DNA from: Enterobacteria phage SfV | Length of the DNA stretch: 37,074 nucleotides | Sequence record: NC_003444 | Reading direction: 5' to 3' (one strand) | In this document: positions 1 through 37,074 of the stretch, in pieces | Position numbering within the stretch: the first letter of the stretch is position 1 | How the letters are laid out: each line of letters begins with the position of its first letter | Notes under the pieces: model-generated | Databases searched by the model: none | Seen by the model: only the letters and a program-made list of their open reading frames with translations | What the model was told of the DNA's origin: nothing | Program-made: the position numbers and the translations under genes

Positions 1-67
1 TCCGGACTGCCCGCCCCATCGTTTTTTTATACCCGCGAAAAATGAAATTTAACCAGGAGTGCCGCAT

Positions 68-562
68 ATGGCTGGAACGGCGGGGCGTTCCGGGCGTCGC
101 CCCAAGCCAACGGCGCGCAAGGCGCTGGCCGGAAACCCCGGCAAGCGAGCCCTGAATAAAGATGAACCTGTTTTTACGCCCATCAAAGGTGTTGAGCCAC
201 CGGAGTGGTTCGCTGAAGAAGATCTCCCTCTCGCTACGATCATGTGGCAACTGACAACTAAAGAACTCTGCGGTCAGGGCCTGCTGTGCGTGACTGACCT
301 CGCGGTGCTTGAGCGGTGGTGCGTGGCCTACGAGTTCTGGCGGCGTGCCGTGAAAAATATTGCCAGACAGGGCAACACCATCACCGGTGCAATGGGCGGT
401 ATGGTCAAAAATCCGGAGCTGACCGCCAAAAAAGAACAGGAGTCCGAGATGAGCAGTACGGGGGCAATGCTCGGACTCGACCCCAGCAGCCGCCAGCGTC
501 TGATTGGCCTGGCGGGGAAGAAGAAAGCCACTAACCCGTTTCTGAAAATCATCGAATCATGA
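68..562 (+). CDS. terminase small subunit (P27-family-like)
   Basis: ORF 59..562; ATG at 68 preceded by AGGAG (55-59) at 8-nt spacing; basic N-terminus; directly upstream of and ATGA-overlapping the large terminase gene. Confidence 0.75.
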
Positions 563-2292
563 GCCGGAAATCTTACCCCAACGTAAATGCTGCCAATCAG
601 TATGCCCGTGATGTCGTGCGCGGAAAGATTGTGGCCTGCCAGTTTGTGATTCAGGCCTGCCAGCGCCATCTTGATGACCTGATGGCGGAAAAAAGTAAGT
701 CGTTTCGTTACCGCTTCGACAAGGACCTGGCTGAACGGGTCGCGAAATTTATTCAGCTGTTGCCACACACCAAGGGGGAGTGGGCATTCAAGAGGATGCC
801 CATCACGCTGGAACCGTGGCAGCTCTTTGTGATCTGCTGTGCGTTTGGCTGGGTCAATAAAGGCTCCCGGCTGCGCCGCTTCAGGGAGGTGTATACCGAA
901 ATCCCCCGTAAGAACGGCAAATCGGCAATCTCTGCCGGTGTTGCCCTGTATTGTTTTGCCTGTGATAACGAGTTCGGCGCGGAAGTGTATTCCGGTGCCA
1001 CGACAGAGAAACAGGCGTGGGAAGTCTTTCGCCCGGCGCGACTGATGTGTAAACGCACACCCATGCTGACGGAAGCGTTCGGGATTGAGGTTAACGCCTC
1101 AAACATGAACCGTCCGGAGGATGGCGCGCGGTTTGAACCGCTGATCGGCAACCCCGGTGATGGTTCATCACCCCACTGTGCCGTGGTTGATGAATATCAC
1201 GAGCATGCCACCGATGCGCTTTATACCACAATGCTTACCGGGATGGGGGCGCGACGTCAGCCACTGATGTGGGCCATCACCACCGCCGGGTACAACATTG
1301 AGGGGCCGTGCTACGACAAGCGGCGGGAAGTCATCGAGATGCTCAACGGCTCGGTGCCTAACGATGAACTGTTCGGGATCATCTATACCGTTGATGAAGG
1401 TGACGACTGGACCGACCCGCAGGTGCTGGAAAAAGCCAATCCAAATATTGGCGTGTCGGTTTATCGCGAATTTTTGTTAAGTCAGCAGCAGCGTGCGAAA
1501 AATAACGCCCGTCTGGCAAACGTCTTTAAAACAAAACACCTCAATATCTGGGTGTCGGCGCGTTCGGCGTATTTCAACCTGGTGAGCTGGCAGAGCTGCG
1601 AGGATAAATCACTGACCCTTGAGCAGTTCGAGGGGCAGCCGTGCATTCTGGCCTTTGACCTGGCGCGTAAGCTGGATATGAACAGCATGGCGCGACTTTA
1701 TACCCGCGAGATTGACGGTAAAACGCATTACTACAGTGTGGCCCCGCGCTTCTGGGTACCGTATGACACGGTGTACAGCGTCGAGAAAAATGAAGATAGA
1801 CGGACAGCCGAACGCTTTCAGAAATGGGTGGAAATGGGCGTCCTGACCGTTACCGATGGTGCTGAGGTGGATTATCGCTACATCCTCGAGGAGGCCAAAG
1901 CGGCGAACAAAATCAGCCCGGTCAGTGAGTCACCCATCGACCCCTTCGGGGCGACCGGGCTGTCACATGACCTTGCTGATGAAGATCTGAATCCCGTCAC
2001 TATCGTCCAGAACTTCGCCAATATGTCCGATCCGATGAAAGAGCTGGAAGCAGCGATTGAATCGGGACGCTTTCATCATGACGGCAATCCCATCATGACC
2101 TGGTGTATCGGCAATGTGGTCGGCAAAAACATGCCAGGTAACGATGATTTAGTGAAGCCCGTCAAGGAGCAGGCGGAAAACAAAATCGATGGTGCGGTTG
2201 CACTGATTATGACGATCGGTCGGGCAATGCTCAAAGAACCTGACGATTTCCTCTCATCTCTTGATCCGGACGATGATCTCTTAATTCTATGA
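559..2292 (+). CDS. terminase large subunit (HK97-type)
   Basis: 577-aa ORF; position between small terminase and portal; ATPase and nuclease regions typical of large terminases. Confidence 0.9.
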
Positions 2293-2450
2293 AATCACTA
2301 ATTGCTGATGTTATCGGGCTGGCTGGTTTTGGCCTGCTTACGTGCGGGGTTTACCTGCAGTTTGGTATGGCTCCGGCTCTGATTTTGTCCGGTGCTTTAC
2401 TGCTGGTGGGCGCACTGGCTATGGCCAGAAGGGGGACGCGTGCTGCTTGA
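2289..2450 (+). CDS. small hydrophobic protein (putative membrane peptide) between terminase and portal
   Basis: ATG at 2289 overlaps terL stop (ATGA); 53 codons, almost entirely hydrophobic ([53 protein letters not shown]); below the 60-aa cut-off of the ORF track. Confidence 0.35.
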
Positions 2451-3666
2451 TGCTCTGTTCAGAAGTAAATCACTGGAGAATCCTTCCACCCCGATAACCG
2501 GTGATGCCGTTGATACTGATGGGCTGTTCCGGGCAGACGTTTATGTCAGTCCTGAGACTGCGATGAAACTGGCTGCGGTGTATTCCTGTATCTATGTCCT
2601 GTCTTCCAGCCTTGCCCAGATGCCGTTGCATGTTATGCGCAGGCACAAGGGGAAGGTTGAACCCGCACGCGATCATCCGGCGTTTTATCTGGTTCATGAT
2701 GAGCCCAATACCTGGCAAACCAGCTACAAATGGCGCGAACTGAAACAACGTCACATCCTTGGCTGGGGGAATGGGTATACCTGGGTGAAACGTAATCGTC
2801 GCGGTGAAGTCATATCCCTGGATTGCTGTATGCCGTGGGAAACGACGCTGATGAATACTGGTGGCCGATATACCTACGGTTTGTACAACGAATATGGGGC
2901 GTTTGCGATCAGTCCGGACGATATGATCCACATCCGTGCGCTGGGTAATAATCAGAAGATGGGGCTGAGTCCGATTATGCAACATGCCGAAACAATAGGC
3001 ATGGGGATGAGCGGTCAGAAGTACACAGAAAGCTTCTTCAGCGGTAATGCCCGTCCGGCGGGGATAGTATCCGTTAAAAGCGGACTCAATAAGGAAAGCT
3101 GGGGCTGGCTTAAAGATCAGTGGCAGAAGGCATCGCAGGCGTTACGCCGCCAGGAAAACAAAACCATGCTGCTGCCAGCCGATCTGGATTACAAGGCACT
3201 GACTGTGTCGCCAGTTGACGCTCAGATCATTGACATGATGAAGCTGAACCGTTCAATGATCGCCGGTATTTTCAATATTCCTGCGCACATGATTAATGAC
3301 CTCGAAAAAGCCACCTTCTCCAATATTTCTGCGCAGGCGATTCAGTTTGTCCGCTACACGATGATGCCGTGGGTGACGAACTGGGAGCAGGAGCTTAACC
3401 GTCGCTTGTTTACCCGCGCTGAGTTAGCCGCCGGGTATTACGTCAGGTTCAATCTGACGGGGCTTTTACGCGGAACTCCGCAGGAGCGCGCGCAATTCTA
3501 TCACTTCGCTATTACCGATGGATGGATGAGCCGTAATGAGGCCCGCGCATTCGAGGATATGAATCCGGTTGAAGGGCTGGACGAGATGCTGGTAAGCGTG
3601 AATGCTGCTAACCCGGCAGGAGATTTTAAGCCCCCAAAAAACGATGAGGGAAAAACCAATGAATGA
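2440..3666 (+). CDS. portal protein (HK97 family)
   Basis: ORF 2392..3666; start probably GTG 2440 (GGGGGA just upstream) giving [10 protein letters not shown]; length and position typical of a portal. Confidence 0.85.
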   Translation: MLLDALFRSKSLENPSTPITGDAVDTDGLFRADVYVSPETAMKLAAVYSCIYVLSSSLAQMPLHVMRRHKGKVEPARDHPAFYLVHDEPNTWQTSYKWRELKQRHILGWGNGYTWVKRNRRGEVISLDCCMPWETTLMNTGGRYTYGLYNEYGAFAISPDDMIHIRALGNNQKMGLSPIMQHAETIGMGMSGQKYTESFFSGNARPAGIVSVKSGLNKESWGWLKDQWQKASQALRRQENKTMLLPADLDYKALTVSPVDAQIIDMMKLNRSMIAGIFNIPAHMINDLEKATFSNISAQAIQFVRYTMMPWVTNWEQELNRRLFTRAELAAGYYVRFNLTGLLRGTPQERAQFYHFAITDGWMSRNEARAFEDMNPVEGLDEMLVSVNAANPAGDFKPPKNDEGKTNE

Positions 3667-4261
3667 CCGTGAAATCCGTTGTTACAGCGGTGAGGTGCGT
3701 GCTGAGAGGCATGACGATAACCCGGCGCACATTATCGGTTATGGATCGGTGTTTGACTGTCGTTCTGAGCTGATATTCGGTTCATTCCGCGAAATCATCC
3801 GGCCCGGCGCTTTTGACGATGTGCTTGGTGATGATGTACGCGCACTGTTTAACCACGATCCTAATTTTATTCTTGGGCGTAGTGCAGCAGGCACGCTGAA
3901 TCTCTCAGTTGATGAGCGCGGATTACGCTATGACATCCAGGCTCCGGAGACACAGACCATTCGTGATCTGGTGCTGGCCCCGATGCAACGTGGAGATATT
4001 AACCAGTCATCTTTCGCTTTCCGTGTCGCCCGTGACGGTGAGGAGTGGTATCAGGATGAGGACGGGGTTGTTATTCGCGAGATAACCCGCTTTTCCCGTC
4101 TGCTGGATGTCAGTCCTGTGACATATCCTGCCTATCAGGAGGCTGACTCGGCTGTTCGCTCCATGAAAGCATGGCAGGAGGCGCGCAACAGCGGCGCGCT
4201 ACAGAAAGCCATTAATCAACGTATGGCGCGTGAACGCGTCCTGACCCTTCTTAACGCGTAA
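3659..4261 (+). CDS. prohead maturation protease (HK97 S78-like)
   Basis: ORF 3602..4261; ATG 3659 preceded by GAGGG; placed between portal and major capsid gene. Confidence 0.8.
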   Translation: MNDREIRCYSGEVRAERHDDNPAHIIGYGSVFDCRSELIFGSFREIIRPGAFDDVLGDDVRALFNHDPNFILGRSAAGTLNLSVDERGLRYDIQAPETQTIRDLVLAPMQRGDINQSSFAFRVARDGEEWYQDEDGVVIREITRFSRLLDVSPVTYPAYQEADSAVRSMKAWQEARNSGALQKAINQRMARERVLTLLNA

Positions 4262-4271
4262 AGGAAACATC

Positions 4272-5501
4272 ATGAAACTGCATGAACTGAAACAGAAACG
4301 TAATACTATCGCAACTGACATGCGCGCCCTGAATGAAAAAATTGGTGATAACGCATGGACGGAAGAGCAGCGCACGGAGTGGAACAAAGCAAAATCCGAA
4401 CTGGAAGCGCTTGATGAACGAATTGCACGCGAAGAAGAACTGCGTCGTCAGGATCAGGCGTACATTGAAAGCAATGAGGAAGAGCAGCGTCAGAATCTTG
4501 ATCCGGAAAACAATTCGCAACAGGATGAGAAACGAGCTCAGGTTTTTGATAAGTGGATGCGTCACGGTGCCAGTGAGCTGACATCAGAAGAGCGAAAGGC
4601 GTTGCGTGAACTTCGTGCCCAGGGTGTAGCTCAGGATGAAAAGGGCGGATATACCGTACCAGAAACATTCCTGGCGAAAGTTGTTGAGAAGATGAAATCC
4701 TACGGTGGCATCGCCAGTGTGGCGCAGATTCTGACCACTTCTGACGGTCGCACCATGGAGTGGGCAACAGCTGATGGTACTTCCGAAGTTGGTGTTCTGC
4801 TGGGCGAAAATGAAGAAGCCGGTGAAGAAGACACCGATTTCGGTATGGGAAGTCTTGGGGCGCTCAAAATGACATCGAAAATCATTCGTGTGTCTAATGA
4901 GTTGCTGCAGGACAGCGCGATCGATATGGAAGCTTATCTTGCCCGTCGCATTGCTGAACGTATTGGTCGTGGTGAAGCCCGTTATCTGATTCAGGGGACG
5001 GGTGCTGGTACGCCTAAACAACCCAAAGGGCTGGCAGCATCAGTGACCGGCACAACACAGACTGCCGCGGCAAATGCGGTGAAGTGGCAGGAAATTCTGG
5101 CTCTGAAACACAGCATTGATCCTGCATATCGTCGCGGACCGAAATTCCGCCTGGCGTTTAACGATAATACGCTGAAACTGATCAGTGAGATGGAAGACGG
5201 TCAGGGACGCCCTTTATGGTTGCCGGATATTGTTGGTGTGGCACCTGCTTCAGTGTTGAATGTACCGTATGTCATTGATCAGGAAATTGATGATATCGGG
5301 GCGGGTAAAAAATTCATGTTCTGTGGTGACTTTGATCGCTTCATTATCCGTCGTGTGCGATACATGATTCTTAAACGTCTGGTTGAGCGTTACGCGGAAT
5401 ATGATCAGACCGGTTTTCTGGCCTTCCATCGTTTTGACTGTATCCTGGAAGACACCTCTGCCATTAAAGCGCTGGTGGGGAAAGGTAGCGTTGGTGGTTG
5501 A
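4272..5501 (+). CDS. major capsid protein (HK97 fold) with N-terminal coiled-coil scaffolding (delta) domain
   Basis: 409 aa; charged coiled-coil N-terminus (ELKQKRNTIATDMRALNEKI...) followed by capsid domain; follows the protease. Confidence 0.9.
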   Translation: MKLHELKQKRNTIATDMRALNEKIGDNAWTEEQRTEWNKAKSELEALDERIAREEELRRQDQAYIESNEEEQRQNLDPENNSQQDEKRAQVFDKWMRHGASELTSEERKALRELRAQGVAQDEKGGYTVPETFLAKVVEKMKSYGGIASVAQILTTSDGRTMEWATADGTSEVGVLLGENEEAGEEDTDFGMGSLGALKMTSKIIRVSNELLQDSAIDMEAYLARRIAERIGRGEARYLIQGTGAGTPKQPKGLAASVTGTTQTAAANAVKWQEILALKHSIDPAYRRGPKFRLAFNDNTLKLISEMEDGQGRPLWLPDIVGVAPASVLNVPYVIDQEIDDIGAGKKFMFCGDFDRFIIRRVRYMILKRLVERYAEYDQTGFLAFHRFDCILEDTSAIKALVGKGSVGG

Positions 5502-5526
5502 TTAGTCTTTTTACGTAATACAGCAC

Positions 5527-5569
5527 GCCGCGTAATGCGGTTTTTTTGTGCCCGCGTTCTGGCGGGCAC
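5527..5569 (+). terminator. post-capsid terminator-like hairpin plus U7 tract, followed by an 8-bp perfect hairpin
   Basis: Short GC stem 5528-5540 followed by T7 (5541-5547); then perfect stem gtgcccgc/gcgggcac (5548-5555 / 5562-5569) immediately before the SD of the next gene. Confidence 0.4.
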
Positions 5570-5579
5570 AGGAGGTTTT

Positions 5580-5903
5580 ATGCTGTTAAAAATGGAAGAG
5601 ATTAAGCTTCAGCTCCGTCTGGATGATGATTTCTCTGATGAAGATGAGTTGCTTGAACTGCTTGGTAAGGCCGCTCAGAGTCGAACGGAAAACTTCCTTA
5701 ACCGTAAGTTGTATGCAACCGCAGATGACAGGCCTGCGGATGATCCTGATGGGCTTGTGATATCTGATGATGTGAAGCTGGCACTTCTGCTACTTGTCAG
5801 CCATTTCTACGAAAACCGCTCAACGGTTACAGACGTTGAGAAAATGGAGTTGCCAATGAGTTTTAACTGGTTGGTTGCTCCTTATCGCCTTATACCACTA
5901 TGA
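5580..5903 (+). CDS. head-tail connector protein (gp6-like)
   Basis: ORF 5535..5903; ATG 5580 preceded by AGGAGG (5571-5576); size and position. Confidence 0.7.
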   Translation: MLLKMEEIKLQLRLDDDFSDEDELLELLGKAAQSRTENFLNRKLYATADDRPADDPDGLVISDDVKLALLLLVSHFYENRSTVTDVEKMELPMSFNWLVAPYRLIPL

Positions 5904-6310
5904 AAATTCGTCAGGCACAGACCAGCGCAACCTACATTCTGCCGGACCCCGGCGAACTGAATAAACGCGTCCTGATCCGCCTGCGGGTGGATATGCCCGC
6001 GGATAACTTTGGCGTGGAGCCTCAATACCCGGTTACGTTCCGGACATGGGCGAAGGTTATCCAGACCAGTGCCACCACCTGGCAGGAAACCGCGCAGACC
6101 GGGGACGCCATCACCCATTACATCACCATTCGTTACCGCCGGGGGATCACCACTGATTATGAGGTGGTCTGCGGTGACAGTGTGTACCGGGTGAAACGTC
6201 AGCGCGATCTGAACGGGGCGCGGCGTTTTCTGCTGCTGGAGTGTACGGAGCTGGGCGAATGTAGGCAGAGTCACGGAGGCAACAATGACGACTTCCTTTT
6301 TGCACGTTGA
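5900..6310 (+). CDS. head closure / head-tail joining protein
   Basis: 136-aa ORF, ATGA overlap with upstream gene; position in head-tail junction module. Confidence 0.6.
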   Translation: MKIRQAQTSATYILPDPGELNKRVLIRLRVDMPADNFGVEPQYPVTFRTWAKVIQTSATTWQETAQTGDAITHYITIRYRRGITTDYEVVCGDSVYRVKRQRDLNGARRFLLLECTELGECRQSHGGNNDDFLFAR

Positions 6311-6791
6311 TTTTCAGCAGCCCGCGGAGATGCGCTTTAACCGCGCCCGTGTCCGGCGGGCGTTTGTCACGATTGGTCAGCGTCATATGCGTGATGCCCG
6401 TCGGCTGGTGATGCGCCATGCGCGGTCGGCACCGGGTGAAAACCCCGGTTATCAGACCGGACGCCTGGCTCGTTCGATTGGTTACATGGTACCCAGAGCC
6501 AGTAAACATCGCCCCGGTTTTATGGCACGTATAGCCCCTAACCAGCGTAATGGTGAGGGAAACCGCCGCATCACCGGTGATTTTTATCCGGCTTTTTTGT
6601 TCTATGGCGTCCGGGGAGGAGCAAAACGTCGTCGTAGTCATCATCGTGGTGCATCCGGTGGCAGCGGCTGGCGGCTGGCTCCACGTAATAACTTTATGGT
6701 GGAAACGCTTGAAAAGAACCGCAGCTGGACACGCTATTTTCTGGCGCGGGAATTACGTAAATCACTGAAGCCGGAGCGACGACGCAGATGA
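6285..6791 (+). CDS. tail-component / neck protein (HK97 gp10-like)
   Basis: 168-aa ORF with GGAGG 6 nt upstream of ATG 6285; Arg-rich C-terminus; position. Confidence 0.55.
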   Translation: MTTSFLHVDFQQPAEMRFNRARVRRAFVTIGQRHMRDARRLVMRHARSAPGENPGYQTGRLARSIGYMVPRASKHRPGFMARIAPNQRNGEGNRRITGDFYPAFLFYGVRGGAKRRRSHHRGASGGSGWRLAPRNNFMVETLEKNRSWTRYFLARELRKSLKPERRRR

Positions 6792-7348
6792 AACTGACGC
6801 CTGTTATTGCTGCGCTGCGTGCCCGCTGCCCGTATTTTGAAAACCGGGTGGCAGGCGCGGCACAGTTCAAAAATCTGCCGGAGGTCGGAAAGCTGAGACT
6901 CCCGGCGGCGTATGTGGTACCGGGTGATGACTCTCCGGGAGAAAACAAAAGCCAGACCGACTACTGGCAGGAGCTGAAAGAGGGCTTCTCCGTGGTTGTC
7001 ATACTGAGTAACGGGCGTGATGAGCGCGGTCAGTTTGCTTCGTATGATGTGGTGGACGATGTCCGGCAGATGCTCTTTAAGGCCCTGCTGGGCTGGAACC
7101 CGGAAGCGTGCGGTAACCCGATTACCTATGACGGCGGCACGCTGCTGGATCTGAATCGTCATGAGCTGATTTATCAGTTCGATTTTTCGGTCATCAGCGA
7201 GCTGACCGAAGACGATACCCGCCAGCAGGATGAGCTGAACAGTCTGGATGAACTGCGAACGCTGGCGATTGATGTTGATTATCTCGATCCCGGTAACGGG
7301 CCTGACGGCGATATCGAACATCACACCGAAATAACCCTTCCTTCCTGA
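6788..7348 (+). CDS. tail completion / tail terminator protein (Mu-like)
   Basis: 186-aa ORF, ATGA-coupled, immediately upstream of the sheath module. Confidence 0.55.
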   Translation: MKLTPVIAALRARCPYFENRVAGAAQFKNLPEVGKLRLPAAYVVPGDDSPGENKSQTDYWQELKEGFSVVVILSNGRDERGQFASYDVVDDVRQMLFKALLGWNPEACGNPITYDGGTLLDLNRHELIYQFDFSVISELTEDDTRQQDELNSLDELRTLAIDVDYLDPGNGPDGDIEHHTEITLPS

Positions 7349-7356
7349 GAATCTTC

Positions 7357-7527
7357 ATGTTTGTGAAACCTGTTAAAGGGCGGTCAGTGCCTGACCCTGC
7401 CCGCGGTGACCTTTTGCCCGCCGAAGGGCGAAATGTTGACGAGAACAACTACTGGCTGCGCCGTGAAGCAGCGGGTGATATCCGGCGCGTTAATAAAAAG
7501 GTGAACACCGATGACGATAAGCTTTAA
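7357..7527 (+). CDS. small conserved protein preceding tail sheath (DUF2635-like)
   Basis: 56-codon ORF MFVKPVKGRSVPDPARGDLLPAEGRNVDENNYWLRREAAGDIRRVNKKVNTDDDKL; overlaps sheath start by 17 nt; not in the ORF track (<60 aa). Confidence 0.5.
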   Translation: MFVKPVKGRSVPDPARGDLLPAEGRNVDENNYWLRREAAGDIRRVNKKVNTDDDKL

Positions 7528-9007
7528 CACCATTCCGTCGAATACGCTGGTTCCGCTGTTTTATGCGGAAATGGATAACCAGGCGGCGAATACTGCACAG
7601 GACAGCGGGGCATCGTTGCTGATTGGTCACGCCAATAACGGTGCAGAGATTGTTGCCAACAGTCTGGTGTTGATGCCGTCGGCAGACTATGCACGCCAGA
7701 TTTGTGGTGCGGGAAGTCAGCTGGCGCGTATGGTCGAGGCTTATCGCCAGACCGACCCGTTTGGTGAGCTGTATGTGATTGCCGTTCCGGAAGCCACAGG
7801 CGCGGCGGCAACGGTTACGCTGACGGTGACCGGGGAAGCAACCGAAAGCGGCACGGTGAATGTCTATGTGGGACGTACCCGCGTGCAGGCTCCGGTGACC
7901 AACGGCGATAACGTCACGACGATTGCCAGCAGTATCCAGGATGCCATCAATGCCGTTCCGACTCTGCCGTTTACAGCTTCATCTTCGGCTGGTGTTGTCA
8001 CGCTGACCGCGCGTCATAAGGGGCTTTGCGGGAATGAAATTCCTGTCAGCCTCAATTACTACGGCTTCGGTGGGGGCGAAGTGCTGCCAGCGGGCGTACA
8101 GATTGCCGTGGCGACGGGGACCGCCGGAACGGGCGCTCCGGTTCTCACCGGCGCGGTGGCTGCAATGGCGGATGAGCCGTTTGATTATATCGGTCTGCCG
8201 TTCAACGACACGGCCTCCGTTAACACGCTGGTGACCGAGATGAACGATACCAGCGGTCGCTGGAGCTATGCGCGTCAGCTGTATGGTCATGTGTATACGG
8301 CAAAGACCGGCACACTGTCAGAACTGGTGAACGCAGGTGACCAGTTTAACCAGCAGCACATCACCCTGGCGGGGTACGAAAAAGAGACCCAGACGCCTGC
8401 CGACGAGCTGGCGGCAAGCCGTACCGCCCGTGCAGCGGTGTTTATCCGCAACGATCCGGCACGTCCCACGCAGACCGGTGAGCTGGTGGGTATGCTGCCT
8501 GCGCCGAAGGGGAAACGGTTCACGATGACCGAGCAGCAGACCCTGCTGTCTCATGGCGTGGCAACGGCGTATGTCGAAAGCGGGGTGCTGCGCATTCAGC
8601 GTGATGTCACCACGTACAGGAAAAATGCTTACGGGGTTGCGGATAACAGCTACCTCGACAGCGAGACGCTGCATACCAGTGCGTATGTACTGCGCAAACT
8701 GAAATCCGTCATTACCAGTAAGTACGGGCGTCACAAGCTTGCCAGCGACGGTACCCGCTTTGGTCCCGGTCAGGCGATTGTCACCCCGGCGGTAATCAAA
8801 GGGGAACTGCTGGCAACCTACCGTCAGCTTGAGCGTGCGGGGATCGTGGAAAACTACGAACTGTTTAAGCAGTACCTGGTTGTGGAGCGTGATGCCAGCG
8901 TTCCGAACCGCCTGAACACGCTGTTCCCGCCTGACTATGTTAACCAGTTGCGTGTTTTTGCCGTGGTTAACCAGTTCCGTCTTCAGTATTCAGAGGAGTC
9001 TGCATAA
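7511..9007 (+). CDS. contractile tail sheath protein (Mu gpL-like)
   Basis: 498 aa; N-terminus MTISFNTIPSNTLVPLFYAEMDN typical of Mu-type sheath proteins; followed by tube gene. Confidence 0.85.
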   Translation: MTISFNTIPSNTLVPLFYAEMDNQAANTAQDSGASLLIGHANNGAEIVANSLVLMPSADYARQICGAGSQLARMVEAYRQTDPFGELYVIAVPEATGAAATVTLTVTGEATESGTVNVYVGRTRVQAPVTNGDNVTTIASSIQDAINAVPTLPFTASSSAGVVTLTARHKGLCGNEIPVSLNYYGFGGGEVLPAGVQIAVATGTAGTGAPVLTGAVAAMADEPFDYIGLPFNDTASVNTLVTEMNDTSGRWSYARQLYGHVYTAKTGTLSELVNAGDQFNQQHITLAGYEKETQTPADELAASRTARAAVFIRNDPARPTQTGELVGMLPAPKGKRFTMTEQQTLLSHGVATAYVESGVLRIQRDVTTYRKNAYGVADNSYLDSETLHTSAYVLRKLKSVITSKYGRHKLASDGTRFGPGQAIVTPAVIKGELLATYRQLERAGIVENYELFKQYLVVERDASVPNRLNTLFPPDYVNQLRVFAVVNQFRLQYSEESA

Positions 9008-9363
9008 TGGCCCGTATCGGGGGAACCTGTTATTTCAAAATTGACGGTCAGCAGCTATCGCTGACCGGCGGCATTGAGGTGCCCATGAACAGGACGGTCA
9101 ATGATGACATCATCGGCCTGGACGGTTCAGTGGACCGCAAGGAAACTCACCGTGCGCCTTATGTCAAAGGGACCTTCAAGGTGCCGAAGAATTTTCCGGT
9201 GAGCAAAATCACCTCGTCTGATGAGATGACCATCACTGCCGAGCTGGCGAACGGTCAGGTCTATGTATTGTCGTCAGCCTGGCTGCACGGCGAAGCGAAC
9301 CATAATGCCGAAGAAGGTACGGTTGATCTTGAGTTCCACGGTGAAGAAGGGGATTACCAGTAA
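9007..9363 (+). CDS. tail tube protein (Mu gpM-like)
   Basis: 118 aa, start overlaps sheath stop (TAATG); position. Confidence 0.8.
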   Translation: MARIGGTCYFKIDGQQLSLTGGIEVPMNRTVNDDIIGLDGSVDRKETHRAPYVKGTFKVPKNFPVSKITSSDEMTITAELANGQVYVLSSAWLHGEANHNAEEGTVDLEFHGEEGDYQ

Positions 9364-9632
9364 TGAAAGAGCTTGAGTTAAAGAAACCGATTACTGCTCA
9401 TGGCGAGACACTCTCCGTACTGGAGTTTGATGAACCCAGCGGGAAGGATGTCCGCGAGCTGGGGTATCCCTACCAGATGAATCAGGATGAGTCAGTCAGA
9501 CTTCTGGCGCATGTGGTGTCGAAATACATTGTGCGGCTGGCGAAAGTGCCGCAAAGCTCTGTCGACCAGATGTCTCCGGCAGACCTGAATGCAGCGGCGT
9601 GGCTTGTGGCTGGTTTTTTCCTCCAGGCCTGA
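9363..9632 (+). CDS. tail assembly chaperone (short form)
   Basis: 89-aa ORF between tube and tape-measure genes; contains slippery site near its 3' end. Confidence 0.7.
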   Translation: MKELELKKPITAHGETLSVLEFDEPSGKDVRELGYPYQMNQDESVRLLAHVVSKYIVRLAKVPQSSVDQMSPADLNAAAWLVAGFFLQA

Positions 9633-9781
9633 CGGCTGAATACCTCACTGATCGCTTCTTTGACTGCGCCAGCTACTGGCGCATTAATCCTTTCGAATTG
9701 CTGAATATGCCGATCAGTGAAATTCCCTTACTGGTCAGTCAGGCAAACAGGATAGAGCAGGAGAAACGCACACATGGCTGA
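9363..9781 (+). CDS. tail assembly chaperone, -1 frameshift fusion product (slip at T_TTT_TTC 9614-9620)
   Basis: Heptamer T TTT TTC in the 0 frame at 9614-9620; the -1 frame continues open through ORF 9599..9781, which ends inside the tape-measure start region. Confidence 0.5.
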
Positions 9782-11609
9782 ATTTGAGCTTAAGGCGTTG
9801 ATCACCGGTGTCGACAGGCTTTCTCCCGCGCTGTCGAAAATGCAAAAGAAAATCCGGGGATTTAAACGCCAGGCGGAAGAAGCGTCACAGGGTGGGCTGG
9901 CGCTTGGTGGCGGACTGGCAGCGGGGCTGACGCTTTCCCTGAAATCTTATGCCGATCAGGAAAACGCCGCCACCGGGCTGAAAGTCGCCATGATGGATGC
10001 GAACGGCGAGGTTGGAAAGAGCTTTCAGGACATCAATAAACTGGCTATTGGCCTGGGTAACCAGCTACCCGGTACAACGGCTGATTTCCAGAACATGATG
10101 CAGATGCTGGTGCGTCAGGGGATCCCGGCAGAAAACATTCTGGGTGGTGTGGGTAAAGCGACAGCTTATCTTGCGGTACAACTGAAAAAAACACCGGAAG
10201 CGGCTGCCGAGTTTGCCGCAAAGATGCAGGATGCTACCGGAACGGCGTCAGAAGACATGATGGGGCTGTTCGACACTATCCAGAAGGCGTTTTATCTGGG
10301 CGTTGACGATACCAACATGTTGTCCTTCTTCACTAAAACCAGTTCTGTTCTGAAGATGGTGAACAAGGACGGTCTTCAGGCTGCACAGAGCCTTGCCCCC
10401 ATCAGCGTCATGATGGATCAGATGGGGATGAACGGGGAGTCGGCAGGTAATGCCCTGCGAAAAGTTATCCAGTCCGGATTAAGTGTTAAGAAAATCAGGG
10501 ACGTCAATAAAGTCATGGCCCGCCAGAAACTCGGAGTACAGCTCGATTTTACTGACGGCAAAGGAAGTTTTGGCGGTCTTGATAACATGTTCAGGCAACT
10601 GGCAAAGCTGCGAAAACTGACCGACGTTAAGCGAACCGGTGTACTTAAGGCAATATTTGGTGATGATGCCGAAACCCTTCAGGTGGTCAATGCGCTGATC
10701 GATAAAGGAAAGGATGGCTACGATCAGATCCAGCAGAAGATGAATAAACAGGCCAGCCTGAATAAACGTGTTCAGGCACAGCTTGGTACGCTGTCCAACC
10801 TGTGGGAGGCAATGACAGGGACCGCAACTAACGGCCTTGCGGCTATTGGCGGCGCATTTTCTGGTGACGCTAAAAATATCACACAATGGCTGGGGGAGTT
10901 GGGGGAGAAATTCACGAAGTTTGCGGATGAAAATCCCCGGGTTATTCGCGGCGTCGTCGGGCTTGCTGCCGGTCTTGCGATTCTGAAACTGGGATTGATG
11001 GGCGTTGGCGGTGCCATCAGTATTGTCAGCAGGATCATGTCGATGACGCCGATTGGCATGATTGCGACGGCGATAGCCCTGGCTGCGGGATTAATTATCA
11101 CTAACTGGGATGTTGTCGGACCTTATTTTAAGAAACTCTGGGAAACCATTGGTCCTTATTTTGAGGCTGGCTGGGAACTCCTTAAGAAAGTTTTTGCCTG
11201 GTCGCCGCTGGGGATGGTGATCAATAATTGGGGGCCGGTTGTTAAGTGGTTTCAGGATATGTGGGACAAGCTGAAGCCAATTATTGAGTGGTTTACCGAC
11301 AGTTCCGGTGACACGGTCGATGCCATTAACTCTGCGCAGTGGGGCGCGGGTGCTTATGATGCTTATGGGACGGGAATACCGGCGCGGGGATACACACCTT
11401 ATCCGGCGGTAGATCCGGCTCAGTCAAACAATGCCTCCGGTGCCACAGGCCCGAATCCCTTCATGATTAACAAAGCTTCTGCGCCAAAAGTTGATGGTGA
11501 GATCAAGGTATCTTTTGTGAATTCGCCTCCGGGTATGCGGGTTATGGAAACGCGATCCAGCGGTTTTGATGTCAGCCATGATGTTGGCTATACGCGCTTT
11601 GGCAGGTAA
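9774..11609 (+). CDS. tail tape measure protein
   Basis: 611 aa; Gly/Ala-rich hydrophobic segments; follows the chaperone pair. Confidence 0.85.
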   Translation: MAEFELKALITGVDRLSPALSKMQKKIRGFKRQAEEASQGGLALGGGLAAGLTLSLKSYADQENAATGLKVAMMDANGEVGKSFQDINKLAIGLGNQLPGTTADFQNMMQMLVRQGIPAENILGGVGKATAYLAVQLKKTPEAAAEFAAKMQDATGTASEDMMGLFDTIQKAFYLGVDDTNMLSFFTKTSSVLKMVNKDGLQAAQSLAPISVMMDQMGMNGESAGNALRKVIQSGLSVKKIRDVNKVMARQKLGVQLDFTDGKGSFGGLDNMFRQLAKLRKLTDVKRTGVLKAIFGDDAETLQVVNALIDKGKDGYDQIQQKMNKQASLNKRVQAQLGTLSNLWEAMTGTATNGLAAIGGAFSGDAKNITQWLGELGEKFTKFADENPRVIRGVVGLAAGLAILKLGLMGVGGAISIVSRIMSMTPIGMIATAIALAAGLIITNWDVVGPYFKKLWETIGPYFEAGWELLKKVFAWSPLGMVINNWGPVVKWFQDMWDKLKPIIEWFTDSSGDTVDAINSAQWGAGAYDAYGTGIPARGYTPYPAVDPAQSNNASGATGPNPFMINKASAPKVDGEIKVSFVNSPPGMRVMETRSSGFDVSHDVGYTRFGR

Positions 11610-11669
11610 TGAAAAATTAGTTTGTTAATTAGTCCCACTCCGGTGGGATTTTTTATGCACGGAGTTTAT

Positions 11670-12998
11670 ATGACGTGGAAAGACAGGCTTCAGGACGCGT
11701 CATTTCGCGGTGTACCGTTTAAGGTCGAAGAAGAAAGTGCGGGAACAGGTCGCCGTGTGGAAACGCACGAATACCCGAACCGCGACAAACCCTATACCGA
11801 AGATCTGGGAAAAGTCACTTTCCGCCCGTCCATCACGGCTTATGTGGTGGGAGATGACTGCTTTGACCAGCGCGATCGCCTGATTGACGCGCTGAATAAA
11901 CCCGGTCCCGGCACGCTTGTCCATCCGACATACGGTGAGCTGAAAGTCTGTGTTGACGGGGAAGTTCGGGTCAGCACATCGAAAAGTGAAGGACGTATTG
12001 TCCGCTTTGACCTGAAGTTTGTCGAAGCAGGAGAGCTCTCTTACCCCACATCAGGTGCGGCGACGGCGCAGACGCTGATGTCATCCTGTTCTGCACTGGA
12101 TGACTGCATCAGTGACAGCTTCAGCGGTTTCAGTATCGATGGCGTGGCGGATTTTGTGCAGAACGACGTCGTTGGTAATGTCAGCACAATGCTTGGGTAT
12201 GTTTCTGATGCGATGAAAGTGGTGGATTCTGCCGTATCGGATGCGGCCAGGCTGTTGCAGGGGGATATCTCGGTACTTCTGCCGCCACCATCGTCAGGCA
12301 AAAATTTCGTTGAGCAGGTGCAGAAAATGTGGCGTACCGGGAAACGCCTTTATGGTAACGCCAGCGACCTGGTCACCATGATCAAAACGCTTTCCGGTGT
12401 CAGCCTCGGCAGCGATCTGCAACCGCGCGGCGTCTGGAAAACGGACAGTAAAACCACCGCCACGGCGACGCAGCAGCGTAACGTGGTTGCCAGCACCCTT
12501 CGTACGACCGCAATCAGCGAAGCGGCGTATGCCGTCACCCGATTGCCTGCGCCAACAACTTCCGCGGTGATGCAGAATTCCGCAGTGGGGCAGGCAACAA
12601 CACCTGCGCAGAGCACTGGCTGGCCTTCCGTCACGCATCCGGCACTGAACAATGCACCGGCGGTGAAAAACACGGTTGACCTGCCAACGTGGGAAGAACT
12701 GACTGACATTCGCGACACACTGAATACGGCAATTGATAAGGAGTTGTCCCGTACAACCAGTGATGCGCTGTTTCTGGCGCTGCGCCGGGTGAAAGCAGAT
12801 CTGAATGCGGATATCAACACGCGCCTTGAACAGTCTGCACGGATCATTCAGCGCACACCGGATGAGGTTTTACCCGCGCTGGTGCTGGCGGCGACCTGGT
12901 TTGATAACGCGGCGCGTGACGCGGACATTATCCGGCGTAATGCCATTACGCATCCCGGCTTTGTGCCGGTGATCCCTCTGAAGGTGCCAGTGCAATGA
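11670..12998 (+). CDS. DNA circularisation protein (Mu gpN-like)
   Basis: ORF 11622..12998; ATG 11670 after GGAG; N-terminus MTWKDRLQDASFRGVPF characteristic of the Mu N family. Confidence 0.8.
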   Translation: MTWKDRLQDASFRGVPFKVEEESAGTGRRVETHEYPNRDKPYTEDLGKVTFRPSITAYVVGDDCFDQRDRLIDALNKPGPGTLVHPTYGELKVCVDGEVRVSTSKSEGRIVRFDLKFVEAGELSYPTSGAATAQTLMSSCSALDDCISDSFSGFSIDGVADFVQNDVVGNVSTMLGYVSDAMKVVDSAVSDAARLLQGDISVLLPPPSSGKNFVEQVQKMWRTGKRLYGNASDLVTMIKTLSGVSLGSDLQPRGVWKTDSKTTATATQQRNVVASTLRTTAISEAAYAVTRLPAPTTSAVMQNSAVGQATTPAQSTGWPSVTHPALNNAPAVKNTVDLPTWEELTDIRDTLNTAIDKELSRTTSDALFLALRRVKADLNADINTRLEQSARIIQRTPDEVLPALVLAATWFDNAARDADIIRRNAITHPGFVPVIPLKVPVQ

Positions 12999-14074
12999 AC
13001 GACAATGTCACGCTACGGGTAAATGGCCGGGAGTGGAATGGCTGGACATCGGTGCGCATCGGTGCCGGTATTGAACGACTGGCGCGGGATTTCAGTGTGG
13101 ATATCACCCGCCAGTGGCCGGGAGATGAGGGTATTACCACGCTTCAGCCGCGCATTAAAAACGGTTCAAAAGTGGAAGTGCTGATTGGTGATGAGCTGGT
13201 GATCACCGGCTGGGTGGAGGCGACGCCCGTTCGTTACGATGCCCGTTCGGTCAGCACCGGTATTGCCGGACGTAGTCTGACGGCTGACCTGATTGACTGT
13301 GCAGCCGAACCGACACAGTTTAACGGACGATCGCTGGTACAGATTGCGCAGGCGCTTGCTGCGCCTTTCGGCATTGAGGTGGTGAACAACGGTGCGCCGT
13401 CGGGTGTTATTCCTGACGTCCAGCCCGATCACGGTGAAACGGTGATTGAGGTAATCAACAAAATACTCGGTCAGCAGCAGGCACTGGCTTACGACGACCC
13501 ACACGGCAGGCTGGTGATTGGTGGTATTGGCTCAACGCGGGCACATACTGCGCTGGTACTCGGGGAAAACATCCTTTCCTGCGATACGGAGAAGAGTATC
13601 CGGGAGCGTTTTTCTGTTTACCAGGTGGCGGGGCAGCGTGCCGGAAACGACGATGATTTCGGTGAGGCCACCACCACCGCGCTGCGGGCCCGCACAGAGG
13701 ACGCATTTATTGCCCGTTACCGTCCGATGTATATCAGGCAGACAGGGCAGGCTACGGGGGCAGGCTGTATTGCGCGTGCTGACTTTGAAGCCCGACAACG
13801 GGCGGCGCGGACGGATGAAACCACCTATGTGGTGCAGGGCTGGCGACAGGGTAACGGTACGCTGTGGCAGCCCAACCAGCGGGTGATTGTCTTTGATCCG
13901 GTCTGTGGTTTCGACAATACCGAACTGCTTGTTTCGGAAGTCACGTTTACTCAGGACCAGAACGGCACCCTGACGGAAATCCGTGTCGGCCCGCCTGATG
14001 CTTATCTGCCTGAACCCGAAGCCCCCGGCGCGCGGAAAAAGAAAAAAGCCAGAGTACAGGAGGACCCGTTCTGA
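12995..14074 (+). CDS. baseplate hub protein (Mu gpP / gp44-like)
   Basis: 359 aa; ATGA coupling; position in Mu-type baseplate module. Confidence 0.8.
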   Translation: MNDNVTLRVNGREWNGWTSVRIGAGIERLARDFSVDITRQWPGDEGITTLQPRIKNGSKVEVLIGDELVITGWVEATPVRYDARSVSTGIAGRSLTADLIDCAAEPTQFNGRSLVQIAQALAAPFGIEVVNNGAPSGVIPDVQPDHGETVIEVINKILGQQQALAYDDPHGRLVIGGIGSTRAHTALVLGENILSCDTEKSIRERFSVYQVAGQRAGNDDDFGEATTTALRARTEDAFIARYRPMYIRQTGQATGAGCIARADFEARQRAARTDETTYVVQGWRQGNGTLWQPNQRVIVFDPVCGFDNTELLVSEVTFTQDQNGTLTEIRVGPPDAYLPEPEAPGARKKKKARVQEDPF

Positions 14075-14622
14075 TGAGGACGATTGAAGCCATGCAGCGA
14101 CAACTCCTCGGCCTGATTGGGCGGGCCGTGGTGAAAAGTATCAGTGCCGCCACGAAATGTCAGACCGTGGATGTGTCCCTGATTGCCGGTGAACCCAAAG
14201 CCGGGGTTGAACATCTTGAACCCTACGGTTTTACCGCAAGGGCAAACAGCGGTGCGGAAGCGGTGGTGTTGTTTCCGGATGGCGACCGTTCTCATGCGGT
14301 GGTTGTTACGGTGTCGGACCGGCGCTACCGCCTGAAAGGGCTGCAGACGGGTGAGGTGGCTGTCTATGACGATCAGGGGCAGTCCGTGACGCTGACCCGG
14401 GAGGGGATCGTGGTGGACGGTGCAGGTAAAACGATCACGTTTCGCAATGCACCTGAAGCACGTTTTGAAATGGACCTGGAAGTGACAGGACAGGTGAAAG
14501 ACCTGTGCGACTCCGGCGGCACCACCATGTCAGCGATGCGGCTTGCCTATAACGGCCATCGTCACAGAGAGAACGGTCAGGGCAGTAACACCGATAAACC
14601 TGATAAAGCGATGGAGGCATGA
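14074..14622 (+). CDS. baseplate assembly protein V / spike (Mu gp45-like)
   Basis: 182 aa; position and size. Confidence 0.8.
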   Translation: MRTIEAMQRQLLGLIGRAVVKSISAATKCQTVDVSLIAGEPKAGVEHLEPYGFTARANSGAEAVVLFPDGDRSHAVVVTVSDRRYRLKGLQTGEVAVYDDQGQSVTLTREGIVVDGAGKTITFRNAPEARFEMDLEVTGQVKDLCDSGGTTMSAMRLAYNGHRHRENGQGSNTDKPDKAMEA

Positions 14623-15047
14623 TGGAACTGTGGCTGACGGTGAACGGTAAACGCACCTGCGCCAGCGCACCGCTGGATCCGCTGACCCGTGCCGTGGTGA
14701 TTTCCCTGTTCACCTGGCGGCGGGCTGAACCTGATGACAATGCCGACGTCCCGATGGGATGGTGGGGGGATACCTGGCCTGCGGTACAGAATGACCGTTA
14801 CGGCTCCCGGCTGTGGCTGCTTCAGCGCAGCAAACTGACCAATCAGCTGGTGCAGACGGTAAGGGGGTATATCCGCGAATGCCTGCAATGGATGATTGAT
14901 GACGGCGTGGTGTCCCGTATTGATCTGGATATCCGCCGCACCGGGATTAATGAGCTGGGGAACAGTATCACCCTCTGGCGTCGTGACGGACCGGTAATGA
15001 TTTCTTTTGATGATCTGTGGAGTGCGATAACGCATGGCGGACAGTGA
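14619..15047 (+). CDS. baseplate protein (Mu gp46 / gp25-like)
   Basis: 142 aa; ATGA coupling; position. Confidence 0.75.
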   Translation: MMELWLTVNGKRTCASAPLDPLTRAVVISLFTWRRAEPDDNADVPMGWWGDTWPAVQNDRYGSRLWLLQRSKLTNQLVQTVRGYIRECLQWMIDDGVVSRIDLDIRRTGINELGNSITLWRRDGPVMISFDDLWSAITHGGQ

Positions 15048-16092
15048 ATTTCAGCGCCCGACGCTGGCAGAAAATATCAGTATGCTCCGTAACGATTTAT
15101 TCGCCAGGCTGGACGTCAGCGACACGCTCCGGCGCATGGATGAAGACGTGCGGGCAAAGGTGTATGCGGCGGCGCTGCATACGGTTTACGGTTACATCGA
15201 TTATCTGGCAATGAACATGCTGCCTGACCTGTGCGATGAGTCCTGGCTGGCGCGACATGCTGCGATGAAACGGTGTCCGCGCAAGGGGGCCACGGCTGCC
15301 AGCGGGTATATGCGCTGGGAAGGTGTCAGCGATGGCCTGAAGGTGACCGCCGGGAGTGTTATTCAGCGCGATGACCTGGTGCAGTACACGGCAACTGCCG
15401 ATGCAATCAGCTCCGGTGGTGTCCTGCGCGTGCCGATCGCCTGCTCAAGTGCAGGCGCGGTCGGTAACGCTGACGACGGTACGTCATTAATCCTGGTCAC
15501 GCCGGTGAATGGTCTGCCGTCTTCCGGCGTGGCAGATACACTGACAGGTGGATTTGATACTGAAGAGCTGGAAACGTGGCGCGCCCGCGTCATTGAGCGG
15601 TATTACTGGACGCCTCAGGGCGGGGCTGACGGGGACTATGTCGTCTGGGCTAAAGAAGTTCCCGGCATTACCCGCGCATGGACATACCGACACTGGATGG
15701 GAACGGGAACTGTCGGTGTGATGATTGCCAGCAGTGACCTGATTAATCCCATTCCGGAAGAATCAACGGAAACGGCGGCAAGACAACACATTGAGCCACT
15801 GGCCCCGGTGGCAGGCTCTGATTTGTATGTATTCAGGCCGGTGGCGCATAAAGTGGATTTTCATATCCGCGTGACGCCGGACACACCGGAAATACGGGCT
15901 GCCATCACCGCGGAGTTGCGTTCGTTCCTGCTGCGTGATGGTTATCCGCAGGGAGAACTGAAGGTATCGCGTATCAGTGAGGCGATTTCCGGTGCGAACG
16001 GGGAATACAGCCATCAGTTGCTTGCCCCGGCGGACAATATCTCCATTGCAAAAAATGAACTGGCGGTTCTGGGGACGATTTCATGGACGTGA
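15034..16092 (+). CDS. baseplate J-like protein (Mu gp47-like)
   Basis: 352 aa; position. Confidence 0.85.
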
Positions 16093-16667
16093 CAAACGAT
16101 GATTACATCCGCCTGTTATCGGCACTGTTGCCGCCCGGTCCTGCATGGTCAGCCAGCGATCCGGCGATTGCCGGTGCGGCACCTTCATTAACCCGCGTTC
16201 ATCAGCGTGCGGATGCCCTGATGCGGGAGCTGGATCCGCGCACCACCACTGAACTGATAAACCGCTGGGAGCGTCTGTGCGGTCTGCCGGATGAATGTAT
16301 TCCGGCGGGAACGCAGACCCTTCGCCAGCGTCAGCAACGGCTGGATGCGAAGGTTAACCTGGCGGGCGGCATCAATGAGGATTTTTACCTTGCACAGCTT
16401 GCTGCCCTGGGCAGACCAGACGCCACCATCACGCGATACGACAAAAGCACGTTCACCTGCTCATCGGCCTGTACTGACGCGGTGAATGCGCCGGAATGGC
16501 GGTATTACTGGCAGGTCAACATGCCAGCTGCCACCAACACCACCTGGATGACATGTGGCGATCCCTGTGATTCCGCGCTGCGTATCTGGGGCGACACCGT
16601 TGTCGAGTGTGTGCTTAACAAACTCTGCCCGTCGCATACCTACGTAATTTTTAAATATCCGGAGTAA
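16083..16667 (+). CDS. tail protein (Mu gp48-like, DUF2313)
   Basis: 194 aa, Cys-containing; position between baseplate J and tail fibre. Confidence 0.7.
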
Positions 16668-16670
16668 TCC

Positions 16671-17321
16671 ATGCATCGTATAGACACGAAAACCGCGCAG
16701 AAGGATAAGTTCGGCGCGGGTAAGAACGGTTTTACCCGTGGTAACCCCCAGACAGGCACGCCTGCCACCGATCTGGATGATGACTACTTTGACATGTTGC
16801 AGGAAGAACTCTGCAGCGTGGTGGAGGCATCCGGGGCCAGTCTGGAGAAGGCGCAGCACGACCAGCTGCTTACCGCGCTTCGTGCGCTGCTGTTAAGCCG
16901 CAAGAATCCGTTTGGCGATATCAAATCGGATGGCACGGTGAAAACGGCTCTCGAAAACCTTGGTTTGGGAGAAGCGGCAAAACGGGATATAGGGACAGGG
17001 GCAAATCAGATACCTGATATGAGTTTATTCGCGTCAATTAATACCGTAACGGCTGCTGCGCAAAAATTTCCGTCCGGATTAGTTTTACAGTGCGGTCAGT
17101 TGAATGGTGCCCCGAATGTATCTTCAACATACGGGATGAAGTTCCCGATGACGTTCTCAAGAGTCATTGCTGTCGTAGTTACATTAAACGTTACTGGCGC
17201 GGCAGGGCAGCCGACTGTATCGGCGACAAATGTCCAGAACACTGGATTTGATATTACTGTGTCGCCTGGTTCAGGATACGGCGCATCTGCTGATGCGTAT
17301 TACATTGCAATGGGATATTAA
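16671..17321 (+). CDS. tail fibre protein (short)
   Basis: 216 aa; N-terminus [22 protein letters not shown] resembles conserved tail-fibre N-terminal domains; followed by assembly chaperone. Confidence 0.75.
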
Positions 17322-17325
17322 CGAA

Positions 17326-17733
17326 ATGTCATATTTTTATTCTGCATCGACAAACGGATTTTATTCGACTGAATTTCACGGCACCAATATTCCTGATGAT
17401 GCAGTGGAAATCTCGGAATCAGAATGGGAAACATTGATTAATTCACAGGGTGTAACAAAAATGATTACCTGTGGTGAGAACGGTCATCCTGTCATTGTTG
17501 ACCGTCCTTCTCCAACACCAGAACGATTAGCCTTAATAAATGATGAAAAGAAATCTGCACTGATAGCAGAGGCAACGAATGTAATAGCTCCGCTTCAGGA
17601 TGCGGTTGATTTAGGTATGGCAACAGATGATGAAACGAAACTGTTACTGGCATGGGAAAAATATCGGGTGCTATTGATGCGTGTTGATATAAAAAATACA
17701 GAGTGGCCGAAAAAACCAGAGGGAAATAAATAA
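17326..17733 (+). CDS. tail fibre assembly protein (Tfa-like)
   Basis: ATG 17326 (MSYFYSASTNGFY...), 135 aa; typical Tfa N-terminus; position. Confidence 0.75.
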   Translation: MSYFYSASTNGFYSTEFHGTNIPDDAVEISESEWETLINSQGVTKMITCGENGHPVIVDRPSPTPERLALINDEKKSALIAEATNVIAPLQDAVDLGMATDDETKLLLAWEKYRVLLMRVDIKNTEWPKKPEGNK

Positions 17734-17784
17734 TGGGGATTTCGTTATCGGATGAAGAAAGAGACCGTTAATTATAACTGCAGA

Positions 17785-17807
17785 TCCCCCCCTAAGTTTC
17801 GGGGGGG
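17785..17807. terminator. G/C hairpin between convergent tail-fibre and gtr operons (possible bidirectional terminator)
   Basis: C7 (17785-17791), 8-nt loop, G8 (17800-17807), in the 124-nt gap between convergent genes. Confidence 0.35.
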
Positions 17808-17857
17808 GTATTGATGCAAAACTTAGCTCAATAGCATTAAGTAACTACCATTCAACA

Positions 17858-19111
17858 TTAAGGCTGTTTTTTTATTAATGTCATCGTCCATCCTGCAGGG
17901 TTGAACTTGAAAGAATACGATTCTCCTGGTGCTAAACTTTCAAATTTTTTAACTTGCTCTTTCCACCCGTAATCTGGGAGTGGGGTAAGATTGAAAAAAT
18001 ATAAACATGAGATTAACGATGTTGTATATAATATCCATGGTAGGAATTTAAAGTCCAACTGGGAAATATGGTTTAAGAAGTAAACCAATACAGAGTACCA
18101 TATAATTGTTGGTATGACAGAATATCTTCCCCCGCCATGAATTAATAATGGCCATTGCTCACTTGTAGAAGAAAGCATTGGTTTTGCTAGTGAAAACGTT
18201 AATGTTAGTATTGCGAAAACTATTGCCGAGCGCATGGGGTAATTGGAAACAATAAATGTAAAAATAGTGATGGAAAGACAAATCATTGTAATTGCAATGC
18301 AAATTGAATCATGATTCCATAAAGGTGGCAAAAAGTCACCATTAGCCCATAAACCCAGAAAAACCTTTGTTGTTAATATTTTGCAAAGTGTTGCGAAATT
18401 AGCTCCAAGAACCATATCAACTCTGGTCTCAGAGGATGTCATGATAATAGAAATAAATTGAATCAAACAAATAGCAATGAAAACGTATTCGTGAGTGGTG
18501 ATTTTTTTTGTAGATAAGCGTTTTTGTATAAGTATATTTATCCCTACCATTGGAGCCATGAACACTATAAATGGGCCACTTAGTCCACATATGATTATCG
18601 CTATATAATCGTGTGCTTTTTGATAATTATTTGTAGGCTTTGGAGCTAACATAACAAGAAGTAAATATAGTGATAAATACCAATGATCATTAGTAACATT
18701 GGCGTGCACTTCTGATACTTCCGGCATTGTTATAATAAACAAAGCAGTAAATATTCTTGGTGTTATGTTTACGTAACTAAATCTTCCAGAGAGTATGAAA
18801 GATACAAGCAATGCCCTAACAATAATTGCGGAGATGTTAAAAATTAAAGGGGCATACATTAAATTAAAATTTAATGATATGGAGGCAATAAGTTTTGATA
18901 TGGTTTGATAATATCCATTTTGAGGGAATATCATTGATGTGAATATCCCATTATTGTATGCCATAGCATACCATACATGAGCATCTTCTGCCCAAAACTG
19001 CGGTGCTCTGATTATATCAGGACGGCGCAAATACATCAAAATAACTGCAATGAAAAATACACCAATTAAGAAAAATAGTTTTTTTACATATGATGTTTTA
19101 AGGCTTTTCAT
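17858..19111 (-). CDS. gtrC: serotype-specific O-antigen glucosyltransferase GtrC (type-specific Gtr; matches my memory of 417-aa GtrV)
   Basis: 417-aa polytopic membrane protein directly downstream of gtrB; third gene of a gtrA-gtrB-gtr(type) cassette. Confidence 0.75.
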
Positions 19112-20031
19112 TTTTGTTTCTCATTTTTGATGATGTATTTTGGGCGATGTTTGCTTTCAATATAGATTCTGCCTATATATTCACCGAGAACACCAATCCC
19201 GATCAGTTGCACTCCACCCAAGAAAAGTATTGATACAAGCAGGGAGGGATACCCGCGTACTGGGTTACCAAAGACAAGGGTGTCTATAATCATCCATGCA
19301 CCATATAAAAATGAAATGCTTGCAACAAACAAACCTATATAAGTCCATACGCGAAGAGGAAAGGTTGAAAAACTTGTGATACCTTCCAGTGCCAGATTCC
19401 ATAATTTCCAGCCATTAAATTTTGAGATGCCAGCAACGCGCTCTGCGCGTACATATTCAACGACATCTGTCTGACCACCCACCCAGCTCAGTATGCCTTT
19501 CATGAAAAGATTGCGCTCAGGCAACAGTTTAATGTTCTCCACAACCTCACGAGACATGAGTCGAAAATCTCCGACATTTTCCTCGATCTTTGGGGTGCTT
19601 ATTTTGTTGTGTAACTTATAGAACCACTCAGCTGTCTTACGTTTCAGTCGTCCATCAGTTGAGCGGTCTGAACGTTTAGCAAGCACCATGTCAGCACCTG
19701 CCTGCCACTTTTCAATAAGATGAGGGATGACCTCAATAGGATCTTGCAGGTCGACATCAATAGGAATTACAGCATCGCCGCTTGCATGGTCTAACCCTGC
19801 AAATAAGGCTGGTTCTTTACCAAAGTTGCGTGTAAATGACAGCGGAACAACTAGTGGGTCTGAAACAGCCAGCGCGTTAATAATTGACTCTGTGGCATCT
19901 TTACTTCCGTCATTTATGAATACAATTTCTACTTCATATGGCTTCAACTCTTGGAATTCACGTACCGTTTTATAGAAAACAGGTATCGCTTCTTCTTCAT
20001 TGAAGACAGGAACGACAAGAGATATTTTCAT
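19108..20031 (-). CDS. gtrB: bactoprenol glucosyltransferase GtrB (GT2 family)
   Basis: 307 aa; N-terminal GT2 signature ([15 protein letters not shown]...INDGSKD) plus C-terminal transmembrane helices. Confidence 0.9.
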
Positions 20032-20390
20032 TTCGCATCCCTAAAGACAATGAACTTTGAATAGACGAAACCGCACACCAGACTGATGGCGGAGAAGGTG
20101 ATAAGAGTGACTATTGGAGGAAGTGAGCATTTATCAGCTGCCCAACCAACAATCACACTCAATATTCCCATAAATCCCACGTATAACATGTAGCGCATCG
20201 CTGTAGTCGATGCTTTGAATGTGAATCTTGCATTCGCGAAGAAGCTAAAGCTCACAGCCACTACGAAACCTGTGAAGTTTGCCAGAGCCTGACTGGTATG
20301 TGCGGCATAGATACATACACCAAAAACCACCCAGTGTATAAGTGTGTTCAGCACACCTATAGATGTGTACTTTACAAATAACTTTAACAT
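20028..20390 (-). CDS. gtrA: GtrA flippase-like membrane protein
   Basis: 120 aa, four predicted TM segments, ATGA-coupled upstream of gtrB. Confidence 0.85.
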
Positions 20391-20591
20391 TTATTTAATC
20401 AATGAGCTCTGAAAGGCATGAAGTCTATCATCCAAGTCTCAATTGGTCGATACTTGCTATGTCTGATGAGACAAAACTGAGACACATAAGGCCTCACAAT
20501 GGCTTGCAAGGCTTTACATGTTTTGATGTGGTGGGACGTGTGAGCCCAGTGTTGATGGGATAATCCTTTGAATTACAAGCGGATTCTTATA

Positions 20592-20637
20592 ATTCGTAAT
20601 GCGAAGGTCGTAGGTTCGACTCCTATTATCGGCACCA
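20592..20637 (+). other. attP core: 3' 46 nt of a tRNA-Thr(CGU) gene (thrW-like), not an intact tRNA
   Basis: Sequence attcgtaatgcgaaggtcgtaggttcgactcctattatcggcacca = anticodon loop (CGT), variable/T arm (GGTTCGACTCC) and acceptor 3' end with CCA; upstream sequence diverges from tRNA; lies immediately next to the integrase gene. Confidence 0.8.
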
Positions 20638-20651
20638 TTTAAATCAATAAG

Positions 20652-21815
20652 TTACACATCATTAGTACCTTCCTTATTTTTTGACTGGGACGAATTTGGG
20701 ACCGATGGGTTCAGGATCGAGTCTATTTGCCGTGCGTGTTCGGTAAGGTGATTAGGTGCAAGGTGAGCATATCGACGAACCATTTCGATAGACTCCCAGC
20801 CTCCCATTTCCTGTAACACTGACAACGGGACTCCGGCTTGACCCAGCCAACTTGCCCAGGTGTGTCTCAAGTCGTGAAATCTGAAATCATCAATACCAGC
20901 CCGTCTCAGCGCCGCTTTCCAGGCTGTGTTTGCGTCATACCGCATCTCCCTTACTGTTGGCGCTTTCGTTCCGTCTGGTTTGGTACAGCTTTCCTTGTAC
21001 ACAAATACCCAACGGTGATGATTCCCGATTTGTTTTTTCAAAACGCGACATGCAGTATCATTCAGCGCAACGCCAATTGCGCGGTTTGATTTACTCTCTT
21101 CCGGGTTTATCCATGCCACCCGGCGCTGCATGTCTATTTGTTGCCATTCAAGGTTGATGATGTTCGAGCGTCTTAAGCCTGTTGCCAGTGCAAATTCAAC
21201 AACAGACTTTAATGGCTCCGGACATTCATCAATCAGCCTTTGTGCTTCATGGGGCTCCAGCCAGCGGATCCGTTTATTCTTTGGTTGAGGCACTTTAATA
21301 ATTGGTGCCTTATCCAGCATTTTCCATTCACGCTCTGCGGCTCTTAGTAGGGCCTTTATAAATGAAAGATGCGTAGCCTTCGTTGCAACGGACGCTGGTT
21401 TTGGCGTGTATTCTGGAACAGGTTTCCCTTTTTTCCTGCATGCTTCTGCCCTGAGTCTCCAGTTTTCCTCATGACGCCGGTTCGTCATTTTCTGGATTGC
21501 TGAATAAATTTTTGATTCAGTAATGTCTCTTAGTTGCATTCCTGCGAAATGTTGAAGCCAGAATCCGATCCGGCTTTTGTCATCGTCCAGTGATTTTTGA
21601 TGTGCTTTCTCTTCAAGCCACCTGACACACGCTTCCTCGAACGTTATATCAGGTATTTCACCAAGTTTGCTGACCCGCCATGCTTCAGCCTTTAGCTTGT
21701 CATGGAGTTCTGTCGCCTGCCTTTTGTCCTTTGTTCCAAGAGACTGTTTAAATCTTTTACCGTTCGGCAATGTGAAACTGGCGTACCATATTTCACCTCT
21801 GCGGAAGAGTGACAT
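20652..21815 (-). CDS. int: tyrosine integrase (site-specific recombinase)
   Basis: 387 aa; C-terminal catalytic region [10 protein letters not shown]...RRYAHL with the tyrosine; SD AGAGGAAA upstream; adjacent to attP. Confidence 0.9.
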
Positions 21816-22042
21816 TTTCTTTCCTCTGTTATGCCATCACCCGCGCTCACCTGGACAGTATGCAGCGGAGACTGAAGAGCCGCAATGCAGGCTTGTCGTG
21901 TTGTGAGGTAAGGAGATTTACTCTTAGTGGGATCTTTGCGTGTTGCCTGAAGACGCCCTGTGCGTATCCAGTTAATGGCAGTCGGTCTGGATATCTTGAG
22001 AAAATCACAGGCCTCATCGAGTGTGAGGCTGTATGGCTCCAT
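21692..22042 (-). CDS. xis: excisionase (AlpA/Xis-type HTH)
   Basis: ORF 21692..22126; ATG at 22042 ([31 protein letters not shown]); overlaps int start by ~120 nt. Confidence 0.65.
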
Positions 22043-22347
22043 TATTTCACCTCTTGCTGTGACATTGTTGAAAAATGGATACCAGCTCGTTGCTGCCAGA
22101 CGATCCAACCGAGAGTCATATCCCATGCCATGTATTCGTTATCGCCGTTTTTTGCTCTCCGACGATCTACTAAGTCACCGAAACGCTTTTCCATGAATAA
22201 TTCATAAGCTTCGCGTTCATCTGGTTCTACTTCCAGAGATAGGAGTGCGATTTCATAAGCACGGCGCTCAATATCGTCTCGCACGTCAAGGCTGCTGATA
22301 CGCTCTTTAATTTCTTTAATCAGTTCTTTGTCGGTAAAAGTGGTCAT
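22042..22347 (-). CDS. hypothetical acidic protein (YfdT-like by memory)
   Basis: 101-aa ORF, stop overlaps xis start (TAATG). Confidence 0.5.
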   Translation of the reverse strand: MTTFTDKELIKEIKERISSLDVRDDIERRAYEIALLSLEVEPDEREAYELFMEKRFGDLVDRRRAKNGDNEYMAWDMTLGWIVWQQRAGIHFSTMSQQEVK

Positions 22348-22709
22348 TATGCTCCAGCCTCCGGTGCTTTTGGCATTACTGCCCAGTGAGTGATATTGAC
22401 GTTTTCAAGGTCCCCGACCTGAAATGTCCACTGCCATTCTCCGGTTTCTTTTTGTCCCCAGGTGTACCAGAGAGAACGCCAGCCAATTAGCCAGCCTTCT
22501 CCGTTAGCATCGAATAACAAAACACTTTCATTTGCTGGTGGCAGTTCAGTTGACACTGGTATTACTTTGTTTTCCTGTGCTGCACATTTAGCTTCAAGCG
22601 CATCGAATTTACGCACCAGGTATTCAGCATCTGTTTCATTTACTTTCAGATCTCGCGGTACACATCTCCCACGAAGAAACCCTTCCATTTCGAAAACATT
22701 CATGCGCAT
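22347..22709 (-). CDS. hypothetical protein (DUF551 / YfdS-like)
   Basis: 120-aa ORF with Trp-rich C-terminal half. Confidence 0.5.
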   Translation of the reverse strand: MRMNVFEMEGFLRGRCVPRDLKVNETDAEYLVRKFDALEAKCAAQENKVIPVSTELPPANESVLLFDANGEGWLIGWRSLWYTWGQKETGEWQWTFQVGDLENVNITHWAVMPKAPEAGA

Positions 22710-23236
22710 TTGCGTAACTCCGATAACTCGTTAAAGCGTTCCATAAATATCCCGTAGGCATGGCCCGGTGCCAGTGGAATCACGTTGAACATCTCTGTTG
22801 CCGGGATACCTTCCAGTACAGGCCAGAAAGAGCCATCATCAAGCCCGAGATCGCGGCGTTCGGTTGCCAGCATGATGAGATCGGCATATTTCACGGGCGT
22901 ACTCATAACTGGGGGTAACCCGTATTTCTCACGGATTACGGCGTCTATTTTTTCTTCCATTTGTTTATAGTCAGGAAGAAGGCGTTTCAGTGGTGCGGGA
23001 ATGTCCTGGCAATACGCTTCTGTTGCATCATGCATTAACGCTTCAAAAGCAAATTCCTGCGGCACCAGCTGGCTGCAAAGAACCGCATGTTGGGCGACGC
23101 TGTAGAAGTGCGAAAGATGACCGGCAAAGCGACAGATATTTGAAAGGGAAACCGCGATATCGTTAATATCGATGTCGTCTTTATTTATCCTGTCATAATA
23201 AAAATGCTTCCCGGAAAAAGTTTTAATAAATGACAT
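22700..23236 (-). CDS. HD-domain phosphohydrolase (YfdR-like 5'-deoxynucleotidase)
   Basis: ORF 22700..23263; ATG at 23236 after GGAG; HD-type metal-binding histidines/aspartates; near-identity by memory to E. coli CPS-53 YfdR. Confidence 0.65.
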   Translation of the reverse strand: MSFIKTFSGKHFYYDRINKDDIDINDIAVSLSNICRFAGHLSHFYSVAQHAVLCSQLVPQEFAFEALMHDATEAYCQDIPAPLKRLLPDYKQMEEKIDAVIREKYGLPPVMSTPVKYADLIMLATERRDLGLDDGSFWPVLEGIPATEMFNVIPLAPGHAYGIFMERFNELSELRKCA

Positions 23237-23363
23237 TTTGTTCTCCACGTATATGCGCTGCACCGCGCTGAATTCTGGTAAAAAGAATCCCTCACCATCC
23301 GGCGATTATTGAGTAAATTACGTTTCCATAAATGCCCCCGCAGGGGCATTTGCAGTAATGAAA

Positions 23364-24188
23364 TCAGGCGGTGAAAGTACCAATAAAGGTTTCTACTTTG
23401 CTGTCCTTGAATTTCTCAACAAGCAGATCACGAAATTCGTTAGCCATTTCTTCCTGCACCGCCTCCAGCTGAATAATGCGCAGAACCAGTACCGGACGAT
23501 CGCCAGTGATAATGCTGAGGCGTAATTTAAACGGACGTTCTTTCAGACCTTCAAACGGAATGCATTTAAATTCAAATGCCACTGGCATAATGTCTTTGGT
23601 CTTCGCTTCGACAGACTCCATCAGGGAGCGTTTGCCGCTGAAGTCATTATCTTCAAAATCAGCGGTCTGGTTTGCTTCAATCGTGATTTTACGGACCGCC
23701 GCAGCCGCTTTTGTTGCCTGAATGGTGTCACCATTAGCATCAAAGCCCACAAGGTAGTCGGCCCAGTCTTCAATCCATTCTGCCAGTGATTTCTGGGAGT
23801 TACGCTCGCCATTAACAGACAACAGAGCAGAGAACGGTGCTGTCTTTTTCAGTTTGAGAGTGGCGGTGTTATCTGCGTGACCTGGTTCATCAATAGTACC
23901 CAGGTTAAGCACACTGACGGCACGCATATTATCAGCATCGATAAAGCAGCGGGTGCCTTCATCTGCAAGATCTTTAGAATAACGGGTAAAGTCATCGATG
24001 CTGGCAGTGGAAAGCGCACCACGGAAACGGAAGCGATTTAAATTAAATTTTTCCAGATCATGAATGCGGAAATTCTCAGGCAATGCCACAGCATCGGCAC
24101 CAATCTTACTGATAATTTCATTAACACCCTGAGCAGAAATAAGGGCATGGATTTGATTAATTGCGGTTGCGTCTAAGTTCTGAGACAT
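23364..24188 (-). CDS. DUF2303 / YfdQ-like protein
   Basis: 274-aa ORF; same length as E. coli YfdQ by memory. Confidence 0.6.
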
Positions 24189-24253
24189 AATAAGTCCTCA
24201 CTATATAAAGATATTCAGTGATGAGATAAATAATCAGTTAATTAAGAACGATA

Positions 24254-24616
24254 TTAATGACCTGCTGCGCGGAGTTTTCCGTCAGGTTCACCGGCAAGAG
24301 TCAGTAATTGTCCCTGGTCTTCCTGCAGAATAGTCAAGCGACCACCGCGATTGACATACATCGGCGTTTCGGTGGTGTCTTCTTCGGAAATTTTCCCGCG
24401 GTTAGTCGGGCGAACATATGAGAGTTTGTGTTTGATTTTCACACGGTTCTCATCAAATGGTTCGATTTCCAGGTTGAGTGAGACCTTACCTTTGGTTTTC
24501 GTGTTCATCACACCGGAAGCGACTTCACTGAGAACTGCGCCGATTTTGGTTTCAAATACGCCGCCGTCCAGCTCCCCGATAAATGCCTGCACATCAGTAC
24601 TGCGTTCGCTAGCCAT
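24254..24616 (-). CDS. YfdP-like hypothetical protein
   Basis: ORF 24254..24934; start placed at ATG 24616 (MASERSTDVQ...) with GAGGAG upstream, giving 120 aa; the N-terminal extension of the track ORF runs into a non-coding-looking region. Confidence 0.55.
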   Translation of the reverse strand: MASERSTDVQAFIGELDGGVFETKIGAVLSEVASGVMNTKTKGKVSLNLEIEPFDENRVKIKHKLSYVRPTNRGKISEEDTTETPMYVNRGGRLTILQEDQGQLLTLAGEPDGKLRAAGH

Positions 24617-24666
24617 TTTGCTGCTCCTCATCATATCGACCCTGCAAGGCCGATTAGTTTCTCCAC

Positions 24667-24798
24667 AAAACAGAGAAGAACACCTGCGGTGGCAGCCGCC
24701 CGGATGGATTGGGTTATGAGCCCGTCGTCCGGTGATGCTCTTCTCTGTTTTGTAAAAAGGACGGTACCAGCCGGAAGCAAGGGTACAAACTGGTACCG
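24667..24798. ncRNA. candidate structured RNA element (function unknown)
   Basis: 12-bp perfect inverted repeat aaaacagagaag/cttctctgtttt (24667-24678 / 24740-24751) enclosing nested GC hairpins; 9-bp stem cggtaccag/ctggtaccg (24762-24770 / 24790-24798) followed on the minus strand by a T5 run; no convincing ORF. Confidence 0.3.
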
Positions 24799-25053
24799 CC
24801 AGGACTACACACAGCATAAAGTTGTGGTGCCGGGTGCCTCCCGGTGCCTGGCGAAGGTTGCACACCAGACGGGTGGGTATCCACAGAAGGTCGACTGTCA
24901 GCCTCAACCTTAACCCGCGTGCGCTGAGCCGCATTCACCACAACGCTAAGGATTCTCTTTGGTTGAAAATACTTAGCTGTTATGTGCCTGTCTTTTCACC
25001 ACTTCAGGCTCGGTGGTATCCTTTTAAGCCCGTATACATAAAAGGAAAATCAA

Positions 25054-25299
25054 ATGACTTTTGATGAAAAAGAACTTGATAATGCAATTAATAAAATCAT
25101 CGTAACGTCGCTCTTTTCCTGTCTCAGCGACACTCAGCAGAAACAGTTCTACGAATCGGCTTTCAACATGATCGAGCGTTGTTGTTTCTGCGATGCCGAC
25201 GAGTTACCTGAAAAAATCAGGAAACAGTTGGCTGATGCTCTTCGAGTGCGACTTTCTGACCAATTTTCTGAAATGTGCTCTCCGAATTTGGACAAATAG
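25054..25299 (+). CDS. hypothetical protein, 81 aa, antisense to the pL transcript
   Basis: ATG 25054 preceded by AAGGA; Cys-containing (CCFCD); 3' end overlaps the convergent ORF by 83 nt. Confidence 0.4.
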   Translation: MTFDEKELDNAINKIIVTSLFSCLSDTQQKQFYESAFNMIERCCFCDADELPEKIRKQLADALRVRLSDQFSEMCSPNLDK

Positions 25300-25492
25300 A
25301 AAAAGGCCATTTCCATTCAGGGTCTGATGGAAAGACTTCAGCCTGTTCCAAAGCACGGCGTAAAGAGAACACAACTCCAGCCATAATCTGATGTTTCCCA
25401 TTGGTCCAGCTATCGCCGCTCTGATCTACAGGGGCGGCTATGTCGTATGACCAAACGACTTCACAGTTATTGTTTAAAATCTGGACTTTCAT
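25217..25492 (-). CDS. hypothetical protein, 91 aa, first ORF downstream of pL
   Basis: ORF 25217..25513; ATG at 25492 (MKVQILNNN...) with AGCAGGTG upstream; not Arg-rich, so not N-like. Confidence 0.45.
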   Translation of the reverse strand: MKVQILNNNCEVVWSYDIAAPVDQSGDSWTNGKHQIMAGVVFSLRRALEQAEVFPSDPEWKWPFSICPNSESTFQKIGQKVALEEHQPTVS

Positions 25493-25612
25493 TTCATACA
25501 CCTGCTTTAACATGAGTACCTAGTGGCACAACATGACTCAACGAATCATCCTGGACTTCATATGCCCCAGGCGGCTACTTCGTGGGCGTCCTGCCTGTTT
25601 GTTGTTTCTCTT

Positions 25613-25646
25613 GGGTACATTATGTATCTCATGGGTACATTGTCAA
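25613..25646 (-). promoter_or_regulatory. pL-like early-left promoter with operator half-sites
   Basis: Minus strand TTGACA (25646-25641), 16-nt spacer, CATAAT (25624-25619); repeated gggtacat motifs (25613-25620, 25633-25640) overlap the promoter. Confidence 0.5.
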
Positions 25647-25648
25647 GT

Positions 25649-25673
25649 ATAAAAAAACCTGCCGAAGCAGGTT
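25649..25673 (-). terminator. rho-independent terminator downstream of cI
   Basis: Minus strand hairpin aacctgc-ttcg-gcaggtt followed by a U7 tract, 12 nt after the cI stop. Confidence 0.55.
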
Positions 25674-25685
25674 CATAAACATTGA

Positions 25686-26360
25686 TTAGGCTTTGATTTT
25701 GTATCTTCTTGGTTTTCCTGAGAAAATCACCGTTCCAATTATAGAGCAATTACCGTTGATCTTAATGTAAGGCTCAGGCCAGTTTGGGTTTAACGCTTTG
25801 AGATAACGCTGTGTCCCATCTTCTATCAACCTTTTGAAGGTGGTTTCACCTGTATCGTGCATCAATGCAATAACGTCGTCACCGTGGCAGGCAGGTACTT
25901 CAGGATCGACAAAAATCATGTCTCCCGGGCGGTACTCATCAATCATTGAATCACCTATCACCCGTAAGATATAAGTCATTTCCCCACAGGGTACAGGGCA
26001 GGGATACGTTTCTGCTGTGCTCAAATCAACCTCAGAATATCCAACTTCTTTCCATGCTCCGGCCTGTACCCATGATATGACAGGGACTAATGTGATTTGT
26101 TTATTAGTGATTGAAACATCAGGTTTTTTTGTGATGTTCGTTGTCTGGTGTTCTTGATCGAGCCATCCGACAGGCAGGTCGAAACATTTTTCGATGTGTC
26201 GTGCCATGCTGTCACCGATATTTTTAGTAGCACCATCTCCCATAAACCTGCTGGTCTGGGTTGGCTCGCGATCAATCATGGTGGCAAAGGAAGAATTCCC
26301 GCCAACACCATCTCTCAGTTTTCTGGCGTTAGACCGCCGGATGTCATGGACTGTTTTCAT
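25686..26360 (-). CDS. cI: CI-type repressor (HTH plus S24 LexA-like autopeptidase domain)
   Basis: 224 aa; C-terminal S24 domain with GDSM serine motif and a conserved lysine downstream; divergent from cro across an operator region. Confidence 0.9.
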   Translation of the reverse strand: MKTVHDIRRSNARKLRDGVGGNSSFATMIDREPTQTSRFMGDGATKNIGDSMARHIEKCFDLPVGWLDQEHQTTNITKKPDVSITNKQITLVPVISWVQAGAWKEVGYSEVDLSTAETYPCPVPCGEMTYILRVIGDSMIDEYRPGDMIFVDPEVPACHGDDVIALMHDTGETTFKRLIEDGTQRYLKALNPNWPEPYIKINGNCSIIGTVIFSGKPRRYKIKA

Positions 26361-26376
26361 AACGAAATTAAAACCT

Positions 26377-26447
26377 TTGTACCGATAGGGTACAAGTATC
26401 TTGAAGGTTCATCTCAATCATGTAATATGTATATCGGAGGTACATAT
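26377..26447. promoter_or_regulatory. oR / pR / pRM region
   Basis: Palindromic operator TTGTACC-gatag-GGTACAA (26377-26395); pR -35 TTGAAG (26401-26406), 16-nt spacer, -10 TAATAT (26423-26428); second inverted repeat atatgta/tacatat (26425-26447) over the cro RBS. Confidence 0.55.
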
Positions 26448-26460
26448 TGTATGAAAGCGT

Positions 26461-26651
26461 ATTGGGACTCTTTAACCAAAGAACAGCAGGGCGAGTTGGC
26501 CGGAAAAGTTGGCTCAACACCAGGCTACTTACGGCTAGTTTTCAATGGTTATAAAAAAGCCAGTTTTGTGCTGGCTAAAAAACTTGAGCAATGCACGTCA
26601 GGTGCAATTACGAAATCTGACTTAAGACCGGATATCTATCCGAAAGATTAA
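26461..26651 (+). CDS. cro: Cro-like repressor (YdaS/Cro HTH)
   Basis: ATG 26461 after GGAGG; 63 aa; first gene rightward of the operator region. Confidence 0.75.
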
Positions 26652-26682
26652 CAGAACACCTTCAATTTTTAACCACAGAACG

Positions 26683-27246
26683 ATGAGGCTAACCGTGGGT
26701 AAGCATCACTGGAAAGTAGAAAAACAGCCTGAGTGGTACGTGAAAGCTGTCAGAAAAACTATCGCGGCGTTGCCGGGGGGTTACGCTGAAGCTGCTGAGT
26801 GGCTGGATGTAACAGAGAACGCTTTATTCAACCGCCTTCGTGCAGATGGCGATCAGATTTTCCCGCTGGGATGGGCAATGATTTTACAGCGCGCGGCTGG
26901 CACTCACTACATTGCGGATGCTGTCGCACAGTCTGCTGGTGGGGTGTTTGTATCGCTTCCTGAAATTGAGGAAGTAGAGAACGCCGATATAAACCAGCGC
27001 CTGCTGGAAGTCATCGAACAGATCGGGAGTTACTCAAAGCAGATTCGTTCGGCAATCGAAGATGGGGTAGTGGAGCCACACGAGCAGACAGCAATTAATG
27101 ATGAGTTGTATCTGTCAATTTCGAAGCTCCAGGAGCATGCAGCACTGGTCTACAAAATCTTTTGCGCTCCAGAAAAGAGTGACGCCCGCGAGTGTGCAGC
27201 TCCGGGCGTCGTGGCGTTTTGTGTCTGTGGAGAAACTAACGCATGA
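26683..27246 (+). CDS. CII-like regulatory protein (phage 186-type CII family, tentative)
   Basis: 187-aa ORF immediately after cro; family assignment from memory only. Confidence 0.5.
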   Translation: MRLTVGKHHWKVEKQPEWYVKAVRKTIAALPGGYAEAAEWLDVTENALFNRLRADGDQIFPLGWAMILQRAAGTHYIADAVAQSAGGVFVSLPEIEEVENADINQRLLEVIEQIGSYSKQIRSAIEDGVVEPHEQTAINDELYLSISKLQEHAALVYKIFCAPEKSDARECAAPGVVAFCVCGETNA

Positions 27247-28079
27247 ACAGTTTAACGGCAAATAACCGTTTGTCGCAACAGCTGGTGGTCAGCGTCGCTG
27301 AACACCTGTTGTTACGGCATGAATGCAGATTACCAAATCACCTGGCTGTAAGTAACCACAGAGAACTTTACCTGACTGTGGGGGGCGAGTTGTGCAGGAA
27401 CTTAACCGCTGGTTTCGTGACGGAAGAGGACTTTATGTTCATGTTATTCGTTGGGAGCCAGAAACACAGCGCGTTATCTATCTTCGCAAAGACTACCCGC
27501 ATGAGTGCTTTAGTCCTTTGTGGAAATTCAGGCGTGATTTTGTTGAGTGTGAAGGACCACCAGCACATTGATTCTGCCATTCCGGGACGTTACACTGTTC
27601 AGGCACCTTATAAAGCGGGTGCCGGGATTGGCGTCCTGGAATTGATCAAGGCGATATATGACGCGCCAGCGTCTTTTTTATCGTCCGCATTTGCTCACAT
27701 CAAAGTTATGGTGGGCTGGGCGGGGGCATCGAAAGATGCGCCGGTTTCCTTGATCACCGGTTACGCCAACCCCGTTCAGTTCACCACCAGCGAAATTGCC
27801 GTTTCCGGTGGTGGAAGTATTTCACCGATCAAGGAGGCTGCCATCATGGCTACTGTCCCAGCCCTCACTCGTCTGAATGATGAAGACTTACATAAACTCA
27901 GTTATGTAACAACTGCACTACGTGCTCTGCGCAAGGTAACTCTTTCGGATCCCCAGGCGCATCAGGTTTTGGTAGAAACCCTTCTTAACTTGCAGGCTGA
28001 ACGTATTCGTCTGGCGGATAAGGCTAATTTTCATATTCACCGTCTCCTGAATATCAGCGGAGGGCATCGTCATGCTTAA
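27243..28079 (+). CDS. hypothetical protein (gene model uncertain)
   Basis: 278-codon ORF with ATGA coupling to the upstream gene; strong internal AAGGAGG-ATG at 27846; alternative-frame GTG ORF 27392..27571. Confidence 0.4.
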   Translation: MNSLTANNRLSQQLVVSVAEHLLLRHECRLPNHLAVSNHRELYLTVGGELCRNLTAGFVTEEDFMFMLFVGSQKHSALSIFAKTTRMSALVLCGNSGVILLSVKDHQHIDSAIPGRYTVQAPYKAGAGIGVLELIKAIYDAPASFLSSAFAHIKVMVGWAGASKDAPVSLITGYANPVQFTTSEIAVSGGGSISPIKEAAIMATVPALTRLNDEDLHKLSYVTTALRALRKVTLSDPQAHQVLVETLLNLQAERIRLADKANFHIHRLLNISGGHRHA

Positions 28080-28308
28080 TCCGTTGAGCCTCAATATTCG
28101 CCGTTTACTTCAGCGTAAAAAAACATCAATTCCTACAGTTGGGCAGTGGTACACCACGCCTGCAGGGCATGTTCTACGTGTTAGCCTGGTTGACCGTGAA
28201 TGTCAGAAAGTGATTTGTGAACCGCTGGGCCGTAATTACCGCGTCAGTATGCCGCTTATAACCTTTCGCTCCGAAAAAAACATGAAGCATCTCGGAGGTG
28301 CAGCATGA
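28072..28308 (+). CDS. hypothetical protein
   Basis: 78-aa ORF overlapping neighbours at both ends; no recognisable motif. Confidence 0.45.
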   Translation: MLNPLSLNIRRLLQRKKTSIPTVGQWYTTPAGHVLRVSLVDRECQKVICEPLGRNYRVSMPLITFRSEKNMKHLGGAA

Positions 28309-29123
28309 GTATGGAGCTGATGGTTAAAGCGATGAAAATTCGAGTGGGTAATCCATTGCGAAAACTGGTTCTGATCAAGCTGGCTGATAATGCCAGCGAT
28401 CAGGGTGAGTGCTGGCCCAGCTATCAGCATATCGCTGATCAGTGCGAGATTAGCAAACGTTCTGTGATGAATCATATTGCGGCCCTCTGTGAGTCCGGGC
28501 TGGTAAAAAAAGTCACCCGGAAAGGTGAAAAAGGTAACTCAAGTAATATCTATCTCCTTCATCTGGATGGTGCAGGAGATTCACTAGGGGGTAGTGCAAA
28601 TAATTCACTATCTGGTGCAGCAAATTCACCAGGTAGTGCAGGAGTTGCACCAGGGGGTAGTGCAGGAGATTCACCCAGAACCAGTCACTCTTTTGAACCA
28701 GTCAAAGAACCAGTCAATGAACCAATAGCTGTTGGTGCATCAGTTGATGAGTCCGTGCGAGTTCGTTCAAACCGACCGGAATACTCTCCGGAGTTTGAGC
28801 AGGCATGGCTGGCATATCCCAAACGTGCTGGTGGCAATTCAAAATCTGCAGCCTTCAAAGCCTGGAAAGCCCGTTTGAACGAGGGAGTAAACCCCGAAAC
28901 CATGCTGGAAGGTGTGAAACGCTACGCGGGCTGGGTATCTGCGATGGGCAATAGCGGCACACAATTTGTGAAACAGGCTGTCACGTTCTTTGGTCCAGAT
29001 CGTCATTTCGAAGAATCCTGGGAAGTTCCTGCGGTATCTGCAGCCAGACGCGAGGACCCGTACTTCAAAGCCAGTTACGACAACGTGGACTACAGCCAGA
29101 TCCCGGCAGGATTCAGGGGGTGA
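28305..29123 (+). CDS. replication initiation protein (lambda O-like, N-terminal HTH)
   Basis: 272 aa; N-terminal HTH replisome-organiser-like region; internal repeat-encoded low-complexity linker (iterons); position after cII. Confidence 0.7.
   Translation: MSMELMVKAMKIRVGNPLRKLVLIKLADNASDQGECWPSYQHIADQCEISKRSVMNHIAALCESGLVKKVTRKGEKGNSSNIYLLHLDGAGDSLGGSANNSLSGAANSPGSAGVAPGGSAGDSPRTSHSFEPVKEPVNEPIAVGASVDESVRVRSNRPEYSPEFEQAWLAYPKRAGGNSKSAAFKAWKARLNEGVNPETMLEGVKRYAGWVSAMGNSGTQFVKQAVTFFGPDRHFEESWEVPAVSAARREDPYFKASYDNVDYSQIPAGFRG
28569..28716. repeat. iteron-like direct repeats inside the replication gene (candidate origin)
   Basis: ggtgcaggagattcac at 28569 and 28660; gggggtagtgca at ~28587 and ~28654; gaaccagtca three times (28678, 28695, 28707). 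Confidence 0.5.
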
Positions 29124-29614
29124 TCATGAGTCTTTTGAATGAAGTTCAGAAATTCATTGAAGCCCATCCGGGGTGTACTTCCGGAGACATTGCGGATGCT
29201 TTTGCAGGTTACTCACGGCAGCGCGTTCTGCAGTCAGCAAGCAAGTTACGTCAGAGTGGGCGTGTGGTTCACCGTTGTGAAGAGGATACACGCAGACATT
29301 TCCCGCGCCTGACTGAGAGAGCGCAGGAGCCGGAACCACAACCAGTTCGTGAAACCAGACCTGTGCGCAATTTCTATGTCGGCACTAACGATCCCCGGGT
29401 GATTTTGTGCCTGACCCGCCAGGCTGAAGAACTGGAGTCAAGGGGCTTATACCGTCGTGCTGCAACGGTGTGGATGGCGGCATTCCGTGAAAGCCACTCC
29501 CAGCAAGAGCGAAACAATTTTCTTGCGCGTCGTGAGCGGTGCTTACGGAAAAGCAGCAAGCGCGCTGCATCGGGTGATGAGTGGTATCTGTCAGGGAATT
29601 ACGTGGGGGCTTAA
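29120..29614 (+). CDS. PerC-like regulator domain protein
   Basis: 164 aa; C-terminal AEELESRGLYRRAATVWMAAF...RRERCL resembles the PerC-family signature from memory. Confidence 0.45.
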   Translation: MIMSLLNEVQKFIEAHPGCTSGDIADAFAGYSRQRVLQSASKLRQSGRVVHRCEEDTRRHFPRLTERAQEPEPQPVRETRPVRNFYVGTNDPRVILCLTRQAEELESRGLYRRAATVWMAAFRESHSQQERNNFLARRERCLRKSSKRAASGDEWYLSGNYVGA

Positions 29615-30267
29615 TGAGTAATAAATATTGCCAGGCGCTGGTGGAACTGCGGAACAAACCAGCCCATGAACTGAAGGAAGTGGGTGATCAGTGGCGCACG
29701 CCGGACAACATTTTCTGGGGAATTAACACCCTGTTTGGCCCGTTTGTTCTGGATCTGTTCACTGACGGTGATAACGCCAAATGTGCCGCGTATTACACGG
29801 CGGAAGACAACGCGCTGGCGCATGACTGGTCAGAACGCCTTGCGGAGCTTAAAGGTGCTGCCTTTGGTAATCCTCCATACAGCCGCGCCAGTCAGCATGA
29901 GGGGCAATACATCACCGGCATGCGTTACATCATGAAACATGCCAGTGCCATGCGTGATAAGGGCGGGCGCTATGTTTTCCTGATCAAAGCTGCCACCAGC
30001 GAAGTGTGGTGGCCGGAAGATGCAGATCATATTGCTTTTATTCGCGGGCGTATTGGTTTTGAACTGCCTGTCTGGTTTATCCCGAAAGACGAGAAGCAGG
30101 TACCGACAGGAGCTTTTTTCGCTGGTGCTATTGCTGTTTTTGACAAGACCTGGAAGGGACCGGCAATCAGCTACATCGGGCGCGATGAACTTGAGGCATG
30201 TGGTGAGGCGTTTCTGGCGCAGGTTCGCCAGCAGGCGGAAAAACTGGTCAGGGAGATGGTGGCATGA
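29614..30267 (+). CDS. phage-type DNA N6-adenine methyltransferase (Dam-like)
   Basis: ORF 29581..30267; ATG 29614 overlaps upstream stop (TAATG); catalytic NPPY motif (FGNPPYS). Confidence 0.8.
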   Translation: MSNKYCQALVELRNKPAHELKEVGDQWRTPDNIFWGINTLFGPFVLDLFTDGDNAKCAAYYTAEDNALAHDWSERLAELKGAAFGNPPYSRASQHEGQYITGMRYIMKHASAMRDKGGRYVFLIKAATSEVWWPEDADHIAFIRGRIGFELPVWFIPKDEKQVPTGAFFAGAIAVFDKTWKGPAISYIGRDELEACGEAFLAQVRQQAEKLVREMVA

Positions 30268-30590
30268 CGACGTTAACTCAATGCCAGCAGCAGGTGCTGG
30301 ATATGCTGATTTCTTATCAGAAAGAACGTGGCTTCCCGCCAACCAATCAGGAGGTGGCAACCATGCTGGGATACCGTTCAGTGAATGCAGCGGTGGAGCA
30401 TCTTCGCGCACTGGAGAAAAAAGGCATCATCACGATAAAGCGTGGCGTGGCCCGGGGGATCACGCTTCATACCGCGGTGAAGGACGACGACAGCGAGGCT
30501 GTCGGGATTATCCGCTCACTGCTTGCCGGTGAGGAAAACGCCAGGCTGCGTGCAACCCACTGGTTACATAAGAGGGGCCTGAAAGTATGA
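30264..30590 (+). CDS. LexA N-terminal DNA-binding-domain protein lacking a peptidase domain
   Basis: 108 aa; residues 4-70 align by eye with the LexA winged-helix DBD; no S24 domain; ATGA-coupled on both sides. Confidence 0.7.
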   Translation: MTTLTQCQQQVLDMLISYQKERGFPPTNQEVATMLGYRSVNAAVEHLRALEKKGIITIKRGVARGITLHTAVKDDDSEAVGIIRSLLAGEENARLRATHWLHKRGLKV

Positions 30591-30976
30591 AGCTGATCCT
30601 GCCTTTCCCGCCCAGCGTGAACACGTACTGGCGACACCCCAACAAAGGGGCGTTTGCAGGTAAGAGCCTAATAAGCGCGGCGGGGCGAAAATTTCAGAGC
30701 GCGGCGTGCGCAGCAATAGTTGAACAGTTACGTCGTCTGCCGAAACCAACGTCGGCACCTGCTTCAGTGGAGATCGTGTTGTTTCCTCCGGATAACAGGA
30801 TCCGCGATCTGGACAACTATAACAAGGCGCTGTTTGACGTTCTGACCCACGCGGGTGTGTGGGAAGACGACAGCCAGGTGAAAAGAATGCTGGTGGAGTG
30901 GGGACCGGTTATCCCGGAAGGGAAGGTCGAGATCACTATCAGTAAGTACGAGAAAACGGCGGGTGCAGCCGCCTGA
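30587..30976 (+). CDS. rusA: Holliday-junction resolvase RusA
   Basis: 129 aa; N-terminus MKLILPFPPSVNTYWRH and conserved acidic residues typical of RusA. Confidence 0.9.
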   Translation: MKLILPFPPSVNTYWRHPNKGAFAGKSLISAAGRKFQSAACAAIVEQLRRLPKPTSAPASVEIVLFPPDNRIRDLDNYNKALFDVLTHAGVWEDDSQVKRMLVEWGPVIPEGKVEITISKYEKTAGAAA

Positions 30977-30995
30977 GCAAGAGGAGAAACGAAGT

Positions 30996-31805
30996 ATGAA
31001 TAATCTGATGGTCATTGATGGTATTGAAGTTCGTCGTGATGCTTATGGGCGTTACAGCCTGAACGATCTGCACAGGGCAGCCGGGGGAGAACAAAAAAAC
31101 CGCCCGAAATACTGGCTCTCCAATAAGCAAACCTGTGAATTGATTGAACAACTTTTCACCGAGGGTGGAATTCCGCCTCTGGAACAAAATCAACCAGTTA
31201 GCGTCATTAATGGCGGAAATAACCAGGGGACGTATGTCTGCAAAGAACTGGTGTATGCCTATGCAATGTGGATCAGCCCGTCATTCCATCTGAAGGTGAT
31301 CCGTACTTTCGATATGGTAACCAGCACACCGGAAAAATTATCCGGGCAGGCTGCTGACAAGATGCAGGCTGGAGTGATTCTGCTGGACTTTATGCGCAGG
31401 GAGTTAAACCTGTCTAACTCTTCAGTGCTTGGGGCCTGTCAGAAACTCCAGGAGGCTGTTGGCTTACCGAATCTGGCACCGCGCTATGCCATTGATGCTC
31501 CTGCTGATGCACACGATGGCTCAAGTCGCCCGACACTGTCACTGAGTGCACTGCTGAAACAGTATGGTATCCGCCTGACGGCTAATCAGGCATATCACCA
31601 GATGGTGAAGCTGGGGATCGTCGAGCAGCGCGAACGATACAGCCGTACCGGGATTAACAACATCAAAAAATTCTGGTCGCTGACGGCGAAAGGCTGCATG
31701 TTCGGCAAGAACATCACCAGTCCCGCAAATCCGCGCGAGACGCAGCCGCATTTCTTCGAATCCCGATTCCCTGAGCTGTTAAAGCTGCTCGATACCGTTC
31801 ATTGA
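30996..31805 (+). CDS. KilA-N domain protein (antirepressor-like)
   Basis: ORF 30963..31805; ATG 30996 after GAGGAG; N-terminal KilA-N-like region. Confidence 0.7.
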   Translation: MNNLMVIDGIEVRRDAYGRYSLNDLHRAAGGEQKNRPKYWLSNKQTCELIEQLFTEGGIPPLEQNQPVSVINGGNNQGTYVCKELVYAYAMWISPSFHLKVIRTFDMVTSTPEKLSGQAADKMQAGVILLDFMRRELNLSNSSVLGACQKLQEAVGLPNLAPRYAIDAPADAHDGSSRPTLSLSALLKQYGIRLTANQAYHQMVKLGIVEQRERYSRTGINNIKKFWSLTAKGCMFGKNITSPANPRETQPHFFESRFPELLKLLDTVH

Positions 31806-31806
31806 G

Positions 31807-32802
31807 GTGACCGTGAGAGCACTACTGACCCCTGAAATTGCCCCGCGTATGGGGATCGTATTGTTCAGGCCAGGTTCAGAGCTGATGCCCCTGTTTATGC
31901 AGGGGCGTGTCCTGCTGGAGCCTGAGCCAGAACGTTATTCATCTTTCGCCAGTGGTGCCGTTCCGGCGGCATCACAACCGCTGGCGGATGATCCTGCCGT
32001 TCGGGCCGTGTTCCGCAATGAGGCAGTGATCCGTCGTGCTGGTGGCGTGGAATGTCTTGAAAGCTGGTTACTTCGTGAAAAAGGCTGCCAGTGGCCTCAT
32101 TCCGACTGGCACAGCGAGAACATGACCACAATGCGACACGCTCCGGGCGCAATCCGTCTGTGCTGGCACTGCGATAACCAGCTGCGCGATCAGTTCACGG
32201 AACGGCTGGAATCAATGGCAACGGATAACTGTGCCCGCTGGGTGTTGTCTGTAGTCCGTCGGGATCTCGGTTTTGATGATAACCATGCCGTGACAATGCC
32301 GGAACTGTGCTGGTGGCTGATTCGTAATGACCTCGCGGATGCCTTACCTGAAAGCGCAGCCCGTAAGGCGCTGAGATTACCGAAACCTGTTGTGCCGTCT
32401 GTCACCCGGGAAAGTGACCTTGTGCCTTCGGTTCCTGCCACCAGCATCATCCAGGATAAAGCGAAAAAGGTGCTGGCGCTGAAAGTGGATCCGGAGTCGC
32501 CGGAGTCTTTTATGTTACGCCCAAAACGCCGCCGCTGGGTTAATGAAAAGTACACGCGCTGGGTTAAGACACAGCCGTGTGCATGTTGTGGAAAGCCTGC
32601 TGATGATCCCCACCACCTGATAGGCCACGGTCAGGGTGGAATGGGTACAAAAGCGCATGACCTCTTTGTGTTGCCTTTGTGCAGAAAGCATCACGACGAG
32701 CTGCATGCGGATACCGTGGCATTTGAAGAGAAGTATGGCTCTCAGCTGGAGCTGATATTTCGTTTTATCGATCGTGCGCTGGCAATTGGCGTATTGGCGT
32801 AA
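31807..32802 (+). CDS. Cys/His-rich nin-region protein (DUF968-like)
   Basis: 331-aa ORF (start uncertain, GTG 31807); C-terminal CACCGKPADDPHHLIGHG...CRKHHDELH metal-binding-like motif. Confidence 0.5.
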   Translation: MTVRALLTPEIAPRMGIVLFRPGSELMPLFMQGRVLLEPEPERYSSFASGAVPAASQPLADDPAVRAVFRNEAVIRRAGGVECLESWLLREKGCQWPHSDWHSENMTTMRHAPGAIRLCWHCDNQLRDQFTERLESMATDNCARWVLSVVRRDLGFDDNHAVTMPELCWWLIRNDLADALPESAARKALRLPKPVVPSVTRESDLVPSVPATSIIQDKAKKVLALKVDPESPESFMLRPKRRRWVNEKYTRWVKTQPCACCGKPADDPHHLIGHGQGGMGTKAHDLFVLPLCRKHHDELHADTVAFEEKYGSQLELIFRFIDRALAIGVLA

Positions 32803-32815
32803 GTGGAGAACGAGC

Positions 32816-33568
32816 ATGAACCTTGAAGCCTTACCAAAATATTACTCCCCAAAATCTCCAAAATTGAGCGATGACGCACCGGCGACAGGCTCAGGTGGTT
32901 TAACGATTACGGATGTGATGGCTGCGCAGGGGATGGTGCAGTCGAAAGCACCGCTTGGGTTTGCCTTATTCCTGGCAAAAGTTGGTGTTCAGGATCCTCA
33001 ATTTGCGATTGAAGGTCTGCTCAATTACGCGATGGCACTGGATAACCCGACATTGAACAAATTGAGTGAAGAAACCCGGTTACAGATCATCCCTTACCTT
33101 GTGAATTTTGCCTTTGCTGATTATTCCAGGTCTGCGGCAAGTAAGGCTCGCTGTGAGCATTGTGCTGGTACTGGATTTCATAATGTATTGCGCGAAGTGG
33201 TGAAACACTCCAGAAGCGGGGAATCTGTTATCAAGGAAGAGTGGGTGAAGGAACTATGTCAGCATTGTCATGGTAAGGGAGAAGTCAGCACAGCGTGCAG
33301 AGGGTGTAAGGGTAAAGGTATTGTCCTGGATGAAAAAAGGACCCGGCTTCATGGCACACCTGTTTATAAGATTTGTGGGCGTTGCAATGGAAACCGGTTT
33401 AGCCGTTTACCAACCACACTGGCGCGGCATCATGTCCAGAAGCTGGTACCAGACCTGACAGATTATCAGTGGTACAAAGGATATGCAGATGTCATTGATA
33501 AACTGGTTACAAAGTGCTGGCAGGAAGAAGCATATGCTGAGGCGCAATTAAGAAAAGTGACGAGATAA
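32816..33568 (+). CDS. late-gene antiterminator Q (zinc-finger type)
   Basis: ORF 32774..33568; ATG 32816 after GGAG; four CxxCxG motifs; immediately upstream of the late promoter and lysis genes. Confidence 0.75.
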   Translation: MNLEALPKYYSPKSPKLSDDAPATGSGGLTITDVMAAQGMVQSKAPLGFALFLAKVGVQDPQFAIEGLLNYAMALDNPTLNKLSEETRLQIIPYLVNFAFADYSRSAASKARCEHCAGTGFHNVLREVVKHSRSGESVIKEEWVKELCQHCHGKGEVSTACRGCKGKGIVLDEKRTRLHGTPVYKICGRCNGNRFSRLPTTLARHHVQKLVPDLTDYQWYKGYADVIDKLVTKCWQEEAYAEAQLRKVTR

Positions 33569-33599
33569 ATGATTTTCGCCGAAGATGGCGACATAATGC

Positions 33600-33628
33600 T
33601 TGCATTTTTCAAAAAATATGGATAAGAT
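33600..33628 (+). promoter_or_regulatory. pR'-like late promoter
   Basis: -35 TTGCAT (33600-33605), 17-nt spacer, -10 TAAGAT (33623-33628); 30 nt downstream of the Q stop. Confidence 0.5.
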
Positions 33629-33675
33629 TTTTCCAACGATGGGCTTTGTATGTCTACCGTTGATAAGATTTAAGA

Positions 33676-33699
33676 ACCCGCCGCTGAGCGGGTTTTTTT
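33676..33699 (+). terminator. tR'-like rho-independent terminator
   Basis: Stem cccgc/gcggg with loop cgctga followed by T7 (33693-33699); ~60 nt downstream of the putative pR' start. Confidence 0.55.
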
Positions 33700-33817
33700 G
33701 TGCCTTGATGTTGGCAGTACGGTAAACACGCTGGTGGTCGTGAATACTGACTTTTTATCTTGCTGGCTTTTTAGACAAGAGTTATTGGTATGTCATGTTA
33801 ACCAGAAGGAAAAAGGC

Positions 33818-34012
33818 ATGCTAAAACAGCAAGATATGACAGAAACGGCGAAAGTTGTTTTTAATGAATTAAGCATCGAACCGGCAACAGTCGGGGAGAT
33901 TGCACAAAACACATATCTTTCACGCGAACGCTGTCAGTTAATACTGACCCAGTTGGTTATGGCGGGGCTGGCAGATTACCAGTTCGGCTGTTACAGACGC
34001 CTTCAGCAATGA
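33818..34012 (+). CDS. small putative DNA-binding protein (64 aa)
   Basis: ORF 33698..34012; ATG 33818 after AAGGAAAAAGG; first gene after tR'. Confidence 0.45.
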   Translation: MLKQQDMTETAKVVFNELSIEPATVGEIAQNTYLSRERCQLILTQLVMAGLADYQFGCYRRLQQ

Positions 34013-34161
34013 AGGACTTTTAATTTGTGAAAATGGGCGGCTGGTGGGTGTTGGTAGCACCTGCCAGCCATTCGCTCATGCTTACTGGTCACAAGCGAAC
34101 CACGGCCCACTGCTTTAGCGCAAAAGCAGAGTGAGCCTACCAGAGTTACGCTTACTGATCC

Positions 34162-35214
34162 ATGAAAAATACTGTAAAAATAAACAGTGTTGATTTAATC
34201 AACGCTGATTGCCTGCATTTTATTCAGTCCCTGCCTGATGATTCCATTGACCTGATTGTTACCGATCCGCCGTACTTCAAGGTGAAACCCAACGGTTGGG
34301 ACAATCAGTGGAAAGGGGACGAAGATTACCTTAAGTGGCTGGATCACTGTCTGGCCCAGTTCTGGCGGGTGTTGAAACCTGCCGGAAGCCTTTACCTGTT
34401 CTGTGGACATCGCCTGGCATCTGATATTGAGATCATGATGCGTGAACGTTTCAACGTGCTTAACCATATCATCTGGGCGAAGCCGTCCGGACGTTGGAAT
34501 GGGTGTAATAAAGAAAGTCTGCGTGCATATTTTCCTGCCACAGAGCGCGTTCTGTTTGCTGAACATTACCAGGGGCCATATCGTGGCAAAAGTGACGGCT
34601 ATGCGGCAAAAGAAAGGGAACTCAAACAGCACATAATGGCACCGCTGATATCGTATTTCAGGAATGCTCGTGCCGAACTGGGTATAACGGCAAAACAAAT
34701 TGCCGAAGCCACAGGTAAGAAAAATATGGTTTCCCACTGGTTTGGTGCCAGTCAGTGGCAGTTGCCGAATGAGGCTGACTACCGGAAGTTACAGGCACTG
34801 TTTTCCCGTATAGCGGCAGAGAAGTTTCAGGAACAGCAACTGGAACAACCACACCACCAGCTGGTGGCATCTTATGATTCACTGAATCGCAAATATTCTG
34901 AATTGCTGGATGAGTTTAAATCACTCCGGCGCTATTTCTCCGTATCAGTCTCCGTGCCTTATACCGATGTCTGGACGCATAAGCCCGTTCAGTTCTATCC
35001 GGGTAAACATCCGTGCGAGAAACCGGCGGATATGCTCCGGCAAATAATCAATGCCAGTAGTCGACCAGGCGATCTGGTTGCTGATTTCTTTATGGGATCC
35101 GGTTCCACAATAAAAGCGGCAATGGCGCTGGGGCGTCAGGCGTTAGGTGTTGAACTTGAGTCAGAGCGGTTTAATCAGATGGTGAAAGAGGTAAGTGAAC
35201 TGGTGGGGAAATAA
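34162..35214 (+). CDS. orphan DNA methyltransferase (beta-class N6A/N4C amino-MTase)
   Basis: 350 aa; motif IV DPPY near N-terminus (LIVTDPPYF) and SAM-binding motif I near C-terminus (DLVADFFMGSGST); no adjacent endonuclease. Confidence 0.85.
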   Translation: MKNTVKINSVDLINADCLHFIQSLPDDSIDLIVTDPPYFKVKPNGWDNQWKGDEDYLKWLDHCLAQFWRVLKPAGSLYLFCGHRLASDIEIMMRERFNVLNHIIWAKPSGRWNGCNKESLRAYFPATERVLFAEHYQGPYRGKSDGYAAKERELKQHIMAPLISYFRNARAELGITAKQIAEATGKKNMVSHWFGASQWQLPNEADYRKLQALFSRIAAEKFQEQQLEQPHHQLVASYDSLNRKYSELLDEFKSLRRYFSVSVSVPYTDVWTHKPVQFYPGKHPCEKPADMLRQIINASSRPGDLVADFFMGSGSTIKAAMALGRQALGVELESERFNQMVKEVSELVGK

Positions 35215-35290
35215 TTCTGGTGGCCACGTTGCGTGGCCTTTTTATTTCCAACACAGCACCCGCAAATATCGCGAGGTGAGAGATGACGAA

Positions 35291-35626
35291 ATGCCTCATA
35301 ACCCAAATACATGGCCGGACTGGCTGGAGTTGTTTCAGAGCTGGTGGCGTGGAGACACACCGCTTGGTGCAGTGATTATGTCGATCGTTATGGCTGGTTT
35401 GCGCATCGCCTATTTTGGCGGTGGTGGTGGCTGGAAGCGAAAAACGCTCGAGATTTTGCTATGTGGCGCTCTGACGCTGACCTTTGCATCCGCTCTTGAG
35501 TATGTCGGATGGCCTAAATCGCTTTCTGTTGCCATTGGTGGTGGCGTGGGGCTGATCGGTGTCGATGCTATTCGTGGGGCTGCAATGCGAGTAATCGGTA
35601 ACAAATTTGGTAGCTCGAAGGAGTAA
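35291..35626 (+). CDS. holin (lambda S-like, three TM segments)
   Basis: ORF 35195..35626; ATG 35291; three hydrophobic segments and charged C-terminus; immediately upstream of the endolysin. Confidence 0.7.
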   Translation: MPHNPNTWPDWLELFQSWWRGDTPLGAVIMSIVMAGLRIAYFGGGGGWKRKTLEILLCGALTLTFASALEYVGWPKSLSVAIGGGVGLIGVDAIRGAAMRVIGNKFGSSKE

Positions 35627-35629
35627 TTT

Positions 35630-36106
35630 ATGCAGGCACTAAATTCCCAGCGTAAAGCTTTCCTGGATATGGTGGCATGGTCAGAAGGAACGGATAACGG
35701 GCGACAACCGACACGTAACCACGGTTATGATGTTATTGTTGGTGGCGAACTGTTCACTGATTACTCCGATCACCCTCGCAAACTTGTCACGCTAAACCCC
35801 AAACTCAAATCAACAGCCGCCGGACGTTACCAGCTTCTTTCACGCTGGTGGGATGCTTACCGTAAACAGCTTGGCCTGAAAGATTTTTCTCCAGAAAGCC
35901 AGGACGCTGTAGCTCTGCAGCAGATTAAAGAGCGTGGTGCTTTACCGATGATTGACCGCGGCAGTATTCGTCAGGCAATCGACCGTTGCAGCAATATCTG
36001 GGCGTCGTTACCTGGTGCAGGTTACGGTCAGTATGAACATAAAATCGGTGACCTGATTGCCCGATTTAAAAAAGCTGGTGGGGTAGTAAATGAAGCTGAG
36101 ATATAA
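35630..36106 (+). CDS. R: endolysin (lambda R-type lytic transglycosylase)
   Basis: 158 aa, near-identical by memory to lambda R (NSQRKAFLDMVAWSEGTDNGRQPTRNHGYDVIVGGELFTDYSDHPRK...). Confidence 0.9.
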   Translation: MQALNSQRKAFLDMVAWSEGTDNGRQPTRNHGYDVIVGGELFTDYSDHPRKLVTLNPKLKSTAAGRYQLLSRWWDAYRKQLGLKDFSPESQDAVALQQIKERGALPMIDRGSIRQAIDRCSNIWASLPGAGYGQYEHKIGDLIARFKKAGGVVNEAEI

Positions 36107-36482
36107 GCTGGTTATTGTTGCCTTCGTTGTTACCGTCATTGGTTCCTTCATCTGGTCTGCCGGGCATTACTACAGCAAATATCAGCACGAAAAGGAGCGT
36201 GCTGATGAGGCTGTACGAAATGCTGAATCAGCAACTGCCATTACCCGTAACGTTCTGCAATCACTGCAAATCATCAATACAGTTATAGAGGCTAACCAGC
36301 ATGCAAAACAGCAGATCGCACTGGAGTCACAGAGAACCCAGGAAGATATCAAAGTGGCTGTTGCGGATGATGATTGTGCTTCACGTCATGTGCCTGCTGC
36401 CGCTGCTGACCGGTTGCGGAAGTACGCGAACAGTTTACGTACCGATTCCGGCGGTACCGTTGCCAGCAAGCCTGACTACTGA
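36090..36482 (+). CDS. i-spanin (Rz-like)
   Basis: 130 aa; N-terminal TM segment then coiled-coil-like region; overlaps endolysin 3' end. Confidence 0.7.
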   Translation: MKLRYKLVIVAFVVTVIGSFIWSAGHYYSKYQHEKERADEAVRNAESATAITRNVLQSLQIINTVIEANQHAKQQIALESQRTQEDIKVAVADDDCASRHVPAAAADRLRKYANSLRTDSGGTVASKPDY

Positions 36483-36639
36483 AACTCCCCAGCCAGTCAT
36501 TCCCGAGCCGCTGACCTATGGGGCCAGTCTGGATCTGAATGTGAGCCTGCTTTCGGCGTTGGGACAATGCAATATTGACAAAGCGGGGATTCGAAGTATC
36601 GAGATGCGCCGTAACGCTTTGCTGGCAGCAGTCAGATAG
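36367..36639 (+). CDS. o-spanin lipoprotein (Rz1-like), +1 frame, overlapping and extending past Rz
   Basis: ORF 36301..36639; ATG-ATG at 36367; signal peptide ending in lipobox LLTGC; Pro-rich mature region. Confidence 0.6.
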   Translation: MMIVLHVMCLLPLLTGCGSTRTVYVPIPAVPLPASLTTETPQPVIPEPLTYGASLDLNVSLLSALGQCNIDKAGIRSIEMRRNALLAAVR

Positions 36640-36665
36640 TCCGGATAAAGAACAGGAATATATTT

Positions 36666-37016
36666 ATGCCCCCTCGAACTCCAAAAGCCTGCCGCGTTCG
36701 CGGCTGCCGTAATACCACGACAGACCCGTCAGGCTACTGCGAAAGCCACAAAAGCGAAGGCTGGAAGCAATACAAACCTGGACAATCCCGTCATCAGCGC
36801 GGTTATGGTTCTAAGTGGGATGTTATCCGTGTGCGTGTGCTGCAACGTGACAAAGGCCTGTGTCAGTTATGTCTGCGTGCTGGTGTGGCGCGTGAAGCGA
36901 AAACCGTTGACCACATCATCCCTAAAGCACATGGCGGCACTGATGCCGACAGTAATCTGCAGAGTCTGTGCTGGCCGTGCCATAAGGCGAAGACGGCCCG
37001 TGAACGGCTTAAGTGA
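36666..37016 (+). CDS. HNH endonuclease
   Basis: 116 aa; Cys-rich N-terminus and HNH core (DHIIPKAHGG...N...CWPCH); AGGAA upstream of ATG. Confidence 0.85.
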   Translation: MPPRTPKACRVRGCRNTTTDPSGYCESHKSEGWKQYKPGQSRHQRGYGSKWDVIRVRVLQRDKGLCQLCLRAGVAREAKTVDHIIPKAHGGTDADSNLQSLCWPCHKAKTARERLK

Positions 37017-37074
37017 TAATAACTCTCAACTGTCTGAGGGGAGGGGCGGGTCAAATCTCTGTGACCTGACGTCT

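What the first reader, a model, noticed from the sequence alone, without database searches (positions are those of the whole stretch)
9363..9781. Programmed -1 ribosomal frameshift site in the tail assembly chaperone gene
The 0-frame chaperone ORF (9363..9632) contains the canonical slippery heptamer T TTT TTC at 9614-9620, four codons before its stop, and the -1 frame stays open from there to 9781, ending in the tape-measure start region. This is the conserved two-product chaperone arrangement (as in lambda G/GT) placed where expected between tube and tape measure.
Basis: partly seen in the sequence, partly recalled or inferred. Interest (0 to 1): 0.45.

Follow-up and report, generated by a model that had tools for sequence, protein, structure and literature searches.

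The report
Tail chaperone programmed -1 frameshift site
This is an ordinary but unannotated case of a well-known phage trick: a few ribosomes slip back one base on a run of T's near the end of the tail-assembly chaperone gene and make a longer second protein, as in phage P2 and lambda.

Summary
The 89-aa chaperone ORF (9363-9632, Pfam Phage_TAC_7) carries an in-phase T TTT TTC at 9614-9620. The -1 frame then stays open to TGA 9779-9781, overlapping the tape-measure ATG (9774) by 8 nt. The predicted fusion is 139 aa.

The window is an SfI/SfII-type serotype-converting myophage with a Mu-like tail.

Evidence that the site is real:
- The stretch 9620-9778 evolves as coding sequence only in the -1 frame (dN/dS 0.02-0.13, against about 1 or more in the other frames).
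- An in-phase T TTT TTN sits at the same position in 15 diverged relatives, down to 33% identity, and in P2. The preceding codon always ends in T, although its amino acid varies.
- Most relatives have no start codon in the -1 frame ahead of the conserved extension.
- Of 48 in-phase heptamers in the window's genes, only this one gives a long extension past the stop.

Site, product sizes and stop/start overlap match the proven P2 E/E+E' case. They do not match Mu, where the +1/-2 frame is the open one.

I found no conserved stimulatory RNA structure or upstream Shine-Dalgarno-like sequence. None of the public records I inspected annotates the slippage. Verdict: a new member of a known kind, of low interest except as an annotation fix.

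The parts
9007..9363 (+). Tail tube gene (118 aa), immediately upstream. Its TAA overlaps the chaperone ATG by 1 nt.
   Evidence: Pfam PF10618 Tail_tube, E=2.4e-33. ORF.
9363..9632 (+). 0-frame tail assembly chaperone ORF (89 aa), the short and presumably major product.
   Evidence: PF10109 Phage_TAC_7, 58.1 bits against a cut-off of 25. phrog_166 'tail protein'. PGAP names it 'phage tail assembly protein'.
9614..9620 (+). Slippery heptamer T TTT TTC (codons GGT TTT TTC, residues G84 F85 F86), the proposed site of tandem -1 tRNA-Phe slippage.
   Evidence: Read. Conserved in phase in 15 relatives and in P2. The synonymous-site constraint gives a joint chance of about 1e-11 over 11 lineages.
9620..9781 (+). 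-1 frame extension of 53 codons plus TGA 9779-9781 (PPGLTAEYLTDRFFDCASYWRINPFELLNMPISEIPLLVSQANRIEQEKRTHG). It is translated only after the slip.
   Evidence: dN/dS is 0.02-0.13 in this frame and about 0.75 or higher in the others. The first 29 codons have pN/pS 0.22, similar to the chaperone body at 0.18. The motif [YF]W[RK][IVL][ND]P is conserved in relatives. Most relatives have no start codon.
9363..9781 (+). Predicted fusion product, join(9363..9620, 9620..9781), 139 aa.
   Evidence: Built. tblastn with the fusion finds both parts, in two frames, in 21 phage records at 80% or more coverage. Fusion length is 138-140 aa in the 12 loci.
9774..11609 (+). Tape measure protein gene (611 aa). 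Its ATG overlaps the stop of the extension (ATGGCTGA).
   Evidence: PF10145 PhageMin_Tail, E=1e-26. P2 has the same 8-nt overlap geometry, ATGAGTAA.
9759..9763 (+). AGGAG, the likely Shine-Dalgarno sequence of the tape-measure gene, 10 nt before its ATG and inside the extension coding sequence.
   Evidence: Read. This is inference only.

Best explanation
The chaperone gene makes two proteins from one start codon.

Most ribosomes read 9363-9632 and release the 89-aa chaperone. A minority slip back one base when tRNA-Phe molecules occupy TTT (P site) and TTC (A site) of T TTT TTC at 9614-9620; both re-pair with TTT in the -1 frame. These ribosomes continue with CCT CCA GGC... to TGA 9779-9781 and produce a 139-aa protein. 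It has the same 86 N-terminal residues plus a 53-residue C-terminal domain.

The function is inferred by analogy with lambda gpG/gpGT and P2 gpE/gpE+E'. The shared N-terminal domain would coat the tape-measure protein (9774-11609). The frameshift-only domain would recruit the tube protein (9007-9363). Tube and sheath would then polymerise to the measured length, and both chaperone forms would leave before the virion is complete.

Shown here:
- the site itself;
- coding-type selection in the -1 frame;
- the lack of an independent start;
- conservation of the site.

Inferred:
- that the slip is ribosomal;
- its efficiency;
- the binding partners.
For: - Sequence geometry is as described.
- The chaperone is a PF10109 member, and its neighbours form a Mu-type tail module.
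- Purifying selection acts in the -1 frame only.
- The heptamer T TTT TTC/T/G sits in phase at the homologous position in enterobacterial relatives, the ST64B/SfIV/phiP27 group (about 40% identity), Burkholderia BgVeeders33, Pseudomonas DVM-2008 and PG1, Bordetella PBb002 and P2.
- The preceding codon always ends in T (GGT, AAT, CGT, AGT, CCT, GAT), while the Ala codon before GGT varies freely among the enterobacterial relatives (GCT, GCG, GCA, GCC).
- In the ST64B group the 0-frame runs 24 codons past the heptamer, so the site is tied to the T run and not to the stop.
- In several relatives the -1 frame opens only 21 nt before the heptamer (9 nt in P2). The shift must therefore happen in a short interval that holds no other slippery motif.
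- The extension is almost never called as a gene: 10 proteins in 5.8 billion.
- In RefSeq, P2 E+E' is annotated as a -1 frameshift at GGT TTT TTG, giving 91 and 142 aa.
- Literature on function and ratios: PMC5009743 and PMC3091744.
Against: - No protein data exist for this phage group, and none of the public records inspected annotates the slippage.
- In E. coli reporter assays U_UUU_UUC without a stimulator gave only 0.12% frameshifting, against a background of 0.055% (PMC4066793 supplement and section 17).
- I found no conserved downstream structure or upstream Shine-Dalgarno-like sequence. The efficiency may therefore be low, or it may depend on something not recognised here.
- Three of 80 near-identical viral contigs carry GGG instead of GGT before the T run.
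- The Phe-Phe pair is also conserved for protein reasons. It is kept as TTC TTC in Paraburkholderia phage IPK and at the end of both copies of tandem chaperones.
Confidence: 0.88

Rival explanations
1. The downstream ORF (9599-9781, 60 aa from GTG) is an independent small gene with its own initiation, as a few records annotate it.
For: A GTG lies at 9599 in the -1 frame. The ORF is annotated as 'hypothetical protein' in vB_EcoM-689R6 and in one PGAP record. It matches phrog_32181.
Against: No Shine-Dalgarno-like sequence precedes the GTG, and the GTG is absent from most relatives. Atlantibacter, Scandinavium, Citrobacter, F1055 and SfIV have no ATG/GTG/TTG in that frame until +87 to +150. [quoted passage not shown] The first 29 codons after the heptamer are under selection as strong as in the chaperone body. 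Gene callers almost never call this ORF.
Confidence: 0.03
2. The long product arises from transcriptional slippage: RNA polymerase adds one U in the T6 run, and normal translation of the edited mRNA gives the fusion.
For: Homopolymeric T/A runs can cause RNA polymerase slippage. UUUUUUU is under-represented in all three frames in E. coli genes, possibly for that reason (PMC4066793). Some relatives have T7. Variant L025 keeps six T's shifted by one position.
Against: By my own recollection, efficient polymerase slippage in E. coli generally needs runs of about 8-9 or more. The homologous P2 site and the analogous lambda site are described as ribosomal frameshifts. The run is always placed so that both P- and A-site tRNAs can re-pair. 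None of this excludes a minor contribution.
Confidence: 0.07
3. The open -1 frame and the heptamer are coincidental, and the 142-nt gap before the tape-measure gene is untranslated spacer.
For: In-phase heptamers are common: 48 in the window's genes. Most records leave the gap unannotated.
Against: dN/dS is 0.02-0.13 in the -1 frame, and variable sites are biased to the third codon position (27/16/41 at positions 1/2/3). The protein motif is conserved down to about 40% identity.
Confidence: 0.01

Closest known systems
Phage P2 gpE / gpE+E' (programmed -1 frameshift at T TTT TTG; Christie et al. 2002, cited in PMC3091744; annotated in NC_001895)
   Same: - Same Pfam family for the N-terminal part (PF10109).
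- Same nucleotide context, GGT TTT TTN.
- Same position: residues 84-86 of an 89- or 91-aa ORF.
- Similar product sizes: 89/139 aa here, 91/142 aa in P2.
- Same 8-nt overlap between the extension stop and the tape-measure ATG.
- No downstream hairpin is reported for P2-type sites.
   Different: - Only 21% identity overall (BLASTP E=0.37).
- The extension does not match Pfam PF06528 (P2 GpE), and the profile comparison is weak (E=0.01).
- The Z base is C, not G.
- The surrounding tail genes are Mu-type, not P2-type.
Phage lambda gpG / gpGT (-1 frameshift at G GGA AAG)
   Same: The arrangement between the major tail and tape-measure genes is the same. Two products share an N-terminus. The long form is the minor one (30:1 in lambda), and neither is in the virion. 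This is the functional model used here (PMC5009743).
   Different: Lambda is a siphovirus with a different slippery sequence. I detected no sequence similarity to lambda's proteins. The partner of the extension would be a myophage tube protein rather than gpV.
Phage Mu gp41 (tail assembly chaperone, -2 frameshift)
   Same: The neighbouring genes are homologous: Mu L, M, gp42, gp43, P (gp44), gp45, gp46, gp47 and gp48 types. The chaperone sits at the same place.
   Different: - Mu gp41 is 144 aa and belongs to PF23746, with only a sub-threshold PF10109 score.
- It has no in-phase heptamer.
- Its open downstream frame is +1/-2 after CGG GGG CGA.
- The literature describes it as a -2 shift.
- In the window the +1/-2 frame closes after 2 codons.

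Membership tests
Conserved tail-assembly-chaperone frameshift of long-tailed dsDNA phages (Xu, Hendrix & Duda 2004 arrangement) | The gene pair lies between the major tail/tube gene and the tape-measure gene. | tested here: met
   Tube 9007-9363, chaperone 9363-9632, tape measure 9774-11609.
Conserved tail-assembly-chaperone frameshift of long-tailed dsDNA phages (Xu, Hendrix & Duda 2004 arrangement) | The downstream ORF overlaps the end of the first in another frame and has no start signal of its own. | tested here: met
   The -1 frame is open 9491-9781. Relatives have no conserved start codon or Shine-Dalgarno sequence.
Conserved tail-assembly-chaperone frameshift of long-tailed dsDNA phages (Xu, Hendrix & Duda 2004 arrangement) | A slippery sequence lies in the overlap and is conserved among relatives. 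| tested here: met
   T TTT TTC at 9614-9620. It is conserved in 15 relatives and P2, with a synonymous-site constraint.
Conserved tail-assembly-chaperone frameshift of long-tailed dsDNA phages (Xu, Hendrix & Duda 2004 arrangement) | The downstream frame encodes a protein under selection. | tested here: met
   dN/dS is 0.02-0.13 in the -1 frame only.
Conserved tail-assembly-chaperone frameshift of long-tailed dsDNA phages (Xu, Hendrix & Duda 2004 arrangement) | Two proteins with a common N-terminus are made in a fixed ratio. Both are needed for tail assembly and both are absent from virions. | not testable with these tools
   This needs protein detection and genetics. I found no experimental paper on this phage group.
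Pfam PF10109 Phage_TAC_7 (P2 gpE / Mu gp41 / '14' chaperones) | HMM score above the gathering threshold. | tested here: met
   58.1 bits against a cut-off of 25, covering residues 4-86. The best match among predicted viral structures is 'tape measure chaperone' of Burkholderia phage Mica, E=6e-5, but the model has a mean pLDDT of only 68.
Pfam PF06528 Phage_P2_GpE (the E' extension of P2) | HMM match of the frameshift-encoded extension. | tested here: not met
   No hit at E up to 10. In alignment A3 only P2 itself matches. hhalign gives E=0.01 with probability 4%. A Bordetella relative gives a sub-threshold hit, E=0.064. Homology is possible but not shown.
Mu gp41-type chaperone (PF23746) with -2 frameshift | PF23746 match and an open +1/-2 frame reaching the tape-measure gene. 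| tested here: not met
   Only PF10109 matches the window protein. The +1 frame closes 2 codons after the stop.

The most novel reading that the evidence does not exclude
Frameshifting here, and in the whole P2-E-type chaperone family, may depend on a stimulator that has not been recognised. U_UUU_UUC and U_UUU_UUG alone give only about 0.12% in E. coli reporters, whereas P2-type sites are reported to shift at two to three times lambda's few per cent. No conserved RNA structure or Shine-Dalgarno-like element is present. A conserved nascent-peptide or local-context effect, for example the hydrophobic ...W-L-V-A-G-F-F end of the chaperone, could be the missing signal.
Probability: 0.15. Interest if true: 0.45.

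Novelty: new member of a known kind. Interest (0 to 1): 0.2.

Why it matters
The main value is annotation. This prophage locus occurs in 1063 of 5426 complete E. coli genomes and in the Shigella serotype-converting phages SfI and SfII. Relatives such as SfIV, ST64B and phiP27 carry a homologous chaperone cassette with the same slip site.

In every record inspected the 139-aa product is missing. The 142-nt stretch is either left blank or called a stand-alone 'hypothetical protein'.

The locus also shows that a Mu-type tail module can carry a P2-type chaperone and frameshift cassette. Mu itself uses a different family member and a different frame. This is a small example of modular exchange within contractile-tail gene clusters.

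It does not change what is known about the mechanism.

Tried and rejected
- **Downstream stimulatory structure.** Folding 9621-9740 shows no hairpin at the usual 5-9 nt spacing. An 8-bp hairpin at 9664-9684 lies 44 nt downstream, too far to act as a stimulator. RNAalifold on 13 relatives gives essentially no consensus structure, -2.5 kcal/mol. Rfam has no match.
- **Upstream Shine-Dalgarno-like stimulator.** Pairing to the anti-SD is weak and inconsistent across relatives.
- **Homology of the extension to P2 E'.** Pfam finds nothing and hhalign is weak. I left this open rather than claiming it.
- **Solved structures.** There is no relative by sequence or by fold. The AlphaFold model is only moderate and is poor for the extension.
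- **Widening the sample.** Profile-based locus searches failed because the alignments were too divergent. A distant single query found nothing. The first viral scan returned only 99%-identical loci.
- **Fused proteins in the database.** P0001-P0006 turned out to be indel-ridden assemblies and are not evidence.
- **Literature.** Searches for an experimental or explicit description of the frameshift in SfV/SfI/SfII/ST64B-type phages found none. Xu et al. 2004 and Christie et al. 2002 are not held, so I could not check whether SfV is in their tables.

Full report
**What the window is.** The 1.2 kb around the finding is 98.7-99.2% identical to Escherichia phage vB_EcoM-689R6 and Shigella phages SfI and SfII. 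The locus is present in 1063 of 5426 complete E. coli genomes.

The gene order is:
- sheath, 7511-9007;
- tube, 9007-9363;
- a small ORF, 9363-9632;
- tape measure, 9774-11609;
- DNA-circulation protein, 11622-12998;
- gpP/gp44-type hub, 12995-14074;
- gp45, gp46, baseplate J and gp48 homologues further on.

This is a Mu-type contractile tail module. On the other strand, gtrA, gtrB, a type-specific gtr-like ORF and an integrase (17858-21815) mark the element as a serotype-converting temperate phage or prophage.

**Checking the observation.** The ORF 9363-9632 encodes 89 aa and ends GCT GGT TTT TTC CTC CAG GCC TGA. T TTT TTC therefore occupies 9614-9620 in the X XXY YYZ phase. After a -1 slip the reading continues CCT CCA GGC CTG ACG... 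for 53 codons to TGA 9779-9781. That stop overlaps the tape-measure ATG at 9774 (ATGGCTGA). The +1 frame closes after two codons. The fusion would be 139 aa.

A heptamer alone means little. There are 167 such strings on the + strand and 48 in-phase ones in 45 genes. But the one at 9614 is the only one of the 48 whose -1 continuation runs far past the 0-frame stop: 49 codons, against 11 for the next best.

**Is the downstream frame really translated?** I compared the window with eleven enterobacterial relatives whose chaperones are 75-99% identical (Buttiauxella, Citrobacter, Atlantibacter, Scandinavium, Kluyvera, Edwardsiella, Pantoea).
- In 9620-9778, variable sites fall 27/16/41 on codon positions 1/2/3 of the -1 frame.
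- Pairwise dN/dS in that frame is 0.02-0.13 for the closer pairs and up to 0.47 for the most distant.
- The other two frames give about 0.75 to 4.8.
- The first 29 codons after the heptamer have pN/pS 0.22, similar to the chaperone body at 0.18.

tblastn with the 139-aa fusion finds both halves, in two frames, in 21 phage records at 80% or more coverage. These include ST64B, SfIV and phiP27 (39-43% identity); Burkholderia phage BgVeeders33 also matches in two pieces. The fusion length is 138-140 aa in the 12 loci. The extension shares the motif [YF]W[RK][IVL][ND]P...E.

**How is it reached?** In most relatives the -1 frame contains no ATG, GTG or TTG between its upstream stop and positions +87 to +150 after the heptamer. 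[quoted passage not shown] The window's GTG at 9599 has no Shine-Dalgarno sequence and is not conserved. The extension is almost invisible to gene callers: 10 proteins in a database of 5.8 billion, against hundreds of entries for the chaperone.

In several relatives the -1 frame opens only 21 nt before the heptamer, and only 9 nt before it in P2. Entry into the frame must therefore occur in a short interval, and its only slippery motif is the T run. In the ST64B/SfIV/phiP27 group the 0-frame continues 24 codons beyond the heptamer. The heptamer nevertheless sits at the same aligned position, so the site is tied to the T run and not to the stop codon.

**Conservation of the site itself.** The codon context is:
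- GGT TTT TTC in the enterobacterial group;
- AAT or CGT TTT TTT in the ST64B/SfIV/phiP27 group;
- GGT TTT TTC in Burkholderia BgVeeders33;
- AGT TTT TTC in Pseudomonas DVM-2008;
- CCT TTT TTG in Pseudomonas PG1;
- GAT TTT TTG in Bordetella PBb002;
- GGT TTT TTG in P2.

The amino acid before Phe varies, but its codon always ends in T. Among the enterobacterial relatives the Ala codon before GGT uses all four third bases. From local codon usage, the chance of NNT-TTT at that position is 0.03-0.19 per lineage, or about 1e-11 jointly for eleven lineages. That is a rough figure, because the lineages are related and the codon sample is crude.

This matters because the Phe-Phe pair is also conserved at the protein level. 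It is nearly invariant in a 45-member family alignment. It is kept as TTC TTC in Paraburkholderia phage IPK. It also ends both copies of tandem-duplicated chaperones. Amino-acid conservation alone would therefore not have been evidence for the slip site.

There are exceptions. Three of 80 near-identical viral contigs read GGG TTT TTC or GGG TTT TTT CTC. IPK has no T run at all. It keeps the conserved -1 extension, whose frame opens only three codons before the stop (GAG GGC GCG TAA), so it must use another site.

**Stimulators.** I found none.
- Folding the downstream RNA shows no hairpin at the usual 5-9 nt spacing. An 8-bp hairpin at 9664-9684 lies 44 nt away.
- A 13-sequence consensus fold is essentially unstructured.
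- Pairing of the upstream 24 nt to the anti-Shine-Dalgarno sequence is weak and inconsistent.
- Rfam has no match.

P2-type sites are likewise reported to lack a hairpin (PMC3091744).

One point remains open. In E. coli reporters U_UUU_UUC without a stimulator gave 0.12%, U_UUU_UUG 0.118% and U_UUU_UUU 0.33%, against a background of 0.055%. U_UUU_UUC rose to 7.6% with a strong pseudoknot (PMC4066793 supplement and section 17). P2-type frameshifting, by contrast, is said to be two to three times more efficient than lambda's, where the ratio is 30:1 (PMC5009743). The efficiency here cannot be computed.

**Comparison with known systems.** The closest is P2 gpE/gpE+E', annotated in RefSeq as a -1 frameshift. 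The two share:
- the Pfam family of the N-terminal part;
- the same GGT TTT TTN context at residues 84-86;
- product sizes of 91/142 aa against 89/139 aa;
- the same 8-nt overlap between extension stop and tape-measure start.

Overall identity is only 21%. The extension does not match Pfam PF06528. A profile comparison gives a weak collinear match (E=0.01), and a Bordetella relative gives a sub-threshold PF06528 hit. Homology of the two extensions is therefore plausible but not shown.

Mu itself, whose tail genes otherwise match the window's, differs. Its gp41 is 144 aa and belongs to PF23746. It has no in-phase heptamer, and the frame open downstream of it is +1/-2 after CGG GGG CGA. That agrees with the published -2 shift. 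So a Mu-type tail module here carries a P2-E-type chaperone cassette.

Lambda gpG/gpGT supplies the functional model. The shared domain binds the tape-measure protein, the frameshift-only domain binds the tube subunit, and both leave the finished tail. For this phage those roles are inferred and not tested.

**Structure.** An AlphaFold model of the fusion has a mean pLDDT of 68. The N-domain scores 65-91 and consists of a beta-hairpin plus helices. The extension scores 46-61 and is helical. There is no PDB relative by sequence or fold. Among predicted viral structures the best match is a 137-aa 'tape measure chaperone' of Burkholderia phage Mica (E=6e-5), followed by other tail assembly chaperones.

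**Annotation status.** None of the records inspected joins the two frames. These are SfI, SfII, SfIV, ST64B, phiP27, F1055, AH07, EPP-1, BgVeeders33, vB_EcoM-689R6 and two PGAP E. coli genomes. The stretch is blank or is called a 60-aa hypothetical protein. I found no paper describing the frameshift in this phage group. I could not read Xu et al. 2004 or Christie et al. 2002 to see whether SfV is tabulated there.

**Verdict.** This is a new, unannotated member of a well-known kind. Its closest relative is the P2 E/E+E' site, and it differs from Mu's shift site. Interest is low apart from the annotation fix and the open question of what sets the efficiency.

Noticed in passing
window 9664-9684: There is a perfect 8-bp hairpin, TGCGCCAG-CTA-CTGGCGCA, inside the extension coding sequence, 44 nt after the heptamer. 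In the enterobacterial relatives the stem bases, including synonymous third positions of TGC, GCC and CGC, are invariant while the loop varies. It is absent in the ST64B/SfIV/phiP27 group. It lies too far downstream to be a classical frameshift stimulator, and its role is unknown.
   Followed up: partly
L108 (Paraburkholderia phage IPK, PV588664.1) 589-1100: This relative has GGC TTC TTC, so no T heptamer, at the homologous Phe-Phe. It still has a conserved -1 extension (…DLAHFWNVSP…). That frame opens only three codons before the stop (GAG GGC GCG TAA), so a different slip site must be used. The record is marked UNVERIFIED.
   Followed up: partly
L056, L062, L025 (IMG/VR contigs), position equivalent to window 9612-9623: Three natural variants break the canonical heptamer. 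Two read GGG TTT TTC and one reads GGG TTT TTT CTC. They could be less efficient sites, decaying prophages or sequencing errors.
   Followed up: partly
proteins P0130, P0135, P0146, P0175: Some family members are tandem duplications of the chaperone domain (174-221 aa), and in most of them each copy ends in a GFF-like motif. This shows that the Phe-Phe pair has a protein-level role besides encoding the slip site.
   Followed up: partly
L104 (Burkholderia BgVeeders33) and L109 (Pseudomonas DVM-2008), 7-9 nt after their heptamers: These relatives from GC-rich hosts have GC-rich hairpins at the classical spacing after T TTT TTC (-12 and -15 kcal/mol within 40 nt), unlike the window. I did not test this against the structure expected by chance in GC-rich sequence.
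   Followed up: no
window 17858-21815, minus strand: This region carries gtrA (PF04138), gtrB (PF00535), a 417-aa ORF with no Pfam match in the position of the type-specific glucosyltransferase, and a tyrosine integrase. Together they form the O-antigen serotype-conversion cassette of SfI/SfII-type phages.
   Followed up: partly
proteins P0001-P0006: Public metagenome and Logan assemblies contain 'fused' 107-139-aa versions of this chaperone. They are created by indel errors around homopolymers and could be mistaken for natural fusions.
   Followed up: yes
window 17786-17808: A C7 run is followed by a G8 run between the tail-fibre assembly gene and the gtr cassette. It may be a terminator-like stem or an attachment-region feature. 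I did not examine it.
   Followed up: no

Follow-up and report, generated by a model that had tools for sequence, protein, structure and literature searches.

The gtrA-gtrB-gtrV serotype-conversion operon of temperate Shigella flexneri phage SfV: gene identities, limits of the type-specific module, and a gtr leader lacking GATC sites

What do the three minus-strand genes at positions 17858-20390 of the phage DNA analyzed here (37,074 nucleotides in all, hereafter the window) encode, and which part of the locus sets its specificity? The original prediction, which was made from the letters alone, described a lysogenic-conversion cassette that modifies the O antigen, and it placed within it a small flippase-like protein, a bactoprenol glucosyltransferase, and a type-specific glucosyltransferase that it called GtrC. 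In the current study, we consider it practically certain that the window is the genome of the temperate Shigella flexneri phage SfV and that this interval is its serotype-conversion operon gtrA-gtrB-gtrV. The three genes that had been placed there on the minus strand are indeed present as intact open reading frames (ORFs) at exactly the predicted positions, and their limits, as given by the ORF listing, are as follows.

20028..20390, minus strand: gtrA, 120 aa
19108..20031, minus strand: gtrB, 307 aa
17858..19111, minus strand: gtrV (the gtrC of the original prediction), 417 aa

All three proteins are identical to those of the known gtrA-gtrB-gtrV cassette of phage SfV, which likewise lies between the tail-fibre assembly gene and attP-int, and we found no difference between the two. 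The cassette is thus an already known element, and the main claim contains nothing new. The SfV gtr genes have been cloned, sequenced, mutagenized, and topologically mapped since 1997, and for this reason finding them again brings no new biology. The cassette (NC_003444 / U82619) reportedly goes back to work by Huan et al. in 1997 and Allison et al. in 2002. It matters here only as a correct annotation of what is a textbook case of phage-driven serotype conversion in S. flexneri; because it sets the type V antigen, it is of relevance to serotyping and to O-antigen vaccines. That such conversion blocks readsorption of related phages, as the original prediction added, is the general textbook rationale for carrying genes of this kind.

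The genes are co-oriented and tightly linked, and they run in the order gtrA-gtrB-gtr(type) beside attP and int, a layout that SfV has in common with SfI, SfII, and SfIV. Each of the three ORFs starts with ATG, and at both junctions (gtrA/gtrB and gtrB/gtrV) neighboring genes overlap by 4 nt with the sequence ATGA, as is typical of operons with translational coupling. The strand opposite the cassette contains short ORFs only (82 aa or less). The GC content drops from ca. 55 to 59% in the tail genes to 32 to 43% in the cassette, where gtrV has 33.3%, gtrB 42.3%, and gtrA 43.0%, compared with 50.8% for the window as a whole. Cassettes of this type are often decayed in Shigella SHI-O islands, and the same might be suspected of this one, namely, that it is a nonfunctional remnant. 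Many truncated fragments of GtrV, GtrB, and GtrA are indeed found in Shigella assemblies, and strains 8401 and 301 carry phage remnants only (PMC1550401). However, the three ORFs in the window are full length, with their start codons and overlaps intact and with no frameshift or premature stop, and they reside in a complete 37-kb phage genome that encodes terminase, tail, integrase, and excisionase proteins. Because the phage genome is complete and none of the three ORFs is damaged, the notion of a decayed remnant is ruled out, and we assign it a negligible probability.

The first gene product had been described as a small flippase-like protein with four transmembrane segments, and this description holds. 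Pfam family PF04138 (GtrA_DPMS_TM) matches GtrA over its full length (E 1.9e-14), its hydropathy profile displays four hydrophobic peaks, and its exact sequence is that of UniProt entry GTRA_BPSF5, "putative flippase GtrA." The flippase activity of GtrA has itself only been proposed so far (PMC11127046). A profile search of the PDB with GtrA returned a single weak match, to ABCG1 (E 0.013), and this match probably arose from shared hydrophobic composition.

The second protein, the exact sequence of which is UniProt entry GTRB_BPSF5, matches Pfam family PF00535 (Glycos_transf_2; E 7.4e-31), and its residues 2-302 align with the solved structure of Synechocystis GtrB (PDB 5EKP; E 1.8e-88). It also aligns with ArnC (E ~1e-42), and it has two C-terminal hydrophobic peaks, at residues 232-248 and 265-281. 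These matches support the assignment of GtrB, in agreement with the original prediction, as a GT2 undecaprenyl-phosphate (bactoprenol) glucosyltransferase with two C-terminal membrane helices. Synechocystis GtrB and ArnC share with it the character of polyprenyl-phosphate glycosyltransferases that combine a GT2 domain with two membrane helices; the biological contexts of both differ from that of the SfV protein, and ArnC in addition uses another donor sugar.

With regard to the third gene, an exact-sequence look-up showed the 417-aa protein to be identical, residue for residue, to AAB72132.1/NP_599055.1, the "serotype-specific glucosyl transferase" of Enterobacteria phage SfV, and the gtrC of the original prediction is therefore gtrV. 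Earlier work on this protein comprises studies of its topology and mutagenesis, along with the gtrA/gtrB/gtr(type) model (PMC3259042). Could the third gene instead encode an O-antigen acyltransferase or some other membrane protein that is not a glycosyltransferase? GtrV gave no match in Pfam, NCBIfam, or the sequences of the PDB when family and PDB profile searches were run, and gel assays detected no O-antigen glucosylation by Salmonella GtrC proteins of families II and IV (PMC3688519), both of which would sit comfortably with such an idea. Yet the lack of any Pfam match for the 417-aa protein extends to Acyl_transf_3, the sequence is identical to that of the experimentally studied GtrV of SfV (PMC3259042), it shares 35% identity with the glucosyltransferase GtrX, and a confident structural model of it matches only GT-C glycosyltransferases. 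An O-antigen-modifying acyltransferase (of the type of Oac, OafA, and Salmonella family II GtrC) is ruled out, since the sequence is exactly that of GtrV, its predicted fold is GT-C, and no acyltransferase domain is present, and we regard it as next to impossible that the third gene is anything of this kind.

As a check on the assignment of the third protein as a type-specific glucosyltransferase, the original prediction had named a comparison with the characterized Gtr transferases. Among phage records, tblastn found only GtrX of SfX (35.4% identity, 96% coverage, E 1e-60), while GtrI, GtrII, and GtrIV had no similarity to GtrV at E <= 1e-3. GtrX (L05001) is thus the only other phage protein detectably similar to GtrV, and it resembles GtrV in size and role, but 65% of its sequence is different. 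According to the literature, GtrX adds its glucose to rhamnose I (group antigen 7,8; serotype X) and not to rhamnose II. At the DNA level, a megablast search with positions 17700-20700 against phage DNA records, among which SfV's own record was absent, yielded no match covering gtrV, and gtrV likewise had no megablast match in 5,426 complete RefSeq Escherichia coli genomes. The 90% protein cluster to which GtrV belongs nonetheless includes full-length members that are labelled E. coli and come from contigs of 4.7 Mb, possibly Shigella assemblies that were deposited under the name E. coli.

The protein database contained 48 homologues of GtrV, ranging down to 29% identity. In Enterobacter hormaechei, a 40%-identical homologue follows gtrA-gtrB at a prophage end, with a tailspike gene adjoining, and in Vreelandella a 36%-identical homologue follows gtrA-gtrB within a polysaccharide locus. 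We also noted a contig of Trinickia symbiotica (positions 2486-5338) on which the genes ahead of a 29%-identical homologue encode a GT2 enzyme and, in the place of a GtrA-family protein, a VTT/DedA-domain protein, an arrangement which suggests a three-component system that employs a different candidate lipid flippase.

Given that no Pfam, NCBIfam, or PDB sequence matched GtrV, the assignment of its fold rests on prediction. The AlphaFold2 model of the protein (mean pLDDT 93.7, pTM 0.92) has structural matches only among GT-C transferases with lipid-phosphate sugar donors, namely, ALG12, Pmt, ArnT, and PglB; a Foldseek search of BFVD with the same model returned nothing at E <= 0.001. This confident model points to a GT-C fold for GtrV, which is what would be expected of a periplasmic enzyme that uses undecaprenyl-phosphate-glucose. 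In an alignment of 30 of the 48 homologues (for which the query, like the model built on this alignment, lacked Met1, although residue numbers refer to the full-length protein), E42, D43, W47, Y67, R110, P130, E134, and N138 were invariant, as were S178-G179-P180, Q218, R230, R329, Y330, G396, and P405. D380, which according to PMC3259042 was singled out by Korres and Verma, is present as well. The third protein is accordingly predicted, much as had been claimed for a polytopic, type-specific transferase of 417 aa, to be a polytopic enzyme of GT-C fold with acidic residues in its first periplasmic loop. Both the GT-C fold and an acidic pair in that loop are required by the three-component model, in which the Gtr* enzymes are GT-C transferases and GtrB is the undP-Glc synthase (PMC11127046). 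Compared with the GT-C enzymes ArnT (5F15), ALG12, Pmt1/2/4, PglB, and AftA/B, with which its sequence identity is just 8 to 12%, GtrV is smaller (417 aa) and has a short C-terminal periplasmic domain. It also differs from all of these in its acceptor, which is the polymerized O antigen. The hydropathy profile of GtrV contains about ten peaks, and some 12 long hydrophobic helices are seen in the GT-C model. Using reporter fusions, Korres and Verma are said to have arrived in 2004 at nine transmembrane helices and a re-entrant loop, a topology that may not agree with the model.

A mechanism can be proposed in which the three proteins act in sequence. At the cytoplasmic face of the inner membrane, GtrB would transfer glucose from UDP-glucose to undecaprenyl phosphate, and the small, four-helix GtrA would then bring undecaprenyl-phosphate-glucose to the periplasmic face. 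There, the polytopic GtrV, with its predicted GT-C fold and the invariant Glu42-Asp43 pair in the first periplasmic loop, would attach the glucose to the growing O antigen, at O-3 of rhamnose II (rhamnose B). Glucose on rhamnose II would give rise to the type V antigen, and serotype Y would become 5a. In the lysogen, the phage would be integrated at thrW with the operon at the prophage end away from int, and the operon would be transcribed leftward from its own promoter, which would lie a short way inside attP. For the chemistry of glucosylation and for serotype conversion we rely on the literature, in which the three steps attributed to GtrB, GtrA, and GtrV (PMC3259042; PMC11127046), the conversion of serotype Y to 5a by SfV lysogeny (PMC3851460), and the identity of serotype 5a as glucose on O-3 of rhamnose B (i.e., rhamnose II) (PMC7712985) have been set out. 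The gene identities, the fold prediction, the attP core, and the module limits come from the present analysis; we infer the flippase role of GtrA, the position of the promoter, and constitutive expression.

The original prediction further held that the type-specific gene is the variable part of the cassette, and comparison with other Shigella phages bears this out. Over gtrA-gtrB-attP-int, megablast identity was 98.5 to 98.8% to SfII and SfI and 91% to SfIV (for gtrA taken singly, DNA identity to its SfII and SfI counterparts was 98.5%), and the similarity with these two phages ends ca. 15 to 40 nt from the gtrB stop codon. To the right of gtrV, it resumes at 19124 for SfII and at 19150 for SfI, and on the left the similarity to SfI stops at 17785. 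From these limits and from the GC content, the following elements were defined.

17786..19123, minus strand: type-specific module, composed of gtrV, the hairpin that follows it, and the final ~16 nt of gtrB; from the limits of similarity to SfI/SfII and from GC
17786..17808, no strand assigned: C7/G8 hairpin, from sequence; -21 kcal/mol on either strand, z -2.3 and -2.7, no U tract

The GC content of the module is 32 to 34%, and the gtrV gene of strain 8401 has a GC content of 32.99% (PMC1550401). The cassettes of SfI, SfII, and SfIV thus resemble that of SfV in gtrA, gtrB, attP core, and int (91 to 99% DNA identity), in gene order, and in the 4-nt overlaps, but their third gene has no tblastn similarity to GtrV. 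The gtrABC cassettes of P22 and of P22-like phages such as SPN9CC have the same three-component logic, attP (thrW) region, and promoter register, whereas their gtrA and gtrB show ca. 77% DNA identity to those of SfV and the sequence of their GtrC is unrelated to that of GtrV. The hairpin is perfect and lies in the gap between the tail-fibre-assembly gene and gtrV, which converge with stops at 17733 and 17858, respectively. It sits exactly at the left edge of the module, the point at which similarity to SfI is lost, and it may serve as a bidirectional terminator or mark the recombination joint. Further to the left, positions 17001-17733, which encode the C terminus of the tail fibre and the tail-fibre assembly protein (Caudo_TAP; E 1.2e-26), already have a GC content of only ca. 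40 to 43% and are 93% identical to SfI. Host-range and conversion genes are therefore found together in one low-GC block.

On its other side the cassette had been predicted to adjoin attP, and this too is what we found.

20592..20637, plus strand: attP core, 46 bp; same sequence as the SfI feature annotated "attP core"; 3' part of thrW
20652..21815, minus strand: int, tyrosine integrase; Pfam Phage_integrase, E 1.5e-46; annotated int in the 98 to 99% identical regions of SfI/SfII

The core, 201 nt upstream of gtrA and with int next door, is identical to the stretch of thrW (tRNA-Thr CGU) of E. coli K-12 that spans the anticodon arm through the CCA end, a match that occurred in 0 of 100 shuffles of the window; ARAGORN detected no complete tRNA in the window. 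The SfV site is in this respect an att site of the thrW-integrating lambdoid/P22 type, with a core that is the 3' end of tRNA-Thr(CGU). A 144-aa ORF at 21692-22126, which overlaps int, is the counterpart of the xis gene annotated in SfII. The plus strand of the core is the sense strand of the tRNA, and from this orientation it follows that after integration int would lie beside the reconstituted thrW, while the gtr operon would lie at the other prophage end and read inward.

How is the operon likely to be expressed? When the sequence upstream of gtrA was aligned with that of SPN9CC, counting from the gtrA ATG, a promoter-like element (TCGACC-N17-TAGACT in SfV and TCGATC-N17-TACACT in the P22-like phage) fell into register without a gap, and a terminator-like structure was found between this element and the attP core.

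20422..20450, minus strand: predicted gtr promoter, TCGACC-N17-TAGACT with TG before the -10; from ungapped alignment with SPN9CC
20478..20523, minus strand: putative rho-independent terminator; from terminator-like matches at 20512-20491 and 20496-20478

A scan for consensus promoters found no site upstream of gtrA, the predicted promoter falling below the threshold. Mapping in P22 put the gtr transcript start 25 bp ahead of the gtrA ATG and GATC4 at -33 (PMC2909390), and applying this geometry to SfV places the predicted start at ~20415, 25 nt upstream of the gtrA ATG; the position of the SfV promoter is therefore one suggested by analogy. The homologous terminator site in the SfII record (KC736978) is annotated "putative rho-independent terminator." An ATG-initiated ORF of 53 aa lies on the plus strand at 20402-20563, opposite the gtr leader, promoter, and terminator, and is presumed to be spurious.

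The likeness to P22 raises the prospect that the cassette is phase variable through Dam methylation and OxyR, as in P22 and Salmonella, so that lysogens would be only partly converted. The SfV promoter core is in register with the P22-type gtr promoter, and the P22 operon phase-varies by means of four GATC sites and OxyR half sites (PMC2909390). SfV, in contrast, contains not a single GATC in 20391-20651. In SPN9CC, the four GATC sites lie at -135, -122, -71, and -58 relative to the ATG. SfI, SfII, and SfIV retain just the one at -58, in the register of GATC4, and at the counterpart of this site SfV has GACC. The gtr promoters of the Shigella phages lack the stretch that bears GATC1-3 and both OxyR half sites, OxyR(A) and OxyR(B). 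With no GATC upstream of gtrA, phase variation of the Salmonella type through Dam and OxyR is not to be expected; the GATC sites that would define it are missing, we rejected it on that basis, and we rate it as very improbable. Instead, the SfV gtr operon probably is expressed constitutively in lysogens. The gtr promoters of the Shigella phages as a group look as though they were derived by truncation from the phase-variable Salmonella type and are probably locked ON. It is tempting to combine two points here, namely, that the Shigella-phage gtr operons are degenerate and locked ON, that of SfV most of all, and that the experimental topology of GtrV may need revision. As a joint claim this is tentative, and we would put its chances at only about one in three.

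Two further matches were recorded in the early/regulatory region of the window, where positions 27603-27679 (plus strand) match the isrK Hfq-binding RNA (64 bits) and the adjacent positions 27704-27791 (plus strand) match the C4 antisense RNA (82 bits), both at Rfam gathering score. C4 is the P1/P7-type antisense RNA that controls expression of an antirepressor, and SfV may carry an ant-type immunity module besides cI/cro.

Follow-up and report, generated by a model that had tools for sequence, protein, structure and literature searches.

Genes at the attachment locus

The window, by which we mean the whole 37,074-nt stretch of enterobacteria phage SfV DNA analysed here (NC_003444), contains the common core of the phage attachment site attP (20592–20637, plus strand) between an O-antigen glucosylation operon and an integrase gene. 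The operon, gtrA-gtrB-gtrC (17858–20390, minus strand), adjoins attP as cargo. It consists of gtrA (20028–20390, minus strand; PF04138), gtrB (19108–20031, minus strand; PF00535), and the type-specific gtrC (17858–19111, minus strand), the protein of which matched a glucosyltransferase family, PHROG 19534, from end to end (1.9e-175). A search of a collection of 50,697 phage records, which does not include the SfV record, found no nucleotide match to gtrC, even in SfI, SfII, and SfIV, which carry different type-specific gtrC genes. The result agrees with the presence of a distinct third gtr gene in each serotype-converting phage.

On the other side of the core, int (20652–21815, minus strand) encodes a P22-type tyrosine integrase (PF00589, 1.5e-46). 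The protein is 89% identical to P22 Int across all 387 amino acids, and its matches in the PDB were HP1 integrase and Xer catalytic domains. The assignment of gtrA and int as the phage genes flanking the core, which an earlier reading of the sequence had proposed, is thus borne out by the Pfam domains of both proteins. The excisionase gene xis follows (21692–22042, minus strand; 116 amino acids; PHROG 2907, 1.1e-50; PF12728, HTH_17). The open reading frame beginning at the first ATG is longer (21692–22126), exceeding the annotated homologues by 28 codons. The PHROG 2907 alignment covers residues 29–144 of this longer frame, and the annotations of SfI and P22 give the corresponding xis a length of 351 nt. 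The same-strand overlap of int and xis is 124 nt (21692–21815), exactly as in P22 and SfI. A plus-strand frame of 53 codons in the gtrA-int interval (20402–20563) was rejected as spurious; it has no Pfam match and overlaps the promoter, the hairpin, and the arm sites described below.

At the left end of the window are the small and large terminase genes, and at its right end are the endolysin and HNH endonuclease genes. The head, tail, repressor, and lysis genes are located between these ends, and host genes are absent. With the small terminase and HNH genes at its limits and no host gene inside, the window has the configuration of the free phage, and it is the complete, cos-linearised, non-integrated 37,074-bp genome.

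Identity of the core with the 3′ part of thrW

The core sequence (20592–20637) is ATTCGTAATGCGAAGGTCGTAGGTTCGACTCCTATTATCGGCACCA. Its first base is the final one in the 5′ strand of a tRNA anticodon stem, and the sequence continues across the loop to the terminal CCA. As the reference, we used the 76-nt tRNA-Thr(cgt) gene thrW of E. coli, for which the RefSeq annotation and the ARAGORN call agreed in three loci (L004, L006, and L008); thrW is positioned directly downstream of proA in three E. coli loci. All 46 nucleotides of the core are identical to the 3′ end of thrW, an agreement far exceeding chance. The left edge of the identity is exact, with an "a" at 20591 in the phage and a "C" in the host, and the window contains a single copy of the core. 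The 60 nt on the left of the core are no more similar to the 5′ half of the tRNA and its leader than shuffled sequences are (p = 0.57). These observations confirm the proposal of the sequence-only reading that the attP core is the 3′ 46 nt of tRNA-Thr(CGU). They also agree with its statement that only the 3′ part of the tRNA is present, since ARAGORN called no tRNA gene in the whole window. A search of 20300–20800 against Rfam with a permissive E-value gave only sub-threshold matches, namely tRNA-Sec (14.3 bits; gathering score, 47) and Plastid-ycf2 (16.2 bits), both of which were set aside as chance matches.

The similarity between the phage and the host continues beyond the tRNA. Alignment with the unoccupied bacterial attachment site attB of E. 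coli gave an exact identity of 48 nt (20592–20639), which consists of the core and the following TT, and an extended similarity to 20655, with 61 of the 64 positions identical overall. In the stretch after CCA (20638–20655), 15 of the 18 nucleotides resemble the host B′ sequence in register (p = 0.006 against shuffled sequences). This resemblance is also present in P22, and the BLAST alignments to the E. coli junctions described below stop at 20655. An IHF consensus lies within these 18 nt both in the phage and in the attB of E. coli ATCC 8739. The shared stretch could reflect bending of attB, too, by IHF, or it could mark the extent of an ancestral capture of host DNA.

Junctions in a lysogen and the unoccupied site

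A search of E. coli genomes yielded both junctions of a related prophage at the core, and the attB as well. The part of the window from 19146 to 22042 is continuous in the phage but is split at the core in E. coli YZ22MPE54. In the BLAST comparison, 19146–20655 aligned with one end of the prophage and 20592–22042 with the other, the two alignments overlapping only at 20592–20655. From left to right, the YZ22MPE54 locus contains proA, an intact tRNA-Thr gene, int, xis, the replication genes, and the lysis genes, followed by the terminase, head, and tail genes, gtrC-gtrB-gtrA, a copy of the core, a LysR pseudogene, and paoD. The distance between the two copies of the core, which are direct repeats, is 38,186 bp. 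ARAGORN detected tRNA-Thr(cgt) at the int-side junction only, the gtr side retaining half of the tRNA. The expectation that the host tRNA is reconstituted on integration therefore holds in this lysogen, which carries a mosaic relative of SfV rather than the same phage: 50% of the window is common to the two, at 92–98% identity. Between proA-thrW and paoD, the phage modules are circularly permuted relative to the window. Together with the terminase and HNH genes at the ends of the window and the absence of host genes, this permutation upholds the earlier assignment of the window to the non-integrated configuration.

An attB of 253 nt was reconstructed from the sequences on the outer sides of the two YZ22MPE54 junctions. 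This sequence was found uninterrupted at 100% identity in E. coli ATCC 8739 and in many other genomes. Among 5,426 complete E. coli genomes, 1,579 have the unoccupied attB when at least 80% of the 253 nt is required to be covered, and 571 E. coli genomes carry the junction composed of gtrAB, the P arm, and the core.

The thrW gene is a heavily used integration site, the median number of matching places being two among the genomes that have any. Integrases unrelated to that of SfV are also found at thrW; in the locus L006, for example, a plus-strand integrase gene follows the tRNA. In E. coli ET201, an attP-like junction (L007, 4001–4281) contains the P arm, the core, and a frameshifted int. 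The whole query was covered there at 96.8% identity, and a phage tail gene and a DUF262 gene are situated on the left. The probable origin of this junction is the tandem integration of two elements at thrW.

Nature of the locus and proposed mechanism of integration

Four things were observed directly: the identity with thrW, the arrangement of the surrounding genes, the attB in its unoccupied state, and both junctions of a closely related prophage in a lysogen. On these grounds, we regard it as almost certain that the locus is the attP of a temperate phage with a P22-type integrase that targets thrW. The window is the free, cos-linearised form of this phage, which is almost certainly the Shigella flexneri phage SfV. 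In the proposed mechanism, the circularised phage DNA would recombine with the host thrW through the action of the tyrosine integrase encoded next to the core, strand exchange taking place within the 46-nt identity. Integration would join the 5′ half of the host thrW to the 3′ half borne by the phage, and the displaced 3′ half of the host gene would come to lie beside gtrA at the opposite end of the prophage. The intact thrW beside int is explained by this joining of the host 5′ half to the phage 3′ half. Assembly of Int, Xis, and IHF on the candidate arm sites distributed over approximately 20468–20703 would set the directionality of the reaction.

Two other explanations of the fragment were weighed against integration at thrW. 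It might be a decayed tRNA gene of the phage itself, a pseudo-tRNA with no role in integration, as the labels "tRNA-like fragment" or "tRNA-Ser" at the homologous spot in some P22-like phage records and the weak tRNA-Sec-like Rfam alignment over 20550–20634 might be taken to indicate. The score of the P arm aligned with the tRNA 5′ half equals the mean of shuffled sequences both in SfV (p = 0.57) and in P22 (p = 0.96), and the similarity of the 5′ side to thrW is at the chance level. Between the Sf phages and P22, conservation of the 3′ part is 100%, whereas the arms around it diverge to approximately 80% identity. Furthermore, the ends of the prophage coincide exactly with the core segment, so that the pseudo-tRNA explanation is refuted in practice and we give it hardly any weight. 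Equally negligible is the chance that the window represents an integrated prophage extracted from a bacterial assembly, in which case the half tRNA would be an attL or attR junction beside host sequence. The 18 nt after CCA, which resemble the host B′ sequence, could pass at first sight for such a flank. Beyond 20655, however, the sequence is that of int and not of the host flank with the LysR pseudogene and paoD, and on the left of 20592 it is a phage P arm common to SfI, SfII, SfIV, and P22. The core occurs once rather than twice in the window, and the small terminase and HNH genes form the window ends. Host-derived flanks, which the sequence-only reading had named as evidence against its own interpretation, are accordingly missing: neither proA with the thrW 5′ half nor the paoD-side sequence is present in the window.

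Probable position of the crossover

Tyrosine integrases exchange strands over an overlap of 6–8 bp between inverted core-type sites, and identity is generally needed by these enzymes in that overlap only. In SfV, the lysogen junctions bracket the crossover by sequence alone to 20592–20647, since the first base on the right of the core that distinguishes the phage type from the host type in the lysogen is 20648. Within this bracket, we infer the exact point by analogy with tRNA-targeting tyrosine integrases and with the biochemistry of P22: the strand-exchange overlap is most likely the 7 bp of the anticodon loop TTCGTAA (20593–20599, plus strand; anticodon CGT at 20595–20597), at the left end of the identity, which begins one base before the loop. 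The remainder of the core, approximately 39 nt, would then be conserved because it becomes part of a working tRNA in every lysogen.

It is improbable, in our estimation, that the whole 46-nt identity rather than its left end is needed as the recombination substrate. All 46 positions are invariant across all the phages and hosts compared, and this invariance is predicted by either explanation. The general requirement of tyrosine integrases for identity in the overlap argues against the longer substrate, as does the fact that the rest of the core would be conserved in any case, lysogens being selected for a tRNA that works. A review table lists a minimal attB of 27 bp for P22, together with an attP of 260 bp (PMC4111918); the former is shorter than the 46 nt of the core. 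A substrate made up of core-type sites and a 7-bp overlap near the anticodon loop appears preferable to one of 46 nt.

Candidate arm-type and IHF sites

Repeat analysis of the arms identified five candidate arm-type Int sites, all on the plus strand and all sharing the motif G(G/A)GAC, and two candidate IHF sites. In the distal P arm, two candidate GAGACA sites start at 20468 and 20479 (20468–20484), 11 bp apart, and are assigned at the level of the motif. A third candidate, GGGACG (20533–20538), is located in the proximal P arm within the block TGGGACGTGTGAGC, which does not vary between the Sf phages and P22. The remaining two, GGGACG at 20687 and GGGACC at 20698 (20687–20703), are again 11 bp apart and would belong to the P′ arm; this pair falls within int, at the 3′ end of its coding sequence. 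At the homologous positions in P22, all five same-strand repeats read GGGAC and fall in conserved blocks. Both of the distal repeats are GGGACA in P22, and so is the P′-arm pair. The hexamer TGGGAC occurs 13 times in the window, and three of these copies flank the core (Poisson p ~1e-5).

A perfect match to the IHF consensus, AATCAATAAGTTA, is found at 20642–20654 (plus strand) and is a candidate for the H′ site; the IHF pattern occurs four times in the whole window. On the minus strand, the IHF-like sequence ATTCAAAGGATTA (20561–20573), which has one mismatch to WATCAANNNNTTR, is a weak candidate for the H site. The latter is a pattern match, and its P22 homologue fits less well by eye. The order of the candidate sites across the locus would therefore be the two distal arm sites, the proximal arm site, H, the core, the rest of the tRNA, H′, and the two P′ sites. 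The Int and Xis proteins of P22 and IHF have been studied biochemically, and the lambda-like layout of the candidates would agree with the arrangement of the P22 att site.

The sequence-only reading had expected the integrase arm-binding sites between 20391 and 20591. At the level of motifs, this expectation is supported for the P arm, as three of the candidate repeats and the IHF-like site fall in that interval. It was too narrow for the arms as a whole, omitting the P′ arm, where the candidates reach approximately 20703.

A direct repeat, TTTAATCAATGAG at 20394 and TTAAATCAATAAG at 20639, was also considered as an arm pair and rejected. Its left copy occupies part of the gtrA leader, on the downstream side of the gtr start site, and has no conserved counterpart in P22, so that the repeat is probably a chance occurrence or IHF-like only.

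The predicted gtr promoter and a conserved hairpin

By homology to P22, the gtr promoter is placed at 20415–20450 (minus strand), with the −35 element TCGACC (20450 to 20445), a spacer of 17 nt, the −10 element TAGACT (20427 to 20422), and a predicted start site near 20415. The placement is consistent with the expectation in the earlier reading of a gtr promoter between 20391 and 20591. A consensus scan of 20300–20800 found no sigma-70 site at threshold, the promoter being missed because it agrees with the consensus at 8 of the 12 positions. In P22, gtr transcription has been mapped to start 25 bp upstream of the gtrA ATG and, counted from the fourth GATC site, GATC4, 33 bp downstream (PMC2909390). 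Our alignment reproduced this mapped geometry, the P22 GATC sites lying upstream of the ATG at distances of 135, 122, 71, and 58 nt.

The gtr control region of the Sf type (20391–20470, minus strand, in the window) is 87 nt shorter than that of P22, and three of the four GATC sites are absent from it, meaning that most of the 115-bp Dam/OxyR phase-variation region is missing. The GATC located 58 nt upstream of the ATG is kept in SfII, SfI, and SfIV. This last GATC, which overlaps the −35 element, reads GGTC in the window, so that the window is left without any GATC. Since the switch sites have been lost, O-antigen glucosylation may not phase-vary. We tentatively suggest that serotype conversion of the SfV type could be constitutive rather than phase-variable, a possibility to which we assign slightly less than an even chance.

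A terminator-like hairpin followed by CUCAGUUUUGUC is predicted at 20482–20521 (minus strand), with a minimum free energy of −18.9 kcal/mol (z = −3.2). Conservation of the hairpin extends to P22, SfIV, and E. coli prophages, and one of its pairs is compensatory relative to P22. A scan listed it as terminator-like, and the homologous place is annotated as "terminator" in the records of phage L and SfII. It is situated between the core and the gtr promoter, downstream of int across attP and upstream of that promoter, in a position that recalls the tI/sib region of lambda. It also lies just inside the distal arm-like repeats, and its short U-run falls between them.

Comparison with known attachment sites

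The attP core described here is correct and has already been published. The same 46-base core has been stated for SfI, SfII, SfV, SfX, and P22, and the attP, attB, attL, and attR of SfI have been verified by PCR (PMC3636060); the thrW attachment core was restated for SfIV (PMC3851460). The SfV attP itself goes back to Huan et al. (1997, Gene 195:217) and Allison et al. (2002, J Bacteriol 184:1974), as cited in PMC3636060. The length of the window, 37,074 bp, is also the published size of the SfV genome. Compared with the published SfV site, the window has the same gtr-attP-int-xis order and the same 46-nt core, and no difference was detected in these features. The published homology blocks between SfV and SfI, in SfV coordinates, are 9–2,211, 5,793–17,782, 19,146–22,042, and 36,666–37,074 (PMC3636060), and their ends match those of our BLAST alignments of the window with SfI and with the E. 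coli prophage; the assignment to SfV rests on this agreement and on the length. For phage L, a false tRNA adjoining int has been described as rebuilding thrW upon integration (bioRxiv 10.1101/2020.10.05.325894).

Among the closest relatives, SfI, SfII, and SfIV have an identical core, and their 310-nt gtrA-int interval is 97.4–99.0% identical to that of the window. In the SfI record, "attP core" is annotated on the same 46 nt, and in the records of SfII and phage L, a P22-type attP is annotated inside the gtrA-int interval. The window differs from the Sf relatives at a few points, for example at 20444 (G instead of A), the change that removes its only GATC, as well as at 20544 (C instead of G) and 20693 (G instead of A); it further differs from SfI and SfIV at 20640 (T instead of A). 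P22 and phage L, too, have an identical core and the same int-xis overlap, and the positions of the five GGGAC-type repeats and of the hairpin are conserved in them. The arms of the P22-like Salmonella phages, in contrast, are approximately 80% identical to those of the window. The two distal repeats are GAGAC in the window but GGGAC in P22, CCA is followed by T in the window but by G in P22, and the P22 gtr regulatory region, with its four GATC sites, is 87 nt longer.

The lambda attP, the paradigm for heterobivalent tyrosine integrases, resembles the SfV site in its logic of a core between two arms with Int arm repeats spaced at approximately one helical turn and IHF sites, which in SfV are candidates. 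In both phages, the xis gene is upstream of int, and int reads toward the att site. The site sequences are nevertheless unrelated, and the lambda core is a 15-bp segment between gal and bio, outside any tRNA gene. Also unlike lambda, SfV has approximately 40 nt of tRNA sequence between the presumed overlap and the candidate H′ site.

The attachment site has been in the literature since 1997–2013, and the present result is a confirmation with finer annotation. Our additions are minor ones: the 48-nt exact and 64-nt extended similarity to attB, the candidate arm and IHF sites, the placement of the promoter, and the missing phase-variation module. The use of thrW explains how the phage enters the Shigella or E. 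coli chromosome without inactivating the tRNA, and the position of attP explains why the O-antigen glucosylation genes are always found at one of the prophage's ends. Knowledge of the site helps to delimit prophages and to interpret thrW as a hot spot of integration, a site that is empty in only about 29% of the complete E. coli genomes.

Follow-up and report, generated by a model that had tools for sequence, protein, structure and literature searches.

A probable composite RNA module in the early-left operon of Enterobacteria phage SfV

What is the function of the 437-nt segment at positions 24617–25053 of Enterobacteria phage SfV (NC_003444; the whole stretch of 37,074 nucleotides analyzed here is called the window), which lies between yfdP and the repressor gene? 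A preliminary description had called it ORF-poor, GC-rich, and strongly hairpinned, and had offered a phage sRNA, an antitermination RNA analogous to HK022 put, or a terminator/attenuator ahead of the yfdP genes as candidate roles. Composition and folding bear out the GC-richness and the structure potential: the GC content is 0.54–0.57, against 0.40–0.47 in the flanks, and the minus strand folds at −176.5 kcal/mol (z −5.4; none of 100 dinucleotide-preserving shuffles was as good), clearly better than the plus strand at −156.5 kcal/mol (z −3.2 against shuffles of the same kind). All of the inverted repeats named in that description are present where it placed them. The segment also lies, as proposed, in the path of a leftward transcript, with a strong pL-like promoter (TTGACA-16-CATAAT, 11/12 consensus matches) upstream at 25646→25619, just left of the repressor terminator (25674→25655) and the repressor gene (25686–26360, minus strand), driving leftward transcription through it. 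The minus strand is both the sense strand of the pL operon and the better-folding strand of the segment, and the G–U pairs of P1, H1, the pseudoknot, and the long stem described below are compatible with this strand only, the U–G pair of H1 being kept in 36 of 37 sequences. We believe, with a probability of about 60%, that the segment forms a structured and untranslated stretch in the middle of the early-left (pL) operon, a composite RNA module on the minus strand and not a protein gene. Judged from sequence, its most likely roles are to give rise to a small RNA, by termination or processing, and to limit read-through into yfdPQR by attenuation.

The centerpiece of the module is a core RNA domain of 124 nt (24944→24821, minus strand), composed of five helices and a pseudoknot. 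It is closed by stem P1, in which GUUGUGGUG (24936–24944) pairs with CACCACAAC (24821–24829) with 9/9 complementarity, and 6/8 of the P1 pairs have changed on both sides across relatives. Hairpin H1 (24916–24933), supported by RNAalifold and by pair counts across relatives, has 6 bp, a UCAGC loop, and a conserved bulged A; three of its pairs flip from C–G to G–C between canonical and window-type copies (17–18/37 sequences), with 100% of cells paired. The pseudoknot is formed by AAGGUUG (24905–24911) and CAACCUU (24854–24860), the latter carried in the 9-nt loop of hairpin H4 (24846–24870; GUCUGGUG/CGCCAGGC, 8 bp), which is formed in every lineage, each time from a different sequence. Between the two lies a variable segment (24871–24904), with CCUUCU and a GUGG-AUAC-CCAC hairpin, whose length and sequence depend on the lineage. 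Hairpin H5 (24830–24844; CCGGG-AGGCA-CCCGG) directly adjoins the 3′ strand of P1 and, with its flanks, constitutes the invariant 21-mer of the family, ACCGGGAGGCACCCGGCACCA (24825–24845), present in at least 120 viral contigs. In relatives not chosen by this 21-mer, H5 covaries, with CCUGG/CCAGG in Qin-type copies and UCGGG/CCCGA in Enterobacter. The GC stems earlier placed at 24824–24870 are thus found as the stems at 24821–24870. Immediately 5′ of the core is an inverted repeat with 13-nt arms forming a further hairpin (24945–24977, minus strand), and the rest of the span (24978–25053) holds weaker hairpins, upstream of a plus-strand 81-aa ORF and inside the leftward transcript, that are partly common to the leaders of F1055 and phiNP.

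A scan against Rfam at the gathering thresholds returned no match in the segment. Below threshold, a full-length match to STnc100 (RF02076) appears on the minus strand at 24966→24751, with 39.5 bits (E 7.3e-7) against a gathering cut-off of 47; other Rfam families gave chance-level matches only. In ST64B, sal3, phiES15, and a Klebsiella phage, the corresponding place in the operon likewise gives STnc100 matches of similar strength below the cut-off. Our own covariance model, R1, scores independent relatives at 54–72 bits and the window, which belonged to its training set, at 70.8 bits; it detects no further copy of the core in the rest of the window, the late region included. ARAGORN predicts no tRNA or tmRNA gene in 24500–25200, and mimicry of these molecules was dropped as an explanation. 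The nested part of the core, folded by itself, does only marginally better than shuffles (z −1.9). In a covariation count on 38 sequences, 97.3% of cells are paired compared with 84.4% in shuffles, and 11 of the 19 pairs have changed on both sides, which none of 500 shuffles equals and which collapses in slide controls. Compensatory changes among homologues, proposed earlier as a check, are thus present. The register of the pseudoknot and H4 helices drifts by 1–6 columns between subfamilies in MAFFT alignments, making column-wise counting unsuitable, and the pseudoknot was therefore tested by the best helix of each sequence with permutation controls: its complementarity is kept in 18 sequence classes, and 0/10,000 permutations reach the observed score. 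This pseudoknot is not part of the structure line of Rfam STnc100 and was found in the present analysis.

On the basis of these comparisons, the core is a divergent member of the STnc100/PasD superfamily. The two share the closing stem xxUGGUG...CACCAxx with an AAU junction, the 6-bp hairpin with a bulged A, the hairpin whose loop forms the pseudoknot, the invariant CACCGGGAGGCACCCGGCACCA hairpin, a linker and intrinsic terminator 3′ of the core, and a setting in lambdoid prophages, where they are read in the sense direction of an operon. In contrast to the canonical members, the window scores under the cut-off (39.5 against 47), carries the three flipped pairs in H1, has a DicF-like linker and terminator, and has its core in the early-left operon before yfdP instead of between Q/stx and the lysis genes. 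It also has no promoter box of its own: the box TTGAn-N16-19-TAnnnT occurs, 7 nt upstream of the core, in 22/85 canonical members and in 0/16 of the window type. Canonical STnc100/PasD members are validated Hfq-dependent sRNAs (PMC8550237; bioRxiv 10.64898/2026.05.13.724894); PasD shows Hfq-dependent stability on Northern blots and accumulates in uninduced cultures (PMC8550237), and STnc100/EcOnc27 lies downstream of stx2B, EcOnc27 being described as Hfq-binding (PMC12711010, PMC12370729). The suggested role as a phage sRNA is hence supported as to kind, by the family relationship and the DicF-like intrinsic terminator, while a small-RNA product from this locus would follow by extension. A terminator-like hairpin lies within 125 nt of the core in 96/101 family members in viral contigs. 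In the Qin-type, TerB-linked, and Pantoea copies, however, the core is followed by an RBS and an ORF, or by hairpins that are not terminators, so the conserved function of the core is not simply to be the body of a terminated sRNA. Its near-invariant loops and strongly covarying pseudoknot imply a specific partner.

Directly 3′ of the core, the single-stranded linker UUUAUGCUGUGUGUAGUCCU (24801–24820, minus strand) is, from its conservation across phages, a candidate seed or processing region. The 20 nt, UGCUGUGUGUAGUC, are conserved in Escherichia, Salmonella, Citrobacter, and Cronobacter phages, with UGCUGUGUG(U/A)AGUC kept in the window, e14, ST64B, sal3, F1055, phiNP, and phiES15, and the conservation holds whichever of three core classes and three terminator types the linker is joined to. 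A search for a linker target within the window, that is, in phage sequence, gave nothing beyond chance. The linker runs into an intrinsic terminator (24754–24800, minus strand), recognized from its inverted repeat and its folding (z −3.7 for the region by itself). Its previously described 9-bp perfect stem (24762–24770/24790–24798) grows to 11 bp, GGCGGUACCAG/CUGGUACCGUC, with a 19-nt loop and CUUUUU (24754–24759) on the 3′ side of the minus strand. A GC-rich stem of this length followed by U5 in the path of the pL-like promoter argues, at the level of sequence, for the terminator/attenuator before yfdPQR that had been one of the candidate roles.

The 5′ arm of this terminator is DicF-like, UGGCGGUAcCAGUUU compared with UGGCGGUAuCAGUUU in K-12 DicF, and the Rfam DicF model (RF00039) matches 24813→24759 with 15.7 bits (E 2.1), far under its gathering cut-off of 48 bits. 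The likeness extends to the arrangement as a whole: the layout of the segment parallels that of the 190-nt precursor from which DicF is made in Qin dicBF. Both lie inside an operon driven by a promoter opposite the repressor gene, and in both a structured domain closed by a P1 stem is followed by a single-stranded stretch, a terminator starting UGGCGGUAnCAGUUU, and protein genes that depend on read-through. A second P1-closed domain, upstream of DicF, is the RNase III-generated 190-nt precursor (PMC10448788). The window and DicF differ in the single-stranded seed, UGCUGUGUGUAGUC in the former and UUUCUGGUGACGUU in the latter, whose seeds pair to ftsZ, xylR, and pykA, and in the upstream domain, which in K-12 DicF is of a different class, that of phage F1055; in F1055 itself, the DicF-precursor-type domain stands where the window has its core. 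Qin nevertheless contains the window-type core as well, between the dicF terminator and dicB in K-12 (59 bits), and a 371-nt query composed of the 3′ part of dicF, the spacer, and the start of dicB was matched in 4,643/5,426 genomes.

Beyond the terminator, the leader of yfdP begins with a long stem of 20–25 bp, ACAAAACAGAGAAGAGCAUCACC/GGUGUUCUUCUCUGUUUUGU, which closes a three-way junction (24665–24753, minus strand). The 12-bp perfect repeat noted earlier (24667–24678/24740–24751) is the center of its 25-nt arms (24665–24689/24729–24753; 84% complementary). By itself it folds at −51.2 kcal/mol, with z −7.3 against shuffles, and its fold can reach into the U-run of the terminator. The stem is kept in 6 phages of closely related sequence, among which just one pair has changed in a compensatory manner; several G–U pairs are invariant and would be A–C mismatches on the plus strand. 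In mEp460 and Stx2c phages, the module again accompanies yfdP. The stem may be regarded as a candidate RNase III-type site. The rest of the yfdP 5′ UTR (24614–24664, minus strand) contains the conserved GGAGAAAC (24657–24664), a small hairpin (24635–24654), and the RBS GAGGAG, and leads to the ATG at 24614–24616.

Four other readings of the locus have to be set against the composite RNA module. That the segment is a real or decayed protein-coding gene is suggested by its annotation history: the e14 homologue in K-12, 90.7% identical, is annotated as the 103-aa YmfH, PGAP aligns a frameshifted hypothetical protein (pseudogene) to 24631–24941, and a ymfH clone had a phenotype in a retron screen. 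Long stop-free stretches also exist (74–108 codons), and the yfdP frame stays open upstream to give a 226-aa ORF at 24254–24934; in this respect the segment is not strictly “ORF-poor.” Homology to a protein gene, named in the preliminary description as an outcome that would count against a functional RNA, is formally present in the ymfH annotation, but the ymfH ORF fails coding tests. Alignment of the window, K-12, and ST64B reveals 1-nt and 20-nt indels that break the frame, and the open frames differ in sal3 as well; neither K-12 YmfH nor the window ORF has a Pfam match; the start codon is GTG; and ST64B and phiNP carry no annotation at the locus. The supposed protein would moreover run through an RNA domain with covariation, then the terminator and the 25-bp stem. 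The phenotype of the clone could be explained equally well by the RNA it contains. From this comparison, the stop-free stretches, “ymfH” and the PGAP pseudogene included, are not conserved as reading frames, and we consider a ymfH-like gene scarcely credible. An antisense product deserves somewhat more attention, and we regard it as improbable: the functional product would be, or would include, a small RNA from the plus strand, with the linker as target or template of a cis-antisense pair, which could, with the same low probability, guard against leaky pL transcription into yfdP or xis–int in the lysogen. The sole small-RNA read found for the homologous K-12 locus, the 35-mer GAAAAAACTGGTACCGCCAAGACTACACACAGCAT, ranks among the top two e14-derived small RNAs by abundance in a ligation-based library (PMC4398507). 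It lies on the plus strand, opposite the linker and the terminator arm, a point against a minus-strand product, and the linker is conserved independently of its neighbors. Set against this, the read comes from a single study with its orientation as given there, a consensus scan found no sigma-70-like promoter near the 35-mer, nor was a plus-strand terminator found nearby, the plus-strand fold is weaker, and many conserved G–U pairs become A–C mismatches on that strand.

The remaining two readings concern transcription itself. A structured RNA between an early promoter and the first terminator of a lambdoid phage with no evident N gene recalls HK022 put, but the analogy drawn in the preliminary description is not supported. 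The put element is ~70 nt long with two stem-loops, as opposed to 124 nt with five helices and a pseudoknot; HK022 lacks the core motif even with 5 mismatches allowed, and model R1 finds nothing in its genome, so homology was rejected. STnc100/PasD members terminate efficiently just downstream in uninduced cells, and a self-sufficient antiterminator would be lethal where members with their own promoter precede lysis genes and PasD is expressed in uninduced cultures (PMC8550237); a put-like self-sufficient antiterminator is unlikely. A factor-dependent antitermination or anti-Rho site, in which Nus factors and/or a phage protein modify the polymerase at the core and a boxA-like motif, strikes us as rather doubtful, and it is with the same reserve that we say such a site could carry pL transcription past the terminator and over long untranslated stretches in a phage with no evident N gene. 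At −10 to −3 from P1, 10/18 relatives carry a boxA-like UGCUCUUU or UGCUCUUA (at least 6/8 matches, 8/8 in three), where random expectation is 0.004 per sequence; as in the boxA of nut, rrn, and CRISPR leaders, the motif stands a few nucleotides before a hairpin structure in a long untranslated transcript. In the window, however, the 8-mer at this offset, AAUCCUUA (24947–24954), is degenerate, with 3/8 matches, and a lambda-type boxA (CGCUCUUA/UGCUCUUU) upstream of the hairpin is lacking; compared with lambda nut, the following structure is also far larger than boxB. The position of the core between promoter and first terminator would suit such a site, as would the ~430 nt ORF-free leader before the core in ST64B, the extreme conservation of the core sequence, which suggests a conserved host partner, and the lack, by inspection, of an N-like arginine-rich protein after pL in the window, ST64B, phiES15, and Qin (the first ORFs after pL in e14 and the Klebsiella phage are likewise not arginine-rich, and that of the window has no Pfam match). 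The same can be said of e14, where DNA damage induces genes beyond the terminator. On the other hand, the core alone is unlikely to be an antiterminator, because canonical copies have a promoter box only 7 nt away, PasD accumulates without induction, and own-promoter copies in L015 lie directly upstream of a holin gene; in Qin, furthermore, the core lies after the DicF terminator, and put has no similarity to it. Finally, a compact, multi-helix, pseudoknotted domain with invariant junction and loop nucleotides and a terminator within ~25 nt (96/101 cases), replaced elsewhere by an RBS, resembles a riboswitch, with the core as a metabolite or protein aptamer controlling what follows. This we find very doubtful, since the downstream genes (yfdP, xisE, kil, dicB, TerB, DUF1317, and lysis genes) are mutually unrelated, which disfavors the logic of a single metabolite, and since our test for a competing (anti-terminator) pairing, which covered the pseudoknot 5′ strand, showed none that is conserved: the local pairing of this strand scores 0.50 against 0.48 in cross-lineage controls, and a conserved switch between pseudoknot and local hairpin was rejected.

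We therefore return to the composite RNA module, which may work as follows. RNA polymerase starting from the promoter at 25646→25619 would transcribe in turn a first small ORF, the core, the 20-nt linker, and the terminator with its DicF-like arm. Some transcripts would end there and leave a structured RNA that, measured from the 5′ end of the core, has ~190 nt or more and is equivalent to the 190-nt precursor of DicF in Qin. Trimming by RNase E or RNase III may reduce this RNA to a small RNA of ~65 nt consisting of linker and terminator, which could bind Hfq and act on targets in trans with the linker as its pairing region. Other transcripts would pass into yfdPQR and then xis and int, and through this read-through the terminator would also attenuate or time delayed-early expression. 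In the e14 homologue, transcription and read-through occur in vivo, for DNA damage induces ymfJ, ymfH, xisE, and intE together (PMC11228462). The 20–25-bp stem after the terminator may serve as a processing or stabilizing site for the yfdP mRNA, and the core either as a scaffold for folding and protection or as a cis-acting element.

More speculatively, and as a possibility to which we give limited credence, the pseudoknotted core of 110–135 nt could be an RNA domain that acts in cis, is widespread in prophages and islands of enterobacteria, and binds a conserved host or phage factor. Placed before the terminators or RBSs of genes that are expressed late and in many cases toxic (kil, dicB, lysis genes, yfdP, xis), it would act on elongation, processing, or translation. 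Combined with the boxA-like motif of relatives, it might fill the place of the N-independent, nut-like device that is missing in SfV/ST64B/e14-type phages, and the “ymfH” and dicF–dicB spacer copies of K-12 would be regulatory RNAs that went unrecognized. The homologous stretch is found in 2,785/5,426 complete E. coli genomes, so that the present reading would reassign a sequence in about half of them from “hypothetical protein” to structured RNA. It would also bring together the STnc100/PasD sRNAs known from Stx-type prophages, the precursor of DicF, and the dicF–dicB spacer, which is untranslated, three subjects kept apart until now. And it brings to light two copies of the core in K-12, one annotated as “ymfH” and one in the space that separates dicF from dicB. 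If the partner of the core acts on transcription or processing, this would explain both what lets lambdoid phages without N get past their early terminators and what restrains toxic prophage genes.

Positions 24617-25053 of the window carry an RNA element in the pL operon of an SfV/ST64B/e14-like lambdoid prophage: a variant member of the STnc100/PasD superfamily, joined to a terminator that resembles that of DicF. The segment is bounded by yfdP on the left (24254..24616, minus strand) and by an 81-aa ORF with a good RBS on the right (25054-25299, plus strand); farther right come the first ORF of the leftward operon (98 aa, 25217-25513, minus strand), a strong consensus-like match to a pL-type promoter (TTGACA-16-CATAAT, 25646→25619, minus strand) and a LexA-family repressor gene with its terminator (25686..26360, minus strand). 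Because the promoter-like site and the repressor gene lie to its right, a leftward pL-type transcript would run through the segment, in agreement with the preliminary description.

Several features of this region accompany the element. The 81-aa and 98-aa ORFs are convergent and overlap by 83 nt; neither has a Pfam match, only the minus-strand one is covered by the PGAP annotation, and in K-12 the unrelated ymfI/ymfJ occupy the equivalent arrangement. The pL transcript begins with ≈60 nt (AACAGGCAGGACGCCCACGAAGUAGCCGCC...GGAUGAUUCG; ~25530-25600, minus strand) that recur in the ST64B leader; they contain a hairpin that covaries between the two (CCUGG..CCAGG versus CCGGU..ACCGG), and may act as a regulatory RNA close to the promoter. 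Beyond the repressor region on its right, adjacent Rfam matches above the gathering cut-off to isrK (27603-27679, plus strand, 64 bits; also present in ST64B) and C4 antisense RNA (27704-27791, plus strand, 82 bits), both within a mechanical 278-aa ORF (27243..28079), form a P1/P7/Gifsy-type antirepressor immunity module.

The inverted repeats and stems listed earlier are all present in the sequence, and the description of a GC-rich, strongly structured segment holds: GC content is 0.54-0.57 against 0.40-0.47 in the flanks, and the minimum free energy of the 437 nt, with z-scores against shuffles, is -176.5 kcal/mol (z -5.4) for the minus strand and -156.5 kcal/mol (z -3.2) for the plus strand. 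The claim of only short ORFs needs qualification, as stop-free runs reach 74-108 codons and the yfdP frame, open upstream, gives a 226-aa ORF. PGAP annotates 24631-24941 as a frameshifted hypothetical protein, and the K-12 e14 counterpart (90.7% identical) is annotated ymfH. Nevertheless, the segment is not coding. Among the window, K-12 e14, ST64B and sal3 (Salmonella phage 118970_sal3), the supposed ORF is interrupted by 1-nt and 20-nt indels and the longest open frames are not alike; no Pfam family was found for YmfH or the window ORFs, which speaks against a decayed protein gene. The corresponding 800-1000 nt of ST64B and phiNP have no annotated features, and the frame of the putative protein would have to cross an RNA domain that covaries, a 25-bp stem and the terminator between them.

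In a permissive Rfam scan, STnc100 (RF02076) was the sole meaningful match, full-length on the minus strand (24966→24751). With 39.5 bits (E 7e-7) it lies below the cut-off of 47; comparable sub-threshold matches occur at the equivalent operon position in ST64B, sal3, Cronobacter phiES15 and a Klebsiella phage. The best-conserved stretch, the 21-mer ACCGGGAGGCACCCGGCACCA, is found in at least 120 IMG/VR contigs (110 distinct contexts, 39 clusters at 88% identity), and the canonical, STnc100/PasD-like copies among them exceed the cut-off. One viral contig (L015) has two tandem canonical copies (76 and 73 bits) between a QuuD-like Q gene and the holin gene, with AGCTGTCTTG repeated six times in tandem (4084-4143) ~100 nt upstream of the first. 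L015, L031, L039 and L119 are examples of contigs with two cores 400-950 nt apart, each core with its own promoter-like box and terminator. Among canonical members, two sRNAs of EPEC, PasD1 and PasD2, depend on Hfq and have been confirmed on Northern blots (PMC8550237), STnc100 and EcOnc27, the latter an Hfq binder, are located immediately downstream of stx2B (PMC12711010, PMC12370729), and a 2026 preprint links PasD to STnc100 structurally and places them near Q and lysis genes (bioRxiv 10.64898/2026.05.13.724894).

The core (24944→24821, minus strand) consists, in the order common to the aligned family, of the closing stem P1, an AAU junction, hairpin H1 (UNNGC loop and a bulged A), a variable segment, hairpin H4, and the invariant hairpin H5, which abuts P1. 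In 38 sequences aligned to the covariance model, 97.3% of paired cells are complementary (84.4% in shuffles), and 11 of 19 pairs are changed on both sides, equalled by 0/500 shuffles; these are the compensatory changes among homologues that had been called for, and the signal collapses once partner columns are slid. Window-type cores (those like SfV's) depart from canonical ones at three H1 pairs, where C-G is flipped to G-C, but keep the bulged A; H5 and P1 covary (CCUGG/CCAGG, UCGGG/CCCGA, CGGUG/CACCG) in relatives chosen independently of the 21-mer. The segment after H1 also pairs with the H4 loop (AAGGUUG, 24905-24911, with CAACCUU, 24854-24860), a pseudoknot missing from Rfam's printed STnc100 structure line; it has 18 distinct sequence classes family-wide, and its own-partner score exceeded permuted partners in 10,000/10,000 trials. 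In mEp460 (L003 2697-2831, minus strand) and Stx2c phages, a further variant class (23 bits) retains P1, an H1-like hairpin, a boxA-like motif, the terminator and the long stem, with the core middle replaced and H5 missing.

Three modules follow the core on the minus strand. The centre of the linker (24820→24801), UGCUGUGUG(U/A)AGUC, is kept in the window, e14, ST64B, sal3, F1055, phiNP and phiES15, across three upstream-domain classes and three terminators. The terminator (24800→24754; 11-bp stem and CUUUUU) has a 5′ arm, UGGCGGUACCAGUUU, that matches UGGCGGUAUCAGUUU of K-12 DicF, with a Rfam DicF score of only 15.7 bits. The long stem (24753→24665) closes a three-way junction with 20-25 bp and folds at -51.2 kcal/mol (z -7.3). 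It is conserved in six phages with one compensatory pair, and accompanies yfdP in mEp460 and Stx2c phages, which have a replacement sequence on the upstream side of the terminator. A terminator-like hairpin lies no more than 125 nt from the core (median ~25 nt) in 96 of the 101 family members from viral contigs. A TTGAn-N16-19-TAnnnT box that stops exactly 7 nt upstream of UGGUG precedes 22/85 canonical and 0/16 window-type members, so the window element apparently relies on upstream transcription.

Scanning species-representative genomes with the window-type H1 motif revealed the core in E. albertii, Pantoea, Mixta, Raoultella, Enterobacter and Escherichia sp. In E. albertii and K-12 Qin it is found after the dicF terminator and before the dicB start codon, the K-12 spacer (L144 1611-1738) being a complete window-type core (59 bits); these copies have P1 extended to 20 bp and no terminator of their own. 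Upstream of K-12 DicF (L144 ~1407-1545) is a second, distinct P1-closed domain; according to Ragunathan et al. 2023 (PMC10448788), it is the 190-nt precursor, which RNase III cleaves first and RNase E afterwards. As this domain type takes the core's position in Salmonella phage F1055, we equate the window layout with that of the DicF precursor: structured domain, single-stranded stretch, DicF-like terminator, then downstream genes.

The many conserved G-U pairs assign the structure to the minus strand. One observation points the other way: a 35-nt RNA, one of the two most abundant e14 small RNAs in a K-12 data set (PMC4398507), maps to the plus strand (L002 2656-2690; window ~24783-24817), where it is complementary to the linker and terminator arm; a consensus scan gave no promoter for this RNA. 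DNA damage co-induces ymfJ, ymfH, xisE and intE in e14 (PMC11228462), so the locus is transcribed and its terminator passed by polymerase.

The structures, the family relationship, the absence of coding and the position in the operon are observed; termination efficiency, processing, Hfq binding and targets we infer. The element is probably a composite RNA with two jobs. It would give rise to a small RNA, either terminated or processed, in which the linker is the likely pairing region, and it would attenuate read-through into yfdPQR, the long stem serving as a possible processing site. The observations of the preliminary description thus stand, its interpretation in part only. A self-sufficient antiterminator analogous to HK022 put is unlikely: HK022 has no copy of the core, some family members are promoter-proximal, those of L015 adjoin the holin gene on its upstream side, and PasD accumulates in uninduced cultures (PMC8550237). 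A factor-dependent, nut-like role, also improbable, would fit the boxA-like UGCUCUUU/UGCUCUUA at a fixed offset (-10..-3) before P1 in 10/18 relatives (8/8 in three), but the motif is degenerate in the window (3/8; 24947-24954) and in e14. Inspection of the first ORFs after pL showed no evident N-like protein. Several relatives have an RBS and ORF after the core in place of a terminator, the downstream genes including dicB, a TerB-domain gene and DUF1317; a role as sRNA body therefore does not explain the conserved function of the core. That the core is a riboswitch-like switch was unsupported by the single test of it, and we consider this highly improbable.

The element also bears on K-12. 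Overexpression of a "ymfH" clone (e14 ymfH, L002 2502-2813) is a reported trigger of the retron-Sen2 toxin RcaT; the ORF appears not to code for protein, so the clone may act through its RNA. The main interest lies in the re-reading of K-12 ymfH and the dicF-dicB spacer, and in the conserved pseudoknotted domain that it exposes.

Follow-up and report, generated by a model that had tools for sequence, protein, structure and literature searches.

Two convergent, 3′-overlapping small genes beside the repressor of phage SfV belong to a co-inherited accessory cassette of lambdoid prophages

Between the repressor gene and the early-left operon, lambdoid phages have an accessory slot, which is occupied by rexAB in lambda, by sieB-esc with the sas antisense RNA in P22 and by bstA in the Salmonella phage BTP1. 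In Enterobacteria phage SfV (NC_003444) this slot contains two small open reading frames of opposite strands, here named orfA and orfB, which converge so that their 3′ ends overlap. The question is whether both are genes and, if so, what their opposition next to the repressor could mean. The window analyzed was the whole stretch of 37,074 nucleotides, and all positions refer to it unless a locus of other origin is named.

The window is an essentially complete temperate phage of the SfII/SfIV/ST64B-like kind, with vB_EcoM-720R4, SKA5, SfII and SfIV as the closest sequenced phages. The structural genes run along the plus strand from about 60 to 17700, and are followed by a minus-strand block (17858–20390) whose position suggests O-antigen modification genes of the kind usual in SfII/SfIV, by an ORF in the integrase position (20652–21815) and by an HTH_17 protein (21692–22126). 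The early-left operon, on the minus strand, has at its end YfdQ/DUF2303 (23364–24188) together with a gene resembling yfdP, which spans 24254 to about 24616. To the right of the pair lie a LexA/S24-type repressor gene (25686–26360, minus strand), a YdaS-type Cro (26451–26651), a CP76-type CII (26683–27246) and, after the latter, the replication genes. No N-like protein was found in the 37-kb window, where the sole antiterminator is of the Q type (32774–33568, PF03589).

Two other regions of the window deserve a comment of their own. A 430-nt G+C-rich non-coding stretch (24617–25050) contains a full-length but sub-threshold match to STnc100 (RF02076) on the minus strand, at 24751–24966, which reaches 39.5 bits where the gathering score is 47, with an E value of 1e-6; STnc100 is a prophage sRNA recently connected with the PasD sRNAs (bioRxiv 10.64898/2026.05.13.724894). 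A long ORF, 24254–24934, annotated as SfIV_34 in phage SfIV, runs through the region of this match, and its first 105 codons or so are probably non-coding. On the plus strand, at 27603–27791, Rfam matches to isrK (64 bits) and to C4 antisense RNA (82 bits) stand upstream of an Ash-family domain, in what looks like an antirepressor module of the P1/P7 immI-like or Gifsy-1 isrK type. Both matches fall within a nominal ORF of 278 aa (27243–28079), which suggests that the start of that ORF is mis-assigned.

Concerning the pair itself, orfA (25217–25492, minus strand, 91 aa) opens the early-left (pL) operon, and orfB (25054–25299, plus strand, 81 aa, ATG start) converges with it. The two frames share 83 nt (25217–25299), about 27 codons, so the convergent, 3′-overlapping pair described in the first-pass annotation is confirmed in its coordinates, protein lengths and overlap. 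The good ribosome-binding site attributed there to the plus-strand ORF was also recognized, as AAGGA, 8 nt upstream of the orfB ATG. An in-frame ATG further upstream, at 25513, allows a longer reading of orfA (25217–25513, 98 aa). From the sequence, the functional start is nevertheless taken to be the ATG at 25492, because it is preceded by an AGGTG ribosome-binding site (25503–25499), because it is the sole start common to all relatives (MKVQ...), and because a mosaic junction with vB_EcoM-720R4, where homology ends at 25494, then coincides with a gene boundary. The predicted pL is a strong sigma-70 promoter on the minus strand (25619–25646, TTGACA-N16-CATAAT, 11 of 12 matches), which carries GGTACA-type operator repeats and adjoins the terminator of the repressor gene. 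The pair had been placed immediately downstream of pL. This is right insofar as orfA is the first gene after the promoter, but a structured leader of 71 nt (25604–25534) lies in between.

It must first be considered whether only one of the two ORFs is real, the other being its antisense shadow. In favor of this, the annotation pipelines disagree: PGAP calls orfA alone (WP_021563905), while RAST called orfB alone in phage 720R4. The patterns of variation make the idea scarcely credible. By the method of Nei and Gojobori, pN/pS was 0.33 for orfA (codons 1–64) and 0.27 for orfB (codons 1–59), each measured outside the conserved region of the other gene, while the antisense control frames of the same DNA gave ratios above 1 (1.70 in the orfA region and 1.41 in the orfB region). 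Over codons 1–64 of orfA, variation peaks at the third positions of frame A (0.42, versus 0.15 at second positions), and over the region of codons 1–59 of orfB it tracks frame B (0.48 versus 0.15). Counted by offset, the periodicity follows frame A over 0–192 and frame B over 261–439. The conservation of a single frame, which had been proposed as the observation that would speak against a pair, was thus not what was found, since each frame has a low pN/pS and a periodicity of its own. Both genes were intact in 176 of the 178 loci collected; in two loci only one member was broken, and each time it was orfA, with orfB intact. By these substitution patterns, then, orfA and orfB are both protein-coding genes under purifying selection. 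It follows from the pipeline calls that automated annotation systematically loses one member of the pair, orfB with PGAP and orfA with RAST.

The overlap is less informative than its length suggests. The conserved part of orfA extends from 25492 to 25238 (to ...VALEE), and the last six codons plus the stop form a variable tail, the protein ending at 91, 93 or 122 aa in different clusters of relatives. Past ...VALEE (offset 261 on), the codon periodicity is that of frame B and not that of frame A. The end of orfA is therefore unselected, selection on the proteins does not fix how far the two genes overlap, and dual-frame constraint would be limited to about 25238–25299. This segment holds a nearly invariant block of 20 nt, AGTCGCTCTCGAAGAGCCTC, and the overlap shows no codon-position periodicity. 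Candidate terminators were rejected on both strands. An intrinsic terminator inside orfA (25345–25300, minus strand) has an unconserved stem and a T-run that encodes the conserved WPFS motif. A plus-strand candidate for orfB (25582–25598, complementary to part of the leader) did not surpass shuffled sequences in folding, and its T-tract is not conserved. No convincing plus-strand terminator was found 3′ of orfB.

The two proteins were as unfamiliar as the first-pass annotation had stated. Profile and fold searches returned only PHROG 3195 for orfA (E 3.8e-65) and PHROG 3311 for orfB (E 1.2e-55), covered over their whole lengths and both annotated as of unknown function. Neither protein had a match in Pfam, NCBIfam or the PDB sequences; with PADLOC, orfA gave no match and orfB only a spurious one to SspC (E 0.035). 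The orfA product has a pI of 4.95 and two Arg residues in total, none of them among the first 25, with no Arg-rich motif. The earlier statement that it is not Arg-rich or N-like was thus borne out, and the homology to an antiterminator family that could have contradicted it did not appear in Pfam, NCBIfam or the PDB sequences. The orfB product is likewise acidic (pI 4.56). The highest 19-residue Kyte-Doolittle means, 0.89 for A and 0.80 for B, indicate the absence of hydrophobic segments, and both products are predicted to be soluble. The AlphaFold2 model of orfB (pLDDT 77.6) contains helices at residues 5–22, 26–47 and 53–75, so that the protein is predicted to be an acidic three-helix bundle, and its CCxC motif (C43, C44, C46) is invariant. 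A Foldseek search with this model gave no match below E 1 in PDB or BFVD. The model of orfA was set aside as unreliable (pLDDT 44).

An exhaustive HMMER search with the orfA profile through 1.8 billion representatives recovered only 17 relatives, none of them from outside the family. In a few relatives, such as the metagenomic proteins P0064 and P0065 (192–198 aa), the orfA domain is fused behind a domain of about 85 aa (MEFKDLP...). A similar sequence (MKFQDLP...) occurs in the locus L009 as a separate small first early gene (PHROG 9419/2151). This alternation of fusion and separate gene hints that these small early proteins may be functionally related.

The distribution of the pair is that of a unit. 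Prophages of E. coli, Salmonella, Klebsiella and Yersinia carry it, and its conservation as a pair in eight sequence clusters of these four genera goes well beyond coincidence. Homologues of orfA with 49–68% amino acid identity occupy the same position in other prophages, and those of orfB are 57–64% identical in Salmonella, Klebsiella and Yersinia, the Yersinia pair standing at 49% (A) and 59% (B). Each contig with a diverged orfA (50–68%) also had an intact orfB on the opposite strand (62–63% identity by tblastn). The contigs represent prophages that differ in immunity type, often Rac-like ones with YdaS/YdaT, and orfA again directly follows the repressor and pL. The distance from ATG to ATG is 439 nt in all eight clusters, with zero indels. 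The flanks vary widely, with 19 types on the left and at least 33 on the right. Recombination is free at the edges of the cassette, for instance at the orfA ATG, and none was seen between the two genes. In complete E. coli genomes, the cassette is present in 551 of 5426 (about 10%), O157:H7 strains included, and only as the type seen in the window. No relatives of orfB were found in the GTDB species-representative genomes. From these comparisons, orfA and orfB, which are always inherited together, appear to be a single mobile accessory cassette that circulates among lambdoid prophages, both SfII/SfIV/ST64B/e14-like ones that have LexA-type repressors and Rac-like ones that have YdaS/YdaT.

The slot is not exclusive to this cassette. 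SfII, SfIV and ST64B lack it despite common flanks, and carry other small convergent gene pairs in its place; in SfIV the replacement consists of a minus-strand ORF of 68 aa and SfIV_36, of 144 aa. In Yersinia and other loci, two convergent pairs stand in tandem. Same-slot pairs, in coordinates of their own loci, are the mentioned SfIV pair (L002, 3186–3800), ORFs of 77 and 86 aa in Yersinia (L014, 3336–3826), a 66-aa ORF with a GhoS-like one of 93 aa (L009, 3572–4050), and a 63-aa ORF with one of the ClpX zinc-finger type (L004, 3171–3793). The GhoS-like neighbor, in antisense orientation, matches PF11080 with 24.2 bits. Convergent pairs seem, then, to be a general grammar of this prophage region. 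The proposal that the pair is an immunity-region moron holds as to the slot, which is variable and accessory, SfIV, SfII and ST64B having other pairs there, but the suggested link to exclusion or abortive infection was not supported: neither protein matched a PADLOC system or has a membrane segment. The antisense regulation also suggested there is an inference from the geometry. On the K-12 map, ymfI/ymfJ of e14 are presumably in an analogous position and may be positional analogues of the pair. Nothing functional was found in the literature on a correspondence with these genes or with Rac ydaF/ydaG.

The structured leader RNA mentioned above (25534–25604, minus strand, 71 nt) stands ahead of orfA at the 5′ end of the pL transcript; it begins at 25604, the −10 of pL ending at 25619. 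It consists of a closing helix P1, a core AGGCAGGACGCCCACGAAGUAGCCGCC, a hairpin P3 with the loop GGCAUAUGAA and a junction GGAUGA, the stems enclosing a nearly invariant core of 27 nt. An ungapped alignment of 44 sequences showed compensatory changes in five of the six P1 pairs and in three pairs of P3, with P1 variants such as AACGAA/UUCGUU, GUCAUC/GAUGAC and CCACC/GGUGG, and a covariation score of 0.513 versus 0.131 in shuffles. The covariance model scored 86.6 bits at this locus and found one copy in the 37-kb window, in agreement with a pattern search. Rfam contained no match to it. A pattern scan of IMG/VR gave more than 120 leader loci, with 123 distinct variants. The leader was present in 49 phage records and downstream of many heteroimmune promoters. 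Phages of Escherichia, Salmonella, Klebsiella, Yersinia, Citrobacter, Pantoea, Pectobacterium, Aeromonas and Providencia carry it, and it is exactly at its 5′ edge that the flanks diverge into differing immunity regions. One subclass, with P1 as GUCAUC/GAUGAC or CCACC/GGUGG, has a second conserved block, GCGCAGCAGGU..AACGUUCCGC(C/U)GGCC, about 20–60 nt downstream of the leader (L006, L186–L188 and many others).

The position of this RNA invites comparison with the put RNA of phage HK022, which acts in cis, by way of the zinc-binding domain of the beta′ subunit, to let RNA polymerase pass terminators. Like putL, the leader is about 70 nt long, starts a few nt after the pL start, contains paired stems and belongs to an N-less lambdoid phage. 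Unlike put, a cis-acting antiterminator (PMC9378689), it has a closing helix and no second, putR-like copy in the 37-kb window. It shares no sequence similarity with the HK022 nun-cI region, where blastn-short gave only chance words of 8 nt, and its covariance model found nothing in HK022 27600–31500 (best 9.2 bits, E 3.6). By its position and size, the leader is a candidate for a cis-acting antiterminator or leader element in lambdoid phages that have no N, and may explain how an early-left operon without N is transcribed. It is potentially more novel than the gene pair.

The distal end of the conserved cassette is marked by an H-type pseudoknot (24986–25017, minus strand; ACCAC-CGA-GCCUG-AA-GUGGU-GAAAAGA-CAGGC). 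The match to this pattern is unique, with 0 expected by chance. Both stems vary in a compensatory way, GCCUG/CAGGC becoming GCCGGG/CCCGGC, or CCUUA/UAAGG in L009, and ACCAC/GUGGU becoming ACCGC/GCGGU. Paired bases filled 96% of the cells, with three pairs doubly changed, as compared to 23–40% in slid controls. The loops measure 1–3 nt (L1) and 6–7 nt (L3, A-rich), and the geometry implies that those of the Yersinia variant are sterically possible on the minus strand only, that is, in the pL transcript. The same pseudoknot ends unrelated cassettes of convergent genes, in SfIV and in the second copies of L009, L010 and L004. One idea is that it acts as a 5′ stabilizer or insulator of the downstream early mRNA. 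Further matches of a generic pseudoknot scan were discarded, as they lay inside conserved coding sequence, and the strand statistics of that scan were not used. Folded as single sequences, neither the leader nor the pseudoknot region did better than shuffles, so the support for these two structures comes only from covariation.

Between the pseudoknot and the start of orfB lies a predicted hairpin, P0 (25019–25046, minus strand, UCCUUUU/AAAAGGA), with a 5′ arm complementary to the ribosome-binding site of orfB. It appears in the minimum free energy fold, and compensatory stems can be read from the aligned variants (UUUU/AAAA, UC/GA, UCU/AGA, UG/CA and, in Yersinia, UCUUGGU/ACCAAGA). On the plus strand, the same region contains a putative orfB promoter (24995–25022), TTCACC-N16 with an extended −10, TGGTATCCT (25014–25022). 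Its score is under the threshold of the promoter scan. Upstream of orfB, all clusters but L009, which has CGGTATCCT, preserve the motif TGGTATC(C/T)T, and it is preserved as well upstream of two unrelated antisense genes, one at the second copy in L009 and one in L004. Since the putative promoter overlaps the pseudoknot, its conservation is confounded with that of the latter.

The likeliest reading of the pair, which we offer tentatively and on sequence evidence, is that B would be a factor expressed in the lysogen and acting on a cytoplasmic target of the host or of a phage, and that A would be an early antagonist that replaces or neutralizes B. Because orfB is on the opposite strand, it is not translatable from the pL transcript. 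While the repressor shuts pL, orfB would be expressed from its own weak constitutive promoter, with the extended −10 just described, and its transcript would be antisense across the whole of orfA. Upon induction or infection, the firing of pL would yield a strong leftward transcript from which A is made as the first early gene, and this same transcript would silence B by polymerase collision, promoter occlusion and formation of an RNA duplex. The two small acidic cytoplasmic proteins would thereby be split between states, B being lysogenic and A lytic. Against this reading stand the low score of the predicted orfB promoter and the confounding of its conservation by the pseudoknot, the want of a convincing terminator on the plus strand, and the fact that no homology or fold match indicates an activity.

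The co-inheritance could partly reflect tight physical linkage and not a joint function, and in its full form this gives a possible, though doubtful, alternative: the two would be functionally unrelated accessory genes, overlapping because of genome compactness and kept together by their proximity. The slot does house numerous tiny ORFs, unrelated and pointing either way, most of the overlap is due to the unselected orfA tail, and neither protein has an informative similarity. It is difficult to reconcile with mere proximity that at 49–68% identity the pair was never split in eight clusters, that the 439-nt spacing suffered no indel, and that flanks which recombine at the cassette edges, as at the orfA ATG, never do so between the genes. 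It is improbable, though worth consideration, that the pair is a toxin-antidote module, with orfA as a harmful, Kil-like protein of early host takeover and orfB, through its antisense RNA, its protein or both, neutralizing leaky orfA in the lysogen. The geometry resembles that of the prophage type I systems txpA/RatA and bsrG/SR4; in both loci with one broken member, orfA was broken and orfB kept; and a GhoS-like gene (PF11080, 24.2 bits) lies in antisense in the same kind of slot. On the other hand, orfA is no small hydrophobic peptide, its highest 19-residue mean being 0.89, orfB is a protein under purifying selection and not a non-coding RNA, no toxin-antitoxin or defense profile matches either of them, and the databases hold frameshifted variants of both genes.

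Since orfA takes the position of N in a phage without N, and is flanked by structured RNAs, it could also be imagined as an unconventional early antiterminator acting on those RNA elements. This is very unlikely. The protein is acidic and, unlike lambda N, lacks an N-terminal Arg-rich RNA-binding motif; SfII and SfIV have the same pL, leader and downstream operon but no orfA; the leader and the pseudoknot are each also seen where orfA is missing; and in the 720R4-type and L009 contexts there is an orfA but no leader.

It is worth setting the pair, read as a lysogenic factor with its early antagonist, beside known systems. As in lambda, P22 and BTP1, it stands beside the repressor in a mosaic, variable site, where one gene could be expressed while pL is repressed, and P22 provides a case of antisense control in the same region. 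Unlike rexAB, sieB-esc and bstA, to which they have no relation of sequence, profile or fold, orfA and orfB encode small, acidic, soluble proteins and not membrane or large defense proteins, and they are two facing coding genes in a fixed geometry. The type I toxin-antitoxin pairs of prophages, txpA/RatA and bsrG/SR4, are likewise convergent, prophage-borne and overlapping at the 3′ ends, by about 80 nt (83 nt here, an overlap being conserved in all clusters). They differ in that the antisense partner here, orfB, is a conserved protein (with the pN/pS of 0.27 and the frame-specific periodicity given above) and in that neither product is a hydrophobic peptide. Convergent-promoter switches and antisense controls are also known, as pR/pL of coliphage 186 and oop versus cII of lambda. 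As in these, a strong lytic promoter would face a weaker transcript compatible with lysogeny, and interference would be expected; unlike them, the transcripts encode an accessory pair and not the repressor or cII decision genes. The arrangement is thus a variation on a known theme, that of accessory genes beside a prophage repressor, and what distinguishes it is the combination of two proteins, convergence, overlap and rigid geometry. As hypothetical proteins, both families were catalogued before, but the literature search turned up no account of them as a pair.

A bolder interpretation, which we regard as speculative and rather improbable, is that the early-left region of N-less prophages is assembled from portable units of three parts, in which orfA/orfB would be a new antisense-coupled module of two proteins with self-immunity. 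The leader, perhaps an undescribed cis-acting element of about 70 nt, put-like in function and unrelated to put, would make pL transcription processive. The convergent genes, such as orfA/orfB, would be a toggle between lysogeny and lysis, formed by a lysogen effector and its early antagonist. Lastly, the pseudoknot would protect the early mRNA downstream of it from the antisense transcript, by insulating or stabilizing it.

As to the meaning of these results, roughly one in ten complete E. coli genomes carries, beside a prophage repressor, a cassette whose proteins resemble nothing characterized. A strictly co-inherited pair on opposite strands is a test case of how prophages partition their accessory functions between lysogeny and lytic growth. 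If the leader proves to be an antiterminator, it would explain early-left transcription in a large group of N-less lambdoid phages.

Follow-up and report, generated by a model that had tools for sequence, protein, structure and literature searches.

In the early region of Enterobacteria phage SfV, a small gene with a PerC-like domain lies between the replication initiator gene and a Dam-like methyltransferase gene. The locus raises the question of whether its product serves the lysogen as a virulence regulator, takes part in phage DNA replication, or acts in some other way during phage development. We addressed this question in the 37,074 nucleotides of the SfV sequence record (NC_003444), called the window below; the loci compared with it carry L numbers.

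The gene, its operon and its family

The ORF list contains a plus-strand frame of 164 amino acids running from a GTG codon at 29120 to 29614. The true start of the gene is most likely the ATG at 29126, which gives 162 codons and a stop (29126–29614, plus strand), because all 39 aligned homologues, diverged ones included, begin with MS or a near equivalent. The upstream GTG at 29120 is an alternative start and leads to the 164-residue form annotated in RefSeq. The upstream neighbor on the same strand is the replication initiator gene rep (28305–29123), recognized by HTH_36 (E = 1.8e-11) and by a full-length match to PHROG 270 (E = 1.7e-88). The downstream neighbor, also on the plus strand, encodes a phage Dam-type N6-adenine methyltransferase (29614–30267; Pfam Dam, 1.1e-45; TIGR01712, 7.8e-77). 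The initial annotation had placed the frame 29120–29614 between a replication initiator and a Dam-like methyltransferase, and both its coordinates and its neighbors are right.

The C-terminal half of the protein had been assigned to the PerC family from a motif, and the Pfam scan confirms this assignment. PerC (PF06069) matches residues 100–152 of the 164-residue form with 38.9 bits (E = 1.1e-9), above the curated gathering cut-off of 22.6 bits and far beyond chance, and PHROG 1324 covers the full length of the protein (E about 1e-77). The window contains no second PerC-domain ORF. Since the protein is also 95% identical over 164 amino acids to E. coli K-12 YfdN (b2357), the gene is, by its sequence, the SfV-type orthologue of K-12 yfdN, a two-domain form of the PerC family. 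The family assignment of yfdN is already known from RefSeq, PHROGs and the literature: RefSeq uses the name ‘PerC family transcriptional regulator’, often with the gene name yfdN, and yfdN has been termed ‘the K12 unique PerC homologue’ (PMC5931665). The K-12 protein is still annotated as uncharacterized, and our literature search found no experiment on any YfdN-type protein.

Both ends of the gene overlap or abut its neighbors in a way typical of translational coupling. At the rep/yfdN junction (29115–29128), a Shine-Dalgarno sequence AGGGGG (29115–29120) is followed by the rep stop codon TGA (29121–29123) and the yfdN ATG (29126–29128). At the other end, the stop/start overlap TAATG (29612–29616) couples yfdN to dam. 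In diverged loci, rep and the yfdN-like gene overlap at this point by 4 nt (ATGA), and 1- or 4-nt overlaps likewise join the yfdN-like gene to the next one. The order of genes in this part of SfV is cII-like, Ash-family protein, small ORF, rep, yfdN, dam, LexA-N-like, RusA, KilA-N, DUF968/HNH and Q, and a scan of the plus strand from 28300 to 30300 found no promoter-like or terminator-like site. Coupled at both ends and lacking a promoter-like site of its own, yfdN is a member of the rightward early operon.

Two other members of this operon deserve mention. The Ash-family protein between the cII-like gene and rep has 278 amino acids (27243–28079), and papers on Stx-phage typing report Ash-class proteins in the Eru6, Eru7 and Eru9 regions with no function given. 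The LexA-N-like protein (30264–30590) consists of 108 amino acids with the LexA DNA-binding domain only and no S24 peptidase domain. It keeps the same slot in many diverged loci and could be a non-cleavable LexA mimic acting at SOS boxes.

The gene is widespread. DNA with 95–99% nucleotide identity to yfdN is present in 2668 of 5426 complete E. coli genomes, which is about half. The rep-yfdN-dam block is 97–99% identical in mEp460, SfII and a group of Stx2a/Stx2c phages, and Stx-phage typing defines it as the ‘Eru6’ replication region, whose proteins are unstudied (PMC8951638). A scan of genome contigs with the single SfV protein found 3 loci, and a search of 1.8 billion representative proteins yielded 100 relatives, among which full-length two-domain proteins reach down to 25% identity; the architecture is kept at 25–46%. 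In the family alignment of 39 sequences, Leu103, Arg111 and Ala112 are invariant and Ala100, Ala113, Arg136 and Cys139 nearly so, and every one of the 39 matches PF06069 at E up to 0.01. Purifying selection acts on both domains of the protein, with dN/dS values of 0.1–0.4 in each.

The K-12 copy lies in the cryptic prophage CPS-53/KpLE1 with the same neighbors, an initiator fragment (yfdO) and a methylase fragment (yfdM). This prophage is decayed, whereas the SfV module is intact. CPS-53 (locus L148, E. coli K-12 2466369–2476583) combines the gtr-type serotype-conversion genes yfdGHI with the yfdO-yfdN-yfdM fragment of an SfV-type early operon, and is a remnant of an SfV-like serotype-converting phage type. 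A further match, a 326-bp contig (L147) in an assembly of Fredinandcohnia humi (Bacillota), is 97% identical to the 3' part of yfdN and is probably a contamination of that assembly.

Domain architecture and comparison with PerC, Pch and ANR proteins

AlphaFold2 models built on the 39-sequence alignment reached a pLDDT of 82 and divide the protein into four parts. Residues 1–60 (29126–29305) form a predicted winged-helix domain with three helices (residues 3–13, 19–25 and 31–44) and a beta-hairpin wing (residues 47–60). This part shares its fold and a weak sequence similarity with the BlaI/MecI and MarR repressors, and 22 of the 39 family members match a MarR PHROG, but the dimerization and sensor domains of those repressors are missing from the YfdN-type protein. 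Residues 61–89 (29306–29392) are a disordered, acidic and proline-rich linker with a pLDDT of about 50 and a mean charge of −1.5; the alignment is gapped here, and homologues differ in both length and sequence. The PerC-family core follows at residues 90–143 (29393–29554), with helices predicted at 90–105, 109–122 and 126–143 and the motif A..LE..GL.RRAA.VW..AF ... R..CL. The C-terminal tail (residues 144–162; 29555–29611) is modeled with low confidence (pLDDT 43–68) and ends in L.G.Y.G, whose residues Leu155, Gly157, Tyr159 and Gly161 are kept in 64–89% of the family.

The PerC core is modeled as a three-helix module of 1.5 TPR-like repeats, with the helix-turn-helix repeat fold of TPR proteins, and the closest structural matches of the C-domain model are peptide-binding TPR and MIT modules. 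A Pfam scan at E up to 0.1 gave no TPR family match, and a sequence search of the PDB with the single SfV protein gave no match. Judging from the model, the core may be a TPR-like protein-binding module, a small three-helix fold with many look-alikes. Our literature search found no paper linking PerC to TPR, and the link comes from the predicted model only.

YfdN has its three-helix core, with the pattern LE.(K/R)GLYRRAA..W ... R..CLRK, in common with PerC of the EPEC pEAF plasmid and with PchA, PchB and PchC of EHEC prophages. In a BLASTP comparison, residues 7–50 of a group-1 Pch protein from an EHEC prophage (104 aa) align to SfV residues 100–143 with 43% identity over 44 aa (E = 2e-8). In this alignment, AEELESRGLYRRAATVW...RRERCLRK of SfV is paired with AECLEKKGLYRRAAERW...KRAECLRK of Pch, and the core motif is present in both. 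The sharing is limited to the core, which is N-terminal in Pch and followed by a different C-terminal extension. PerC and Pch are single-domain proteins without a winged helix, whereas YfdN, with 162 aa, adds an N-terminal winged helix and a linker. The genes are also placed differently: the pch gene that we examined is a separate unit downstream of the lysis genes, whereas yfdN is coupled inside the early-right operon.

What PerC-family proteins do elsewhere is variable. The mechanism of PerC has been called ‘largely elusive’ in a review, in which Pch is reported to act on H-NS-bound DNA and DNA binding by PerC is disputed (PMC6094958). PchD and PchE affect ler little or not at all (PMC5931665). 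We considered whether these two proteins are of the YfdN type and rejected the idea, as the primers used to clone them specify other N-termini; the negative ler results published for them are thus not directly applicable to YfdN. PerC-like proteins from chromosomal islands leave LEE1 unaffected or repress it, and for one that represses LEE1 the authors propose an ANR-like character (PMC11773190).

The ANR family (Aar, Rnr and Cnr) is a comparable group, a small module with three alpha-helices as predicted for the SfV core (PMC4983702). The NCBIfam ANR model (NF033650) is matched by 27 of the 39 family members at E up to 0.01 (best E = 4e-9); the SfV protein itself scores 24.2 bits, below the 32-bit cut-off. 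ANR proteins bind AraC-family activators by protein-protein contact (PMC4983702) and, in a statement cited in PMC11773190, also act on H-NS. In the ORFs scanned from 21.7 to 33.6 kb there was no match to an AraC-family model. Unlike the ANR proteins, the YfdN-type protein has no AraC-family neighbor and carries the extra winged-helix domain.

Candidate functions of the YfdN-type protein

The predicted architecture and the operon context lead us to favor, tentatively, an accessory regulator of early lytic growth, whose winged helix binds DNA and whose PerC core binds a protein partner; this account may well be correct, if by a little less than an even chance. YfdN would be made early in lytic growth or after prophage induction, from the rightward early operon, with its translation coupled to that of its neighbors rep and dam. 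In CFT073, yfdN stands among the nitric-oxide-responsive genes listed in one study (value 12.61), beside other prophage genes (PMC5320621). The winged helix (residues 1–60) would bind DNA, while the PerC module (residues 90–143), carried on the flexible acidic linker, would grip a protein partner as an adaptor. By analogy with the Pch and ANR proteins, the partner is most plausibly a host nucleoid or transcription protein, either H-NS/Hha or an AraC-type activator, and the outcome would be a shift of transcription during phage development. The analysis shows the homology, the predicted folds, the operon structure, purifying selection and the optional presence of the gene; that the protein binds DNA, which partner it has and in which direction it shifts transcription are inferred.

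A different early function, that of a counter-exclusion or host-takeover factor of the lambda Ren type shielding the phage from exclusion such as that by RexAB of a resident prophage, is possible but unlikely. The family aligns to a profile of lambda Ren relatives with an hhalign probability of 71% (E = 3.6e-5), from residue 1 of both and over 59 columns, and 8 of the 39 members match PHROG 142 ‘Ren-like exclusion protein’ (best E = 2.4e-5; SfV protein, 1e-3). The positions agree as well. Lambda ren directly follows the replication genes, as SfV yfdN follows rep, and in locus L020 a homologue stands directly behind a Phage_lambda_P gene, just as ren does in lambda. An optional, cassette-like distribution is moreover typical of accessory and counter-defence genes. 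These similarities suggest that the YfdN N-domain and Ren are related winged helices in the same slot. However, the similarity is moderate and concerns a generic winged helix, as the MarR PHROG matches described above indicate. Lambda Ren, with 96 aa, lacks a PerC domain and is remotely similar to YfdN in its N-terminal 59 residues only, and a PADLOC scan reported nothing relevant for YfdN.

The initial annotation had suggested a second lysogenic-conversion function for the gene, and the context does not bear this out. A conversion regulator like PerC or PchABC would be expressed from the prophage and would activate a host virulence regulon. The Pfam family shared with PerC and Pch, the core motif shared with group-1 Pch, and the O-antigen conversion genes that SfV already has are in keeping with such a role. 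In one study, yfdN was deleted from a K-12 ler reporter strain before Pch homologues were tested, which suggests that the authors saw yfdN as a possible confounder (PMC5931665). Against a conversion role, members of the family outside group 1 either fail to activate ler or repress it (PMC5931665, PMC11773190). The early-operon context also argues against a conversion gene expressed in the lysogen: yfdN lies inside an early-right lytic operon with no promoter-like site of its own, whereas pch stands separately after the lysis genes. The gene is common in E. coli, K-12 included. Shigella, moreover, is not known to carry LEE. We therefore consider a PerC-like conversion function improbable.

The other proposal of the initial annotation, a replication accessory protein in place of lambda P, fits the position of the gene and the lack of a recognizable loader in the phage; it does not fit a gene that is optional and has no similarity to P. 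Such a protein would bridge the initiator to host DnaB/DnaC in a replication-linked, non-essential role, possibly through contact with the conserved tail at the C-terminus of the initiator. In SfV and most diverged loci, yfdN directly follows the initiator gene and is translationally coupled to it. At 31–46% identity, the diverged loci still show an initiator and then a yfdN-like gene with the ATGA overlap, with no loader between them, and the initiators are of the HTH_36/Phg_2220_C type or have a lambda-O-like C-terminal domain. Pfam and PHROG scans recognized no helicase, loader or primase in the early regions, and the resemblance of the modeled PerC core to TPR modules that bind C-terminal peptides would suit contact with a tail. 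The tight adjacency to the initiator could reflect a role of this kind.

The initiator tail merits description. The sequence DYSxIPxGFRG forms the last 11 rep codons in the window (29088–29120) and also occurs in L004, L008, L009, L014, L016–L019 and L023. A pattern scan of viral contigs found it in 120 loci, always at ORF ends, and a YfdN-like gene follows in 113 of these 120. The tail is kept on otherwise different initiator bodies (Phg_2220_C type and lambda-O-C-terminal type), and its codons vary synonymously, which places the conservation at the protein level. A host replication protein could dock on this peptide. Docking to the TPR-like PerC core is disfavored, because the tail is kept in loci without a yfdN-like gene and the two proteins shuffle independently.

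Comparison of closely related initiators argues against an obligatory link. The initiators of L099 and L138 are 97% identical and those of L133 and L083 94% identical, but L138 and L083 have the gene and L099 and L133 do not. In the latter two loci, the gene directly coupled to rep is one for a C5 methylase or a LexA-like protein, and the 9–10 kb examined contain no YfdN-like ORF. Near-identical initiators also precede widely differing YfdN-like proteins, indicating that the two do not co-evolve. In phage cdtI, whose initiator is 98% identical at the nucleotide level, yfdN has an in-frame deletion of 132 of its 162 codons (396 nt, codons 27–158) that leaves a 30-codon mini-ORF and preserves the coupling to dam. 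Phage cdtI is reportedly an inducible prophage, to judge from the title of a 2007 report, and table 1 of PMC8065619 lists it as ‘induced from bacteria’. Two reservations apply to the absence of the gene: YfdN could come in trans from a helper prophage, and the prophages represented by the viral contigs are untested.

The positions of other homologues also speak against a P-like role. A distant two-domain homologue directly follows a true lambda-P gene in L020, and others follow RecT or lie in a satellite-like island with an integrase and AlpA. YfdN has no similarity to lambda P or O (BLASTP E above 0.4 against P) and matches no helicase-loader model (Phage_lambda_P, DnaC and others) in Pfam, PHROG or NCBIfam. 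It thus resembles lambda P in its position after the initiator gene, but unlike P it is not obligatorily linked to the initiator. On balance, yfdN is an optional cassette outside the core replication machinery. A P-like role is about as doubtful as a conversion role, and both are disfavored.

Several observations on the region stand beside this comparison. The mini-ORF allele of 30–32 codons recurs, being found in phage cdtI (L024, 4001–4093) and in L069, L078, L127, L131 and L144, and the same remnant allele is present in 5 of the 120 viral contigs. The deletion is exact and leaves the overlaps at both ends intact, as though to maintain translational coupling from rep to dam. Inside the initiator gene (window 28570–28674) are five copies of a 15-bp iteron, GTGCA-N5-TKCAC, spaced 21–24 bp apart. 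None occurs elsewhere in the window (chance expectation, 0.22). This array is probably the phage origin, placed as in lambda O, and phage cdtI has one extra 66-nt repeat unit in it. In Stx2a_WGPS2 (L012), the phage that serves as representative of the Eru6 type of Stx phages, IS629 is inserted in yfdN (4226–6027). We considered this insertion as a natural knockout and found it uninformative, because a strain with intact yfdN is equally poorly inducible (PMC6256406) and the IS element would be polar on Q.

The adjacent methylase suggests, lastly, a controller of the downstream DNA methyltransferase that sets its timing or targeting, like the C proteins of restriction-modification systems. Unrelated methylase families do turn up in the following gene position, with start codons that overlap (Dam PF05869, MT-A70, D12 class and, in one case, a C5 methylase behind the Dam gene). 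A controller role is nevertheless very improbable: in L004, L019 and phage SfIV the gene has no adjacent methylase (PMC3851460), in L099 and L103 a methylase directly follows rep without yfdN, and the region behind the replication genes is mosaic in general. The same methylase classes (Dam PF05869, MT-A70, D12 class and C5) share the coupled slot in L008, L009, L018, L022, L023, L099 and L103, and whether this slot follows a yfdN-like gene or rep, its content is a case of non-orthologous replacement.

Implications for the PerC family

The accessory early-lytic regulator that we favor can be given a more specific form. On the basis of the predicted folds, YfdN-type proteins might be DNA-tethered adaptors that capture or neutralize a host silencer or activator, such as H-NS/Hha or an AraC-type protein like Shigella VirF. 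In this specific form the proposal is rather unlikely to be right. If true, yfdN would remodel transcription of the host or the prophage each time the early operon is switched on, and PerC and Pch would work by protein capture and not by direct promoter binding.

The two-domain YfdN is a very common protein: Shigella serotype-converting phages and the ‘Eru6’ Stx phages carry it, as do about half of the complete E. coli genomes. Its occurrence as an optional cassette, together with a Ren-like winged helix and a TPR-like, ANR-related core as predicted, narrows the options for its function and could bear on the mechanism of PerC and Pch.

Follow-up and report, generated by a model that had tools for sequence, protein, structure and literature searches.

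The gene at positions 29614-30267 of phage SfV (positions refer to the window, the whole 37,074-nt stretch of DNA that was analyzed) encodes a confirmed member of the phage N-6-adenine-methyltransferase family (PF05869/TIGR01712). The interpretation preferred here, with moderate confidence and on the basis of homology, is that this protein is an active orphan GATC-specific N6-adenine methyltransferase of an SfV/Chi-like clade that would top up the host Dam on replicating phage DNA. Together with the unrelated enzyme encoded at 34162-35214, SfV would have an early, probably site-specific methyltransferase and a late, probably non-specific one, an arrangement that can be tested.

The early methyltransferase gene and its product

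The SfV protein matches the Pfam profile PF05869 (Dam) with E=9.7e-46 and 156 bits over profile positions 3-167 of 169 (curated cut-off, 28.1 bits) and the NCBIfam profile TIGR01712 (“phage N-6-adenine-methyltransferase”) with 256.5 bits over positions 1-165 of 165 (curated cut-off, 97.05 bits). These matches agree with the sequence-only reading, which had described the product of this gene as a Dam-like amino-methyltransferase with an NPPY motif; “Dam-like” is here the name of the family and not a statement of specificity. In the alignment of 72 diverse homologs, residues Asn86, Pro87, and Tyr89 of this motif are invariant and Pro88 is at least 90% conserved. The other invariant residues are Asp25, Trp27, Asp47, Asn54, Trp72, Trp132, and Arg146, and all ten are found in the SfV protein. 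The motif I-like segment VLDLFTDG precedes NPPY, as in a gamma-like motif order; we infer that it represents motif I, an assignment also backed by a profile search in which “VMDL...FANPPYS” of the PacII M subunit aligned weakly.

The AlphaFold2 model built from the 72-homolog alignment has a pLDDT of 92.8 and a pTM of 0.88, and the protein is confidently predicted to adopt the class I AdoMet-dependent (Rossmann) methyltransferase fold of the N6-adenine type. Structures listed with this predicted model include PCIF1 (11.0), MmeI (10.0), E. coli Dam (9.9), M.TaqI (9.9), T4 Dam (8.9), DpnM (8.8), and the type I HsdM subunits (about 8). The SfV protein contains no separate target-recognition domain. 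It has no Pfam match to PF02086 and therefore falls outside the alpha-class Dam family. A search of PDB sequences with the SfV protein returned no match at E<=1, and the best E-value obtained in PDB with the profile of the 72 homologs was 0.56, so that the PF05869 family is without a solved structure.

The 217-codon reading frame runs on the + strand from the ATG at 29614 to the TGA at 30265-30267 and is identical over its full length in phage SfII. Its ATG has one base in common with the TAA of the upstream open reading frame (ORF), in the arrangement TAATG, and its TGA is overlapped by the ATG of the downstream ORF (ATGA). The run of five G residues upstream of the gene (Table 1) lies at Shine-Dalgarno spacing from the start codon. 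A longer version starting at GTG 29581 is unsupported, since the homolog clusters, with hundreds to thousands of members, consist of 217-aa proteins and the PADLOC methyltransferase model of 217 positions aligns end to end with residues 1-217. Two ORFs that overlap the gene, 29830-30411 on the - strand and 30020-30532 on the + strand, were set aside because the strong family match sits in the methyltransferase frame.

A recurrent allele with six instead of five G residues at 29605-29609 is found in E. coli assemblies (loci L008-L010, around positions 1985-1991). The additional G brings the PerC-like ORF in frame with the methyltransferase, producing a 382-aa PerC-Dam fusion protein (P0134) that the contig collection lists in 28 blocks, from which 24 contigs were read. 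Alleles with separate PerC-like and methyltransferase genes far outnumber the fusion allele. A nearby A-to-T change linked to the six-G allele indicates that this is a real lineage and not a random sequencing error.

Genomic context and distribution

The eleven ORFs between 26683 and 33568 abut or overlap each other without intergenic gaps (Table 1), and no terminator-like sites were detected on the + strand between 27674 and 32490. Scans of the flanking ORFs against Pfam, PHROGs, and PADLOC revealed no restriction endonuclease or specificity subunit next to the methyltransferase gene: its neighbors are the PerC-like, LexA-domain, RusA, KilA-N, DUF968/HNH, and Q genes, and PADLOC reported methyltransferase models alone, with no restriction partner. 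The 29614-30267 product is therefore an orphan methyltransferase. The sequence-only reading had placed an orphan gene in the replication/nin region and had paired it with a second, unrelated methyltransferase gene at 34162-35214, the former expressed early and the latter late. This description holds wherever it could be checked: the first gene has the nin-type, delayed-early location described, within the unbroken early block between the replication gene and Q, and the second, a PF01555 member that differs in both family and motif order, would be late by gene order, as it follows Q and precedes the holin gene. The DUF968/HNH protein, a putative nuclease, is encoded 1.5 kb from the methyltransferase, and phages mEp460 and 1720a-02 carry its equivalent at the same place, between KilA-N and Q.

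Table 1. Features of the SfV early block and of the late methyltransferase region
Feature	Positions	Strand	Remarks
cII-like (CP76)	26683-27246		Block ORF
Ash-family, 278 aa	27243-28079		Block ORF
Small ORF	28072-28308		Block ORF
Replication initiator-like (HTH_36/DnaD_N)	28305-29123	+	Start of replication/nin block
PerC-family/winged-helix regulator (yfdN-like)	29120-29614	+	Stop overlaps methyltransferase start
Run of five G residues, likely ribosome-binding site of methyltransferase	29605-29609	+	5-9 nt upstream of ATG
Dam-family DNA N6-adenine methyltransferase CDS, 217 aa	29614-30267	+	Identical to SfV AAL89443.1
VLDLFTDG (residues 44-51), putative AdoMet-binding motif I-like strand and loop	29743-29766	+	Asp47 invariant; model strand 44-48
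Catalytic motif IV NPPY (residues 86-89)	29869-29880	+	AAT CCT CCA TAC, read from sequence
Clade-specific insertion after NPPYS (about residues 91-102), predicted beta-hairpin	29884-29919	+	Alignments; model strands 93-95, 98-101
Small LexA-type DNA-binding-domain protein	30264-30590	+	Start overlaps methyltransferase stop
RusA	30587-30976		Block ORF
KilA-N protein	30963-31805		Block ORF
DUF968/HNH	31807-32802		Block ORF
Q antiterminator	32774-33568	+	Boundary of early block and late region; PF03589, E=1.3e-53
Second orphan methyltransferase, beta-class, 350 aa	34162-35214	+	PF01555, E=1.8e-42; identical to SfV AAL89450.1
GC-rich hairpin with T-run, terminator-like (GGCCACG-TTG-CGTGGCC)	35222-35238	+	Consensus match only

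Several other sequence elements were seen in the same part of the genome. The replication-initiator gene contains iteron-like direct repeats at 28570-28716, namely three ~39-nt units (“GTGCAGGAGATTCAC...”) and three copies of “AGAACCAGTCA”; these are likely to mark the origin of the phage. Upstream of the replication gene, the ORF for the Ash-family protein includes Rfam matches to the Hfq-binding RNA isrK (64 bits, 27603-27679, + strand) and to the C4 antisense RNA (82 bits, 27704-27791, + strand), both above the gathering score, as well as a terminator-like hairpin at 27660-27673 on the + strand. This region looks like an RNA-controlled antirepressor or immunity module of the P1/Gifsy type, and it may gate transcription into the block that carries the methyltransferase gene. 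In the whole window, the tetranucleotide CTAG is very rare (6 sites, whereas base composition predicts 144; 0.43 of the Markov expectation), and GGCC occurs at about half of its expectation.

The early methyltransferase gene is widespread. Sequences with at least 95% nucleotide identity to it are present in 2120 of the 5426 complete E. coli genomes (about 39%), with up to four copies in a single genome; in 1725 of the 5426, the match covers at least 80% of the gene, and in the other 395 of the 2120 it falls short of that coverage. The protein belongs to a 90% identity cluster of 3007 members, and tblastn detected its relatives in 586 phage records. The nin block of SfV is shared at 97-98% identity with mEp460, 1720a-02, and many Stx2a and Stx2c phages, and the structural half of the genome is 97-98% identical to those of SfII, SfIV, and SfI. 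Both methyltransferase genes are found together in mEp460, 1720a-02, the Stx2c series, Stx2a_1447, PhiR40_1, and Hafnia phage yong2. A pair of methyltransferases in a 37-kb genome is thus nothing peculiar to SfV: lambdoid phages frequently combine these mosaic modules.

Phage SfV was sequenced in 2002, and the gene at 29614-30267 is already annotated in its record; it is real but ordinary. The mEp460 record cites the SfV proteins NP_599070 to NP_599078 for the same block, with NP_599073.1 given as “DNA adenine ...” for the methyltransferase. In RefSeq, members of this family in mEp460, Chi, SPN19, and other phages bear the label “phosphoadenosine phosphosulfate reductase”; the loci noted for this are 29614-30267 of the window, 3615-4268 of L001, and 3004-3690 of L006. 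The likely source of this name is phrog_33262, a profile of 495 positions that carries the reductase name and in which the methyltransferase match is confined to the C-terminal half (positions 283-492). Apparently, this PHROG consists of fusion proteins and its name was handed on to stand-alone methyltransferases; this naming of Dam-family members is an annotation error worth mending.

Target specificity and possible role

In the alignment made for this analysis, PF05869 splits in two. Members of the SfV/Chi-like clade are 38-88% identical to the SfV protein and have in common the segments DQWRTPD and KxATSExWWP, a long loop at residues 149-167, a C-terminal helix at residues 190-216 (as seen in the alignment and in the model), and some ten extra residues following NPPYS, which the GATC enzymes of VT2, HP1, T1, and Phi93 lack. 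The T1/HP1/VT2 group is 20-25% identical to the SfV clade and lacks these features, displaying instead a conserved “ETG...NNKG” loop. Many SfV-clade homologs are longer, at 285-327 aa, because variable stretches of 70-110 residues extend them beyond the C-terminal helix; examples are P0048, P0050, and P0319, with Cronobacter, Yersinia, and assembly contigs among the sources. No Pfam domains were annotated in these extensions.

Phage T1 Dam is GATC-specific. The enzyme of phage Phi93, M.Phi93DAM, was identified as a GATC m6A methyltransferase by SMRT sequencing and DpnI/DpnII digestion, and it shields phage DNA from DpnII (PMC4190342). The VT-2 and HP1 enzymes are cited as Dam-like, i.e., acting on GATC (PMC7556043). 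With these four enzymes, the SfV protein shares only 23-32% identity, and the literature search found no published specificity for members of the SfV/Chi clade; mentions of PF05869 in the full texts searched were confined to methods sections. The hairpin after NPPYS, the 149-167 loop, and the C-terminal helix of this clade could make its target recognition different from that of the GATC enzymes. Nevertheless, M.Phi93DAM, with 140 aa, is reduced almost to the shared core, which suggests that it is the core that carries GATC recognition; as the SfV protein keeps this core, GATC is rated as its likeliest target, a best guess with a better than even chance of being right. The GATC statistics of the SfV genome (given below) lend this assignment no backing of their own and were counted against it. 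For the very common SfV/Chi-type clade, “GATC” in annotations and in motif-prediction pipelines is an assumption.

Two groups of enzymes that could have informed this assignment were rejected as relatives. PhiLM21_p027, a 215-aa protein with NPPY and GANTC specificity, was considered as a PF05869 enzyme with switched specificity, but it matches nothing in Pfam and is not similar to the SfV protein. The non-specific methyltransferases Hia5 and Hin1523 are described as Dam-related, with FxGxG and a DPPY motif near residue 194, and they were set apart as a different family by that description only (PMC3299994).

In the preferred interpretation, the gene would be cotranscribed with the replication genes upon induction or infection, as its position suggests, and translated by coupling to the neighboring genes. 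The enzyme would methylate GATC adenines in the replicating phage DNA and also, as a side effect, in the host DNA, adding to a host Dam activity that may be limiting: in phage lambda, about 50% of the DNA is methylated by the host Dam (PMC3299994). Fully GATC-methylated progeny DNA would resist DpnII/MboI-type restriction in new hosts and would offer no target to MutH. Broad cover against other adenine-sensitive restriction enzymes would most likely come later and separately, from the M.EcoGII-type enzyme encoded just after Q (see below). A GATC enzyme is partly redundant in a Dam+ host. Pressure from restriction systems is a plausible selective explanation for the two methyltransferases.

A different target is rather unlikely but deserves to be weighed against GATC. 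The protein could be an active orphan m6A enzyme that recognizes another short motif or has relaxed specificity, and that gives the phage its own early anti-restriction cover instead of mimicking Dam. Such a target would be in line with the low identity of the clade to the T1/HP1/VT2 group and of the SfV protein to the Phi93 enzyme (32%), with the position of the clade hairpin beside the catalytic loop and the differing loop at 149-167, and with the genome statistics, in which no sign of a GATC function is seen. On the other side are the four PF05869 members of tested specificity that were compared, all of them GATC enzymes although they come from three divergent subgroups and from phages of both Gram-negative and Gram-positive hosts (PMC4190342, PMC7556043). 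The Phi93 enzyme shows that the core retained in SfV suffices for GATC, and the candidate counterexample, PhiLM21_p027, lies outside PF05869. In a related and likewise doubtful scenario, to which a slightly lower probability is assigned, the SfV/Chi clade is a functionally distinct subfamily, either with a non-GATC target or with a role in early site-specific “marking” alongside the late M.EcoGII-type enzyme. If that were true, many lambdoid phages would have a temporal two-step methylation program.

Two further readings are less probable than these. An active enzyme, for GATC or another site, might be mainly regulatory, timing replication, packaging, or lysogeny through methylation of phage sites, much as Dam methylation acts at the pac site of phage P1. 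The gene is located in the replication block and overlaps those for two putative DNA-binding regulators, the PerC-like and LexA-domain proteins, with the former of which it is fused in the six-G allele, and small NPPY methyltransferases recur beside phage replication genes (PMC5537653). This reading is nonetheless judged improbable, as no methylation-sensitive site was found and the distribution of GATC gives it no help. The SfV genome has 145 GATC sites, 1.01 times the number expected from base composition; their clusters do not exceed chance (5 versus 4.4 +/- 2.2), and the iteron-like repeats of the putative origin, within the replication gene, are free of GATC. The ordinary frequency, the chance-level clustering, and the GATC-free iterons provide no sequence pointer to a GATC-dependent control site. 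It is very hard to believe that SfV has here no functional DNA methyltransferase at all, i.e., that the protein is an inactive relic or acts on RNA or protein. Truncated copies do occur in many E. coli genomes (the 395 of 2120 below 80% coverage), but every family-invariant residue is intact in SfV, the frame is full-length and is the same in SfII, and in vivo DNA methylation is on record for relatives within PF05869 (PMC4190342). That the gene stays intact in many E. coli genomes was also counted in favor of an active enzyme.

The late methyltransferase and comparison with known enzymes

The product of 34162-35214, named “DNA methyltransferase [Enterobacteria phage SfV]” in the AAL89450.1 record, has DPPY before FxGxG, with TDPPYF near the N terminus and FMGSGST near the C terminus. 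Over its full length, it shares 280 of 349 residues (80%) with M.EcoGII, a slight underestimate because the M.EcoGII sequence was machine-read from Supplementary Table S1 of PMC11551740. This protein is probably a non-specific adenine methyltransferase of the M.EcoGII type, a likeness that the sequence-only reading had missed. According to PMC5778455, M.EcoGII methylates adenines irrespective of their context, stays silent in the lysogen, and has a close relative in phage 1720a-02; the 1720a-02 methyltransferase is 81% identical to the SfV protein. Another relative, with 64% identity, is the protein of Serratia phage OS31, for which protection assays indicated relaxed specificity (PMC7556043). 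The late enzyme probably serves as the broad anti-restriction device.

The late gene lies between Q and the holin gene (PF05106). The strong terminator-like hairpin at 35222-35238 comes directly after it and overlaps the first part of the longest holin ORF (35195-35626); the actual start of the holin is probably located beyond the hairpin. Between Q and the late methyltransferase gene is a + strand ORF for a 104-aa protein (33698-34012) that matches phrog_331, a PHROG with no assigned function, at E=4e-42 and has no match in Pfam; a weak terminator-like site (34000-34015) is found at its end.

Like the late SfV protein, M.EcoGII combines an N-terminal DPPY with a C-terminal FMGSGST, and it is carried by a prophage. 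The OS31 gene directly precedes the lysis cassette (PMC7556043), and the SfV gene is likewise located ahead of the lysis genes. The early, Dam-family protein of SfV has no sequence similarity to the M.EcoGII family.

The early protein also differs from the alpha-class (PF02086) Dam enzymes of E. coli and phage T4, which represent another family with another motif order, are 8-9% identical to it in structural alignment, and have a helical target-recognition domain, whereas the SfV protein has no separate one. Within PF05869, the Dam of the virulent phage T1 (237 aa; 236 bits) has the same core motifs and is 23-25% identical to the SfV protein, but it is extended at the N terminus and has a large insert ahead of GRLxF. 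M.Phi93DAM of the lactococcal 936-type phage Phi93 (117.5 bits) is 32% identical to the SfV protein over core residues 25-149 and shares with it the segments “NAKC”, “T.E.N.L.QDW”, and “GR.xF”. It is a minimal enzyme that, unlike the SfV protein, has no hairpin insertion, long loop, or C-terminal helix, and its gene belongs to the packaging module of a virulent phage of Gram-positive bacteria. M.EcoVT2Dam (VT2-Sakai orf32, 175 aa; PF05869 at 218 bits) and HP1 Dam (173 aa; 251 bits) are, respectively, 27% and 25% identical to the SfV protein. Their reported target is GATC, whereas that of the SfV protein is predicted from homology; neither has the C-terminal helix or the hairpin that follows NPPYS in SfV, and they possess, after GRIxF, the conserved “ETG...NNKG” loop that is missing from the SfV protein. 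Common to all three are the NPPYS form of motif IV and the N-terminal D-x-W-x-TP and L-D motifs. Just as in SfV, the genes for M.EcoVT2Dam and HP1 Dam are orphans; they sit in early/nin or replication regions, and their phages are temperate and infect Dam+ gammaproteobacteria.

Follow-up and report, generated by a model that had tools for sequence, protein, structure and literature searches.

A LexA-type DNA-binding protein without a protease domain in the nin-like region of phage SfV, a candidate RecA-insensitive operator binder

Phage SfV carries a small gene whose product resembles the DNA-binding head of LexA and ends without the part of LexA that responds to RecA. This locus raises the question of whether a LexA-like protein that cannot be cleaved might occupy SOS boxes, either of the host or of the phage, and uncouple them from RecA-mediated derepression, as had been suggested in an earlier note made from the sequence alone. 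The window in the following is the whole stretch of DNA that was analysed (37,074 nucleotides, record NC_003444). It begins with the gene of the small terminase subunit and ends with an HNH gene, and its gene order matches that of Shigella phage SfII. An integrase gene, gtrA and gtrB are present, together with a gtr gene of the type-specific kind. The window is therefore a complete genome of an SfII/SfIV-like serotype-converting temperate phage. The coordinates of the features discussed are collected in Table 1.

Table 1. Position, strand and basis of assignment of the LexA-like gene, the parts of its product, its neighbours and related features of the window.
Feature	Coordinates	Strand	Basis
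Phage CI gene with Peptidase_S24 domain	25686..26360	-	PF00717, E 1.5e-26
Dam-type methylase gene, directly upstream of the LexA-like gene	29581..30267		Dam PF05869, E 1e-45
ATGA overlap, Dam-type methylase stop / LexA-like gene start	30264..30267	+	Sequence
LexA-DBD-only (LexA-like) gene, complete	30264..30590	+	ORF listing: ATG start, 108 aa
LexA-type winged helix-turn-helix, residues 1-69	30264..30470	+	AF2 models, Foldseek, pN/pS
Recognition helix, residues 38-52, RSVNAAVEHLRALEK vs LexA RSPNAAEEHLKALAR	30375..30419	+	Alignment to E. coli LexA
Acidic flexible linker, residues 70-75, TAVKDD	30471..30488	+	pLDDT, family indels
Two-helix hairpin, residues 76-108	30489..30587	+	AF2 models, conserved hydrophobics
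ATGA overlap, LexA-like gene stop / rusA start	30587..30590	+	Sequence
Stop codon of the LexA-DBD-only gene	30588-30590	+	
rusA, directly downstream of the LexA-like gene	30587..30976		RusA PF05866
Sole strong SOS box in the window, TACTGTAAAAATAAACAGTG	34170..34189	.	PWM 22.5 bits (approximate matrix)

The 108-aa protein is a true LexA-type winged helix and belongs to no other winged-helix family. Residues 1-65 match all 65 positions of the LexA_DNA_bind profile (PF01726; E 4.8e-19, 68.3 bits, cutoff 23.7), and the other winged-helix Pfam families stay far under their thresholds. A phmmer search against PDB sequences returned LexA proteins exclusively, E. coli LexA (1lea, 1jhh) being found at E ~1e-15, and the alignment to E. 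coli LexA spans residues 2-90 of the phage protein. When the first AlphaFold model was compared with the PDB by Foldseek, the top 12 matches were LexA DNA-binding domains (DBDs), at 48-50% identity and with about 68 residues superimposed at an rmsd of 1.6 Å, and winged-helix repressors other than LexA appeared only at E>0.005. A second AlphaFold (AF2) model, for which 21 family sequences served as input, had a pLDDT of 83. In the DBD the helices are placed at residues 6-22, 28-35 and 40-52, and they are followed by a beta wing (residues 56-68). Peptidase_S24 (PF00717) had no Pfam match in the 108 residues, and the NCBIfam LexA equivalog model TIGR00498 scored 70.3 bits, below its cutoff of 110.95, with positions 1-91 of its 203 aligned. 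Since there is no autopeptidase domain, the LexA-like protein cannot be inactivated by RecA-stimulated self-cleavage. The description in the earlier note was thus accurate in these respects: the boundaries of the reading frame and the protein length of 108 aa are exact, the likeness to the LexA N-terminal winged helix is seen with the full-length PF01726 match and with best PDB and Foldseek matches that are all LexA, and the protein stops at residue 108 with no protease domain behind the DBD. The alignment against LexA DBD profiles that it had proposed likewise came out on PF01726 and did not favour an unrelated winged-helix family.

What distinguishes the phage protein is its host-like recognition residues together with a C-terminal hairpin. 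The core of the recognition helix reads RSVNAAVEHL, and its counterpart in LexA is RSPNAAEEHL. Helix III of E. coli LexA contacts DNA through Ser39, Asn41, Ala42, Glu44 and Glu45 (PMC3091678), and four of these five contacts (S39, N41, A42 and E45) are retained in the phage protein, the exception being E44, which is replaced by valine. Residues 34-51 are without any amino-acid change among 33 protein variants, and S39, N41, A42, E45 and H46 are retained in most of the distant family members. The residue in place of E44 is hydrophobic or small throughout the family, and E45 or N41 is altered in a few members. Because four of the five LexA contacts are retained, recognition of CTGT sites of the SOS-box type is plausible. 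The replacement of E44 in the whole family, and the changes of E45 or N41 in some of its members, suggest on the other hand that the DNA specificity may differ from that of host LexA.

The DBD is followed by a linker, in which residues 71-75 have a pLDDT below 50 in both AlphaFold models, and which differs in length across the family, so that the indels in the alignments fall here. Beyond it the models show two helices (residues 74-88 and 93-103) packed as a hairpin, with residues 81-100 at a pLDDT of about 90. A hydrophobic residue stands at each of the positions I82, I83, L86, L87, A97, W100 and L101 in every one of the 21 family sequences, at identities down to 38%. A hairpin of about 30 residues with seven or eight invariant hydrophobic positions cannot bury a core alone, and self-association is therefore the simplest reading of this part of the model; the hairpin is probably a dimerisation module. 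In the standard sulA-lacZ dimerisation assay the isolated LexA DBD serves as the negative control and does not repress sulA, and it does repress when fused to any dimerising partner (PMC7160566). Any model in which the phage protein uncouples SOS promoters from RecA therefore hinges on dimerisation of the hairpin, a part of the protein that the earlier note had not mentioned.

The hairpin could instead be a contact surface for RNA polymerase, for a replication or recombination protein or for another regulator, with the DBD either tethering that partner to CTGT sites or binding half-sites as a monomer. A small and conserved tail fits such a role, and so does its lack of a known domain match: in a Pfam search with the tail alone nothing was above threshold, and the best hit, NIL, reached E 0.044 and 14.1 bits against a cutoff of 24. 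The flexible linker between tail and DBD and the position of the gene among genes of DNA metabolism (Dam, RusA, DUF968/HNH) are also in line with this. We regard a partner-binding tail as distinctly improbable, however, as no partner is seen to co-vary with the gene; Dam is missing from many of the carrier loci, RusA and DUF968 are also found where the LexA-like gene is not, and the inactivity of the isolated LexA DBD as a repressor in vivo (PMC7160566) argues against action of the DBD by itself.

Within the hairpin, A88-G89 aligns to the cleavage site A84-G85 of LexA, which is consistent with an origin of the gene from a truncated lexA. A working trans-cleavage site at this place was considered and rejected, since the pair is not conserved (position 88 may be A, S or V, and in place of G89 some close members have N and distant ones R, D, C or E), and we regard it as a relic. 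The reach of the LexA alignment to this pair, and the existence of frameshifted database copies (P0024, P0033, P0056 and P0068), would fit a gene that is nothing but a decaying fragment of a captured lexA, either functionless or serving as a trans-cleavage substrate at the relic Ala-Gly. Such a fate is very hard to reconcile with the variation in the gene, and we give it hardly any credence. Among the 66 distinct alleles from the fetched loci 65 are intact, with pN/pS at 0.10 across the whole gene, 0.03 in the DBD and 0.21 in the tail; the architecture is kept down to 38% identity, and it is the Ala-Gly pair that varies. Purifying selection of this strength, together with the intact alleles, argues that the LexA-like protein is functional and that both the DBD and the tail are important.

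The family to which the protein belongs is widespread. Family phrog_362, named 'transcriptional repressor', is matched from end to end (residues 1-108 against 1-106 of 106, E 2.2e-59), and tblastn finds proteins of 93-98% identity in SfII (gp44), SfIV, mEp460, cdtI, 1720a-02, Stx2a and Stx2c phages and others, which also share the arrangement Dam, LexA-like, RusA. Of 5426 complete E. coli genomes, 2233 (41%) carry the gene, with a maximum of four copies per genome. A search of 1.84 billion cluster representatives gave at least 10 clusters at 50% identity with the same architecture of DBD plus tail, at lengths of 104-165 aa. Distant homologues, short throughout at 71-123 aa, occur in mEp390 and in phages of Klebsiella, Edwardsiella and Hafnia, the shortest being that of Edwardsiella phage EPP-1, which has 71 aa and is without any tail. 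Three of these four homologues adjoin RusA and/or DUF968-HNH upstream of Q, whereas the homologue in Hafnia phage yong2 adjoins an integrase, unlike the nin-type setting of the other three.

RefSeq names the protein 'LexA family transcriptional regulator', and the labels in phage records vary between 'LexA-like protein', 'LexA repressor' and 'RecA-mediated autopeptidase'. The last of these is wrong for the short LexA-like proteins, and the labels in the family come from annotation transfer. We found no functional study of the enterobacterial short LexA-like family in the literature. Phage 1720a-02, which carries the gene, is the subject of the 'bully phage' preprint, in which prophage interference is ascribed to Cro rather than to the LexA-like protein. 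The family as such was thus already catalogued (phrog_362, RefSeq), and a truncated LexA of a phage has been characterised before (GIL01 gp6); what is new here is the retention of the contact residues, the conserved hairpin, the strong purifying selection and the translational coupling in the nin operon.

The evidence for that coupling comes from the borders of the gene. Its ATG is preceded by a GGAG Shine-Dalgarno sequence 8 nt upstream, and it overlaps both of its neighbours by ATGA, the junction with rusA being likewise annotated in RefSeq and in phage records. The local order is replication protein, PerC-like, Dam methylase, LexA-like gene, RusA, KilA-N, DUF968/HNH and Q antiterminator, and the same gene order is also found in SfII, mEp390, the Klebsiella and Edwardsiella phages and E. 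coli entries in RefSeq. From the two overlaps with dam and rusA we infer that the LexA-like gene is translationally coupled and part of the PR/nin operon, and it is presumably expressed upon induction or infection and silent in the lysogen. The earlier note had placed the gene in a nin-like region and had credited the CI protein of the phage with an S24 domain; the first is confirmed by its position between the replication genes and Q, and the second by the Pfam match listed in Table 1. The proposal that CI and the LexA-like protein might act against each other during induction is speculation, since CI and LexA-type domains bind different operators. No RNA families were found above chance within or around the gene, and a PADLOC search for membership in a defence system gave a marginal winged-helix match only.

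Taken together, the protein would be a delayed-early product consisting of a LexA-type winged-helix DBD, a short flexible linker and a conserved two-helix hairpin. The hairpin would self-associate, for instance as a four-helix bundle, and its pairing would unite two DBDs, which could then bind palindromic operators with CTGT half-sites, i.e. sites like the SOS box. Its synthesis from the PR/nin operon would occur only after induction or infection, at a time when host LexA has already been cleaved or is currently being cleaved, and promoters under LexA control in the host and in co-resident elements would be occupied again in a way that DNA damage cannot reverse. Given dimerisation and the conserved contacts, CTGT palindromes, and hence SOS boxes, would be the likeliest targets, and the spacing of the operators is set by the geometry of the dimer. 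In this scheme we infer that the protein dimerises, which operators it binds and at what spacing, when it is expressed, and that the outcome is repression. A RecA-insensitive LexA-type operator binder, dimerised by its hairpin, made in lytic growth and acting on CTGT palindromes, is our preferred reading, which we put forward tentatively and rate at a little under an even chance.

The window was searched for SOS boxes with an approximate position weight matrix (PWM), for which some 25 LexA sites of E. coli were used. One strong site was found. With this approximate matrix it scores 22.5 bits, which falls among the scores of the training sites; the second-best site in the window reaches 9.2, and the top score in 300 Markov shuffles of the window was 20.0. 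The site occupies codons 4-10 of a methylase gene in the late region (N6/N4 DNA methylase, 34162..35214), which lies downstream of Q and of the PR' terminator. Citrobacter phage phiNP has the identical site, and Klebsiella phage Kp4866-6 has a CCAG variant of it. A simple count of CTGT-N8-ACAG across the window gave no overall enrichment. CTGT/ACAG half-sites were also tested in inverted, everted and direct orientation with 0-20 nt between them (63 tests), where the sole outlier in the window was ACAG-N14-CTGT, with 4 sites observed and 0.35 expected. As an operator this arrangement was rejected, and we treat it as a chance result because the sites lie in unrelated coding regions and have no shared flanks, and because 63 tests were made.

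The methylase box and other boxes were followed through related phages. Of 80 IMG/VR loci that encode close relatives of the LexA-like protein, 41 have at least one strong SOS box within 10 kb, and the boxes in these 80 carrier loci belong to four different mosaic modules: 25 loci have the methylase box, about 23 a box within the coding region of an alternative cI, 4 a box upstream of a KilA-N gene variant and 2 one further box. The methylase box may at first look like a dedicated target, as 26 of 27 phage records with the methylase-box segment also carry the LexA-like gene. In a reverse test, 19 IMG/VR loci were found via the methylase box with at least 8 kb of upstream sequence, and the LexA-like gene was present in 16, RusA in 16 and DUF968 in 18; some loci with the box retain Dam, RusA and DUF968 yet are without the LexA-like gene. 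The co-occurrence is thus that of the neighbours RusA and DUF968, and the box is common in prophages of Enterobacter, Buttiauxella, Rosenbergiella, Phytobacter and E. albertii that do not have the gene, so that a role as dedicated target is unsupported.

Nor was a general excess of SOS boxes found around the gene. In a control set of 38 DUF968-anchored loci, with one genome per species, a strong SOS box was seen in 13 of the 29 loci without the LexA-like gene and in 3 of the 9 with it. As prophages without the gene have such boxes equally often, the data support no specific target, and the phage SOS boxes appear to be ordinary features under the control of host LexA. Another recurrent phage SOS box in the control loci sits before a DinI moron. 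Of the earlier proposal that SOS boxes could be occupied independently of RecA, the part that concerns the structure of the protein stands, recognition of SOS-box-type sites is plausible with four of five contacts retained, and the functional part gains no support from the comparison of loci; the search for SOS-box-like sites that went with it gave the one strong site in the window and no enrichment with the gene.

The control loci, and the want of a convincing enrichment of any CTGT arrangement in the window, count against a model in which SOS operators are the targets, and the same can be said of the replacement E44V, of the tail-less homologue in EPP-1 and of GIL01 gp6, which is an activator with a site other than that of its host. 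These points raise the alternative that the LexA-like protein is a phage transcription factor in the manner of gp6, which binds an operator of the phage itself, times a phage promoter and affects the host SOS regulon little. The precedent exists, since the site from which gp6 activates P3 differs from the LexA box of the host (PMC6182141), the family-wide loss of E44 and the variation of E45 and N41 in some members suggest a specificity that is diversifying, and the carrier phages have no excess of SOS boxes. Against it, the window subfamily retains four of five LexA contacts and 48-50% identity to E. coli LexA, and the window yielded no conserved palindrome of a non-SOS type, the ACAG-N14-CTGT sites being without shared flanks. 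No candidate for an activator site of the gp6 type was found in the window either, and there is no obvious need for such an activator because the late genes are governed by the Q antiterminator. We consider an own-operator factor of this kind somewhat unlikely, and the binding of SOS-box-like operators by a RecA-insensitive dimer is the reading that we retain.

The consequences differ with the operator. If the target is an operator of the phage, the protein is one more ordinary phage regulator. If SOS operators are bound, common prophages of E. coli and Shigella, those of Stx2a and Stx2c included, would actively reshape how the host responds to DNA damage and would do more than follow it, which would bear on antibiotic-triggered SOS mutagenesis, on the induction dynamics of Shiga-toxin phages, and on the competition of co-resident prophages that have antirepressors or morons under LexA control. 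The protein would then also be the second case, after GIL01 gp6 and evolved independently of it, in which a phage has domesticated the DNA-binding head of host LexA. It is tempting to go further and to see in the protein a natural damage-proof LexA, carried by some 41% of E. coli genomes, made only in lytic growth, and re-closing SOS operators as a hairpin dimer. SOS functions, colicins and toxins under LexA control and the antirepressors of rival prophages would then be shut off during phage replication. In this far-reaching form we judge the proposal unlikely.

Compared with known systems, the protein is an uncharacterised case of a truncated LexA homologue encoded by a phage. The phrog_362 proteins of SfII (gp44), SfIV, mEp460, cdtI and the Stx2a/Stx2c phages are of the same family and show no structural difference. 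To E. coli LexA (PDB 1jhh/3jso) it is similar in the fold of the DBD, with 48-50% identity and four of five contacts, and in an alignment that runs through the linker to the Ala-Gly pair; it differs in that the S24 catalytic and dimerisation domain with Ser119/Lys156 is replaced by a helical hairpin of 33 residues. The gp6 protein of GIL01, a tectivirus of Bacillus thuringiensis, is a truncated LexA homologue that activates the late promoter P3 (Fornelos et al. 2018, PMC6182141), and it recognises GaCACAnnTGTGaC, not the host box (PMC6182141). Both proteins are LexA DBDs of temperate phages without S24, both match PF01726 only, and gp6 is expressed with the early genes, as the SfV protein presumably is too. 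The gp6 protein has 66 aa and no C-terminal hairpin, whereas the SfV protein has 108 aa with the hairpin and is much closer to E. coli LexA. Homology between the two was considered and rejected, as only the Pfam domain is shared and BLASTP gave no alignment of the SfV protein to gp6 at E<=100; the lack of pairwise similarity points therefore to independent captures from different hosts. The closest likeness in layout is to engineered fusions of LexA(1-87) with a dimeriser (the system of Dmitrova et al. 1998), which are RecA-insensitive repressors of SOS operators (PMC7160566), and in which DBD, linker and a small oligomerisation module follow each other as in the phage protein. The fusions are artificial and contain the wild-type DBD, whereas the DBD of the phage protein is diverged (E44V and others) and its natural tail is the part that would self-associate.

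The strong canonical SOS box at the start of the late methylase gene is kept in prophages from several genera, and its CTGT...(A/C)CAG core survives non-synonymous changes, as in the variants TACTGTAAATATAAACAGTG and TACTGTAAAAATATCCAGTG. Retention of the core in variants that alter the encoded protein suggests that selection acts on the DNA itself; the box may serve as part of a promoter, as a roadblock or in some other regulatory role. The methylase is one of two DNA methyltransferases encoded in the window, which are unrelated to each other (see the table). The non-coding leader upstream of its gene is as conserved as coding sequence, with approximately 91% column identity when E. coli, Citrobacter and Klebsiella phages are aligned; it contains a hairpin and gave no match in an Rfam search. 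The small ORF that precedes this leader has weak winged-helix matches (DprA_WH, TrmB and MarR, all sub-threshold), so that the late leader may encode another small protein that binds DNA, in addition to the LexA-like one.

Features of the SfV window discussed in the text
Feature	Position (nt)	Strand	Context	Family, size or motif
Dam-type methyltransferase	29581-30267		nin region	PF05869
KilA-N gene	30963-31805		directly after rusA	
Small ORF	33818-34012		between PR' terminator and late methylase	64 aa
Late methylase leader	34040-34160		non-coding, 5' of late methylase	
Hairpin	34110-34129		inside late methylase leader	CTGCTTT-AGCGCA-AAAGCAG
N6_N4_Mtase (late methylase)	34162-35214		late region	PF01555
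Strong canonical SOS box	34170-34189		first ten codons of late methylase ORF	
ACAG-N14-CTGT sites	14485, 17623, 23822, 27358		unrelated coding regions	
Type-specific gtr gene	17858-19111	minus	adjoins gtrA and gtrB	417 aa

Another arrangement of the same half-sites, ACAG-N14-CTGT, occurs four times in the window against 0.35 expected (z of about 6, with 63 arrangements tested). This excess is probably due to chance, because the sites lie in unrelated coding regions and a comparison of their flanks found none shared.

SOS boxes were also observed in the IMG/VR loci that encode close relatives of the LexA-like protein. In one of them (L016, 5546-5565), where the CI repressor is encoded by an alternative gene, a very strong box of 25 bits, TACTGTTTTTACATACAGTA, lies within the coding sequence of that gene; this box is found in about 23 of the 80 loci, at the linker separating the HTH from the S24 domain of the encoded CI, and is absent from the window's own cI. 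Another locus (L071, approximately 10628-10647) has the intergenic box TACTGTATTTATGAACAGTG immediately 5' of a variant KilA-N (antirepressor-like) gene, which is located two genes 3' of the LexA-like gene. Four related loci have such a box, and none is present at the KilA-N gene of the window.

Among the database homologues of the LexA-like protein, three (P0131, P0153 and P0159; about 140-165 aa) lack an S24 domain but contain a tandem pair of LexA DNA-binding domains, with two PF01726 stretches in P0153. Each of them resembles a pseudo-dimer of the LexA head built from a single chain. Some database copies of the gene (P0024, P0033, P0056 and P0068) are interrupted by frameshifts, which is what cryptic prophages undergoing decay would be expected to show.

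The LexA-like gene is also present in the Stx phage 1720a-02 (KF030445.1), the ‘bully phage’ of a preprint in which it is reported to block induction of the co-resident phiNP. The latter (OR565852.1) has the SOS-box methylase and lacks the LexA-like gene. The preprint credits Cro with this interference and does not discuss the LexA-like gene. Regarding serotype conversion, the product of the type-specific gtr gene gave no match in a Pfam search; it may specify another O-antigen modification than GtrII of SfII, which has 486 aa whereas the product encoded here has 417.

Follow-up and report, generated by a model that had tools for sequence, protein, structure and literature searches.

M.EcoGII of Escherichia coli O104:H4 is a prophage-borne, non-specific adenine methyltransferase (PMC5778455). 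It is silent in the lysogen and harmful if expressed constitutively, and it is assumed to be switched on at induction (PMC5778455; PMC12707154). Lysogens that carry M.EcoGI, M.EcoGII or their homologues give no methylation signal. The com-mom system of phage Mu likewise encodes a toxic enzyme for adenine modification, which stays silent in lysogens and is expressed late (PMC12707154; PMC6483171); a small gene lies upstream on the shared transcript, and an RNA structure marks the beginning of the modification gene. Hin1523, Nma1821 and Hia5 of Mu-like prophages are adenine methylases of relaxed specificity, which are preceded by com-like genes, are inactive under laboratory conditions and are thought to be broad anti-restriction replacements for Mom (PMC3299994). 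The start of the lambdoid late operon, finally, is the neighbourhood of the lambda 6S and StxS pR'-tR' transcripts and of AgvB and AsxR (PMC7547250, PMC4104026).

Here we compare with these systems a locus of Enterobacteria phage SfV, lying in a window of 37,074 nucleotides that represents the whole stretch of DNA analysed (record NC_003444). Its methylase gene is an ordinary, widespread prophage gene of an already characterised family. The most interesting part of the locus, and a moderately interesting candidate in its own right, is the folded RNA leader in front of this gene, which is strongly conserved and apparently undescribed.

The methylase and its place in the late operon

The gene at 34162..35214 (+ strand, ATG start) encodes a 350-aa N6-adenine DNA methyltransferase of the beta class and the M.EcoGII family. 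A first-pass annotation had proposed an orphan beta-class amino-methyltransferase at this place, and the protein matches Pfam N6_N4_Mtase accordingly (PF01555; E=1.8e-42, 146 bits against a cutoff of 26.7, residues 29-340), as well as PADLOC MTase_II (2.4e-151). Its catalytic DPPY motif (residues 35-38, nt 34264-34275) precedes the FxGxG motif, which reads F-M-G-S-G (residues 310-314, nt 35089-35103), and this order places the enzyme in the beta class. DPPY and the GSGS of FxGxG are invariant in six aligned homologues (A3), and the FxGxG phenylalanine is also present in all six. The solved beta-class enzymes M.RsrI, M1.MboII, CcrM and M.PvuII, together with PDB entries 9c3u/8urk ('Methyltransferase'), share the Rossmann core and the motifs with the SfV protein. 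The PDB relatives, RsrI, MboIIA, CcrM and PvuII among them, were found with E values from 1e-24 to 1e-6. These enzymes match at the N- and C-terminal core only; for the central ~170 residues, which comprise the target-recognition domain and a linker, no solved relative was found by sequence. Hin1523, Nma1821 and Hia5, although also phage-borne adenine methylases, belong to the alpha class, with reversed motif order and an architecture that is not homologous to that of the SfV enzyme.

The closest likeness is to M.EcoGII and M.EcoGI of E. coli O104:H4 C227-11 (PMC5778455), which are beta-class enzymes of 349-350 aa and colinear with the SfV methylase. The O104:H4 protein, which is the M.EcoGII sequence printed in Supplementary Table S1 of PMC11551740, is identical to it at 283 of 348 positions (81%) without a single gap, the target-recognition region included. 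About 19% of the residues thus differ, as do roughly a fifth of the positions in the target-recognition region. Extrapolating from this relative, we consider the SfV methylase to be probably sequence-non-specific; it may serve in anti-restriction. The O104:H4 locus resembles that of SfV further in having an upstream winged-helix ORF and an RNA leader in a lambdoid prophage, downstream of Q. Its small ORF is, however, a different allele, 51% identical to that of SfV, and downstream of the methylase gene come tRNA genes and a nanS-like esterase, in place of the terminator and holin gene of SfV.

The SfV cassette lies between Q and tR' on its left and the holin gene on its right. The Q gene (32774/32816-33568, PF03589) is followed by a tR'-like intrinsic terminator on the + strand (33677..33699), in which a stem, CCCGC-CGCTGA-GCGGG (33677-33692), precedes a run of seven T (33693-33699); phage Ayreon has an annotated terminator at the equivalent position. 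A second intrinsic terminator (35222..35248, + strand; GGCCACG-TTG-CGTGGCC followed by TTTTTATTT), again with an annotated counterpart in Ayreon, separates the methylase stop from the holin start. The lambda-S-family holin gene (35291..35626, + strand), with its start taken from the RefSeq annotation of a 99.7% identical prophage, adjoins the slot from outside the module, and a GH24 endolysin gene and Rz/Rz1 come next. No restriction endonuclease gene adjoins the methylase, the neighbours being Q, the winged-helix ORF, holin, endolysin and Rz/Rz1, and in this respect the orphan status assigned at first pass stands. The nearest nuclease-like genes encode an HNH protein of the terminase-associated type (36666-37016) and a DUF968/HNHc protein upstream of Q.

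Phage SfII, the closest relative by structural genes, carries other genes between Q and the holin gene, which identifies this interval as a cargo slot and agrees with the variable location that the first-pass annotation had recognised. Its term 'moron' is not supported in the strict sense: the terminator is present (35222-35238), but a consensus scan revealed no + strand sigma-70-like promoter between tR' and the methylase, and the homologue M.EcoGII is silent in lysogens. The SfV methylase is cargo in a variable slot, not a demonstrated moron.

This arrangement is common. Of 5426 complete E. coli genomes, 1525 carry the methylase module, which is also present in phages mEp460, cdtI and Ayreon and in many other Enterobacterales. 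Its place is always between Q and the lysis genes, even though the Q genes belong to three unrelated Pfam families and the holins to several types, and the placement was seen in Escherichia, Pantoea, Cedecea, Klebsiella and Buttiauxella. On its left side, the conserved module is bounded by the tR' hairpin, from which phages with different Q genes align (A1). The order within the cassette is winged-helix gene, terminator-like hairpin, RNA leader, methylase gene and terminator, and its hosts are lambdoid and related temperate phages. The leaders and methylases analysed below owe their diversity to a genome scan and to a second scan that started from a methylase of 56% identity; scans of viral and metagenome sequences with the methylase alignment yielded little beyond near-identical E. 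coli copies and did not widen the sampled diversity.

The small winged-helix gene and the RNA leader

Downstream of tR', a conserved 5' leader of the small ORF (33701..33817, + strand; alignments A1 and A8) contains a block, CTTGCTG...AGAGTTAT..GTATGTCA, that is kept across genera. The ORF itself (33818..34012, + strand, ATG start; phrog_331) encodes a 64-aa protein, for which a helix-turn-helix fold had been suggested at first pass. Its Pfam matches are weak and remain below cutoff (DprA_WH, 17.5 bits; TrmB, 16.8), but the AlphaFold model (pLDDT 90.5) has a clear winged-helix topology, H1-S1-H2-H3-wing. Foldseek returned generic winged-helix matches only (E about 2e-3, TM 0.6-0.8) and thus no functional lead. 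The most likely role of the protein is to regulate the cassette by binding nucleic acid. It has 326 homologues in Enterobacterales and exists as two alleles with 51% identity, which have the N-terminus and helix 3 in common. Among the surveyed loci, 24 have the leader alone and 20 the gene alone, which makes a strict partnership of protein and leader RNA unlikely and weakens the idea of an obligate pair.

In Mu, the corresponding upstream protein is the zinc ribbon Com rather than a winged helix, Mom is an acetamido-transferase and not a methylase, and late transcription depends on the C activator, in contrast to Q antitermination in SfV. No Com ORF exists in SfV between 34013 and 34161, where the sole ORF (34027-34134) lacks cysteine pairs and is disrupted by indels in related loci. 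Distant relatives of the SfV methylase do share a true Com-like zinc-ribbon ORF with Mu; such ORFs lie between leader and methylase in loci L079 (PF10122, 8.3e-13) and L075 (0.0023).

The small ORF ends in a terminator-like hairpin, CCTTCAGCAATGAAGG (34000..34025, + strand), in which the stem-loop (34000-34015) holds the stop codon in its loop and precedes a U-rich tract. Most related loci have an equivalent GC-rich hairpin with a U tract, and in several of them it is a clear terminator with T7-T8. Directly 3' of this hairpin, the conserved leader of ~135 nt (34027..34161, + strand) extends up to the methylase start codon. It comprises helix P1 (34039-34050/34058-34069), a 12-bp stem with two G.U pairs, helices P2 (34071-34076/34094-34099) and P3 (34104-34116/34123-34137), and a weak helix P4 (34139-34143/34155-34159), all on the + strand. 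The hairpin that the first-pass annotation had placed at 34038-34069 is real as a 12-bp stem, with compensatory changes in other genera, yet it is not an isolated structure, being helix P1 of the larger element. The + strand folds with a minimum free energy of -64.4 kcal/mol (z=-4.7), and the methylase AUG, which has no Shine-Dalgarno sequence, is unpaired in this fold. A Proteus-like lineage, by contrast, has an ordinary Shine-Dalgarno sequence and no leader.

Mean nucleotide identity in the leader is 87%, as opposed to 40% at the four-fold synonymous sites of the adjacent coding sequence. The leader is present upstream of nearly all methylases with at least 70% identity, and divergent copies precede methylases that are only 54-62% identical. 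It is non-coding, since indels in relatives break the reading frame; the 35-aa ORF at 34027-34134 was rejected as a gene for the same reason, as single-base indels shift its frame between genera. Rfam 15 gave no match over 34013-34161 at the gathering threshold or at E<=5, the only matches nearby being terminator look-alikes at tR', and ARAGORN found no tRNA or tmRNA in the leader region. Strings of the leader sequence were absent from the papers searched, barring a chance 15-mer match in an unrelated circovirus paper. The known EHEC prophage sRNAs AgvB, AsxR and StxS were considered and rejected as well: together with lambda 6S, they differ from the leader in sequence and position, StxS ends at tR' and thus upstream of the cassette, the AgvB and AsxR sequences given in the supplement bear no relation to the SfV leader, and the papers describing these sRNAs make no mention of the methylase.

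Compensatory changes occur in three helices of the leader. The strongest covarying column pair is CG in 31, AU in 10, UA in 9 and UG in 4 sequences, and is thus 100% paired. In the MAFFT alignment, ten leader pairs carry double changes, compared with 4.0+-1.3 in shuffled alignments, none of which reached this number (0/500). A wider, model-fitted alignment (A6), which leans towards the modelled structure, has double changes in 24 of 36 pairs and in 197 cells, against 50+-6, and slid controls were far lower. RNAalifold, applied to an unfitted alignment, recovers the pairing UGGGC:GCCCA in 31 of 31 sequences. The invariant UGGGC (34034-34038) can pair with GCCCA (34105-34109), closing a three-way junction, or else with GCUCAU (34074-34079). 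The leader thereby has folds open to it that exclude one another. The alternative pairings are supported almost entirely by one-sided changes. A further hairpin lies in methylase codons 4-9 (P5, 34171-34175/34184-34188; 88.6% paired), with ACUGG/CCAGU variants in L292 and L294.

Alternative readings of the element and the enzyme

The element could mainly be the gene of a minus-strand cis-antisense sRNA. Such an RNA would run from close to the methylase start codon to the P1 hairpin and a U tract, and would act in lysogens as an antidote to leaky methylase mRNA in the manner of a type-I toxin-antitoxin system. The minus strand folds well too (z=-3.2), the C.A mismatch that is constitutive in P3 turns into a U.G pair there, UUU(U) follows P1/P1a, and synonymous sites in methylase codons 2-12 show unusual conservation. 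Across the leader, C.A cells exceed G.U cells by 132 to 80, a count that leaves the functional strand undecided, and P1 contains many + strand G.U pairs. The U tract after P1 is only 3-4 nt long on the minus strand. A weak TCAACA-16-TATTTT motif is present in the core group, but its -35/-10 candidates are missing from the divergent element-bearing loci L058, L064, L294 and L075, no minus-strand promoter-like site passes the consensus scan in SfV, and among 15 lineages the first 75 nt of the coding sequence hold no minus-strand promoter that is conserved with the element. We therefore regard an antisense RNA as unlikely. Still less probable is an action as DNA, either as an operator of the winged-helix protein at the P1 inverted repeat or as a recombination 'linker' at the module boundary. 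P1 is indeed a long, 12-bp inverted repeat, helix 3 is conserved between the winged-helix alleles as expected for a shared target, and lambdoid mosaics are known to have conserved junction sequences. However, pairing is kept in three separate helices while the sequence changes, and such compensatory changes point to selection on pairing in RNA (or single strands) and not on a duplex recognised by a protein. Moreover, 24 loci have the element but lack the winged-helix gene, and mosaic breakpoints fall at tR' and within the small ORF, not in the element.

If the element acts as + strand RNA, it might still be a put-like RNA for processive antitermination or a SAM/SAH riboswitch instead of a translational gate. 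P1 and P2 stand one nucleotide apart just after a terminator-like hairpin, with a downstream gene and then a terminator, a layout that we take to resemble the HK022 put sites; the invariant nucleotides in junction and loops, like the mutually exclusive helices, are what riboswitches typically show. With no match to an Rfam riboswitch or any other family, and with antitermination already provided by Q, we consider both options highly improbable. The enzyme, too, may be viewed differently, as a site-specific, host-directed epigenetic methylase whose low expression from the prophage alters host genes, and not as a late anti-restriction enzyme. Some orphan methylases, Dam and CcrM among them, act as regulators, sequence does not reveal specificity, and the target-recognition region differs from M.EcoGII at about a fifth of positions. 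The gap-free, colinear alignment through this very region, the lack of a methylation signal from M.EcoGI, M.EcoGII and homologues in lysogens, the harm caused by constitutive M.EcoGII, and the position of the gene between terminator-like hairpins without a promoter of its own make this view very doubtful.

A proposed late-lytic gate on DNA methylation

We consider it likely that the locus is a mobile cargo cassette of the late operon, in which Q-dependent late expression and gating by the leader act together on a probably non-specific methylase. In the lysogen, transcripts from pR' would end at tR', and any that leak past it would end at the second hairpin (34000..34025). Only Q-modified RNA polymerase would read through, and for this reason the methylase mRNA is proposed to be restricted to the late lytic phase. 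The leader, able to form either the P0/P1/P2 three-way junction or a fold with an extended P1, in which GGUC/AGC would pair with GCU...GAUC 5' of the AUG, would add a post-transcriptional gate on translation of the toxic methylase, in the role that Com plays for Mu mom. The Com-like ORFs of L079 and L075, and the com-like genes ahead of non-specific adenine methylases in Mu-like prophages (PMC3299994), offer a precedent for a gate of this kind. From its position and conservation, we suggest that the leader probably helps to hold the toxic methylase off until shortly before lysis. The enzyme would then modify the adenines of replicated phage DNA before packaging, and this could blunt many restriction systems of the next host. 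The first-pass annotation had likewise deduced methylation of progeny DNA from late-operon expression, in agreement with the published behaviour of M.EcoGII (PMC5778455; PMC12707154). A search for literature on induction-dependent hypermethylation by the M.EcoGII family returned nothing relevant.

A more specific version of this proposal, which we put forward tentatively and hold to be somewhat short of an even chance, is that the leader represents an undescribed bistable RNA. A three-way junction (P0/P1/P2, with hairpin P3) would alternate with a fold in which the region preceding the AUG is paired, with a ligand or protein deciding between the two, so that the methylase is translated only in cells committed to lysis. 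Such control would be a lambdoid counterpart of Mu Com-mom. Candidates for a protein that sets such a switch are the winged-helix protein, the methylase itself and a host factor.

The methylase gene alone changes nothing, being a further copy from a well-known prophage family. If the leader is functional, however, it would account for the harmless presence, in roughly a quarter of E. coli strains, of at least one gene for a genome-wide adenine methylase. It would also add a new class of structured RNA to phage late-gene control, which has so far been dominated by Q, N, put and Com, and would bear on the native regulation of M.EcoGII, not described so far. M.EcoGII is now in standard use for chromatin footprinting and in RNA methylation tools. 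The leader may furthermore serve as an experimental handle on the timing and extent of phage DNA hypermethylation, which affects restriction evasion, m6A-dependent (type IV) defence and the spread of Stx and other converting phages.

The methylase gene pair and its cargo slot

The reading frames reported in the first-pass annotation, of 64 aa (33818-34012) and 350 aa (34162-35214), lie exactly at those positions on the + strand. The larger product matches Pfam N6_N4_Mtase (PF01555, E=1.8e-42) and carries DPPY (residues 35-38) and then FMGSG (residues 310-314), an order that places it in the beta class and bears out the earlier call of an amino-methyltransferase with DPPY and FxGxG motifs. Its solved relatives by sequence are the beta-class enzymes RsrI, MboIIA, CcrM and PvuII, which align in the N- and C-terminal core only. 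The methylase had also been described as lacking a partner restriction endonuclease, and none adjoins it among the flanking genes.

The homologous cassette of E. coli O104:H4 encodes a 349-aa methylase that is identical to the SfV enzyme at 283 of 348 positions without gaps, and Supplementary Table S1 of PMC11551740 lists this protein sequence under the name M.EcoGII. M.EcoGII is a prophage-encoded, non-specific adenine DNA methyltransferase, which is unexpressed in the lysogen, harmful when expressed constitutively and presumed to turn on at induction (PMC5778455, PMC12707154); in other lysogens, a methylation signal from its homologues is absent. Because M.EcoGII, 81% identical, has already been characterised, the SfV enzyme is, judged by sequence, a new member of a known family, and this identity together with a colinear target-recognition region suggests that it may be non-specific as well. 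This is a well-known and very frequent pair of genes: the 1.7-kb region shares 96-98% identity with phages vB_EcoM-720R4, mEp460, Ayreon and cdtI and 89% with Stx2c phages, and of 5426 complete E. coli genomes, 1525 carry it. In a Klebsiella aerogenes prophage (L012, 4001-4900) that retains the winged-helix gene and RNA element, no methylase is called after them, and the methylase appears to be deleted or truncated. On a Vibrio sinus plasmid (L075, 2456-3519), the methylase occupies two separate ORFs (2456-2938 and 2947-3519), owing either to a frameshift that has made it a pseudogene or to an error in sequencing.

The proposed placement between Q/tR' and the holin holds. The upstream side comprises KilA-N and DUF968 genes, the Q antiterminator (32774-33568), a protein with PF03589 and a CXXCXGXG zinc-finger region of the DnaJ type, and a tR'-like terminator with its stem at 33677-33692 and a T7 tail. 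On the downstream side are an intrinsic terminator (35222-35238, then a T run), a holin of the lambda-S type, whose start is placed at 35291 in the RefSeq annotation of a 99.7% identical prophage, the GH24 endolysin and Rz/Rz1 genes, and an HNH gene. Q proteins combining PF03589 with the DnaJ-type zinc finger recur in Pantoea and Cedecea prophages. At 35195-35290, a long GTG-started ORF overlaps the methylase 3' end and crosses the intrinsic terminator; it is annotated as holin in phage vB_EcoM-720R4. Its Pfam holin match starts only at residue 35, RefSeq sets the holin start at 35291, and the part ahead of this start probably stems from misannotation.

In essence, the window is the entire genome of a temperate, SfII/SfIV/SfI-like phage (97-98% identity to these phages across about 70-75% of the first 25 kb), which begins at the terminase genes and finishes at the lysis cassette and HNH gene. 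Its reverse-strand ORFs at 17858-20390 lie where, in the corresponding region, matching Shigella phages have annotated O-antigen glucosyltransferase (gtr) genes, and adjoin an integrase-sized ORF (20652-21815). The early region contains a P1/P7-type antisense immunity/antirepressor control module (27603-27791) with gathering-level Rfam matches on the + strand to isrK (27603-27679, 64 bits) and C4 antisense RNA (27704-27791, 82 bits). In SfII, the interval from Q to the holin contains no methylase but two unrelated genes on the reverse strand. The cassette, found in Escherichia, Pantoea, Cedecea, Klebsiella and Buttiauxella, is preceded by three unrelated Q families (PF03589, PF06323, PF06530) and followed by several holin types, and in phages with different Q genes homology starts at the tR' hairpin; it is cargo in a variable slot. 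The term "moron" in its strict sense is unsupported, because no sigma-70-like promoter was found between tR' and the methylase, and transcription should therefore depend on Q-modified polymerase. The 117 nt from tR' to the small ORF (33701-33817), in which no consensus promoter was found, are nearly invariant among E. coli phages, and the blocks CTTGCTG and AGAGTTAT..GTATGTCA are retained in Pantoea, Cedecea, Klebsiella and Buttiauxella. By eye, a weak pR'-like TTGCAT-17-TAAGAT lies at 33599-33627, below the threshold of the promoter scanner.

A structured RNA leader before the methylase

The hairpin noted earlier between the two genes is real but not isolated: it forms helix P1 (34039-34050/34058-34069) of a larger conserved element of about 135 nt (34027-34161) that abuts the methylase start codon. 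The 150 nt separating the genes are almost invariant, even where the methylases are only 75-81% identical. In a profile search of 80 genome loci from more than 20 genera, the element preceded almost every methylase that is 70% or more identical, and in Tatumella it precedes one of 60% identity. Across 48 loci, it is on average 87% identical to the SfV copy, compared with 73% for the methylase CDS and 40% for its four-fold synonymous sites. Because single-base indels interrupt a 35-aa ORF within it, the element is non-coding. It matches no Rfam family or tRNA, and its sequence strings returned only a chance 15-mer in an unrelated circovirus paper in the searched literature. In Trabulsiella odontotermitis (L019, 1495-1674), the 5' half of the element recurs in partial, weakly matching form some 800 nt ahead of the full copy (nhmmer E=5.5e-10, covariance model E=0.012).

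The + strand of the element has a computed folding energy of -64.4 kcal/mol (z=-4.7). When mutual information was scanned without prior assumptions over a MAFFT alignment of 55 sequences, one column pair stood far above all others (CG 31, AU 10, UA 9, UG 4); it is 100% paired and defines P2 (34071-34076 with 34094-34099). The model built on this alignment comprises P1, P2, P3 (34104-34116/34123-34137), P4 (34139-34143/34155-34159) and a hairpin in methylase codons 4-9; it is 89.5% paired, with double changes in ten pairs as against 4.0+-1.3 in shuffles (0/500). The derived covariance model found divergent copies in Pseudocitrobacter, one Vibrio plasmid and many viral contigs, directly 5' of methylases 54-62% identical. 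In the resulting 75-sequence alignment, which was fitted to the model and thus leans towards it, 24 of 36 pairs show compensatory changes (197 cells versus 50+-6 in shuffles; P1 11/12, P2 4/6, inner P3 5/6), and the covariation score is 0.249 versus 0.036-0.060 for slid controls. Independently, RNAalifold, run on 31 diverse copies aligned without fitting to the model, pairs the invariant UGGGC (34034-34038) with GCCCA (34105-34109) in 31/31, including a G:C-to-A:U double change in two sequences; the helix so formed would enclose P1 and P2 in a three-way junction.

For several short segments, two alternative partners are conserved. UGGGC has GCUCAU (91.6% paired) and GCCCA as possible partners, and the P2 3' strand and GGUC of the P2 loop can pair with GCU...GAUC just 5' of the AUG (94.4% paired), which is the minimum free energy fold of the SfV copy. 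The leader could thus act as a conformational switch, which we offer as a hypothesis and not as a result, because the alternative pairings are backed almost entirely by one-sided changes.

Small proteins and proposed control of methylase expression

The 64-aa ORF, annotated earlier as a small putative DNA-binding gene, has a predicted winged-helix topology (AlphaFold pLDDT 90.5; H1-S1-H2-H3-wing). It belongs to phrog_331 and has 326 homologues over Enterobacterales labelled 'TrmB family' or 'DprA-like winged helix'; it has no match in PADLOC or NCBIfam, and its Pfam matches fall below cutoff. Foldseek returned generic winged-helix domains only (MarR/OhrR, IclR, N-terminal O-methyltransferase domains and the RNA-binding SelB winged helix). 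Binding of DNA or RNA by the protein is plausible. Two alleles (SfV 33818-34012; L004, a related locus, 4109-4312) are 51% identical, share the N-terminus and helix 3 and diverge in the middle and C-terminal parts only, within flanking DNA of at least 97% identity, which looks like a cassette-like replacement within a conserved frame. The gene and the leader are separable (both at 87 loci, leader alone at 24, protein alone at 20); an obligate partnership of the protein with the RNA is therefore unlikely.

In most loci, a GC-rich hairpin with the stop codon of the small ORF in its loop and a U tract lies 5' of the element, in some as an obvious T7-T8 terminator; tR', this second hairpin and the post-methylase terminator bracket the methylase gene with terminator-like hairpins. 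The wobble count (80 G.U versus 132 C.A cells) does not settle the functional RNA strand; the + strand lies in the late operon, and no antisense promoter conserved with the element was found. No member has a Shine-Dalgarno sequence at the methylase AUG; in contrast, a Proteus-like lineage without the leader has an ordinary AAGGA. We infer a regulatory role for the leader.

Among the loci that carry the element or are related, the most distant have a zinc-ribbon ORF resembling Mu Com between element and methylase. Such ORFs immediately precede remote beta-class relatives of the methylase in the terminase-to-portal interval of an Acinetobacter Mu-like prophage (L079, 2326-2514; PF10122, 8.3e-13) and, as a weak match, on the Vibrio sinus plasmid (L075, 2335-2445). 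Com activates translation of the toxic Mu mom gene (PMC6483171), and in Mu-like prophages, genes resembling com lie ahead of other non-specific adenine methylases (PMC3299994); post-transcriptional gating of such enzymes, which the leader may provide, thus has precedent.

The first-pass annotation was right in observation and interpretation, for a gene pair that is ordinary and already characterised through M.EcoGII. What our data add to this known pair is a well-supported and apparently undescribed structured RNA leader before a family of toxic methylase genes.
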